32,000 bases of DNA from Pyrodictium delaneyi. GTDB lineage: Archaea > Thermoproteota > Thermoprotei_A > Sulfolobales > Pyrodictiaceae. Below, one piece after another: positions 1 through 32,000 of the stretch. Within the stretch, counting starts at the first letter, position 1. Each line of letters starts with the position of its first letter. The translations under genes and the position numbers were made by a program. The stretch lies in contig NZ_CP013011.1 in assembly GCF_001412615.1 (NCBI RefSeq), positions 210,001-242,000 of the forward strand. The letters are read 5' to 3'. The notes beneath the pieces were generated by a model. It worked only from the letters and a program-made list of their open reading frames with translations, made no database searches and was not told where the DNA came from.

Positions 1-98
1 ACAGCATCCACGAGGGCAAGACTATACCCATTCCCGAGGAGATGAGGAAGAAGCTACTCGATATAGGAGCAGTCGAGAAAAACAGGGAAGGAGGCTAG
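1..98 (+). CDS. 3' end of an unidentified gene entering from the left window edge (last 31 codons)
   Basis: Reading from position 3 gives ...SIHEGKTIPIPEEMRKKLLDIGAVEKNREGG followed by TAG at 96-98. The frame is open to the window edge. It is protein-like but too short to name. Confidence 0.35.
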   Translation, partial: SIHEGKTIPIPEEMRKKLLDIGAVEKNREGG

Positions 99-2479
99 CT
101 CTTCCCCGGCTCCCCTGCTATAACGACTTCCACCGGCTCTATGTAGGGCCTATCCTCCGGCCCCAGCCTGACGATGCCGATAACCGTTACCTTCTCGTCC
201 TTCCCGGGCACCGGGCCCATGATGGCTGCCACGTATATCCTCCTAGTACCGTCGTCGAGGACCCAGTCGCTCCGAGTGACTGGCGGCGGCTCGTCTAGCC
301 CAGTCCAGCGCAGAGACACTCCCCTAACGACTACGGGCTTGCCGCTGTAGCTCTCCGGGTTTGCACGTATATCGCGTACTGTGACCTCTGTGGGCCGGGG
401 CGCGTAGGCTATGGGCTCTAGCGTCTCAGCGTCATATGCCTTTACCCTGGGGTAGCTCTCGGGCGCTACCGTGTACAACGTGTCGCCTATGTATAGGCTC
501 CTCGCCGCGCCCATATGGAGTAGCAGTGCTCTCAGCTCTAGGTCGCCCCTCTCCGTGTCTAGCTTTACTATTGCTACCCCGTTCCTCCTAGCACCGATCT
601 CGGCGATGCCCTCTGGTGTCTCGCGGTACTCCTGGCTCCAGCCCTCTACGGGTATCATTACGTAGCCATGGCGCATGTCGAGGGTGAAGGCGCGGTGGCC
701 CCAGCGCGGGTCTAGCACATGGCTCCAGGCATACCTCCAGTCGCCTCCTATGTACACCCGGTCTAGCACCTTTATCTTAGCGTCCCCCATCACCTTGTAT
801 AGGCTGATGCGCACCTTGGAGTCCTCGCGGCCGACTCCTATCAGCAGCGTGTTGTTGACTGGGTGGAGGTACTCGTCGAAGCCTGGTGCCTCGATGTAGC
901 CTAGGACTCGTGGCTTCCTGGGGTCGGCGAGGTCGATGACGAAGAGAGGGTCTATCTGCCGGAAGGTTACCAGGTATAGCCTGGGGCCTAGAAACCGGGC
1001 AGCGTGCACTCTCTCGTTGAGCACTATCTCGTCTACACGGCCTATCTCGTCAAGGGTCTCGGCATCCAGTATGTAGAGGCCTACCCGCGTCCTCCACTGT
1101 TTATCACTCCAGTCCTGTTCCTCTACAACTATCCTTAGCGTGCCGTTATACTCGTCTATCATCCACTGCTTCCGGGCGATACCGGGTATCACAGTGCTGG
1201 CCTCCGGCTCTAGCCGGGGCCCCGGCTCTACAGAGACCCCTACGAGGAGGCTCTTCGTGCCCCGCGGCTGGGCTTTTTCCATCCTCTCGGCTATCTCCGC
1301 GAGGGTGGCGTTTACGCGGTCTCCTAGGATGGCGTGTAGCTCCTCTATACCGGGCAGTACTAGGTAGAGACTCCCGGTAGCGGACATGTACATGGTGGAG
1401 GGCGGTGCGCCCACTATGGTCAGCGTCGCTGCGCTCCCGGTGTCGAGGCTGAACGCCGCTACTATAGTCTCTATGGGCTCTAGGCTAGCCACTATAGGTG
1501 GCTCTGGCACAGGTATAATCCTGGCGGCCCCAGCGTCGGCTTCCAGTATGACGGGTCTCACGATCATGGAGGCCTCTGTGACCAGTACCAGGGTCTGGTT
1601 GTAGAGGCGTGCGTCGTAGAACCTGCCTGTTATGCTCCGCATCCACCGCAGCTTCATGCTGGTATCGAGGCTTATTACCCATGTGCGGCTCTCTAGCGGC
1701 CAGGGGCTCCGGTACTCATCGGCGATGACCACTAGCCCGTCCTCGGTCATGTAGACGCCTCTAACGACTATATGGTGCTGTACTGGGGCCACGGGCTCGG
1801 TGTACCCGCTACCCGATACGAGTACGAGATTCTCGTCGCCGACAATCTCGAGTACTGCTTTGCGTATGTCGTAGACAGCGGCTAGGCTGAGGCTCCCGGC
1901 AGGGTAGGCCCGGTATAGCTCAACGACGTCCCTGTGCAGCACGGCTATGTGTGTCCTGTTGGTCTTCACTACGTCTGGTTCATCGATGCCGGCTACCTGG
2001 ATGTTAGTAGTGCTGTACTCTGGGGCTGCCCTGGCCTCAGCTGGCGCTGTGGAGGGCATAGGTGTAACAGCAGTAACTGTGGCTGTTAGTGGGCGTACGA
2101 GAGTCTCTACGACAGTAGTTTCGAAAACTCCTGGAGTCATGTAGAAGGCTGAGCCGCCCATCGCCCTGTAGATCGATGAAAGGGTCTCGAGGCTCTCCCA
2201 GGACGCCCTATAGCCGTAGCTAGTCCAGACAAGCTCTAAGGTCGCGTTGGAGGGCTCTGGAGCGCCGGTGGCGGGAGCCTCTACACCAGTCCAGGTGACC
2301 GGAGGCTGGACCCCCGTAGCTGTCTCGGCAGTCTCCGTCTCTACACTTTCCGGAGGCTCTGGGCCAGGCGGTTCAGATTTAAACATGCTAACGGCTAGGC
2401 CTAGGGCGTAGCCGGCGGTGAAACCAGCCAACGCTACGAGCAGGACCAGAACCACTACTCTATCTCGACTAGTCCACAT
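95..2479 (-). CDS. Membrane-anchored/secreted beta-propeller domain protein (Pfam Beta_propel PF09826 / COG4880-like) with a C-terminal OB-like module
   Basis: 794-aa ORF with an N-terminal TM helix (VVVLVLLVALAGFTAGYALGLAV). The block FRQIDPLFVIDLADPRKPRVLGYIEAPGFDEYLHP matches my memory of the signature of secreted beta-propeller proteins. The C-terminal ~100 aa (KPVVVRGVSLRW...VTVIGIVRLG) look like a small beta-barrel module. The family call is from memory, not searched. Confidence 0.85.
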   Translation of the reverse strand: MWTSRDRVVVLVLLVALAGFTAGYALGLAVSMFKSEPPGPEPPESVETETAETATGVQPPVTWTGVEAPATGAPEPSNATLELVWTSYGYRASWESLETLSSIYRAMGGSAFYMTPGVFETTVVETLVRPLTATVTAVTPMPSTAPAEARAAPEYSTTNIQVAGIDEPDVVKTNRTHIAVLHRDVVELYRAYPAGSLSLAAVYDIRKAVLEIVGDENLVLVSGSGYTEPVAPVQHHIVVRGVYMTEDGLVVIADEYRSPWPLESRTWVISLDTSMKLRWMRSITGRFYDARLYNQTLVLVTEASMIVRPVILEADAGAARIIPVPEPPIVASLEPIETIVAAFSLDTGSAATLTIVGAPPSTMYMSATGSLYLVLPGIEELHAILGDRVNATLAEIAERMEKAQPRGTKSLLVGVSVEPGPRLEPEASTVIPGIARKQWMIDEYNGTLRIVVEEQDWSDKQWRTRVGLYILDAETLDEIGRVDEIVLNERVHAARFLGPRLYLVTFRQIDPLFVIDLADPRKPRVLGYIEAPGFDEYLHPVNNTLLIGVGREDSKVRISLYKVMGDAKIKVLDRVYIGGDWRYAWSHVLDPRWGHRAFTLDMRHGYVMIPVEGWSQEYRETPEGIAEIGARRNGVAIVKLDTERGDLELRALLLHMGAARSLYIGDTLYTVAPESYPRVKAYDAETLEPIAYAPRPTEVTVRDIRANPESYSGKPVVVRGVSLRWTGLDEPPPVTRSDWVLDDGTRRIYVAAIMGPVPGKDEKVTVIGIVRLGPEDRPYIEPVEVVIAGEPGKS

Positions 2480-3061
2480 GTCTTGTCCTCACCTTGTAGA
2501 AAAGAAGCGGAGGCTACTCTAGTGTAGAGCTAAAGCCCCACGTCTACTACTCCGAAGACTCCAGCCTAATATCGGGGGTGTATCTCTGGTAGCCATCAGG
2601 GAGCGGGGTTTAGGCAGGGTCAGGTAGATATGCAGTGGAGTCTCGAGTACCTTGAGGCTACCACGATTCTATAATATCTTGGCATGGGATGGGCTAAGTG
2701 TCTTAGGTCTCGCCGGAACATCATCATAACCTAATCCATTACATTTCCTCCTGGTGGCAATCAATCGTCAATGACAACATTTACAGTCGCCTCCACCTTA
2801 TCAATTCGTAGAGGTCTGCACGGTGTGGAATGCGGCCATGATGTTGAGTCAATGAGTAGCCTCGGAGCTGGGCTTTTTCTAAGTCATGGATTATGATGGT
2901 GTTGTGACAGAATTTAATTTACAATAGTGAACTATAGCTTAGCGTGCTTGAATTTGGTGTTTAAATTCACCAGGATCTATCTCTGATGACAGCTGTCGAT
3001 GTTGCGTTACCTAGAAGTTTCCCAGCTCCAACGGTACTGATTCATAACTGATAGAGAACAG

Positions 3062-3116
3062 CCTTATAGTCCTAGCTCCTAGCAATACTGCTACCTTGTG
3101 TGGAGGCAGGGTGAGC
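3062..3116 (+). promoter_or_regulatory. Candidate promoter and 5' leader of the glycoprotein gene (TATA-like CCTTATAG, SD-like GGAGG / GGTGA)
   Basis: CCTTATAG lies at 3062-3069, about 50 nt upstream of ATG 3117. GGAGG is at 3102-3106 and GGTGA at 3110-3114. All of this sits at the end of a 616-bp AT-rich non-coding stretch (2480-3095). Confidence 0.3.
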
Positions 3117-5621
3117 ATGATGACGCGGGCTAGAGGGCTTCTAATCCTTGCTCTACTACTGGTTGCTACGTCGACAATAGCAGCAAGGGCAGCAGAAGTA
3201 GCAGTGGTAGATAGTGAGCCTCAGCCACCACAGCTCTTCAACGCGACATCGGTCTACAATGATTCTAGCGAGTTCGACGGCTATGCAGACATGGCGCTAG
3301 TCGTAGTAAACAAGACTTCTACCGGGGTTGATCTGATACTGGAGCTCAGTCAGCCACTACCCGATCCGGCGACCGAAACCGACCCTATAACCCGGCGTAT
3401 TGACGTTCCGGTTATACTCGGGCCTAAACCACCTATAGATGCGGATGCACAATCCTATGGCGTGACTATTTACTGTACAATAGAGTCGTCTCCGTCAGGG
3501 ACGACAAATACTAGCAGCCTTCCCGACACAGCTACTTGTCTGCTAGATACAAGCCGCGGAAAGATAGTAATCGGCATAAACATGTCGTCACCCGTGATTC
3601 CAACAGGAAACTTCTACATAACCATAGCTCCATGGGTAAATATAACGGTTATAGATGCCGTAGATAATGCAACGAATCTAGCAATAGATCCTCTTAACTC
3701 GACAACAGTAACAATAACCGTGGATGGTGATCCTTCGGATTGGAACGCTGTAGCTGGTTCACCTAACCTAATCTCTGTCGCGGACGCGGATTCTGTCAAT
3801 GAATACGACTTTGCTGATGTTGTAAACACGTCATATATAGCAATACTCCCGGGTAGCGGCTACTATACACTCTACGCTCTGGTAGAGTTGAATGGTACAT
3901 TGGGCGCGCCTTATGCGGTACCACCATATATTATGCTTTACATCAATGCATCCTATAGCTATAATAATGGAACGATAACAGGTGTTGAACCGCTCATACT
4001 TAGACTCGATAAGGACAACCTATGGATATACAATGCCTCTATGAGTCTAGTGCTAGGTCCTATTGCTAATGGTACTAGCTATTACAATATTAGTATGTCC
4101 GGTAAGTACATAGAGACCGGCGTCTATGAGCAGGCAATAGATGACGCCCTACGCGCCATCCTAAATCTAACGTCAACTGATACCCTAGATTCGTTGAACC
4201 TTACAATAACGGGGACCGAGATAGTTACGCTAATCAATGATAACCCCCTAGGTGCTGAGCTTAGGCCCGATCTACAGCCGGTATACATAGCTATAGCCCG
4301 TAGCCCAGAGAGCGGTGAAAGCTACTTTGTGAAGCCAGTGACCGAGTACTATAATGTCTGTATAGCAGCTGGCGACAGCTACCAGGTGAGCGGCGCAGTT
4401 ACGAACATATCACTGGTAAACACTGATACCACTAACGCGTGTATCTCAATCCTACTCTACAATACCAGCCCACTAGGCCTCGAGGAGCTAGGTATACCAG
4501 GCATAACGTTCAACGAGTTCTACTACATCTCGAACACTGGCGGCTCCAACCTATCTGTAATCCTCGACATAGCTAATACGACAGCCGCGCTCGAGGAACT
4601 AGCATGGCTCGGCCTAGGCCTGGACGCAATCAAAGCAGTACTCCTGCCGCTCAACGAGACCTACGCCGGCTATATCAACATGGATACAGCATCAACTGTT
4701 AACATGTCCACCTGGGTATTCGCCCACACCCCTGTAGCAGTGGTACGACCGAGCTTTACCACATCTACAGTAGTAAAGGGTAATATCGCGAGGCATGTGT
4801 ACACAGTCGAGAACCTTGACTACCTCTATCCTGTGTCCATAAGTATAGCTGCACCAGCAGACTATACTCTAAACGCTTCATTGCTAAACCTAGACTCTAT
4901 GGGGCAACCAGGGTCGCTGGCCTCCATAGAGGCTAGTATCGATACGAGTATACTAAGCCCAGGCTACTACGAGGCGCTCATAAACTTCACCGACACGGGC
5001 AGCGGTGCTACTGGCAGTGCTCGGATGATTACAATAGTCGCCCCAGAGACGGCTACCGTAGTCTCATCATTGATTAGCGGCACTGGGACTATACTAGTGC
5101 CAGATATAGATGCCTCACTTGACGTAAACTCCACCGATACCGTGAATGTGACCGTGATAACACTCAATACCACAGCCGAGGCCCTTCCCGGAAAGCCGAG
5201 AGCCAAGCTCATAGCGGAGAAGTCGTTCGACGTAATAGTGGACAACACAACGGCGATAAACACTATACTCGTCAAGGTACGCTATACTGACAGCGATGTA
5301 CAACGCTGGGGCGTCTACGAGGTCACTCTACGCCTCTATCGATGGGACCCAGTAGCCAAGAAGTGGATCAGGCTGAAAACAACTGGCGTAGACGTAGTGA
5401 ACAATGTGATATGGGCTGAGGTTCAGCCAGACGAGCTAGTAGGTGCTCCCATCGCCCCTGCTGGTAGCCCAGCGCAACTCGTAGGCGGTGAGCTAGAGCT
5501 ACCAGCAATGCCCACCGGCTCTAATGGTGGTATAAAGCCGGCTGTATTGCTGGCAGCCGGCTTTGCTGTAGTAGCTGCTATAGTGATGATGCGCCGGCAT
5601 ATGCGTCTAGGATTATCCTAG
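3117..5621 (+). CDS. Secreted, sequon-rich surface glycoprotein with a C-terminal membrane anchor (S-layer / envelope protein candidate)
   Basis: The ORF track gives 3096..5621 with a TTG start. I prefer in-frame ATG 3117, because MMTRARGLLILALLLVATSTIAARAAE has a signal-peptide-like basic/hydrophobic/AxA layout. I hand-counted 29 N-X-S/T sequons. The protein is T/S/N/I/V-rich. The extreme C-terminus, PAVLLAAGFAVVAAIVMM + RRHMRLGLS, is a TM helix plus basic tail. GC is clearly lower than in flanking genes. I recognised no specific family. Confidence 0.85.
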   Translation: MMTRARGLLILALLLVATSTIAARAAEVAVVDSEPQPPQLFNATSVYNDSSEFDGYADMALVVVNKTSTGVDLILELSQPLPDPATETDPITRRIDVPVILGPKPPIDADAQSYGVTIYCTIESSPSGTTNTSSLPDTATCLLDTSRGKIVIGINMSSPVIPTGNFYITIAPWVNITVIDAVDNATNLAIDPLNSTTVTITVDGDPSDWNAVAGSPNLISVADADSVNEYDFADVVNTSYIAILPGSGYYTLYALVELNGTLGAPYAVPPYIMLYINASYSYNNGTITGVEPLILRLDKDNLWIYNASMSLVLGPIANGTSYYNISMSGKYIETGVYEQAIDDALRAILNLTSTDTLDSLNLTITGTEIVTLINDNPLGAELRPDLQPVYIAIARSPESGESYFVKPVTEYYNVCIAAGDSYQVSGAVTNISLVNTDTTNACISILLYNTSPLGLEELGIPGITFNEFYYISNTGGSNLSVILDIANTTAALEELAWLGLGLDAIKAVLLPLNETYAGYINMDTASTVNMSTWVFAHTPVAVVRPSFTTSTVVKGNIARHVYTVENLDYLYPVSISIAAPADYTLNASLLNLDSMGQPGSLASIEASIDTSILSPGYYEALINFTDTGSGATGSARMITIVAPETATVVSSLISGTGTILVPDIDASLDVNSTDTVNVTVITLNTTAEALPGKPRAKLIAEKSFDVIVDNTTAINTILVKVRYTDSDVQRWGVYEVTLRLYRWDPVAKKWIRLKTTGVDVVNNVIWAEVQPDELVGAPIAPAGSPAQLVGGELELPAMPTGSNGGIKPAVLLAAGFAVVAAIVMMRRHMRLGLS

Positions 5622-5685
5622 CTATTTTTCCACGTCTAGGCCCTTGTACAACTCCTCGAACGTTGTCCCATCTTCTCAGCCTCGT

Positions 5686-6513
5686 ATGCTCTGGGAGTGT
5701 CTCGGCTCGATGCTGTATGGGGCTCTGAGAGCGTTGTCTAGAAGGACGTCCAGGAATGTTAGACGGGTGGTATTGCTAACAGCTATTGTACTTGCGCTCA
5801 TAGTAGCGGCAGGTGCTAGTAGGTGGGGTATCAGCGATACCCGGGGGGATTGTCCGCGTGGCCGGGCGCTGGTTGCAGATGCACTCAGTCTGGACTTCCC
5901 TAACCCGGAGCTGGACAGGTTCCTGGTAGAGACCCTCAAGAAAGCGGGCTACATCGTGGACTACGTGAACGGCACCGGGGTTGACCTGGAGCTCTACCGC
6001 CGGCTCACAGACTACGACGTGGTTATCCTAAGGGTGCACGGGGGGAAGGGCGAGGTAAGGCTCCCCGACGGAAGGGTGGCAGTGGTCAACGGGCTGTTTA
6101 CCGGCCTACCCTGGGATGACCGGTACCAGGAGCTTATGTGGAAATGGCTCGCGGCCAAGGCCACCCCGTATCATGATCCAAGCAGGGCATACCTCGCTGT
6201 GCTCCCCGGCTTCTTCACAAGGGAGATGAGGGGCAGGTTCTGCCCCGGGAGCGTCGTGGTTGTGGGGAGCTGCTTTAGCCTCTACACCTACGAGATACCG
6301 GTAGCCCTGGCGCAGCTGGGCCTAGGAGTCTACATCGGCTGGACCGGGCCGGTCACCGTCCAGGAGATAGACGTGGGTCTACGCATGCTGGTAGACCTAG
6401 TCTACAACCAGGGACTCAACTGGACAGAAGCCGCCATAGAGGTCGGCAAGAGGCTCGGCACCAACGAGTACAACAGCACACTCTATGCCGTGATACTCAG
6501 CCGCCAGAGCTAG
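5686..6513 (+). CDS. Membrane-anchored hypothetical protein with His/Cys blocks reminiscent of clan CD cysteine peptidases
   Basis: The ORF track gives 5644..6513 with a TTG start. In-frame ATGs at 5686 and 5710 are alternatives. There is one N-terminal TM helix (VVLLTAIVLALIVAAGA). Two hydrophobic-block motifs are present: DVVILRVHGG and GSVVVVGSCFS. It begins 22-65 nt after the glycoprotein stop on the same strand. Confidence 0.7.
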   Translation: MLWECLGSMLYGALRALSRRTSRNVRRVVLLTAIVLALIVAAGASRWGISDTRGDCPRGRALVADALSLDFPNPELDRFLVETLKKAGYIVDYVNGTGVDLELYRRLTDYDVVILRVHGGKGEVRLPDGRVAVVNGLFTGLPWDDRYQELMWKWLAAKATPYHDPSRAYLAVLPGFFTREMRGRFCPGSVVVVGSCFSLYTYEIPVALAQLGLGVYIGWTGPVTVQEIDVGLRMLVDLVYNQGLNWTEAAIEVGKRLGTNEYNSTLYAVILSRQS

Positions 6514-6572
6514 AAGTCCCGAAGACTTCTCAATGCTATGATATTTTAGGCAGGGGATGTAGCAAATCCCCT
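6512..6572 (+). terminator. Two perfect 7-bp hairpins directly after the 5686..6513 gene (terminator-like)
   Basis: The first hairpin is AGAAGTC (6512-6518), loop ccgaa, GACTTCT (6524-6530), and overlaps the TAG stop. The second is AGGGGAT (6552-6558), loop gtagcaa, ATCCCCT (6566-6572). T-rich tracts (atatttta) lie between them. Archaeal termination mainly uses oligo-T, so function is uncertain. Confidence 0.3.
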
Positions 6573-6689
6573 CATCAAGCCATGGACTATTGTATACGGA
6601 AAGCATATGGTACACTTTTTAAGGGGTAGCAAGGCCCTTGCCATCATCATAGCGCTACTGCGCAATACATGCTAGAATGGTGATTATGT

Positions 6690-7571
6690 ATGCCGAGGCT
6701 CAGCCGCCGGGGCAGACTCATACTAGTCTTCGCTACCGTTGCTGTATTGTCCGTGTTAGTGGCTCTCCCCTGGTACATAGCGTATAGCAGCCTCCACCCT
6801 GATACATGTAGGCCTAGCGTCACGCCGGGCGACCTCGGGCTAGGCTACGAGGGCTTCGCAGTCAATACTAGCGATGGGGTGACGATCCGGGGCTGGGTGA
6901 TCGAGCCCAGGGCCAGGGGCGATACCGTGTTCATACTGATGCATGGCTATACGTCATGCCGTTCTGCACCCTACATCCTCGACCTGGCAGAGGCTCTGGC
7001 CAGGAGGGGCTACCCGGTGGTCGTCTTCGACTTCCGGGGCCACGGGGAGAGCAGCGGCTCGACGACCATCGGGCCCAGGGAGGTGCTTGACGCGGAGGCC
7101 GTAGTGGGATATGCTGCCGAGCGGTTCCCGGGGCGGAGGATAGTGCTAGTTGGCTTCAGCATGGGTGGCGCTGTCGCTATAGTCGAGGGCGCGGGGGATC
7201 CCCGTGTCTATGCGGTGGCGGCTGACAGCCCCTACTACAGGCTCGCGGACGTTGTGCCCCGGTGGCTAGAGTATAAGACTCCGCTACCGGGCTGGATGGG
7301 CGTACTCGCCGGCTTTTACGGCCAGCTCATGGCCGGCGTTGACCTGGACTTCGGCCCGGCAATGGTGGAGCGTGTTGATAAGCCACTTATGGTTGTTTAT
7401 GGGACTCAAGACCCCCTAGTCACCCCCGAGGAGATGCGGGAAATAGCCTCCAAGAGTCCTTGCAGTATACTAGTCGGCGTGCCGGGCGCGGGCCACGTGG
7501 AGGCTGTCGAAAAGCTGGGCCCAGAGCGGTACGCGGAGATGCTTGTAGATCTCGCGCATAGGAGCTGCTAG
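6690..7571 (+). CDS. Membrane-anchored alpha/beta-fold serine hydrolase
   Basis: N-terminal TM helix (LILVFATVAVLSVLVALPWYIA). HG oxyanion region (ILMHGYTS). GxSxG nucleophile elbow (GFSMGG). Late Asp (GTQDPLV) and His (GAGHVEA). GGTGA at 6679-6683 lies 6 nt before the ATG. Confidence 0.85.
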   Translation: MPRLSRRGRLILVFATVAVLSVLVALPWYIAYSSLHPDTCRPSVTPGDLGLGYEGFAVNTSDGVTIRGWVIEPRARGDTVFILMHGYTSCRSAPYILDLAEALARRGYPVVVFDFRGHGESSGSTTIGPREVLDAEAVVGYAAERFPGRRIVLVGFSMGGAVAIVEGAGDPRVYAVAADSPYYRLADVVPRWLEYKTPLPGWMGVLAGFYGQLMAGVDLDFGPAMVERVDKPLMVVYGTQDPLVTPEEMREIASKSPCSILVGVPGAGHVEAVEKLGPERYAEMLVDLAHRSC

Positions 7572-7589
7572 GCTGGAGGCGGTTCCGTC

Positions 7590-7838
7590 TTGGTGTACAC
7601 GCGTGCGCTAGAGGAGGCCTACACAATGGCCCGGGGCGTAGAGCTGTCCTGCGGCAGAGTAGCAGAGCTAGAAGAGGCGCTAAGGGTTATCGAGGAGCTG
7701 ATGGAGCGGGGCGGTGGCGCCGAGGAGCTAGAGTATGCTGGAGCACTGCTAAGACAAGCTGGGGACGTGCTCCGGCTAAGAGGCTGCCTCGACTGGCACC
7801 TCCTAGTCCAAGCTGCGGACATCGTAGAGCATGCTTAA
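7590..7838 (+). CDS. Small hypothetical helical protein
   Basis: 82-aa ORF with a TTG start; ATG at 7626 is an alternative. E/L/A/R-rich and helical-looking, with no recognisable motif. It follows the hydrolase gene on the same strand. Confidence 0.35.
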   Translation: MVYTRALEEAYTMARGVELSCGRVAELEEALRVIEELMERGGGAEELEYAGALLRQAGDVLRLRGCLDWHLLVQAADIVEHA

Positions 7839-7942
7839 TCTGGAGATTGGCGACGATATGAAATATTCTTGATCAGCTATATAATGTGTCTAATGCTATA
7901 CAAGTAATATTCAACTCCAGATTTGGCAAGATCAGAGCAGTA

Positions 7943-10285
7943 TTACTGAGTTCTAGCAGTCTGGTTTATACCACCCAATATCGTGTCCACTGCGGCGGCT
8001 ATGGCCGCGGCTACGGCGGCTGCCCGGAGCAGAAGCGGGCTGCCCAGCAGCGAAGCGGCGGCTGCGACGGCTATGAAGGGCCACGGCGTGTACCCGCCGC
8101 CCCGGGGCCCCGCGGCTAACAGCACTGCCATCGTGTCGGGGCTGTAGGCCGCCATGAGCGCGAGGAGCGCAGCGGGCCGGGCCTCGAGCAGCACAGCGGT
8201 GGCGGCGCCGGCCAGCGCGGCGGCCGCCGGCGTAGCAGCCACGGCTGCGGCTGCCCCGGCTCCCGCGCCATGGGCTAGCAGCGTGGCTAGGTGGAAGCCC
8301 GCTGCGAGGCCTAGCAGGTAGAGGGCTCGCCGGATCCGGCTCTCCTGGAGCCCAGCTAAGCCGGCGTAGACTGGGCTGGGGGCTAGGAGGCCGGCGAGGA
8401 GCCCGTCGACGAGCCCCGGGCCTGCCCTAGCGGCTGCTGCGAGTACGGGGGCGAACACGCCCGCGGGCCCGGTGTAGGCGAGCAGCCCCACACCGAACCA
8501 GGCGGCGGCCGTCTTAGCTAGCCTACGGCGGCCCTGCCAGGAGTGGATTACTGAGAACCTATAGCCCATTGTCCAGTAGAACACCACGGCGGCTGCTAGC
8601 AGGGCTAGCCGGGCGAGCTTGCCGGTGTCCGCGGCCACTGTGTATAGGAACGGCGCCTCGGCAGGGGACGTGAAGCCGGGCCACGGGTGCATACCGTGTA
8701 GCAGGGCGGAGGCCAGCGCGCCGGCAGCAGCGGCGGCTCCAGCTGTCCAGCGCAGCGCTGTCTCCGTGGCGAGGCAGTCCCGTAGCCCAGCCCAGCCGAG
8801 CCAGCGGGCGGCCTCAACGGCGAGGAGCGGGCTGACAGCGAGCACTATTCCGGAGAGCATGGAGAGCTGTACGCTGTAGAAGTTGTAGAGCGTATGGTTC
8901 CCCGCAGCGTAGACTAAGGCGTAGCCTGCGACTGCAGATGCTAGTGCAGCAGCCGCGAAGGCTTCCGCGTTCTTCCCCGTACAGCTCCCGATGCATGTGC
9001 TGAGCGCAGCTGCTGCGAGCCCGGCTAGGGAGACGAGGAGCGCGGGCAACGTGATCACCGGGTTGGAAGCAGCCACGATGAGCGGCCTGCCGTCGACGTA
9101 GTGGAGGATGAAGCCGGGCACGCCTAGCAGCAGGCCGAGGGGCGTGGTCGAGGGCGGGCCCTCCGCGGGCCTGCTGGTTGTGTGCCAGCGGAGCGAGCCC
9201 ACGACCTCGTCGAGCCAGGCCCCGGGCCCCATCCACTCTATGAACGGGATCCAGGAGGCGAGCACCACGGCTAGCGGCACGGAGAGGAGTACTAGGGTCT
9301 TGGCGGGGCCTAGGCCCCGGAGCCGCGCGTAGACGAGGAGCGCGGGGAGCACGAAGAGCCCCGTATACTTCGCCGAGCCCGCGAGCCCCGCTAGCAGGGC
9401 CGCGGCGAAGGGATGGCCGTAGAGGAGCGCCGCCACAGCTAGCGCGTCGAGGCTCGCGGCATAGATGTCGAGCATGCCGACGGCCGACATCGATTGGACG
9501 CTCTGGTCGAGGAGGGCGAGGGCTGCCGGCGCCAGGGCGAGGACCAGGGCCCAGCGGCTGCCTACCCGCCTCGCAGCCCAGTACGCGGTGGCCGCAACCG
9601 CGGCGAGGCCGAGGGCGCCGGCGGCGAAGCTCGCAGCGCGCCACACCCAGTAGCGGAACCCCAGGAGGTCTATCAGGGCGGCGAAGATGTACTTGACTAG
9701 CGGCGGGTGCTCCGTGTTGAGGTAGTTGTTGATATTCTCCTTGTCCGGCATCACGCCGGGGACGGCGTCCAGGAAGCACGTAGACACCTGGGGGAGGGAT
9801 GCAACGGCCTGGTGCTCGCCGAGCGGGGCCTCGACGAGGAGCGCGTGGATCTCGCTATACTGTCTCCCGAGTATCCGGGCTCCCGGCGCATGCTCGTGGA
9901 TGAGCAGGCTGGCCTCTGCGGGGCTACACTCCCCGGGATTATAGAACACGGTGTAGACGGCATAGCTGCTGTTGACCCGGGCTACTAGGTCCCAGCCGAG
10001 CACCTTCCGCGCCACGTTTATCGATGACGGGATGTACCATACCTCGTCGCTGATATAGTCCTCGACCCCCAGGGTCTTCGAGAGCCCGCCGTGGTACAGT
10101 GCTAGCAGCGACGCCAGGTACGCAGCAGCAACGACAGCCAGGAGGACCCGGCGGCTAGGCTGCCCACGCCAGTTGCTGGTGCCCGCCACACCTGCTCCTC
10201 CAGCTAGTCTGCCGGCTAGACCCCGTGCCGTCGTAAATGTAGCGTCCCAGGGGCCCAGCATATAGGCGCCTGAGGGAAGGTACAC
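7943..10285 (-). CDS. Polytopic GT-C glycosyltransferase, dolichyl-phosphate-mannose--protein mannosyltransferase-like (PMT_2 / GT39-like)
   Basis: 780-aa multi-pass membrane protein. It has a DE motif in the first extracytoplasmic loop (YISDEVWYIP) and the block NTEHPPLVKYIFAALIDLLG, which resembles the hPPLgKy signature of the PMT_2 family. There are many Ala/Leu/Gly-rich helices. GTG start at 10285; ATG at 10261 is an alternative. It is divergent from a Dol-P-Man synthase gene. Confidence 0.8.
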   Translation of the reverse strand: MYLPSGAYMLGPWDATFTTARGLAGRLAGGAGVAGTSNWRGQPSRRVLLAVVAAAYLASLLALYHGGLSKTLGVEDYISDEVWYIPSSINVARKVLGWDLVARVNSSYAVYTVFYNPGECSPAEASLLIHEHAPGARILGRQYSEIHALLVEAPLGEHQAVASLPQVSTCFLDAVPGVMPDKENINNYLNTEHPPLVKYIFAALIDLLGFRYWVWRAASFAAGALGLAAVAATAYWAARRVGSRWALVLALAPAALALLDQSVQSMSAVGMLDIYAASLDALAVAALLYGHPFAAALLAGLAGSAKYTGLFVLPALLVYARLRGLGPAKTLVLLSVPLAVVLASWIPFIEWMGPGAWLDEVVGSLRWHTTSRPAEGPPSTTPLGLLLGVPGFILHYVDGRPLIVAASNPVITLPALLVSLAGLAAAALSTCIGSCTGKNAEAFAAAALASAVAGYALVYAAGNHTLYNFYSVQLSMLSGIVLAVSPLLAVEAARWLGWAGLRDCLATETALRWTAGAAAAAGALASALLHGMHPWPGFTSPAEAPFLYTVAADTGKLARLALLAAAVVFYWTMGYRFSVIHSWQGRRRLAKTAAAWFGVGLLAYTGPAGVFAPVLAAAARAGPGLVDGLLAGLLAPSPVYAGLAGLQESRIRRALYLLGLAAGFHLATLLAHGAGAGAAAAVAATPAAAALAGAATAVLLEARPAALLALMAAYSPDTMAVLLAAGPRGGGYTPWPFIAVAAAASLLGSPLLLRAAAVAAAIAAAVDTILGGINQTARTQ

Positions 10286-10332
10286 GAAGTACTCAGAAGC
10301 ACTTCAGGAGACGCTGGCATGGGCGTCGAGGC

Positions 10333-11418
10333 ATGAGCGATGACATGGAGCCAGCGGTTTCGATAGTGGTCCCGACGTATAACGAGAGGGAGAACCTGCC
10401 CCGGCTACTAGAGGAGATAGACCGCGTACTCCGGGGCAGAGGCATAGACTACGAGGTCGTGGTAGTAGACGACGATAGCCCTGATGGCACGTGGAGGGTC
10501 GCCGAGGAGTACGCGGAGCGGGGCCTCCCAGTCCGCGTGGTGAGGAGGCGGGGAGAGCGGGGCCTCGGCAGCGCCATCGCCCGGGGGCTCCGCGTAGCCC
10601 GCGGCCGCTACATAGTGGTCATGGACGCGGATCTCCAGCACCCGCCGGAGGCTATCCCCCGGCTCCTCGAGGAGGCCCGGAGGAGCGGTGCGCACCTCGT
10701 AGTCGCGACCCGGTACGGCCGCGGGGGCGGCGTGGAGGGCTGGAGCCGTTTCCGCCTCCTGGTCTCTCGTGTGGCGAGCCTGCTGGCATACCTCCTACTC
10801 CCCGAGGCCAGGGCCACTAGCGACCCTATGAGCGGCTTCTTCCTGGTCTCCCGCGAGCTCGCAGCGAGGGCGCCGGAGCGGCCGCGGAGCTGGAAGATAC
10901 TCCTAGACCTCCTAGTCGAGGCCCGGGGCAGGGTCTCGGAGGTCCCCTATGTCTTCCGCCGCCGCGCTGCGGGCGAGAGCAAGCTCGGCCTCCGGGAGAT
11001 GCTGGACTACGTGCTCCACCTGCTTGAGCTCTCAGGCTACCGGCCCATCAAGTTCGCGGTTGTCGGCGCAACTGGCACGCTCGTCAACCTCGCAGTACTA
11101 AGGCTTCTCCACGGCGCGCTGGGCGCACCGCTCCCGCTCTCGTTCCTCGCAGCGTTCGAGGCATCACTGACCTGGAATTACCTGCTCCACGACGCGTGGA
11201 CCTTCCGGGGCATCCGGCCCCCAGGCGTACTCAATAAGCTACGGTACTGGCTACGGTACCACGCCGCCGCCCTAGGCGGCCTCGCAGCATACATGTCCGT
11301 GGGCATGCTGTTGACCACACTGGGCCTAGACTACATGCTCGCGGGGCTGGCAGGGATAATCGCCGGCTTCCTAGCCAACTACACGCTCTCCCTCTACAAG
11401 GTGTGGAACAGCCGTTGA
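10333..11418 (+). CDS. Dolichol/polyprenol-phosphate mannosyltransferase (GT2, Dpm1-like) with a C-terminal GtrA-like membrane domain
   Basis: VSIVVPTYNERENLP, VVVVDDDSPDGT and VVMDADLQHPPE are classic GT2/DPM1 motifs. The C-terminal ~120 aa form 4 TM helices beginning KFAVVGATGTLVNLAVL (GtrA-like). Confidence 0.9.
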   Translation: MSDDMEPAVSIVVPTYNERENLPRLLEEIDRVLRGRGIDYEVVVVDDDSPDGTWRVAEEYAERGLPVRVVRRRGERGLGSAIARGLRVARGRYIVVMDADLQHPPEAIPRLLEEARRSGAHLVVATRYGRGGGVEGWSRFRLLVSRVASLLAYLLLPEARATSDPMSGFFLVSRELAARAPERPRSWKILLDLLVEARGRVSEVPYVFRRRAAGESKLGLREMLDYVLHLLELSGYRPIKFAVVGATGTLVNLAVLRLLHGALGAPLPLSFLAAFEASLTWNYLLHDAWTFRGIRPPGVLNKLRYWLRYHAAALGGLAAYMSVGMLLTTLGLDYMLAGLAGIIAGFLANYTLSLYKVWNSR

Positions 11419-11535
11419 ACAATACCGAGAACCTGCTTCACGCCGCACCAGGGCGTACTGACACGTCGCCCGGCAGGTAGATCGCAAGAGGGTTAATGGG
11501 CTTGTGCAGGCCTTGGCGTCCCTGGCGCAGAGGCC

Positions 11536-12519
11536 TTGGAGAGGCTGCCTAGCGGGATCCTCCGCGTAGAAGTACCGCTCCCCATAGAGAGCCTCGGGAG
11601 CGTGAACGTCTACGTCCTCTCCGACGGGGAGCCGTGGCTCGTAGACGCGGGGATCTACACAGCGAGGGCTGCGAGGCAGCTACTCCGGGGGCTCCGCGAG
11701 GCCGGCATACGGCCCTGCGACCTCGCCGGAGTAGTGGTGACACACTTCCACGTAGACCACATGACGCTGGCGCCGGTGCTGGCTGAGCTAGGGTCCCCAC
11801 GGCTCCTCATAGGCCGCGGCGACCTCGCAGTGCTCGAGTCGGGGGTGGAGGACTTCATAGACCGGGTGCTAGAGCTCTACACGTGGAGCGGGATGCCCAG
11901 AGAGGAGGCCGAAAAGATACGCAGGCACCACCCAGCAGTCCGCATGATGGAGGCTTACCGGGAGGCCTTGGAGCTGGACTGGAGGCCCCTAGGCGAGGGA
12001 GACCTGCTCCGCGCCGGCGGCCTAGAGCTACGCGTAGTCGAGGCCCCAGGCCACACACCTGGCCACATACTGCTCTACGGAGACGGGCTCCTATTTACCG
12101 GGGACACGGTACTCCCCGGCATAACGCCGCACGTGGTGCTCCACGGCGTCGACGAGGACCCGCTCGGCAGCTACCTGGAGAGCCTAAAACGCGTCGAGGC
12201 CATGGCGCCGGCCCTCGGGCTCCCCGGCCACCGTGGCGTCCTCCGTGACCCCGCAGCCCGGGCCAGGGAGATACGAGAGCACCACGAGAAGCGGCTCCGC
12301 GGGCTACACGAGCTGCTACAGCGCCGGGGCCCGCTGACCGGCTACGAGGCGGCTAGGCTGATGCGGTGGAGGACGCGCTACAGTAGCTGGGACGAGTATC
12401 CCCCTGCAGAGAGGTTCTTCGCAGTAGGCGAGGCGCTGGCCCACCTGAGGCACCTAGAAGCACGGGGCCAGGCCGAGCGCCTGGAGCGCGACGGCCTGCT
12501 AGCGTGGCGCGCCCTATAG
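11536..12519 (+). CDS. MBL-fold metallo-hydrolase
   Basis: HxHxDH motif (VTHFHVDHM). Downstream His motifs (EAPGHTPGH, LPGHRG). Helical C-terminal extension. TTG start as in the ORF track. Confidence 0.85.
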   Translation: MERLPSGILRVEVPLPIESLGSVNVYVLSDGEPWLVDAGIYTARAARQLLRGLREAGIRPCDLAGVVVTHFHVDHMTLAPVLAELGSPRLLIGRGDLAVLESGVEDFIDRVLELYTWSGMPREEAEKIRRHHPAVRMMEAYREALELDWRPLGEGDLLRAGGLELRVVEAPGHTPGHILLYGDGLLFTGDTVLPGITPHVVLHGVDEDPLGSYLESLKRVEAMAPALGLPGHRGVLRDPAARAREIREHHEKRLRGLHELLQRRGPLTGYEAARLMRWRTRYSSWDEYPPAERFFAVGEALAHLRHLEARGQAERLERDGLLAWRAL

Positions 12520-13095
12520 CCTGTCGAACCCGCCGTCGAGCCCGGCGTCGCCCAAGTCAAAGCCTGCATCACCCGTATCTTCGTAGTAAGCGTCCCCAGT
12601 GTCCACGTCGCCAGCCTCGTCCACGGCCTCGTAGCCGGACTCATCGCTCCAGCTACTACTCCACGCCAGGTCATCCACCAGCGCAAGCCCCGTGAGCACA
12701 CTGAGCAGCATCATAGCCTCCATAGCTGTTAGTAGCCCCAGCATTGGGAGCAGCGGTGCAGCCAGGAGCAGCTCCTGGGGGCTCCAGCGCCAGTCCTCTG
12801 GCAGCCGCTGCTCCCGGAGGAGCTTCTTAGCGGCGACTGCTGCATGCTCCATTAGCCTCATCGCCTCGGGCACAGTGTCGAGCCCCTGGCGCGTGAGCCG
12901 CAGCCTCCGACGCTTCAGTATCAGCCCGCTCTGGTACTCCTCCACGAGCCCCGCCGCCTTCAGCTCCTCGACTATGCTCTCCACAACCTCCCTGGAGACC
13001 CGGAGAGCCCTAGCTATCGCGTCCACAGTGTCCAGGCCCCGATGGATAGCGAGAAGGACAGCAGCCTGGCTAGGCGTAAGACCCCCAGCCACCAC
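12514..13095 (-). CDS. Winged-helix (MarR/TrmB-like) DNA-binding protein with a C-terminal hydrophobic segment and acidic Gly/Asp-rich tail
   Basis: N-terminal wHTH (LTPSQAAVLLAIHRGLDTVDAIARALRVSREVVESIVEELKAAGLVEE). ~32-aa hydrophobic stretch (LLLAAPLLPMLGLLTAMEAMMLLSVLTGLALV). ~55-aa tail rich in D/E/G with repeated GDA units. GTG start at 13095 lies 6 nt after GGGGTG. Confidence 0.75.
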   Translation of the reverse strand: MVAGGLTPSQAAVLLAIHRGLDTVDAIARALRVSREVVESIVEELKAAGLVEEYQSGLILKRRRLRLTRQGLDTVPEAMRLMEHAAVAAKKLLREQRLPEDWRWSPQELLLAAPLLPMLGLLTAMEAMMLLSVLTGLALVDDLAWSSSWSDESGYEAVDEAGDVDTGDAYYEDTGDAGFDLGDAGLDGGFDRL

Positions 13096-13153
13096 TCATT
13101 GCACCCCTTTGCATCCTAACTTCGATACACAGGGAACAGTTGAAAGCGAAATA

Positions 13154-13567
13154 ATGTTGCTCCCCCGACGGGCCCCTACGCCTACGCCTAGTAATAGACA
13201 GCGGGTATACACGCCGCGAGCTCTCCCGCAAGAGCCCCGGGGAGCTACTACGCCTCATAGAGGCAGCACGCGCCGAGGCCAGAAACTCATACGAGATAAT
13301 AACCGTCGATGGGGAGAGGATTCTACGGGCCAAGCTGCGATGGATAGGGGGGCACAGCGGCTAGCAAGGGAGCTGCTCCGGGGACCCGGGAGGCCCTGGA
13401 ACTGGCTGCGCGCGCCGAGAGGCCCGAGCACAGTTTCCTAGTCCTAATTGGCCTGGAGAGACTACGCAGCCTCGACAAAGAGCTGAGGAACTCGGCAACG
13501 CTTGGCAGAGCGACTCGACCTCAACGAGGCGGTGAGGCTAGTCAAGGAAGACCGCCAGGACTGGTAA
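13154..13567 (+). pseudogene. Possible decayed pair of small genes (coding-like segments spread over three frames)
   Basis: ATG 13154 is followed by a C5 run (13162-13166). Frame 3 then reads DGPLRLRLVIDSGYTRRELSRKSPGELLRLIEAARAEARNSYEIITVDGERILRAKLRWIGGHSG* (stop 13362-13364). ATG 13340 gives MDRGAQRLARELLRGP. A different frame then reads REALELAARAERPEHSFLVLIGLERLRSLDKELRNS. A third frame reads QRLAERLDLNEAVRLVKEDRQDW* (stop 13565-13567). No single intact ORF with a start covers these pieces. Confidence 0.25.
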
Positions 13568-13675
13568 AGCTCCACTGCATGTAGTTCCTGAGATAGTTGA
13601 GACTAGAAATGTACTCGGTGAGGCACATAAGACCCGGTAAAGCCTGTGCTCGGGGCCTCATAGTGGGCTGCCTCG

Positions 13676-15742
13676 TCATACTGCCCGGCTCTCCTCCGTA
13701 CTGCTTGTCGTTGTGGGGCTTGCTTGTTTCAGCTTCTCGGCTAGGTAGTCGAGGATTATCCGGTACCTCTTCATACGGTGCCGTGGCTTGGCCCGGATGC
13801 TGTGGCCGTGGCTGCCCCTGGTGAATACTACTAGCCGGCTCTCTTTGCCGTGGAAGCGTAGCGCTACGTGGAACGCTACGGCCTGGTCTATGAAGCACCG
13901 GTAGTCCTCCATACTGTGGATTATCAGTACCGGGGTCTCTACGCGGTCTACGTAGTTGATGGGGCTGGCGCGTTCGTAGTTCTCTGGGGAGCTCCAGGGT
14001 GTGCCGCATATCTGGTCTGGGTCGAACCAGTAGCCGATATCGCTGGTGCCGAAGTCTGCTCTCCAGTCGCTTATCCCGTTCTCGCTTATCGCTGCCCTGA
14101 ACCGGTTGGTCTGGGTTATTATCCAGTTGGTCATGTAGCCGCCGTAGCTTATACCCGTCATAGCCATCCTCCCGGGGTCGGCATTCTCGACGCTCTCTAG
14201 GAACGCGTCTAGGAACTCCATTATGTCCTGGTAGTCCCGGGTGCCATACTTGCAGCGTATGTCGGCGTACTCCTCGCTGTAGCCGTCGCTGCCCCGGGGG
14301 TTACAGTAGACCACGTAGTAGCCCTTGGCCGCTACGAGCTGGTGCATGAAGTTGAAGGCTGCACCGTAGCAGGCCTTAGGGCCGCCGTGGATGAAGAGCA
14401 CTACGGGGTACCGGTTCCCCGGCTCGCGGCGGGCCGGTGGAAGGTACCAGCCCTCGACTACCGTGCCGTCGCTAGCCCTTGCCTTCAGGTTGACGGGTTT
14501 CTGGAGCTCCACCTCTCCGAGCAGCCAGTCGTTGAACCGTGTGAGCCTCCTTGGCTGGCCCCGGCCTGGCTCGAGGATCCATATCTCGCCGGGCTCGGTG
14601 TAGCTTGTCCGAGCGTAAGCTATGACGCCTGCGTCGCGCGAGACGGTGAACGAGTAGACTACCTGCTCGCCGCTAGTGAGCTGCTCCAGGTGGCCCGTGC
14701 CGGGGTCTACCCGGTGGATGTTGACACGGCCGCCATCGTTGACGAGGAATAGTATGCCGTCCCCGGCCCATATGGGGTGAATGTTCCCGCGCGGCCAGGC
14801 GGCGTCGCTGGAGACGTAGGGCGCGGTGTTCCTGTCGAGGCTGCACGTGAGGCACCTGGGCTCGCCGCTGAGGCTTAGCAGCCATACGTGCTCGTGGCTC
14901 GCGAGGCCCCTTGGCAGCGCGTGGCCGTGGAGGACGAGGGCGTCTCCCCGGGGGCTCCACTCGACTGCGCTGAAGCTATAGCTGCCACTGAGCAGCGTCT
15001 CGGTCTCCCCGGTCTCCACGTCCACGAGCACGACTTCCGTGACGTGGGGGCGTAGCTGATCCCTCGAAACCAGTGCCGCTATCCGTTTCCCGTCGGGGCT
15101 CGGCGACGCATAGACCACGTTGAAGTCGCCGCTGGTCAGCCTTCTGTGTAGCCCAGACTCGTAGTCTACTAGGAGTATGTGGCTACGGTACTCCTCGGTG
15201 AAGCCGGCGCCGTCGAACCAGACTGGTAGGCCGCGTATATCCACGTAGTCCCCGTCCTCGTCTATGCTCCGGGCCGGCGTCGGCGCCACGGCGAGGATGG
15301 TGCTGGAGTCGGGCATCCAGCGTGCCTGGACGAAGCCGTACCGGCTCTGGTATACGCGGCGCGGCTCGCCGCCAAGATGGTACACATAGAGCGCTGTACC
15401 CTTCTCTTTCTCGCCTAGGCCCCGGCGGCTCGTGAAGAGAAGCTTCTCGCCGTCGGGGCTCCAGCGGGGCTGGGAGTCGCCCTCGCCCTGCAGCACGGCT
15501 AGCGTCTTGCCGGCGGGCAGCTCGTAGATCCATATCTCGTTCCGGTACAAGTTCTTCTCGAGATCCGGCCTCACAGCGACGAGTGCTACCCGGCTGCCGC
15601 CAGGCGAGACCTGGGGATCACCGACGTGGACTAGGCGAGAGAAGTCCTCAACCTCCAGGAGCCGCTTCCTAGGGGCCAATTCTGCTCCCTCAGACCTCTC
15701 CTCGGCGGGGCTCGGGCTGATAAACGTCAGACCTACGTCCAT
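13676..15742 (-). CDS. S9-family serine peptidase (prolyl oligopeptidase / acylaminoacyl-peptidase type) with an N-terminal beta-propeller
   Basis: Repeated WSPDG-like blades (PRWSPDGEKLLF, ARWMPDSS, ASPSPDGKRIA, VEWSPRGDALV). FIHGGP. GxSxGG nucleophile (GISYGGYM). Late Asp (HSMEDYRC) and His (RGSHGHS). The ORF track start at 15832 would run into the divergent HMG-CoA synthase gene, so I prefer ATG 15742 (MDVGLTF...). Confidence 0.9.
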   Translation of the reverse strand: MDVGLTFISPSPAEERSEGAELAPRKRLLEVEDFSRLVHVGDPQVSPGGSRVALVAVRPDLEKNLYRNEIWIYELPAGKTLAVLQGEGDSQPRWSPDGEKLLFTSRRGLGEKEKGTALYVYHLGGEPRRVYQSRYGFVQARWMPDSSTILAVAPTPARSIDEDGDYVDIRGLPVWFDGAGFTEEYRSHILLVDYESGLHRRLTSGDFNVVYASPSPDGKRIAALVSRDQLRPHVTEVVLVDVETGETETLLSGSYSFSAVEWSPRGDALVLHGHALPRGLASHEHVWLLSLSGEPRCLTCSLDRNTAPYVSSDAAWPRGNIHPIWAGDGILFLVNDGGRVNIHRVDPGTGHLEQLTSGEQVVYSFTVSRDAGVIAYARTSYTEPGEIWILEPGRGQPRRLTRFNDWLLGEVELQKPVNLKARASDGTVVEGWYLPPARREPGNRYPVVLFIHGGPKACYGAAFNFMHQLVAAKGYYVVYCNPRGSDGYSEEYADIRCKYGTRDYQDIMEFLDAFLESVENADPGRMAMTGISYGGYMTNWIITQTNRFRAAISENGISDWRADFGTSDIGYWFDPDQICGTPWSSPENYERASPINYVDRVETPVLIIHSMEDYRCFIDQAVAFHVALRFHGKESRLVVFTRGSHGHSIRAKPRHRMKRYRIILDYLAEKLKQASPTTTSSTEESRAV

Positions 15743-15830
15743 CGTCGAATAGCGTCTTCGACTGTTGCTGGAGGGGAAGGACTCTTCTACCGCCCTACGG
15801 CGACAAGTTGATCCAACATGGAGGAACGGC

Positions 15831-16880
15831 ATGGCGCGAGGCAGCGGTATAGCTGGGTGGGGTGCCTACATACCCCGCTACCGGGTAAAGGCCAGCGAGA
15901 TAGCGAGGGTCTGGGGCTGGGAGCCAAGCGTCCCCAGGGGCCTCGGAGTCGAGGAGAAGGCCGTCGCGGGCCCTGACGAGGACTCGGTCACGATAGGGGT
16001 CGAGGCGGCCCGCAACGCTATCCGCCGCGCCAGCGTAGACCCCACGAGGATCAAGGCAGTCTTCTTCGGCACAGAGTCTAAGCCCTACGCGGTCAAGCCC
16101 TCCGCGACGATAGTAGCCGAGGCTCTGGGCATAACACCGGAGACCATGGCCTCCGACTTGGAGTTCGCCTGCCGCGCGGCGAGCGAGGGCATGAGGGCGG
16201 GCTTCGCCCTCATAGAAGCCGGGTACATGGAGTACGCGCTGGCCATTGGCGCCGATACGGCGCAGGCTAACCCCGGCGACGTCCTGGAGTTCACTGCTGC
16301 GAGTGGCGGCGCAGCCTTCGTCCTAGGCCCTGCGGGCGACAGCGTCGCGGTCCTCGAGGGCGTATACACCTACGCTACCGACACGCCAGACTTCTGGCGG
16401 GGCGCTCACAGCCCCTACCCGCTCCACGGCGAAGGCTTCACCGGCGAGCCGGCCTACTTCCACCACATAGAGAGCGCGGTCAAGGGGCTCATGGAGTCCC
16501 TGGGGCTCCGTCCAGACGACTTCGACTACGCGGTCTTCCACCAGCCTAACGGCAAGTTCCCGCTCCGCGTGGGCAAAAAACTAGGCTTCCCCAAGGAGAA
16601 GATCCTCCCCGGCCTAGTCACCCCAATGATAGGCAACACGTACAACGGGAGCGCGCTCCTCGGCCTAGCCCGGGTCCTCGACCAGGCTAAGCCCGGGCAG
16701 CGGATCCTAGTAGCCCCATTCGGCAGCGGCGCGGGGAGCGACGCCTACAGCTTCATAGTGACCGATAAGATAGAGGAGCGCAGAGACCGGGCCCCAAAGG
16801 TTGACGACTACATCGAGGCCAAGCGCTACATCGACTACGCAGCCTACGCGAAGATGAGGAGCCTCTACGTACGCATCTAG
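15831..16880 (+). CDS. Hydroxymethylglutaryl-CoA synthase (archaeal type)
   Basis: [15 protein letters not shown]-terminus, active-site Cys context [13 protein letters not shown], and HQPNGKFP / GNTYNGS motifs typical of archaeal HMGCS. ATG 15831 lies 5 nt after GGAGGA (15820-15825). The ORF track TTG at 15765 is probably an over-extension. Confidence 0.92.
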
Positions 16881-16901
16881 CCCCAATGGGAGGTGGACCC
16901 C

Positions 16902-18056
16902 GTGACGCGCGTCTACATCGCGGGCGTAGGCATGGTCCCCATCGGCCGCCACTACGGCAAGAGCCTCCTAGACCTCGCCGCAGAGGCAGCGTTCAAGGCA
17001 CTCGACGAGGCCGGCCTGGAGCCAGACGTGGTCGTGGTCACGAACATGCTTGCTAGCAGGCTCCAGGAGCAGGACAACCTCGGCGCCTACATAGCCTCGG
17101 GCATCGGGCTCCGCGGCAAGCCGGCACTCCGCGTCGAGGCAGCCTGCGGCAGCGGTGGCGCAGGCGTCTACACGGCCTACAGCATGGTGCGCTCGGGGCT
17201 CGCCCGTAGCGTCCTCGTGGTAGGCGTCGAGAAGATGACAGATTACCCGACATCCACAGTCACCTCCGCGCTAGCACAGGCAGCCGACGCCGAGTACGAG
17301 CTGTTCTACGGCGCGAGCTTCACGGGCCTCAACGCGCTGATGATGCGCTACTACATGGAGCGGCACAATGTCGACAGAGACACTATGAGCGAGTGGCCGG
17401 TGATGATGCACGAGAACGCCCTCAGCAACCCCTACGCGCAGATACGCCGTCGCATAACACGCGAAGACGTAGCCCGGAGCCAGGTAGTCGCGGACCCGAT
17501 AAGGCTGCTCGACAGCAGCCCCATCGGCGACGGCGCGGCAGCAGTACTCCTCGTCTCCGAGGAGGCAGCAGCGGAGCTCCCCGAGAAGCCTAGCGTCTAC
17601 ATAGCCGGCGCCGGCATGGCCACGGACACGGTGGAGCTCTCGAACCGTGAGGCCCTAGACCGCATACCTGCGGCCAGGGCGGCGGCTGAGCAGGCCTACC
17701 GGATGGCAGGCGTAGGCCCAGGCGACATAGACGTGGCGGAGATACACGACGCCTTCACGATAAACGCGGTGCTCCTCATAGAGGAGCTGGGCTTCGCCCC
17801 CTACGGGGAGGCGGCCCGGCTGCTAGCAGAGGGCCGCTTCCACCCAGGCGACCGGCCAACGCTCAACCCCAGCGGCGGCCTGAAGGCCCGCGGCCACCCC
17901 GTAGGAACCACCGGCGTCTACCAGATAGCCGAGGTGACTATGCAGCTGCGCGGCGACTTCCCCGGCGTACGAGTCGACGGCGCCGAGACAGGATTGGCGG
18001 TCAACATGGGAGGCGACGGCTCCACACTCATCGCCCACGTACTCCGCCGCGTGTAA
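16902..18056 (+). CDS. Acetyl-CoA acetyltransferase (archaeal thiolase)
   Basis: VYIAGVGMVPIG N-terminus, catalytic Cys in VEAACGSGG, C-terminal NPSGGLKARGHPVGTTG and NMGGDGS. The ORF track GTG 16893 lies inside the SD-like GGGAGGTG (16888-16895). In-frame GTG 16902 is 6 nt downstream of that motif and is preferred. Confidence 0.92.
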   Translation: MTRVYIAGVGMVPIGRHYGKSLLDLAAEAAFKALDEAGLEPDVVVVTNMLASRLQEQDNLGAYIASGIGLRGKPALRVEAACGSGGAGVYTAYSMVRSGLARSVLVVGVEKMTDYPTSTVTSALAQAADAEYELFYGASFTGLNALMMRYYMERHNVDRDTMSEWPVMMHENALSNPYAQIRRRITREDVARSQVVADPIRLLDSSPIGDGAAAVLLVSEEAAAELPEKPSVYIAGAGMATDTVELSNREALDRIPAARAAAEQAYRMAGVGPGDIDVAEIHDAFTINAVLLIEELGFAPYGEAARLLAEGRFHPGDRPTLNPSGGLKARGHPVGTTGVYQIAEVTMQLRGDFPGVRVDGAETGLAVNMGGDGSTLIAHVLRRV

Positions 18057-18080
18057 AAGCCGTAGGGAGGTGTCCCCAGA

Positions 18081-18521
18081 ATGACCCTTCGCATGTCCCC
18101 GGTGCGTGTCTGGAGAGAGCGTATCCCCCGCTACCGGCTAGTAGGCAGAGAGTGCAAGAAGTGCGGGCGCCGCCACTACCCGCCGCGCCCCGCTTGCCCC
18201 CACTGCGGCTCCAGGGAGCTCGTAGACGTCGAGCTCCCCCAGACGGGCACAGTGGAGACCTACACAGTGATATACACCGTGATGGACGGGTTCCGCGACA
18301 GGGCACCCCTCGTGATAGCCCTAGTAAAGCTCGACGACGGTACGAGAGTACTAGCACCGATAACAGACGCTGAGCCAGGCGAGGTCAAGACCGGGATGAG
18401 GGTGGAAGCAGTACTACGCCGCATAAGGCGCGACGGCGAGCACGGCGTGATAGCTTACGGTGTAGCGTTCCGTCCAGCCCTATTTAGCGGGAGGAAAGCC
18501 GACAGCCAGCAACAAGCCTGA
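18081..18521 (+). CDS. DUF35 zinc-ribbon/OB-fold protein (scaffold partner of the archaeal thiolase/HMG-CoA synthase complex)
   Basis: Four-Cys zinc ribbon [20 protein letters not shown], followed by an OB-like segment ([10 protein letters not shown]...[13 protein letters not shown]). ATG lies 8 nt after GGGAGGTG (18065-18072). It sits directly after the thiolase gene. Confidence 0.9.
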
Positions 18522-18583
18522 GGGTTTTCCACCCGGGCCCTAGGGGCCCGCGGCTCCTCTTACGCAGAGGGCTATCCCGGAGG

Positions 18584-19903
18584 ATGCATCTAATAGGCCC
18601 TGGTAGCTGCGTGGCTTCTCTGAGGGGCTGCTTCTTGGCTGGTGACGCCGAGTCCTGGAATGAGAAGCTCGAGGAGGTAGTCCAGGGGATAGTCGAGGGC
18701 AGGATAAAGCTACATGAGGCAGACAAGATCCTGGGCAATGCTAACGCTGCTGCTCTCGCGCGCCGGCTCGCGCTCGAGCGCATGCTCGGCGTAGGCCTCT
18801 CGAGCATCGGCAGTACTATACTTGACTTCGAGGAGCTCGTGGGTAGGAACATCGAGAACCCTATCGGCGCAGTCCAGGTGCCTGTGGGCGTTGTGGGGCC
18901 GCTCCGCGTCCACGGCGAGTACGCCCGCGGAGACTTCTACGTTCCCCTAGCCACTACCGAGGGCGCTCTCGTGGCCAGCATTAATCGGGGCGCGAAGGCT
19001 GTCACGCTGAGCGGCGGGGCACGGGCCCGCGTAGTCTACGACGGTATGGCGCGTGCCCCCGCCTTCTGGACCCCAAGCGTAGACGAGGCTGTGCGCTTCA
19101 TCCAGTGGGTGCGGGAGAGAATAGAGGATATCCGCAGAGAGGCGGAGTCCACGACCCGGCACGGCAGGCTCGTGGAGATACAGCCATTCCTCGCGGGTAA
19201 CATCGTCTGGCTCCGCTTCGTCTACAGCACGGGCGACGCTATGGGCATGAACATGGCTACTATAGCTACTGACCGGGCTGCGGAGTGGATCCTCAACAAC
19301 TACCCGGGCACCGTGAGGCTCGTCGCTATCAGCGGCAATATGTGTACCGACAAGAAGCCGGCCATGATCAACATGCTGCTAGGCCGCGGCAAAACCGTCA
19401 TCGCGGAGGCGGTGATAAAGAGAGATGTAGCGCTAAAGGTGCTCAAGGCGCCGCCAGAGGAGATAGACGCTGTGAACCGTGTCAAGAACCTCCTAGGCAG
19501 CGCCCGCGCCGGAAGCCTAAGCTACAACGCACACTTCGCCAACATCATCGCCGCGATATTCATCGCGACGGGGCAGGACGTCGCCCAGGTTGTGGAGAGC
19601 AGTATGGGCTACACCTGGACAGAGGTGCGGGACGGAGACCTCTACATCTCCGTGACCCTGCCAAGCCTAGAAGTGGGCACCGTGGGAGGCGGGACTAGGC
19701 TCCCCACCCAGCGCGAGGCCCTCGCGATGCTGGGCGTTGCCGGCGGCGGAGACCCGCCTGGCACAAACGCGAGAAAGCTAGCAGAGATAATTGCGGCTAC
19801 AGTGCTCGCGGGAGAGCTTAACCTCCTAGCAGCCCTAGCCGCCAACGAGCTCGCCCGCGCCCACAGGCTCCTAGGCCGCGGCGAAGCCCGTAACAAAGGC
19901 TAG
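18584..19903 (+). CDS. hmgA: HMG-CoA reductase, class I
   Basis: [39 protein letters not shown] and EVGTVGGGT motifs. The start is uncertain: ATG 18584 abuts GGAGG with no spacer. In-frame GTG 18611 or TTG 18635 (8 nt after GAGGGG) are alternatives. Confidence 0.92.
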
Positions 19904-20709
19904 CCGCGGCGCCGCTCTATGTACTCGGCTAGCTCGCGGGGATCGAGCCGGTAGCGCCACGCAGGCCGGGCAACCGGCATGATGTAGAGAGGTTTTTCCT
20001 CCTCAGGAGCCCCTATAATCTCCCGTACAGCTTCGTCGTGAAATGCGCCTATAGCAACAGTAGCGAGGCCTAGCGCAACCGCCTGGAGGTACACGTTCTG
20101 CCCGGCATGCCCAACCTCTATGTGGACGTAGCGTACACCTCTAGCCCCATAACGCCTTGTAGTGCGCTCATAAACAGCGGTGAAGACAAGGTTCACAGGA
20201 GCCTCCCGGACCCACTCCTGCTCCAGCGCTGCGTGGTACAGCTCTTCTACAAGGTCTCCCCTCCGTACCTGGACGAGTGTATGGCTATGAGGCAGGTACC
20301 TATAGGACCCTGGCTCGAGGAACATGTCCCCCGCCAGGACGCCCTGGGGCGCAATTACCGCGTAGACCTCTAATGGATATGTGGCACCAGCACTAGGCGC
20401 TGTCCGGAATCCATGCCGTGTCTCCGATATCCCTTGGGCGGCCCAGAGCAGCTGTGCTAACTCCTCGATAGTGAGCGGTTCGTCGGTGTACTCGCGTATA
20501 GACCTCCTATTAGCCAGTGTCTCTTCGAGGCTCACTACGCCACTGAGCCGGGGCATAGGGAGGTGGATTATCTGTCCCTCGATCTGAGGAGGCGGGGCCT
20601 CATAGCGTGTTCTTAGCCTTCGGTAGCTCAGTGGGAGCCCCAGGAGGAGCCCGAGAGAGGCCAATACTGCAGCGACTATGGCCTGGAGGAAACGTCGCCG
20701 AGACAACAA
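19900..20709 (-). CDS. Nitroreductase-fold (SagB-type dehydrogenase-like) flavoprotein with a twin-arginine signal/anchor
   Basis: [26 protein letters not shown] and a C-terminal [24 protein letters not shown] are typical of the nitroreductase superfamily. The N-terminus [25 protein letters not shown] is Tat-like. The ORF track starts at 20826. Tandem TTG codons at 20709 and 20706, immediately before SRRRF, are the more plausible start. Confidence 0.8.
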
Positions 20710-20858
20710 GGCTGGCTCGCCTCCACATGTAGTAGAGCACCCCTTGGGGGAGGTATCAATTCCCCCAGGCTCGCATAGAAGCCGGTCCGGGAGGGCTCGA
20801 ATAGGCCATGCCGCGCGCAGGATCAAACGTTCTACGAATTACGAGCCTCGTATCTTCC

Positions 20859-21179
20859 ATGTCGGGCATACTTTTGCTGAGCCTCTCCTACCTCTCAGCA
20901 ATCACTGGACTTTGCCTCCGTAGCCCATCACTAGCCCAGGTACCTCCCCTAAGCCTCCTAGGAGGTTACGGGCTCTGCAGCTACCTCCACGTGGAGCTCC
21001 TCCCTCTAGCCCTCGTGTCAGTCGGCGTGCTACACGCTATAGCCTCAGTGGAGCTACTAACGGCGAGGTTCGCGAGTGCTCCAAGGGGCTACCGGCTGCT
21101 AGTAGAGCTATTCCGTCTAACAACATGGCTCCTAGCAGGACATCTGCTAGCCCTAACAGTCGTAGCGTACACTCTGTAA
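20859..21179 (+). CDS. Small hypothetical membrane protein
   Basis: ATG 20859 lies within ORF track 20808..21179. The ~106-aa product has three hydrophobic segments (GILLLSLSYLSAITGL, LLPLALVSVGVLHAIA, TTWLLAGHLLALTVVAY). There is no family motif. It competes with the antisense ORF 21037..21267. Confidence 0.45.
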   Translation: MSGILLLSLSYLSAITGLCLRSPSLAQVPPLSLLGGYGLCSYLHVELLPLALVSVGVLHAIASVELLTARFASAPRGYRLLVELFRLTTWLLAGHLLALTVVAYTL

Positions 21180-21558
21180 CACCGAAGTTGCCACACTCAC
21201 TGGCGGGCGCCAGTAAAACCTTAGTTGGAACCCTCCCCTTGTCTGCCTCCTCTATGAGCCGGAGCATGGCCTGCGAGAAGCTCTTTCTGCTCTCCTTGTA
21301 CGCTCCAGAGCCTCACGAGCCCCGGCATCGTTTATGGCAGCGCCATGGTGTATTCCGCTATAGGTGGGCAGTATGGCCCAGCTATAGGTTTAAGCCATAG
21401 ACTATGGAGTAGGATGCGTGCCTCGGGGTCAGGCGGCTAATCCCCACGTCACCCCCGGAAGGGTCGTGGGCCTGGAACACATCATCCCCCGGAGGCTACT
21501 CCGGAGAGAAGGAATCCCTAGAGATCTATCTCACGGCTCTTGGGGAGGTGCTCACGTC

Positions 21559-21870
21559 ATGGAGATGGATAGGAGTGAGGCGGTGGCAGAGCTAGCGACA
21601 GAGGCATGGAGCTACGTTAGTGAGGCTTGCCGTAGCCCCCGGCTACGTAGTATATGCGAACGGTTGGAAGACGTGCTGGCAGCGGCTCTCGACGAGGCGA
21701 GGGAGATAGAGCTAGCGCCCTACATACCCCGGCCCCCGGTGGCCGTCGAAGCAGCTGCACGTGAGCTAGAGCAGGCAGCACGGGAAGCCGAGGAGATGGG
21801 GCTCCGTGAGGAAGCGTCGCTGTTCTGGGAGGCAGCTCGCCGGCTAGCGATGCTAGCCCGTATAGTCTAG
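21559..21870 (+). CDS. Small acidic helical hypothetical protein
   Basis: ATG 21559 (MEMDRSEAVAELATEAW...) lies 8 nt after GGAGGTG (21544-21550). The ORF track GTG at 21418 adds an R/P-rich, unconvincing N-terminus. Confidence 0.5.
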   Translation: MEMDRSEAVAELATEAWSYVSEACRSPRLRSICERLEDVLAAALDEAREIELAPYIPRPPVAVEAAARELEQAAREAEEMGLREEASLFWEAARRLAMLARIV

Positions 21871-21972
21871 AGACGGTGATTCTAGATTGATCCTCTCTAG
21901 ACCCAGATCGCATAATTAATAAATGTTACATGGATTGCCGAGAGTTTACTTCCCCATGATCCGAAGAACGAG

Positions 21973-22002
21973 ATAATATAATTACACCCTCCGAGGCCTC
22001 GG
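21973..22002 (+). promoter_or_regulatory. TATA-like element (ATAATATAATTA) followed by a perfect 12-bp palindrome CCGAGGCCTCGG, upstream of the methyltransferase gene
   Basis: The AT-rich box is at 21973-21984, ~50 nt upstream of ATG 22030. The palindrome at 21991-22002 falls where the transcription start would be expected (~25 nt after the box). Confidence 0.3.
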
Positions 22003-22029
22003 ACTAACGACTACCTATGGGACTAAGAG

Positions 22030-22881
22030 ATGGAGTATAACAAGACGTCGGAGGAACTTGAGAAGCTCTATAGTCTCGGGATATGGCCTGAGGACCCTTA
22101 CACTGACGTAGGTATGCAGCGCTTTCGGCAGGCATTGGGCCACATGGCCCGGCTGGTAGAGCACGAATATGTGCAGCGGCTGCTGCAGAGCCGGAAGAGT
22201 GTCAGGATACTAGATCTCTGTGCTGGCACTGGGGTTGGCGGGGTAGCGCTGGCTAAGACGCTCATGGACCAGGGCTATAGCGTCGAACTACACCTCGCCG
22301 ATCTCAGGAAGAGCGCTCTGGAGACCGGCAAGAGGTTCAGCCGAGACATACTAGGCGTAGAGGCCAGGGTACACGTGGTCGACGCTCGTGAGGCGTACCG
22401 GCTCCAAGGGGGCTTCGACATAGTCCTGGTCTACGGGTGGTCAGCGCCCCACTTCAGCCCCTGGGACATGGCGCGGGTCCTCGCCTCAGCGGCGGAGATA
22501 ACCAGCGACGACGGGGTGATAGCTCTCGAGGAGATTGATCGGAGGCTAACAGTGTTCCTATCCAAGGGCTACCGGTATGTGCTCCCGGCGGCAGTCGGAG
22601 AAGACCGAGTCGTCCTCGACGTGCACGCGGGCTACGACCCGGCTACCGGGATGATCAAGAGGGTCACCGTGGATCTTCTCAGCGGGAGAAGCGTGGCCAA
22701 CGGGTTCTACTACTGGAGCATAGCCGAGCTAGCTACACTTGTATGGCTCCTCTTCCGCGACGTAGACTTGCTCGAGCTCCAAGGCCTCAGAAGGGTCTTC
22801 ATACTCGGCCAGGGGCCCCGGAGAGCCCTAAGAGCCCAAGACCTAGCACAGCCGAGGCTCCTAGTTCGCCGGCCCTCCTAG
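22030..22881 (+). CDS. Class I SAM-dependent methyltransferase (substrate unknown)
   Basis: Motif I ILDLCAGTGVGG. Acidic residue at the end of beta-2 (LHLADL). VVDAREA. Post-I/II-type DIVLVYGWSAPHF. Confidence 0.85.
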   Translation: MEYNKTSEELEKLYSLGIWPEDPYTDVGMQRFRQALGHMARLVEHEYVQRLLQSRKSVRILDLCAGTGVGGVALAKTLMDQGYSVELHLADLRKSALETGKRFSRDILGVEARVHVVDAREAYRLQGGFDIVLVYGWSAPHFSPWDMARVLASAAEITSDDGVIALEEIDRRLTVFLSKGYRYVLPAAVGEDRVVLDVHAGYDPATGMIKRVTVDLLSGRSVANGFYYWSIAELATLVWLLFRDVDLLELQGLRRVFILGQGPRRALRAQDLAQPRLLVRRPS

Positions 22882-22900
22882 GCCCAAGGAGCAAGTATCG

Positions 22901-22975
22901 CTGCAGAAGAACCTGTTTCCGTTGGCTCTGCTGGATCCGTGTTGTCCACCCAGTTCTCCGTCGGGTCTTCTGCAG
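22901..22975 (+). promoter_or_regulatory. Long-range hairpin in the methyltransferase-MATE spacer
   Basis: CTGCAGAAGA (22901-22910) is the exact reverse complement of TCTTCTGCAG (22966-22975). After a 1-nt bulge (A22911) four more pairs are possible (22912-22915 with 22962-22965, one of them G-U). The apical region is ~46 nt. Confidence 0.35.
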
Positions 22976-23042
22976 GGCGGGTGTCGTAGCACTCCCTGGG
23001 AGAGGCTCTATAGACCCCTCTACCAGGCCTTCTCGGCCTCGC

Positions 23043-24413
23043 ATGGGCTGTAGAGGAGCGCCAGCTGACGGGTTGCCTGGTGGTAGAGTAGTGGGGCTCG
23101 CCGAGGTTCGGAGGATACTCCGCGAAGCATGGCCGTTGATGCTCGCTGAGGGCGTCTCTAGTATCGTCTCGCTGATAGACTTAGCCTTCGTCTCTCGGCT
23201 CGGCGTCACCGCGCTCGCTGGGGTGGGCGTGGGGAGCTACGCCGGCTGGTTCCTCAATGTCCCCCTAGCGGCCTTCTACATTGGTGTACTAGTACTCGCG
23301 AGCCAGGCGCTCGGTGCCGGACGAAGAGACTTGGCCGATAGGATAGTGGGCGAAAGCTTCTCCGCGGCGATGCTGGCGGCTCTGCCCCTGGCGGCAACCG
23401 GTATAGCGGCTGCCTACGAACTGGGCTTGTGGCTATCCAGTGGCGACGCTGGAGTCGCAGAGGCTGCTGCGGCTTATCTCCGGGCGCGGCTGCTAGGCCA
23501 TAGCTTCTTCGCTGCAATGCTTGTCCTTGATGCGGCCTACCGGGCGGCGGGAGCTAATCGCGGCATTCTCTACGGTGCAGCCGCCACGGCCATCGTGAAC
23601 ACGGTTCTAGACCCCATCCTGATATACCTCGCTGGGCTCGGCGTCAGCGGCGCAGGCCTTGCTACGGCTGCCAGCTATGCTGCTGGAACCCTCGTGCTCG
23701 CGGTTCGTGCCCGGGGTCAGGCAGGCTACGGCTCCATAGTCGGTGTCCCCAGAGGGCTAGCTGTCCGGGTCTTCCGGGTAGGCGCGCCCGCTATGGCGGA
23801 GAGGCTGCTGTTCGCCGGAGGTAACCTGGTCTATCTTGCAGCGGTGGCGCGCTGCGGCGAGGCGGCTCTAGCAGCACACACGATAGGCATACGGATAGAA
23901 TCGCTAGCATTCCTACCTGCCTTCGCCCTCTCGACCTATGCGAGCGGTGAGGTAGGCCGCCTAGTCGGTGCTGGGGCGCTCGAGGATGCCCAGAGAAGAG
24001 GCTGGAGCATAGCGGGTGCAAGTGCAGCATTCATGACGTTCATGGCCCTGGTTCTGGCCGGTGTCTCTGTCCCGGCCTCGCTACTCCTAGCACCTAGCGG
24101 GGATGTAGCAAAGCTCGTAGTAGCATACCTGCTGCTCGCTGCCGTCTCGGAGCCGGCTCTAGGCGCGGTCATGAGTATAGGGGGCGCGATAAGGGGTGCA
24201 GGGAATACTCTCGTCCCGACACTAGTTAACCTCATAGGCCTATACCTCGTACGCGTAGCTCCGGCCTACATTCTTGTCGGCCGTGTGGCATCTGGTATCA
24301 CATGTCCCCTCGTGGCCTGGCTGATAATGGACATCGATGTGGCTGTCCGCGCAGCGGCGTTCGCCATTATCTATCGCCGGTATTTTAGCCGTCTAGCCCG
24401 CCGTCTAGTCTAG
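23043..24413 (+). CDS. MATE-family efflux transporter
   Basis: RRILREAWPLMLAEGVSSIVSLIDLAFVSRLG is a typical MATE N-terminus, followed by ~12 TM helices. The ORF track start at 22743 overlaps the methyltransferase and adds a P/R-rich extension. In-frame ATG 23043 or GTG 23091 give the usual ~440-456 aa. Confidence 0.88.
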   Translation: MGCRGAPADGLPGGRVVGLAEVRRILREAWPLMLAEGVSSIVSLIDLAFVSRLGVTALAGVGVGSYAGWFLNVPLAAFYIGVLVLASQALGAGRRDLADRIVGESFSAAMLAALPLAATGIAAAYELGLWLSSGDAGVAEAAAAYLRARLLGHSFFAAMLVLDAAYRAAGANRGILYGAAATAIVNTVLDPILIYLAGLGVSGAGLATAASYAAGTLVLAVRARGQAGYGSIVGVPRGLAVRVFRVGAPAMAERLLFAGGNLVYLAAVARCGEAALAAHTIGIRIESLAFLPAFALSTYASGEVGRLVGAGALEDAQRRGWSIAGASAAFMTFMALVLAGVSVPASLLLAPSGDVAKLVVAYLLLAAVSEPALGAVMSIGGAIRGAGNTLVPTLVNLIGLYLVRVAPAYILVGRVASGITCPLVAWLIMDIDVAVRAAAFAIIYRRYFSRLARRLV

Positions 24414-24503
24414 GTCCTCACCAGGCTACGCGCCACAGTAATTTCCCGAGACGGTCGCGGGCTCTATACAAGGGCCCAGAGACGTCTGAGGTGTACTGGA
24501 GCC

Positions 24504-25154
24504 GTGCTACCCTACGGCGAAGTGCCAGCACTGCTACTAGCTGCAGCAATTATCGAGACCATTGGCGGTATAACCGGGGTTCTCCTCTTTGATAAGCTGT
24601 GTAGGGCGTCAAGACTGGTTGGCGAGAGGAGCCTCTGCATAACGGGGCTCGCGTTTCTCGCTTACTCTGCTGGACTCGTCCTTGAGGCGCTTGGGAACAT
24701 CTACACGTATGGTGCCGGTGCAGTAGCCCCTTCCTGGAGCCGGCGCCCCGAGACGGTCTCTCTTCTTGCGCTCAACCGGGGTACACTCCTCGCAGCACCA
24801 CTCTACATAGTCGCCTACACACTATCTGCTGTAGCCCTTTACTACACCCATGTACCCATAGAAGACGGGCGTAGAAACCGCGTATACGCTGTTACGCCCC
24901 TAGTACTCCAGATGTATGTTGACTACAACCTAGTAGCTCTCGTGGTCCTCTCAGCAGCGGTACTCCTCGCAACCAGGAGGTACGGCGGGGTCAAAGGCCC
25001 TGGTATAGTCTTCTACTTGCTCGCAGCCGCCAGTCACGCCACGGCGGTTGCCCTGGCACTTATCCTCAACCCGATACTGATACCAGTCTCCATGATCCTA
25101 AGGGCAGTGGCTCTTCTCGGGTTCGCTGCGTTAACGATGCTCGCGGGGAAGTGA
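24504..25154 (+). CDS. Polytopic hypothetical membrane protein
   Basis: 216 aa with about 6 hydrophobic helices. GTG start lies 10 nt after GAGGTG (24488-24493). It ends 7 nt before the wHTH gene on the same strand. Confidence 0.6.
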   Translation: MLPYGEVPALLLAAAIIETIGGITGVLLFDKLCRASRLVGERSLCITGLAFLAYSAGLVLEALGNIYTYGAGAVAPSWSRRPETVSLLALNRGTLLAAPLYIVAYTLSAVALYYTHVPIEDGRRNRVYAVTPLVLQMYVDYNLVALVVLSAAVLLATRRYGGVKGPGIVFYLLAAASHATAVALALILNPILIPVSMILRAVALLGFAALTMLAGK

Positions 25155-25161
25155 TGCAGGG

Positions 25162-25434
25162 ATGACACGGAGGAAGTACCGCAGTCAAGCCGGCATAATA
25201 CTCGACATACTAGAGGTACTGGCACGAGAAGGCCCACAGCCAGCGACAAGGCTGATGTATACTGCTAATCTGCCCTATAACAGGCTCCGAGAGACACTTC
25301 TGAGGCTAGTAGATGAAGGGTTGGTAGAGGAGACCGAGGACCGCCACTACCGGATAACAGAGAAGGGGCGTGAAGCGCTCCGTGTGCTCCGTGACGCCCG
25401 CCGCGTCCTAGAGACCCTTGGCTACAAGTTTTAG
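25162..25434 (+). CDS. Small winged-helix DNA-binding protein (HTH_45 / COG3432-like)
   Basis: The 90-aa protein RSQAGIILDILEVLAREGPQPATRLMYTANLPYNRLRETLLRLVDEGLVEE...YRITEKGREAL matches my memory of the archaeal HTH_45 family layout. Confidence 0.8.
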   Translation: MTRRKYRSQAGIILDILEVLAREGPQPATRLMYTANLPYNRLRETLLRLVDEGLVEETEDRHYRITEKGREALRVLRDARRVLETLGYKF

Positions 25435-25539
25435 CCCGAACTTCTTGCAGCTAATTTCTCTGACCCGGCTTAGCCAGGGAGCGTGGATACCGAACAGGTA
25501 CGATTCATTGCTGCGAGCCTTCTGGAGGCGTCCACAGCC

Positions 25540-26448
25540 TTGGAGCTTGGCATAGTGTTCCTGGGGACAAGCGCTGCAGTACCTACTCGGCGCCGGGGGC
25601 TTCCCGGAATAGCGCTGGTGTACCGCGGGAGCATAGTAGTGATGGACTGTGGCGAGGGTACCCAGGCGGCGCTGACCCGGGCGGGTCTCAGCCCCCTGAA
25701 GGTGGAGGCGGTCCTAGTCACGCACCTCCATGGCGACCACGTGTTTGGGCTTCCCGGGCTCACCCAGTCCATGGCCATGCTGGGGCGTCGCCGGCCCCTA
25801 CTTGTAGCGGGGCCGCCTGGGGTCTACGGGTTCCTCCGTGAAGCCTACCGGTACACCCGGTGGCTCCCTCCGTTCCCCATATACGTGGTCGAGCTAGAGC
25901 CCGGCGAGGAGCTGGCCCTACCCAGTGGACTCCACGTGAAGGCCTTCTCCGTGGACCACACAGTGCCGGCCCTGGGCTACCGGGTGGAAGAGCCGCGGCG
26001 CAAGCCCCGGGTAGACCTGGAGAAGGCACGGCGCCTCGGCCTAGAGCCGGGGCCTCTCCTGGGGAGGCTTCAGCGCGGCGAGCCGGTCGAGGTCGGCGGC
26101 CGGGTGATACGCCCCGAGGACGTGCTCCGGGAGCAGCCACGCGCGGTGATAGTCTACACTGGGGATACTCGGCCATCGGAGACCGTGGTGGAGGCAGCCC
26201 AGGGCGCCACCGTATTGATACACGACTCCACCTTCGCCAGCGACATGGAGGAAGAGGCCCACGAGCAGGGCCATAGCACCGCACTCGACGCTGCCAGGAT
26301 AGCACGCAGGGCGGGAGTGGGGCTCTTGGTGCTCTTCCACATAAGCGCCCGCTACGAGACACCGGATCCGCTGCTCCGCGAAGCCCGCCGGCTCTACTCA
26401 CGCGTAGTGGTGGCCGAGGACTTGGCAAAGCTGCCGATAAGAGTGTAG
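25540..26448 (+). CDS. rnz: Ribonuclease Z (tRNA 3' endonuclease)
   Basis: FLGTSAAVPTRRRGLPGIAL, MDCGEGTQ, HxHxDH (VTHLHGDHVFGLPGL), HDSTF, GHSTA and LFHISARY motifs. The start is uncertain: ORF track GTG 25483, or in-frame TTG 25540 / GTG 25555, which give the usual short N-terminus before FLGTS. Confidence 0.9.
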   Translation: MELGIVFLGTSAAVPTRRRGLPGIALVYRGSIVVMDCGEGTQAALTRAGLSPLKVEAVLVTHLHGDHVFGLPGLTQSMAMLGRRRPLLVAGPPGVYGFLREAYRYTRWLPPFPIYVVELEPGEELALPSGLHVKAFSVDHTVPALGYRVEEPRRKPRVDLEKARRLGLEPGPLLGRLQRGEPVEVGGRVIRPEDVLREQPRAVIVYTGDTRPSETVVEAAQGATVLIHDSTFASDMEEEAHEQGHSTALDAARIARRAGVGLLVLFHISARYETPDPLLREARRLYSRVVVAEDLAKLPIRV

Positions 26449-26453
26449 AAGAG

Positions 26454-26996
26454 CTACTCCTGCCCGGGAGGTACTACCACTACTTCGAGGGTGTCGCCCT
26501 CTATCCGGTCGGGGTATACCCGGTAGGCGTCGCGGGGCGCGTGGCGGAGCCCATCCTTGCTGGTAAGCGGCACGGCTTTGCCGCCTACAGCCTCTATCAT
26601 CCCCATTATGACGCCTATTATTGGGGCAGCGTGTAGCACGTTGCCCCGCAGGTGCTCGAGCCCAGTAAAGACTAGCCGTATCCGGCCCTCCTCCTGCTTA
26701 ATGTGGGCACGGGCCTTGTAGCTAGCACCTGCTATAAGGGCTGTTACCCGTTCTAGCCTCTGGAATAGTGGTACAGGGCTAGTCTCGTTGGGACAGCACA
26801 TCTTGCGGACTTCAGAGTATATCCTATTAGCAGTTGCAGCGAATATCCTGGCGAGGAGCACGAACCCGGCACTACCTCCAATAGCGTTCTCGAGCACATC
26901 GGGCACAGAGTAGAATGTGAGGTCGGTCACAAATCTCATACAGATAGTTAGGCTCTCGATGGCCTGGCTGCACTGGTCTACGGGCTTCGCGCCCAC
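26454..26996 (-). CDS. Hypothetical protein (weak V4R-like C-terminal pattern)
   Basis: 180-aa ORF with GTG start; ATG at residue 20 is an alternative. It is globular-looking. The segment RIRLVFTGLEHLRGNVLHAAPIIGVIMGMIEAVGG loosely resembles V4R-type small-molecule-binding domains. I do not consider this established. Confidence 0.6.
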   Translation of the reverse strand: MGAKPVDQCSQAIESLTICMRFVTDLTFYSVPDVLENAIGGSAGFVLLARIFAATANRIYSEVRKMCCPNETSPVPLFQRLERVTALIAGASYKARAHIKQEEGRIRLVFTGLEHLRGNVLHAAPIIGVIMGMIEAVGGKAVPLTSKDGLRHAPRDAYRVYPDRIEGDTLEVVVVPPGQE

Positions 26997-27126
26997 TGCC
27001 GGGACACCAGCCTGAAGGAGTTACAAGATAGAGGCATAAAGACTCTAATGTACTGCATTGTTGTTCGTAGAGAAGCGTAATAATAGTACCAACGGTCTCC
27101 TGGGCCCTAACGAGGGGCGCCGAGAG

Positions 27127-27600
27127 ATGCCTCTACCAAGCCGCGAAGAGCTACTAGAGGAGGCTAGAAGGCTTCTAGACCGAGCCCTCCTAAGGCTCCA
27201 TGGTCTGCCCGAAGAAGAGGCAGTCAGAGAGGCCTTGAAGGACGCGGCGGAAGCTTACGCAGACCTCCTACTTGGCTACCTAGAGGATATCAGGAAGCTC
27301 TACCGAGATGGCCTAGGCGAGGAACCAAGTGAAGAAGAGCTAGCCCAGTACCTTGACCGGATGAGAAGGCTGCATAGAACAGGTCTCGACTGCCTAATAC
27401 ACCCCGCTGTGCTAGACGGCTACCTTGCACAGCTAGCTAGGGAGAAGACGCGGAGACACATACTCGTAAAGTGCCCCGGCTGGGATAACCGGTATCTCCT
27501 CCTCGAAGGAAGCAGCACCGAGGACATAGTATACGCGCTACTGGCGGCCGAGAACCCCGTAGAAATATACCGGGAGATGCTCAAGAGGCAGAAACAGTAA
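27127..27600 (+). CDS. Hypothetical helical protein
   Basis: ATG 27127 (MPLPSREELLEEARRLL...) lies within ORF track 27058..27600. E/L/R-rich helices, then a short beta-like segment (HILVKCPGWDNRYLLLEG). No family recognised. Confidence 0.6.
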   Translation: MPLPSREELLEEARRLLDRALLRLHGLPEEEAVREALKDAAEAYADLLLGYLEDIRKLYRDGLGEEPSEEELAQYLDRMRRLHRTGLDCLIHPAVLDGYLAQLAREKTRRHILVKCPGWDNRYLLLEGSSTEDIVYALLAAENPVEIYREMLKRQKQ

Positions 27601-27852
27601 CACACATTCATCATCTAGCGTTGCCGGGAAGCTGTACCAAGAGAGAACCTAGAGGCCCACATACAAGGGGGACCGTCAGTAGAAGGTAACATTGAAACCC
27701 TCCCACTTAGCCCACTCTAGCTCCGGAGCCCCGTGGGCCGTAGCCGCCGACGTGGCGCCTGGGATGGGCCCACGGCCTCTGGGGGCGCCCGCAAATACCC
27801 CTCCATCTTCTGATGCCGCTCCAGCACTACGTCTACTAGAGTATGATGCCAG

Positions 27853-29058
27853 CTATAGTGGGGACAGCGCTTCTTTTCTCGGCTCTGGGCCTAGCCCTGG
27901 CTCCCGTGGATGCTGGAGGATTACGCCTCCCGGTTCTGGCCGATAGACTGGCGGGTTCTCGACCGGATCCTCCTCTAGGAATAGCGCCGCGTCTAGGTCC
28001 ACGTACCTTGTAACCGGGCTCGTCAATGCTGGATGCAGTGCCTGCGCTATGCCCAGCCCCGTCTCCACCATGCAGCCCCACATAGCCTCGAGCCCGTGGG
28101 CCTCAAGCATCGCGGCGGCTCGCGCCGCCCTAAGCGGGCCCCCTATCTTCGCTATCTTGATGTTCACGACGTCCACCGCGCCCATGGCCGCCACCCTGGC
28201 TATCTCCTCGGGGCTCCGTGCCGTCTCGTCAGCTGCTACCGGGGCCTCGACAGCACTCCTCACGGCCGCCAGGTCCTCGATCCTAGCTGCCGGGACCGGC
28301 TGCTCTACCAGCTCCAGGGCTGTGCCGAGGCTCCGCTCAAGCCGGCGTATCACCCATATTGCCTGCTTCCTCGTCCAAGCCTGGTTAGCGTCCACCCTTA
28401 TCCTCGCCCTACCCCGAGCAGCCTCGTAGACGGTCTCCGCCAGGAGCACGTCGTCCTCAACGCTCCCAGTCCCAAGCTTCACCTTGAGCACGCGGAAGCC
28501 CTGCACACCGGGAAGCGGGAAACCAGGATCCTCTGGGGGCTCGCGGCGGAGCCCGACGAGGTACTCGACAGCCTCTATGAAGGCGTCCCGGCGGGGCCCA
28601 CTACCCCTACGGAGTTCCTCTAGAGCCTCTTGGTCAGGTATCGAGACAGTATAGTCGGTCTCGAGGCTATTGTACACCCTGCCGCCGAGGAGCGTGTAGA
28701 GCGGCGTGTCGAGTACACGGGCAGAAGCGTCAAGCACGGCAGCCTCCAGCGCGGCACGGGCCGAGCTGAAGCCCGGTGCACCCGTGTGTACACGGCGGAG
28801 CGCCTCGCCCAGTTCGCCCGGAAGATCTAGCCCCTCAAGCCTCCTCGCCACAGTCTCTACGTAGGCCTTCACTGCCGCCGTATTCTCCCAGGTAACCCTA
28901 GGAGCAGGCGCTGCCTCACCCCAGCCCCTCGTACCGTCGCTTAGCTTAAGCTCCACCACGATGCTCTCCATCGTGGCTGACGCCGCGTAAGCTATGCGGA
29001 AGACGCCCCGTAGTCTCGCCTGAAGCTTGTAGACCCGAACCCGCTCTATCCGCGGCAA
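27853..29058 (-). CDS. Enolase-superfamily racemase/epimerase, muconate-lactonizing-enzyme subgroup (dipeptide epimerase / N-acylamino-acid racemase-like)
   Basis: KxK (LKVKLG). Metal ligands in RVDANQAW, LVEQP and VAADE. Second catalytic Lys in VNIKIAKIGG. WGCMVETGLG follows. TTG start. Confidence 0.9.
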   Translation of the reverse strand: MPRIERVRVYKLQARLRGVFRIAYAASATMESIVVELKLSDGTRGWGEAAPAPRVTWENTAAVKAYVETVARRLEGLDLPGELGEALRRVHTGAPGFSSARAALEAAVLDASARVLDTPLYTLLGGRVYNSLETDYTVSIPDQEALEELRRGSGPRRDAFIEAVEYLVGLRREPPEDPGFPLPGVQGFRVLKVKLGTGSVEDDVLLAETVYEAARGRARIRVDANQAWTRKQAIWVIRRLERSLGTALELVEQPVPAARIEDLAAVRSAVEAPVAADETARSPEEIARVAAMGAVDVVNIKIAKIGGPLRAARAAAMLEAHGLEAMWGCMVETGLGIAQALHPALTSPVTRYVDLDAALFLEEDPVENPPVYRPEPGGVILQHPREPGLGPEPRKEALSPL

Positions 29059-29083
29059 GGCCTAGGCCCCGCTAGCCGCCAAA

Positions 29084-29100
29084 AGCAGCTATGGGCTGCT
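29084..29100 (-). terminator. Hairpin plus T-run after the permease gene (terminator-like)
   Basis: The minus strand reads AGCAGC-ccata-GCTGCT followed by TTT. This lies 35 nt after the permease stop and before the racemase start. Confidence 0.3.
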
Positions 29101-29134
29101 ATGGATTTCAGCTTTACCACAACCTCCTGCTAGT

Positions 29135-30778
29135 CTACTGGCTTGGAGTACCCTTGTCCTCCTTAGACGTGTAGAGATAGTGCCACCTCCTACTGTGCTC
29201 TAGCCATCGCTTCTCCTCGCCAGGCCTAGCGAAGTGTATGTGAAGGGGGTGCTGGGGTGTAAGGCCCGCCTCTTCGCGTATACGTCTAGCCTCTTCCTCA
29301 GCCTCTCTACGCGTCCGGGGAGTCCTCGATGTGACTACAAGCACATCTACGTCGTGCGCTCGGTGGAGTTCGCCACGCGCTACGCTCCCAACCAAGTATA
29401 CCTTGGCGTCGTGAAACCTCCTAACAATGACTGCTACTATGCGTGGTACCCAGGTGGCCCAGTTCCTGATGTTCTCCTCTCTTAGGTGTAGCTTGTAGTC
29501 GATGTACTCTGCTATCTCCCTACCAGTCAGCACCCGGTAGACGTATTCTACAGTAAAGGAGCCTGCAAGTAGTAGGATGAACACGGTCACTTGGCGAGGG
29601 TCTAGAGTAGCTGTACGGTAGATGAGAAGCGCTAACGCCATAACGGTGGCCAGCGCCCCGGCGCCTGCCACTAGTGGGTTAACCCTCGCCTCTCTACGAA
29701 GCCGGAGGGCTGCAACATTGACGGCTGTGAATATCAGGAGGAAGCCTGCACTACCAGCCGTAGATATAGCCTCAAGACTTGCAGCCTCGGCGAGGACGAG
29801 CGAGAGTAGACTAATTATAGCTAGGCCCTCAGGCGCTTGTCGCCATATCCTCCGCCCCACGCTGGCAGGCAACTGGCCATACTTGGCAACCATGTAGCTT
29901 ATCCTAGCAGTACCATAGAGCGTCGCGTTTATTGCAGAACTGGTAGAGGCTAGGGCGGCAGCGACAACAATGCCGAAGCCTAGCTCTCCTAGAGCAGGCT
30001 TAGCGGCTTCCGCGAGCGCGTAGTCACGTGCCCGCATAACCTCCTCGGGAGAGAGTGTACCTGCAGCAACAAGAGCTACCATGACGTATATAGCTGTCAC
30101 GACCAGTACAGCGGCGAAGAACGCTCTAGGCAGGACACGTGGATCCTCGACATCAGCGGCAGCGTTAGCTATGAGTTCGAACCCCTCGTACGCTAAGAAT
30201 ATTATCATACCGCCTGCTACTATGTTGACTAAGCTGGGCCACTGGGAGGGGCTAAACCTACCCCATTCTACAAACCCGAGTCCAGCGCCGGCAACTACGA
30301 CTAGTATAGCAAGCTTGAAGAATACGAGAGCATCTTCAACTCTTCCAGTTACTACAGCGCCGAGCGCGTTCAGAAACGTGAATATAGCTATAGCGAGGGC
30401 GATAAACACGTGCCTAAGGAGGACAGCTTCGCCAAACAGGCTTGCCGCGTAACTCCCAAAGGCGTACGCGTAGAGCGCAATCATCACTATGTAGCTCGTA
30501 AGCAACATAATATTGAGCCCGCCGGCAAGAATGCCGCGGCCAAAAGCCCTCACAATATACTCTATCGTCCCGCCTTCGCTCGGATAGCGGATGGAAAGCT
30601 TCGCGTAAGAATACGACGTAGCCAGAGCCACTAAGCCTGCGAGGAGAAACGCTACGGGTGCAGCAGTACCAGCAAGCTGGAGACTAAGCCCCAGAACGGC
30701 GAAAATACCGCCACCTATCATTCCGCCAACTCCTATGCTGAATGCCTCTATGAAGCCTATCTTCCTCCTGTCTGGCAC
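29135..30778 (-). CDS. APC-superfamily amino-acid permease fused to a C-terminal minimal nucleotidyltransferase (MNT / NTP_transf_2-like) domain
   Basis: The first ~430 aa are a typical APC permease (GVGGMIGGGIFAVLG, multiple TM helices, FLAYEGFELIANAA). The last ~115 aa read VYLVGSVARGELHRAHDVDVLVV...HIHF, i.e. the G-S-x(9-13)-D-x-D pattern of Pol-beta-type minimal nucleotidyltransferases. No stop codon separates the two parts. GTG start lies 9 nt after GGAGG. Confidence 0.88.
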   Translation of the reverse strand: MPDRRKIGFIEAFSIGVGGMIGGGIFAVLGLSLQLAGTAAPVAFLLAGLVALATSYSYAKLSIRYPSEGGTIEYIVRAFGRGILAGGLNIMLLTSYIVMIALYAYAFGSYAASLFGEAVLLRHVFIALAIAIFTFLNALGAVVTGRVEDALVFFKLAILVVVAGAGLGFVEWGRFSPSQWPSLVNIVAGGMIIFLAYEGFELIANAAADVEDPRVLPRAFFAAVLVVTAIYVMVALVAAGTLSPEEVMRARDYALAEAAKPALGELGFGIVVAAALASTSSAINATLYGTARISYMVAKYGQLPASVGRRIWRQAPEGLAIISLLSLVLAEAASLEAISTAGSAGFLLIFTAVNVAALRLRREARVNPLVAGAGALATVMALALLIYRTATLDPRQVTVFILLLAGSFTVEYVYRVLTGREIAEYIDYKLHLREENIRNWATWVPRIVAVIVRRFHDAKVYLVGSVARGELHRAHDVDVLVVTSRTPRTRREAEEEARRIREEAGLTPQHPLHIHFARPGEEKRWLEHSRRWHYLYTSKEDKGTPSQ

Positions 30779-30907
30779 GAATGGATGCCTCCTTTGTTGC
30801 CTCTAATTTTGTACCTCAAAATTGTTTTCTTTCATTATTATTTAGCTGCTTATTGATTTTAGGCTAGAATTGAAAATTTCTATTCACGTGTTGTATAACA
30901 CACTAAG
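30779..30907 (-). promoter_or_regulatory. AT-rich spacer with promoter-like elements for the permease gene
   Basis: 129 bp of markedly AT-rich DNA lie between the DUF1611 stop and the permease start. The minus strand shows a small hairpin GTGTT-atac-AACAC plus ATTTTC just after the upstream stop. TATA-like TAAATAATAAT follows ~60 nt before the GTG, then GGAGG (plus-strand CCTCC 30788-30792). Confidence 0.35.
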
Positions 30908-31996
30908 TTATTCACCGATAATTCTATCTACTATAGCTTTCACACCAGTCCTTAAAGGATCCAATGCGGGCACCATATAAGTCTCACTATATTCTCTTTC
31001 GATTCTCTTAGCCTCGTTTATCGTATACATGCTAGTATTCAGCGTTATCCCCGCCAGCACCGCGTTAGGGTAGGGGTTCAGCGCTGTCAAGTAGGTTAGC
31101 TCTTCGCCGGGCTCTGGGTTACGTAGGGGCTTCCATGCGTGGCTGAATGCTGCCCGCCAGCGGCGGCCAGGCACATGCGCCACGACTATGTGTGTGGGAG
31201 AGGCGCCACGCAGTATGCCCAGAGACACGTGGCCGTAAGCTTCATGAGTTATCGCCGCCTGGCCCTCGACCACAGCCACCTCGCAGCCCTGCTCGTAGGC
31301 CTCGACTATCACCTGCTCGAGCGCTCCGGCTACGAAGTCGCTCGGCACAGCGTCCACGACTAAGCCACGTGCGCCGAGGAGCAACATCGTCTGCCCAGTG
31401 CCGATCATACAAGCTTTTACGCTGCGGCGCTCGAGTTCTTTGTAGATAGTATAGGTGGCGATATTCTTCCCCGCTTCACAGTCTGTCCCGGCTATAAGGA
31501 CGCGCTTCATCCTGGTGCCGAGTACACGTCCATCCCAGACGCGGAAGTAACGGGGATCAGGCTTACGTACATCGACTATCCTGGCACCACCCTTCTCGGC
31601 GGCAGCCCGTAGCTCGGGGTCATCGGATAGGAAGGTGTGGAGCCCGCTGTAGACGTCGAGACCCATCTCAAGCGCGTCGCGGATGTCCCGCTTCCACTCC
31701 TCTGGCAGCCGGCCACCTACCGGAGCAGCTCCAAGAATCAAGGCCTCAGCGCCTTTCTCGACCGCCTCCCTAAGCCCCTGCACTATGGGGATGCCCTTCC
31801 GGCCCAGGCCAATGAATTCGCCAGCATCACGACCGGCGTTAAACGGATCTATAACTGCGACGAGGTCCCATAGGAGCCCGCCGTCAAATATTACGAGATC
31901 GTGCCCTGTCTTACCTTCCTCCCGGCCATAGGCTCCAGGAGCATATATAGCTGCCCTTCTCCGGCCCTCATGGTACACCATAGGCACAGCTACCAC
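30908..31996 (-). CDS. DUF1611-family protein (DgcN-like putative D-glutamate N-acetyltransferase family)
   Basis: AAIYAPGAYGREEGKTGHDLV, VAVIDPFNAGRDAGE, IPIVQGL, ALILGAAPVGGRLPEEW, GLDVYSGLHTFLSDDPEL, IVDVRKP and the P-loop-like AGTDCEAGKNIAT match my memory of the DUF1611 (PF07755) alignment. The start is near the window edge: GTG 31996 or ATG 31981. The frame is still open at 32000. Confidence 0.85.
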   Translation of the reverse strand: MVAVPMVYHEGRRRAAIYAPGAYGREEGKTGHDLVIFDGGLLWDLVAVIDPFNAGRDAGEFIGLGRKGIPIVQGLREAVEKGAEALILGAAPVGGRLPEEWKRDIRDALEMGLDVYSGLHTFLSDDPELRAAAEKGGARIVDVRKPDPRYFRVWDGRVLGTRMKRVLIAGTDCEAGKNIATYTIYKELERRSVKACMIGTGQTMLLLGARGLVVDAVPSDFVAGALEQVIVEAYEQGCEVAVVEGQAAITHEAYGHVSLGILRGASPTHIVVAHVPGRRWRAAFSHAWKPLRNPEPGEELTYLTALNPYPNAVLAGITLNTSMYTINEAKRIEREYSETYMVPALDPLRTGVKAIVDRIIGE

Positions 31997-32000
31997 ACCC

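Follow-up and report, generated by a model that had tools for sequence, protein, structure and literature searches.

The window analysed, 32,000 nucleotides of the genome of Pyrodictium delaneyi, contains three minus-strand genes, all of which were recovered as open reading frames at the coordinates given in the original prediction. [quoted passage not shown] The host had been supposed to be a hyperthermophilic crenarchaeon, which agrees with its identity as P. delaneyi strain Hulk, an organism with a growth optimum of 90°C. Peptides are oxidised by this strain (PMC5556600). Two ORFs of 180 aa are found downstream of the enolase gene; neither gave a Pfam or a PDB match, and their identification as Cob_adeno_trans homologues, by comparison with the neighbours in P. 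occultum and H. butylicus, was rejected. Rfam and tRNA scans returned no matches.

When compared with Pfam, the DUF1611 protein (30908..31987, minus strand; 359 aa in the gene call of the public record) matched PF07755 with an E value of 2e-61 (207 bits, cut-off 25) and PF17396 with an E value of 2e-33 (115 bits, cut-off 22.6), so that its N-terminal Rossmann-like and C-terminal P-loop-like domains both lie above the Pfam gathering scores. The motifs GLHTFLSDDPEL, VDVRKP and GTDCEAGK are present in its translation. The DUF1611 domains and hallmark motifs announced for positions 30908-31996 were thus confirmed, but not the end of the gene: the longest ORF reaches 31996, its frame continuing without a stop codon up to the edge of the window, while the public record places the start at the GTG at 31987. 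The P-loop-like motif GTDCxxGK-N is invariant and lacks a Ser/Thr following the Lys. In the PDB, the protein matched 2G0T (E 3e-49) and 7XRJ (E 3e-41), and every motif that is invariant in the family is also present in 7XRJ. Polyubiquitin matches obtained in the same search were discarded as an artefact of summed repeats, no single stretch having passed. Against the NCBIfam model of DgcN (NF041892), the score was 216.7 bits (E 4e-64), below the curated equivalog cut-off of 480. As haloarchaeal DUF1611 proteins reach only 187-195 bits on this model, less than the 217 of the Pyrodictium protein, this cut-off is narrow. From these matches, the first protein is a bona fide member of the DUF1611 family, homologous to DgcN.

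The gene located between the two others (29135-30778) had been described as an APC amino-acid permease, and its product indeed matched AA_permease_2 with an E value of 3e-34 (119 bits, cut-off 27), which places it in the APC superfamily. No NCBIfam subfamily cut-off was reached, the 168.6 bits obtained with TIGR00909 being under the threshold of that model, and an identical protein of P. delaneyi is named 'amino acid:proton symporter, ABT family'. The membrane part (29528..30778, minus strand, about aa 1-417) contains about 12 hydrophobic segments, and the hydropathy peaks stop at about aa 417. The remainder of the same polypeptide (29135..29527, minus strand) is a hydrophilic C-terminal tail with a minimal nucleotidyltransferase domain (NTP_transf_2), which had escaped the original prediction. 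This domain matched PF01909 over aa 451-521 (nt 29216-29428; E 1e-11, 45.3 bits, cut-off 21), and the required pattern G[SG]xx[RK]G ... DxD reads GSVARG...DVDV in the tail translation. The fusion is kept in more than 100 homologue clusters of the permease, and the nucleotidyltransferase motif was present in 98 of 120. We found no literature description of a permease with a C-terminal nucleotidyltransferase domain, and no HEPN partner for this domain was found in the window. A nucleotidyltransferase match adjoining DUF1611 in a Pyrolobus MAG corresponded to an ordinary HEPN-MNT gene.

The DUF1611 and permease genes are separated by an AT-rich spacer of 129 bp (30779..30907, minus strand; 31% G+C against 60% for the window), which may harbour an archaeal promoter for the permease gene. 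In the intergenic stretch that follows the permease stop codon and precedes the enolase start, a hairpin with a 6-bp stem and a 5-nt loop, AGCAGC-CCATA-GCTGCT, is followed by TTTT (29081..29100, minus strand); it was read in the sequence and also forms in the MFE structure. The spacer and the hairpin with its T-run are therefore present as described; however, the whole 76-nt permease/enolase spacer folds no better than shuffled sequences (z = 0.08), and the hairpin at 29081-29100 was not reported by a simple terminator scan. The separate promoters originally suggested are no more than a possibility. A sigma-70 promoter scan was set aside as irrelevant to an archaeon.

The third gene (27853..29058, minus strand) encodes a protein of 401 aa which matched MR_MLE_N and MR_MLE_C in Pfam. 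The full catalytic set of the MLE subgroup, as originally read in the sequence, is present: K192-x-K194 at the end of strand 2, the metal ligands D223, E252 and D277, and the second catalytic lysine K301 at the end of strand 6. Neither these residues nor D354 and D356 vary in two alignments, of 13 and 49 homologues. Furthermore, Lys304, in the second shell, is the equivalent of B. subtilis K271, a residue important in 1,1-proton transfer (bioRxiv 10.1101/2022.03.03.481873). An insertion specific to the clade, of about 30-45 aa (roughly aa 143-189), separates the first strand of the barrel from the second. The AF2 model (pLDDT 96.9) gave dipeptide epimerases and MLEs as top Foldseek matches, which confirmed the MLE-subgroup fold and did not separate the epimerases from the MLEs. 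On its residues, the third protein is best described as a putative two-base racemase/epimerase-type enzyme of the enolase superfamily.

The best NCBIfam model for this protein was the Thermotoga-type L-Ala-D/L-Glu epimerase (183 bits), and its best PDB sequence matches, 1JPM, 3RIT, 2ZAD and 3JVA, are all dipeptide epimerases. The closest characterised enzymes are YkfB, TM0006 and the dipeptide epimerases of M. capsulatus and E. faecalis, with 30-34% identity. The scores on the dipeptide epimerase models NF041118 and NF011708 (182.9 and 92.2 bits) stayed under the equivalog cut-offs (500 and 343), as did the score on the DgcA model NF042940 (143.4 bits against 400), which is also below that of the Thermotoga epimerase model. 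As in the AEE family, D354-L-D356 aligns with the DFD, DLD and DLD of 1JPM, 3RIT and 2ZAD. By sequence, the enzyme sits with the YkfB/TM0006-type dipeptide epimerases rather than with DgcA (on the NCBIfam model scores), OSBS or NSAR. In YkfB, Arg24 of the 20s loop contacts the side-chain carboxylate of Glu; the aligned position in the Pyrodictium enzyme is Ala25 (FRIAYAAS), so that the arginine of the L-Ala-D/L-Glu-specific enzymes is missing. The choice of D-glutamate as substrate is thus unsupported, it being noted that 3RIT, a cationic-dipeptide enzyme, also has Arg at this position, which alone is a weak guide.

Gene neighbourhoods were then tabulated for 46 related archaeal DUF1611 loci, in each of which one flank or both could be used. 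The commonest neighbour was an AEE-like enolase (9 of the 46 loci), with gaps of 6-108 bp in eight of these nine pairs. The paired loci showed tandem, divergent and convergent arrangements, and their DUF1611 proteins are 41-100% identical to that of P. delaneyi. In P. occultum, an orthologous enolase of 401 aa directly and divergently adjoins the DUF1611 gene, and the other neighbours are not common to the two species. As for DgcN, the DUF1611 gene thus lies next to that of a racemase of the dipeptide-epimerase family, with one gene between them in P. delaneyi. On pHV4 of Haloferax volcanii, the pair is accompanied by a D-aminoacylase-family amidohydrolase and a peptide ABC transporter; on a plasmid of Halorussus (H. 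halophilus), a DUF1611-epimerase pair is found with NlpC/P60, an S9 peptidase and DacB; and in Sphingobium, a TonB importer lies between the epimerase and DUF1611 genes, with a dipeptidase and serine hydrolases alongside. The pairing of DUF1611 with the enolase is therefore real and recurrent, in Thermoproteota, in haloarchaea and in Sphingobium. In contrast, the adjacency of all three genes is not conserved: the permease family is widespread (55-72% identity in Archaeoglobi and Thermoproteota), but none of the DUF1611 loci read in relatives contains an orthologue, and the position between the pair was seen only in P. delaneyi. Moreover, DUF1611 and the enolase are unlinked in H. butylicus, Pyrofollis and several Pyrodictiaceae MAGs, which make up most of the close relatives. 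Elsewhere, DUF1611 is paired with PLP-dependent racemases, and its partner racemases have at least two, perhaps three, unrelated folds.

A deacetylase was sought by Pfam analysis of all large ORFs of the first 18 kb (1-18 kb) and in precomputed Pfam results for 17.8-32 kb and 8.8 kb beyond. No M20/ArgE, M42 or amidohydrolase protein was detected in the window or in the 8.8 kb past position 32000; the search yielded only an S9 peptidase, an alpha/beta hydrolase and two proteins of the metallo-beta-lactamase fold. The original remark that no deacetylase is visible in the window thus held, and one of the places suggested for it, past 32000, yielded none over 8.8 kb.

In marine Proteobacteria and Halobacteria, a DgcN-DgcA route of D-glutamate catabolism was published by Yu et al. 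in 2023 (ISME J 17:537), in which DgcN was reportedly assigned by experiment as a D-Glu N-acetyltransferase and its partner as an enolase member of the dipeptide-epimerase family. The Pyrodictium locus most likely represents a version of this known kind of route, by which D-amino acids, or peptides containing them, would be converted to usable L-forms. It is best read as an acylate-then-epimerise route (DgcN/DgcA-like) or as a dipeptide-epimerase route for imported D-amino-acid material, and the substrate need not be D-glutamate. To the narrower proposal that the DUF1611 and enolase proteins form a functional pair homologous to DgcN and DgcA, in a two-step stereo-inversion route, we give an even chance.

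According to the DgcN/DgcA-like scheme, the permease or another importer would take up a D-amino acid or else a small peptide containing a D-residue; the permease encoded between the pair may supply this substrate, a link that would be specific to P. delaneyi. The DUF1611 enzyme would N-acylate the D-amino acid, probably from acetyl-CoA, by homology to DgcN. The enolase-family enzyme would in turn invert the alpha-carbon of the N-acylated residue, as the chemistry of its family suggests, via a Mg2+-stabilised enolate and with Lys194 and Lys301, both present in the protein, acting as the two bases. The L-amino acid would finally be freed by an amidohydrolase encoded away from the locus.

This scheme is supported by the presence of both DUF1611 domains and the homology to DgcN, 7XRJ and 2G0T, by the full two-base epimerase set with Lys304, by the recurrent DUF1611-enolase linkage, by the peptide-oxidising physiology of strain Hulk, and by the published route in Proteobacteria and Halobacteria. 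However, both proteins score far under the DgcN and DgcA equivalog cut-offs (217 against 480 and 143 against 400 bits), the enolase resembles true dipeptide epimerases more closely than DgcA and keeps the DxD, no deacylase is encoded nearby, the pair is unlinked in most close relatives, and the permease belongs to a widely conserved general family which occupies this place only in P. delaneyi. The original DgcN/DgcA interpretation is partly sustained. A more specialised version, in which a thermophile-adapted, permease-fed system inverts a non-glutamate D-amino acid or a D-residue dipeptide, for feeding on bacterial cell-wall debris at vents or for the recovery of amino acids that heat has racemised at 90-105°C, is considered unlikely. 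Spontaneous racemisation at high temperature, which had been proposed as the rationale of the locus, is not needed as an explanation, because mesophilic halophiles and bacteria carry the same pair.

The enolase may instead be a genuine dipeptide epimerase acting on L-Xaa-D/L-Yaa, as in the recycling of murein peptides by YkfB/YcjG; it would receive imported or peptidase-derived dipeptides, DUF1611 would have a different, accessory role and no N-acetyl intermediate would be formed. The four top PDB matches and the best NCBIfam model are in favour of this explanation, and so is the company of the haloarchaeal and Sphingobium pairs, among NlpC/P60, DacB, dipeptidase, serine hydrolases and peptide ABC transporters. 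In addition, an M42 aminopeptidase or TldD adjoins the pair in two Thermoproteota loci. In dipeptide epimerases, the DxD after the eighth strand binds the free N-terminal ammonium group. The invariance of D354 and D356 would therefore fit, but the motif is equally invariant in haloarchaeal sequences whose best model is DgcA, and it was set aside as uninformative for discriminating between dipeptide epimerases and DgcA. Furthermore, DUF1611 is left unexplained, even though DgcN has reportedly been assigned by experiment as a D-Glu N-acetyltransferase with an enolase partner of the same family, and an APC permease is a carrier of amino acids, not of peptides. This explanation is possible, although somewhat unlikely.

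A coincidental neighbourhood, consisting of a general amino-acid importer and of DUF1611 and enolase proteins engaged in unrelated processes, would account for the wide distribution of the permease and for its absence beside DUF1611 in the other loci read. It would also fit the isolated position of the long-type enolase in H. butylicus and on three contigs from metagenomes, and the 129-bp AT-rich spacer and the T-run, which may point to separate transcription. However, the repeated and variously arranged adjacency of two roughly single-copy genes is far beyond chance, the pair stays close in P. occultum and P. delaneyi despite rearrangement, and an epimerase/importer/DUF1611 layout is also found in Sphingobium, which makes coincidence quite improbable. 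The biosynthetic direction, in which a D-amino acid, free or N-acylated, would be made for a product of the cell envelope or of secondary metabolism, was considered since epimerases are reversible and since DUF1611 is flanked by two ATP-grasp ligase genes on a Burkholderia plasmid and lies among NRPS genes on a Bacillus plasmid. It is judged very improbable for Pyrodictium: no ligase, NRPS or envelope genes were found near the pair, in the window and 8.8 kb beyond, and the archaeal context, where present, is made of hydrolases and importers. Finally, an o-succinylbenzoate synthase or NSAR of menaquinone metabolism, suggested by weak sub-threshold matches to OSBS models (TIGR01927, 99.7 bits, cut-off 130.55), is effectively refuted by these model scores, by PDB scores of 58-80 bits for OSBS and NSAR chains against 147-172 for dipeptide epimerases, and by the lack of men genes within about 10 kb on either side.

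If the DUF1611-enolase pair is active, the use of D-amino acids by a DgcN/DgcA-type or a dipeptide-epimerase route would be extended to hyperthermophilic Thermoproteota, and the enzymes would be thermostable catalysts with which N-acyl amino acids or dipeptides could be made or resolved. Should the permease-fed, non-glutamate or dipeptide version hold, it would be the first D-to-L salvage system of the enolase type in Thermoproteota. More generally, racemase partners of at least two folds, together with the hydrolases and importers of peptidoglycan type seen in haloarchaea and Sphingobium, help to frame the role of DUF1611. The D-amino-acid metabolism known to us in the context of hyperthermophilic Thermoproteota proceeds via enzymes of other types, namely PLP-dependent racemases in Pyrococcus and aspartate racemases.

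Compared with the DgcN-DgcA system, the Pyrodictium locus likewise encodes, close together, a DUF1611 protein whose motifs are common to 7XRJ and an enolase of the dipeptide-epimerase family with the two-lysine, Mg2+ machinery. It differs in that both proteins are well under the equivalog cut-offs (NF041892, NF042940), the enolase belongs to a YkfB/TM0006-like branch with an extra insertion, a permease lies between the genes, no DgcR-type regulator or deacylase is encoded nearby, and the host is a member of the Thermoproteota growing optimally at 90°C. With the characterised dipeptide epimerases, which are its best sequence and structure matches, the enolase shares the KxK, D/E/D, K and DxD residues and the second-shell lysine; it departs from them by its 30-34% identity, the Ala at the Arg24 position, the insertion of 30-45 aa and scores under the NCBIfam cut-offs. 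Its archaeal host is not known to make peptidoglycan. The permease has the AA_permease_2 core of the ABT-type APC permeases and adds a conserved C-terminal nucleotidyltransferase domain. In the haloarchaeal clusters (Haloferax volcanii pHV4, Halorussus halophilus plasmid), DUF1611 also adjoins an enolase whose best NCBIfam model is the Thermotoga-type epimerase, with importers beside the pair; theirs add a D-aminoacylase-family amidohydrolase, NlpC/P60, DacB, an S9 peptidase and peptide ABC transporters, whereas the Pyrodictium locus has the APC permease only and no hydrolase. Taken together, these comparisons describe a known system extended to a new group, which is neither categorically new nor a new kind of system.

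The three minus-strand genes of the cluster were all found where the original prediction had placed them. For the DUF1611 gene (30908-31996), both Pfam domains matched (PF07755, E 2e-61; PF17396, E 2e-33), and the motifs previously quoted, GLHTFLSDDPEL, VDVRKP and GTDCEAGK, were read in its translation. The reading frame does not close before the window edge; the public gene call starts at GTG 31987 and gives a protein of 359 aa. On the NCBIfam model of DgcN, the D-glutamate N-acetyltransferase (NF041892), this protein scored 217 bits (E 4e-64), far under the equivalog cut-off of 480 bits. The haloarchaeal DUF1611 proteins, including the member of the H. volcanii cluster, reached 187-195 bits on the same model. 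The protein is clearly homologous to DgcN, and the cut-off is narrow. Its relatives in the PDB were T. maritima TM0796 (2G0T, E 3e-49), 7XRJ (E 3e-41), which we take to be the DgcN structure, and 2OBN. Directly after the P-loop-like GTDCxxGK, every member of the archaeal DUF1611 clade has Asn, 2G0T has Arg and 7XRJ has Met. Because the Ser/Thr typical of true NTPases is missing from all of them at this position, the motif would fit nucleotide or CoA binding rather than an ATPase role.

The enolase-superfamily gene (27853-29058, minus strand) matched MR_MLE_N and MR_MLE_C. The full catalytic set of the MLE subgroup was confirmed, since K192-x-K194, D223, E252, D277 and K301 are invariant in 49 homologues. 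When compared with PDB sequences, the nearest relatives of the enzyme were experimentally characterised dipeptide epimerases, with 172 bits for B. subtilis YkfB (1JPM), 163 bits for M. capsulatus (3RIT) and 147 bits each for T. maritima TM0006 (2ZAD) and E. faecalis (3JVA); muconate lactonising enzymes scored about 128 bits and E. coli YcjG 73 bits. The fold of the MLE subgroup was confirmed by Foldseek, in which the top hits were dipeptide epimerases and MLEs. Among NCBIfam models, the Thermotoga-type L-Ala-D/L-Glu epimerase was the best (183 bits), followed by DgcA, the N-acetyl-D-glutamate racemase (143 bits), both scores lying below the cut-offs.

At the position of YkfB Arg24, the residue that contacts the side-chain carboxylate of Glu, the enzyme has Ala, which therefore provides no argument for glutamate as substrate. 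This position is a weak guide to specificity, because 3RIT, a cationic-dipeptide enzyme, also carries Arg there. With Ala at this position, the D-glutamate specificity considered first was not supported. The DxD motif is kept (D354/D356); as it is equally invariant in haloarchaeal sequences scoring best on DgcA, it does not separate dipeptide epimerases from DgcA and was rejected as a discriminator. The second-shell Lys304 is also kept, at the position of B. subtilis K271, the mutation of which lowers kcat (bioRxiv 10.1101/2022.03.03.481873). Pyrodictiaceae and Desulfurococcales encode a clade of such enzymes, 390-405 aa long, to which this one belongs and whose members have in common an insertion (about aa 143-189) between the first and second barrel strands. 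In the AlphaFold2 model (mean pLDDT 96.9), two helices and a long coil make up this insertion, which is modelled with confidence; oligomer contact and thermostability are possibilities for its role.

Between these genes lies, as predicted, an APC-superfamily permease (29135-30778, minus strand; AA_permease_2, E 3e-34). What had been omitted is its hydrophilic tail of about 125 aa (29135-29527), which matches PF01909 (E 1e-11), carries a GSVARG...DVDV motif and is a minimal nucleotidyltransferase domain. Homologues of the permease (more than 100 clusters, 55-72% identity) occur in Archaeoglobus, Geoglobus, Pyrolobus, P. occultum, Pyrofollis and Desulfurococcales. The same fusion is present in almost all of these clusters, and the nucleotidyltransferase catalytic motif is kept in 98 of 120; no description of an APC/ABT permease-NTase fusion was found in the literature. 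At the other collected DUF1611 loci, no permease homologue was found, its placement between the pair being limited to P. delaneyi. As a rule, then, this widespread and conserved family does not belong specifically to the module, so that neither a dedicated importer nor a three-gene adjacency conserved in relatives could be upheld. An importer wedged into the pair has a precedent, since in Sphingobium yanoikuyae pKN1 (L067 937-9270) the order is serine hydrolase, dipeptide epimerase, TonB-dependent receptor, DUF1611, hypothetical protein, serine hydrolase and dipeptidase; the epimerase/importer/DUF1611 layout is like that of the window, with the TonB-dependent receptor as importer. The 129-bp spacer of the cluster is indeed AT-rich (31% G+C), and the hairpin with its TTTT was read at 29081-29100 (minus strand). 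The fold of the hairpin spacer was no better than that of its own shuffles (z = 0.08), and the hairpin was not reported by a terminator scan.

The neighbours of DUF1611 were compared by ORF clustering in 53 loci obtained from genomes, metagenomes and exact-protein look-ups (L-numbers). An AEE-like enolase, that is, of the dipeptide-epimerase type, was the most recurrent single neighbour (9 of the 46 loci in which one flank or both could be used; 6 of the 26 in which both could). It adjoins DUF1611 directly in eight of the nine linked loci, with gaps of 6-108 bp, either in tandem (DUF1611 then enolase in L009 and L014, the reverse in L015), divergently (P. occultum, L012) or convergently (L025, L026, L031, L035). 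In the linked loci, DUF1611 shares 41-100% identity with the window protein. Near the long-type enolase of both P. occultum (L012 6147-6698) and H. butylicus (L016 3756-4295) lies a gene of the Cob_adeno_trans family, about 180 aa in length; similar-sized window ORFs beside the enolase showed no homology to it.

Other lineages display further contexts. The order on H. volcanii pHV4 (L060 6986-14837) is DUF1611, dipeptide epimerase, D-aminoacylase-family amidohydrolase and peptide ABC transporter; in Halorussus halophilus (L064 4917-12840) it is NlpC/P60, DUF1611, dipeptide epimerase, HTH gene and S9 peptidase, and the cluster also includes DacB and an oligopeptide ABC transporter. For both enolases the Thermotoga-type epimerase model was the best, and these clusters look like bacterial cell-wall peptide catabolism. 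On plasmids of Ruegeria (L061 6875-9192), Vibrio (L062 6869-9207) and Aliiroseovarius (L063 5845-8216), a longer DUF1611 gene (about 400 aa) overlaps the gene of a PLP-dependent racemase. The annotation of this racemase is alanine or alanine/ornithine racemase family, that of Ruegeria matching the ornithine-racemase (Orr) model best. The racemases paired with DUF1611 therefore have unrelated folds. One archaeal lineage, with about 44% identity between its DUF1611 and that of the window, has an Asp/Glu racemase (PF01177) at a distance of two genes, after a SurE gene (L033 7013-7720; also L037 and L051). Racemase and epimerase neighbours thus link the family to amino-acid stereochemistry time and again. 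The Burkholderia DUF1611 gene sits between two ATP-grasp genes. A lineage with 39%-identical DUF1611 presents a D-hydantoinase/dihydropyrimidinase-like amidohydrolase, two PLP (PALP) enzymes and an OTCase-like carbamoyltransferase as flanks (L041, L044, L046, L047, L054, around 5500-13200), which is a separate conserved context.

A deacetylase was suggested to lie past position 32000 or elsewhere; neither the window nor the following 8.8 kb was found to contain an M20/ArgE, M42 or amidohydrolase gene. Upstream of DUF1611, the stretch past position 32000 (L001 1-8505) encodes a 490-aa protein that matched no Pfam family, an FG-GAP/beta-propeller protein and a number of multihaem-cytochrome-like genes, the last fitting the iron-reducing lifestyle of the organism. 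Hydrolases located beside the pair elsewhere are an M42 aminopeptidase (L015), a TldD/PmbA protein (L014) and an Amidohydro_2 protein (P. occultum), in addition to the H. volcanii amidohydrolase. An acylaminoacyl-peptidase-like protein of the S9 prolyl-oligopeptidase family (718 aa, PD40 propeller repeats; window 13676-15832, minus strand) is encoded apart from the cluster, at a distance of 12 kb. Two large ORFs have no Pfam match, one of 780 aa (7943-10285, minus strand, 69% G+C) and one of 841 aa (3096-5621, plus strand, 50% G+C).

Starting from the observed homologies, catalytic residues and recurrent linkage, we give roughly even chances to a pair working like DgcN/DgcA, through acylation, inversion and deacylation. 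DUF1611 would acylate a D-amino acid, the enolase would invert it via two bases in a Mg2+-dependent reaction and an unlinked hydrolase would deacylate the product, the substrate being perhaps supplied via the permease. Which acyl donor and substrate are used, which way the route runs and whether the permease takes part are what we infer. The main alternative, in which DUF1611 has another role and the enolase acts as a true dipeptide epimerase, keeps a modest chance of being correct; the two are not told apart by sequence, and this one agrees with the observed gene contexts, as does the DgcN/DgcA-like route, and both need a downstream amidohydrolase. That the adjacency is coincidental is unlikely. 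The pairing is recurrent and not universal: DUF1611 is unpaired in Hyperthermus butylicus, Pyrofollis japonicus and several Pyrodictiaceae MAGs, and the long-type enolase is unpaired in three metagenome contigs and in H. butylicus, where it adjoins a polar-amino-acid ABC transporter. P. occultum and P. delaneyi have no common neighbours around the pair apart from the pair itself, the proximity of which therefore outlived rearrangement, and the recurrent linkage is far above chance for two roughly single-copy genes. A pair running in the biosynthetic direction is quite improbable; where DUF1611 accompanies an enolase-type epimerase, the associated hydrolases and importers are those typical of pathways that degrade peptides with D-residues. 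An o-succinylbenzoate synthase (OSBS) is scarcely credible, the enolase scoring 58-80 bits against NSAR/OSBS.

The window was matched to contig NCQP01000006.1 (GCA_002194565.1) of P. delaneyi strain Hulk. This strain grows at 70-105 °C, with an optimum at 90 °C, and can oxidise peptides; its genome paper mentions no racemase or epimerase and does not discuss the genes of the cluster (PMC5556600). The appeal made earlier to heat racemisation is attractive and not needed, because the same pair occurs in mesophiles. The DgcN-DgcA route has been published for marine Proteobacteria and halophilic archaea (Yu et al. 2023); a full-text literature search for DUF1611 found two papers, neither of them on archaea. 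A known kind of gene pair is therefore extended to Thermoproteota. Compared with DgcN-DgcA, the P. delaneyi enolase comes from a different branch of the epimerase family and carries an insertion specific to its clade, and the two genes are separated by that of an importer.

Follow-up and report, generated by a model that had tools for sequence, protein, structure and literature searches.

Why does an amino-acid permease of Pyrodictium delaneyi end in a minimal nucleotidyltransferase (MNT)? Few proteins are as abundant in hyperthermophile genomes as MNT domains, and the only job demonstrated for the minimal free-standing ones is the AMPylation of HEPN toxins. We addressed this question in a 32-kb stretch of DNA (the window, 32,000 nucleotides at its full length) in which an earlier note, made from the sequence alone, had pointed to a permease continuing in frame into an MNT domain with no HEPN gene beside it.

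A permease and a nucleotidyltransferase in one frame

The gene occupies positions 29135..30778 of the minus strand, stop codon included, and forms a single uninterrupted frame of 547 aa that begins with GTG. The segment singled out by the earlier note (29135..29485) corresponds to residues 432-547 plus the stop codon. Both the permease and the nucleotidyltransferase Pfam domains were significant within this one frame, so that the fusion is real. A putative Shine-Dalgarno sequence, AAAGGAGG (30788..30795, minus strand), ends 9 nt before the GTG, and the 129-bp intergenic region upstream of the gene is AT-rich. The 76-bp gap past the stop codon contains a short hairpin (AGCAGC/GCTGCT) followed by a T-run (29081..29100, minus strand), a possible terminator.

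An indel that removed a stop codon between two genes, or an internal start yielding a free MNT from the same frame, had been put forward as alternatives. The idea is prompted by the rarity of MNT fusions, and we found no other support for it. The fusion protein is recorded, 100% identical, on two contigs (270 kb and 2.02 Mb), one of them from P. delaneyi strain Hulk (NCQP01000006.1). Of the 120 best homologues, which are 55-72% identical, 118 have a recorded PF01909 match, the same architecture being found down to 55% identity; the remaining two (P0104 and P0106) are shortened and still keep the GS, DxD and D-I-H residues. We rejected the indel artefact because of this conservation and of the identical protein on two contigs; a split arrangement, with separate permease and MNT genes, was present in no locus. 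The MNT tail and the frame across the junction are under purifying selection, with dN/dS values of 0.09-0.19 in the tail vs 0.025-0.08 in the membrane domain. The internal start fared no better, as the linker contains no conserved Met or start codon and no usable pair of Shine-Dalgarno sequence and start. Its sole Shine-Dalgarno-like element, AGGAGG, encodes an Arg-Arg pair, and neither ATG nor GTG comes after it; a TTG 21 nt downstream is the closest codon of start type, and translation from there would cut into strand beta-1. An artefact or a second product from this gene is thus hardly credible.

The membrane part (aa 5-423; 29510..30766, minus strand) was identified as an ApcT-type APC permease domain with 12 TM helices by PF13520, phmmer, Foldseek and hydropathy. 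AA_permease_2 (PF13520) covered aa 7-393 with 119.1 bits against a gathering cutoff of 27, and phmmer aligned aa 5-423 (E 1e-62) with ApcT of Methanocaldococcus jannaschii (MJ0609; PDB 3GIA/3GI8/3GI9), an APC-superfamily member that transports amino acids with broad specificity and H+ coupling. The full-length AlphaFold2 model (pLDDT 90.7, pTM 0.90) retrieved ApcT 3GIA in Foldseek with an E-value of 5e-24, a target TM-score of 0.92 and 34% identity; the overall comparison of ApcT with the permease domain gave target TM-scores of 0.90-0.92 and 33-34% identity, with 12 TM helices in each. The best NCBIfam match of the permease, TIGR00909 (2A0306), reached 168.6 bits, under its trusted cutoff of 556.8. 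Lys155 of the permease, invariant in 79 homologues, aligns with Lys158 of ApcT, the proposed proton-coupling residue and the Lys that has been mutated in that protein. Judging from these likenesses, the permease is most likely a proton-coupled ApcT-like amino-acid transporter, an activity that is predicted here.

The two proteins also have in common a motif, E..YR..T.R, at the end of TM12. The ApcT chain stops a few residues past this motif, whereas the P. delaneyi protein has about 124 further aa that run into a domain of enzyme type; in the phmmer alignment, the fusion point coincides with the natural C-terminus of ApcT. The hydropathy profile of the fusion protein displays 12 TM segments, and the even-numbered (cytoplasmic) loops of the permease are rich in K/R. 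This charge pattern places the tail, by prediction, on the cytoplasmic side of the membrane, in agreement with what the earlier note had expected.

The tail and its metal site

In the complete protein, NTP_transf_2 (PF01909) covers aa 451-521 with 45.3 bits against a gathering cutoff of 21 (E 1e-11), and the E-value was 4e-12 when the tail was searched alone. The MNT is complete and spans residues ~424-536. Rather than a free-standing protein of ~80-150 aa, it forms the last 124 aa, at the C-terminus, of a membrane protein that is 547 aa long. The junction and the first two MNT helices (aa 424-455; 29414..29509, minus strand), which AlphaFold2 places at 428-438 and 440-454 at the N-terminal side of the domain, contain D427, L430, E434, W440 and W443, all of them conserved. 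A W-containing N-terminal helix is also present in free-standing MNT relatives, and that of the tail resembles the helix of the free archaeal MNTs. The catalytic core (aa 456-536; 29171..29413, minus strand), supported by PF01909, AlphaFold2, Foldseek and dN/dS, contains strands at 459-463, 477-482, 512-517 and 532-536.

The tail, with helices alternating with strands, has a pLDDT of 92-95 within the full-length model; modelled in isolation, it has a pLDDT of 87 overall and above 95 in the core. Foldseek matched the isolated tail to the MNT structures 1YLQ, 2RFF, MntA in 7BXO/7AER, HI0073 (1NO5) and 8XEO, with probabilities of 0.99-1.0 and target TM-scores of 0.53-0.69 for 1YLQ, 2RFF, 7BXO, 1NO5 and 8XEO. 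We found no significant sequence match of the tail to any solved PDB structure. According to the models, the tail adopts the MNT fold. Together with the Pfam match and an exact GSX10DXD motif, this bears out the assignment made in the earlier note, and the strings that it had quoted are present (VYLVGSVARGELHRAHDVDVLVV at aa 460-482 and HIHF at aa 513-516).

The GSX10DXD nucleotide/metal-binding motif, defined experimentally for MntA (PMC7641770), is matched by G464-S465 ... D476-V-D478 (29345..29389, minus strand). All of 120 homologues have G464, D476 and D478, and position 465 is occupied by S or G. In MntA, this motif and D71 together with two Mg2+ AMPylate a tyrosine of HepT, and residues of HepT complete the ATP pocket of MntA (PMC7641770). 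From the aligned strand and the spacing of the motif, we infer that the equivalent of D71 is position 513, the predicted third metal ligand, located in H513-I514-H515 (29234..29242, minus strand). P. delaneyi has His513 where MntA has its third metal-binding Asp, a departure that had gone unmentioned, and its MNT lacks the third acidic ligand. Of the 120 homologues, 82 have D and 38 have H at position 513; nothing else occurs there, and the NJ tree shows at least 13 switches between the two. H515 is H in 119 homologues and a gap in one. His513 may still bind metal, and the presence of His instead of Asp could lower or alter the catalysis of the P. delaneyi MNT. The Asp/His alternation represents a ready-made natural experiment at the metal site.

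This alternation bears on a different role for the tail, in which the MNT only binds nucleotide or pairs two transporters and controls gating allosterically without transfer chemistry. The occurrence of His as third ligand in 38 of the 120 members, P. delaneyi included, is in favour of such a role, and so are the lack of any conserved acceptor or partner gene (see below) and the presence, among the structural neighbours, of LeuT-fold carriers whose cytoplasmic domains bind nucleotide, namely KimA with c-di-AMP (8B70) and NKCC1. KimA and the SLC12 member NKCC1 indeed have the same membrane fold and a C-terminal cytoplasmic domain that regulates transport, although the folds of these domains are unrelated to the MNT and they are not transferases. 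On the other hand, position 513 never changed to Asn, Ser, Ala or Glu over all these switches, and DxD retains its two Asp and GS its Gly without exception. Such constraint is the expectation for a working two-metal site and argues against a mere binding pocket, which is usually more tolerant. The conserved catalytic motif is compatible with an enzymatic or NTP-binding role, proves no activity, and would also fit an NTP sensor without transfer. We consider control by binding or pairing alone to be rather unlikely.

Distribution, neighbourhood and origin of the fusion

We found the fusion in five archaeal groups, the Pyrodictiaceae, other Desulfurococcales, Acidilobaceae, Archaeoglobi and Hydrothermarchaeota. 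The species census used a single peptide pattern, E[VI]YLVGS[VIL]AR, and is non-exhaustive, missing even the AKVYLVGSVAR of the window. As judged from the sequences, the fusion is old and conserved in many vent archaea. It is vertically stable and located outside mobile-element contexts.

An exhaustive search with the tail recovered only a single family of fused permeases. Nearly all the other matches were free MNTs of roughly 70-170 aa, the exception being an MNT-HEPN fusion. The nearest free MNTs (30-40% identity to the tail) occur in HEPN(PF05168)-MNT operons, and the tail therefore looks like a domesticated antitoxin-type MNT.

No HEPN gene was detected in the window by Pfam (E up to 10 on unassigned ORFs), and a home-made HEPN profile run against all window ORFs of at least 45 aa gave no convincing HEPN. 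Its sole match, at 7572..7835, scored 9.6 bits and was rejected, its translation being without the Rx4-6H motif. In addition, no HEPN gene adjoins the fusion orthologues, either in five annotated contexts or in 38 species-representative loci, in a neighbourhood survey that picked up the positive controls (L041 and L043). The claim that the fusion has no adjacent HEPN partner thus stands for the window and extends to about 40 loci. All-against-all BLAST clustering of the ORFs flanking 40 loci revealed no conserved neighbour at all, the flanks sharing just the fusion gene and its shadow ORFs. The DUF1611/DgcN-like and MR_MLE flanking genes were dismissed as conserved context, since they occur in the P. 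delaneyi genome only, and so was membership of a defence system, for which PADLOC yielded weak generic MNT matches only. An acceptor or target may be encoded outside the 32-kb window.

These results weigh on the possibility that the tail is a membrane-anchored antitoxin, which would AMPylate a HEPN toxin encoded elsewhere, the fusion tethering or titrating this activity at the membrane. The partnership of its nearest free relatives with HEPN genes would suit such a role, hyperthermophilic archaea are very rich in HEPN/MNT modules, and MNT antitoxins work enzymatically and not through tight binding. However, toxin-antitoxin partners are almost always adjacent, and the loci without an adjoining HEPN come from distant lineages; the stability and strong conservation of the fusion outside mobile-element contexts also speak against it, as does the score of the NCBIfam model MntA_antitoxin (NF047752), which matched the fusion with 15.7 bits for a cutoff of 60. 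An antitoxin acting in trans appears distinctly improbable.

Possible roles of the tail and known precedents

We tentatively favour the reading that the tail acts in cis on an ApcT-like transporter, as an NTP-dependent module that is regulatory or (auto)nucleotidylylating. One polypeptide would combine a proton-coupled ApcT-like transporter with a complete MNT at its cytoplasmic C-terminus, the latter probably derived from the MNT half of an archaeal HEPN-MNT ("class II") two-gene module whose HEPN partner was lost. Having presumably retained its NTP/divalent-metal site (GSX10DXD plus Asp or His as third ligand), the tail would bind Mg/Mn-NTP and most probably pass an NMP (e.g. AMP) to a hydroxyl of the transporter itself, of a second protomer or of a recruited soluble protein, thereby coupling amino-acid uptake to the nucleotide or energy state of the cell. 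In free MNT systems, the HEPN protein completes the nucleotide pocket and provides the acceptor tyrosine; here, the cytoplasmic face of the transporter would stand in for it. The pTM of the full-length model (0.90) hints that the tail is docked on the transporter in a defined way.

A bolder version seems very unlikely to us: the transporter face would replace HEPN and a transport-coupled MNT would tag the cargo or the carrier with an NMP at each transport cycle. Should the cargo be the acceptor, this would amount to vectorial "group modification" by a secondary carrier, for which we know of no example among APC transporters. Modification of the cargo has also to be weighed in a simpler form, in which the MNT, like the aminoglycoside and lincosamide nucleotidyltransferases that modify small molecules, would nucleotidylylate the imported compound on a hydroxyl during its exit from the carrier. 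Hydropathy and the model would position the MNT right where the carrier opens to the cytoplasm, and the tail has a weak sequence and fold likeness to ANT(9)-type adenylyltransferases, of 16-19 bits, however, for a cutoff of 340. The nucleotidyltransferases that act on small molecules contain an additional domain for substrate binding, which the tail lacks, and no downstream pathway gene is conserved beside the fusion. Moreover, ApcT-type carriers transport ordinary amino acids, and to our knowledge there is no O-nucleotidylylation pathway for these compounds. We regard this form of cargo modification as highly improbable.

The favoured reading, regulation in cis, can be compared with several known systems. 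MntA of the type VII HepT/MntA system and the archaeal class II HEPN(PF05168)/MNT modules share PF01909, the fold and the exact GSX10DXD with the tail. Unlike the MNTs of these systems, the tail has no HEPN partner, is not a small free protein and has His as third ligand, and the fusion gene, unlike the HEPN/MNT modules, is outside a mobile or variable two-gene context. An analogy for action in cis is provided by the fused MNT-HEPN protein FhepTA, for which self-oligoAMPylation was shown (PMC13000451). In FhepTA, the MNT is covalently joined to its own target, the HEPN RNase, whereas the fused partner of the P. delaneyi MNT is a membrane transporter and no RNase. In the Hailong system (PDB 9DBH/9DBJ), a small Pol-beta-type nucleotidyltransferase, HalB, controls a membrane effector, HalA. 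HalB is the best PDB sequence match of the tail, with a marginal, non-significant E-value of 0.02; in contrast to the fusion, Hailong consists of two separate proteins, is found in a defence context and makes an oligonucleotide product.

Domestication of MNT modules has given rise to regulatory enzymes that modify proteins, GlnE among them (PMC3710099). GlnE and GlnD belong to the same enzyme superfamily as the tail and use nucleotidylylation as a reversible metabolic switch; the NCBIfam likeness of the tail to the GlnE/GlnD type is marginal, at 11 bits. They are large soluble multidomain enzymes that act via separate targets, whereas the P. delaneyi MNT is fused to the carrier, and we know of no fusion of GlnE or GlnD to a carrier. 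In the GlnD-GlnK-AmtB system, a transporter is controlled through a nucleotidylylated protein.

The fusion family would then represent an MNT parted from HEPN and long held on the cytoplasmic end of a nutrient carrier, with its catalytic motif intact. If active, the tail would amount to an enzymatic switch built directly into a secondary transporter of prokaryotes, and would clearly exemplify the domestication of a toxin-antitoxin component for physiology. Since the family is compact, the membrane part has a close homologue of solved structure (ApcT) and the source organisms are thermostable, biochemistry and structure determination should be feasible.

The GlnD-GlnK-AmtB precedent means that the remark in the earlier note that nothing of this kind had been described needs qualifying. 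It holds for the literature, insofar as our full-text search recovered no paper describing the permease-MNT fusion, an early mention being possible in Aravind and Koonin (1999). It does not hold for the databases, in which the architecture is already annotated and has been present since the first genome record of Archaeoglobus fulgidus (AE000782); one source names an orthologue "amino acid transporter/predicted nucleotidyltransferase".

The permease-MNT fusion and its distribution

The gene at 29135..30778 (-), with a GTG start and a TAG stop, encodes a 547-aa protein in which an ApcT-type APC permease and a C-terminal minimal nucleotidyltransferase (MNT; the tail, ~aa 424-547) share one frame, as claimed in the earlier note. 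The strings it quoted are located at aa 460-482 and 513-516, and both Pfam domains were significant: AA_permease_2 at aa 7-393 (119 bits) and, in the profile check the note had proposed for the tail, NTP_transf_2 (PF01909) at aa 451-521 (45.3 bits, cutoff 21, E 1e-11).

The note had also considered that an indel might have removed a stop between two genes. A sequencing or assembly indel is refuted by the identical protein recorded on two contigs (2.02 Mb and 270 kb, the latter being NCQP01000006.1 of Pyrodictium delaneyi strain Hulk), by the conserved architecture and by the lack of a split version. The 120 top homologues are 55-72% identical, and 118 of them have PF01909 on record, nearly all of these together with PF13520 and ~510-585 aa long; among them are Archaeoglobus fulgidus, A. 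veneficus, A. sulfaticallidus, Geoglobus, Pyrodictium occultum, Pyrolobus fumarii and Pyrofollis. A species scan (one genome per species, a single conserved peptide pattern as query) yielded 38 relatives, 35 of which match from the TM12/linker region on, like the fusion, and none of which showed a two-gene version. An artefact, or an internal start, is scarcely credible. The scan relatives belong to Pyrodictiaceae, other Desulfurococcales, Acidilobaceae, Archaeoglobi and Hydrothermarchaeota, all hyperthermophilic archaea; one further contig (JALXEF010000170.1, tail at 4001..4390) was binned as a bacterium of candidate division WOR-3, which points to wrong binning or to a bacterium that acquired the gene.

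Searched exhaustively with HMMER, the tail by itself gave 97 matches. The fused family was represented by three 50%-identity representatives and fragments, and nearly all the others were free MNTs (~70-170 aa, 25-54% identity), with one MNT-HEPN fusion (P0160); the permease-MNT fusion thus looks like a single compact family. Databases already hold both Pfam domains precomputed for these proteins, under source names such as "amino acid permease", "DNA polymerase beta domain protein region" and "amino acid transporter/predicted nucleotidyltransferase", and the A. fulgidus copy was present in the first genome record of that species (AE000782), hence the architecture itself is catalogued and not new. 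A full-text search, with one early paper outside its reach, found no paper discussing the fusion, which is unmentioned in the large comparative papers covered, PMC3710099 among them. The fusion is real, ancient, constrained and unexplained.

Carrier and tail

Residues 5-423 align to ApcT of M. jannaschii (MJ0609; phmmer, E 1e-62), and ApcT structures matched the AlphaFold2 full-length model (79 homologues in the alignment, mean pLDDT 90.7, pTM 0.90) with target TM-scores of 0.90-0.92. Lys155, aligned with ApcT Lys158, is invariant across the family. The protein has the features of an ApcT-like APC carrier but scores under the TIGR00909 cutoff of NCBIfam. TM12 ends in a motif common to the fusion and ApcT (E411..Y414-R415..T418..R420), a few residues past which the ApcT chain stops, so that the extra domain starts where an ApcT-type carrier would naturally end. 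Twelve TM segments by hydropathy, with K/R-rich loops at the N-terminus, TM2-3, TM8-9 and TM10-11, predict a cytoplasmic C-terminus, in line with the location the note had expected for the MNT.

Modelled in isolation, the tail reached a core pLDDT >95, and its predicted fold matched solved MNTs, the top matches being AF0614 (1YLQ), Sulfolobus MNT (2RFF), 8XEO, HI0073 (1NO5) and MntA from MntA-HepT complexes (7BXO, 7AER, 6M6W); a sequence search for a close solved structure found none. The tail has an exact GSX10DXD motif (G464-S465 ... D476-x-D478), experimentally essential for AMP transfer by MntA, where D71 serves as a third carboxylate and coordinates the second Mg2+ (PMC7641770). The corresponding strand in the tail is H513-I-H515, and position 513 is probably equivalent to D71 judging from the aligned strand and the motif spacing. 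G464, D476 and D478 are invariant in the 120 homologues and H515 is His in 119 (a gap in one); position 513 alternates between Asp (82) and His (38), which takes at least 13 switches on a neighbour-joining tree. That position 513 changes so often yet admits only these two metal-binding residues argues for a metal ligand that is still functional. Most defining features of MNTs are found in the tail, the exceptions being the third carboxylate and the small free protein. In two homologues of 497-498 aa (P0104 and P0106) the tail is drastically trimmed with GS, DxD and D-I-H retained, which may mark the minimal functional core. In gene pairs whose synonymous sites are not saturated, dN/dS was 0.09-0.19 for the tail versus 0.025-0.08 for the membrane domain, values indicating clear purifying selection on the tail.

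Origin and possible role of the tail

Three scan matches cover the MNT part alone and are free MNT genes: L041 (Ignicoccus pacificus), L043 and L044. In the first two, the MNT gene overlaps the end of a HEPN (PF05168) gene, an order termed "class II HEPN/MNT", common in hyperthermophilic archaea and biochemically untested (PMC7641770). At L041 (CP006868.1, 3563..4029) the HEPN consists of two overlapping ORFs matching the N- and C-terminal halves of PF05168, possibly a frameshifted HEPN beside an intact MNT. The free MNTs from the scan resemble the tail in having a W in the N-terminal helix and a strand of the form [D/E]-x-H. The claim that no HEPN adjoins the fusion held: none was found in the window, nor beside the fusion in A. 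fulgidus, A. veneficus, P. fumarii, P. delaneyi Hulk and a metagenomic relative, nor by phmmer in the 38 species loci, where the L041 and L043 controls were recovered. When all flanking ORFs were clustered, no neighbour of any sort proved conserved. The most fitting reading of the tail is a domesticated class II MNT, now without an adjacent HEPN.

Both testable features of HepT/MntA modules are missing, namely the adjacent HEPN and the NF047752 match (15.7, cutoff 60). The fusion is therefore not to be classed as an MntA antitoxin, to which it may be chemically alike; a membrane-tethered antitoxin acting on a distant HEPN is quite improbable. Minimal nucleotidyltransferases are incomplete: in MntA-HepT it is HepT that contributes the residues completing the ATP pocket, and the acceptor Tyr as well (PMC7641770). 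A long-standing proposal makes HEPN the subunit that binds the substrate for MNTs, and through domestication MNT modules have become regulatory enzymes that modify proteins, GlnE for example (PMC3710099); self-AMPylation in cis is known from a fused MNT-HEPN protein (PMC13000451). Here the carrier is the sole constant companion of the MNT, and the full-chain pTM of the model hints that the tail docks on it in a fixed way. Based on this companionship, these precedents and the hint of docking, we tentatively favour a cis-acting regulatory module, at a little short of an even chance. What lies beyond a conserved NTP/metal site on the cytoplasmic face we infer at each step: with metal-NTP bound, the tail would most likely pass an NMP to the carrier, to a second protomer or to a recruited protein, which would link uptake to nucleotide or energy status. 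Nucleotidylylation of the cargo is very unlikely. The GlnD-GlnK-AmtB circuit is a conceptual relative of the fusion, as is HalB-HalA of Hailong, whose similarity to the tail is marginal. KimA and NKCC1, LeuT-fold carriers with nucleotide-binding tails, are others; that the tail is similarly a non-transferring NTP sensor, or a dimeriser, is unlikely but the most serious competitor to the cis-acting module.

Genomic surroundings

By sequence reading, AAAGGAGG lies 9 nt 5' of the GTG start, with an AT-rich spacer of 129 bp beyond it, and a short hairpin of six base pairs (AGCAGC/GCTGCT; 29081..29100 (-)) followed by a T-run lies 3' of the TAG, in the 76-bp gap separating the fusion gene from the epimerase gene. 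Hairpin, T-run and spacer suggest that the fusion gene may be transcribed on its own. The genes on either side, on the same strand at 27853..29058 and 30908..31996 (both (-)), encode an enolase-superfamily protein and a DUF1611 protein. The top NCBIfam match of the DUF1611 protein is N-acetyltransferase DgcN (217 bits, under the 480 cutoff); for the other protein, L-Ala-D/L-Glu epimerase and N-acetyl-D-Glu racemase DgcA rank first, both under cutoff. This may be a cluster for the salvage of D-amino acids or dipeptides, which would hint at the local substrate; this arrangement was absent from all other loci examined.

Elsewhere in the window, the archaeal gene set for the early mevalonate pathway forms a tight cluster at 15765..19903 (+), comprising HMG-CoA reductase, a thiolase, an HMG-CoA-synthase-like protein and a DUF35-type OB-fold/zinc-ribbon protein. 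Composition swings strongly, from 47-49% GC at 3001..5000 to 67-71% at 8001..11000, the rest being ~57-65%; these two segments hold an 841-aa ORF (3096..5621) and a 780-aa ORF (7943..10285), respectively, both without a Pfam match.
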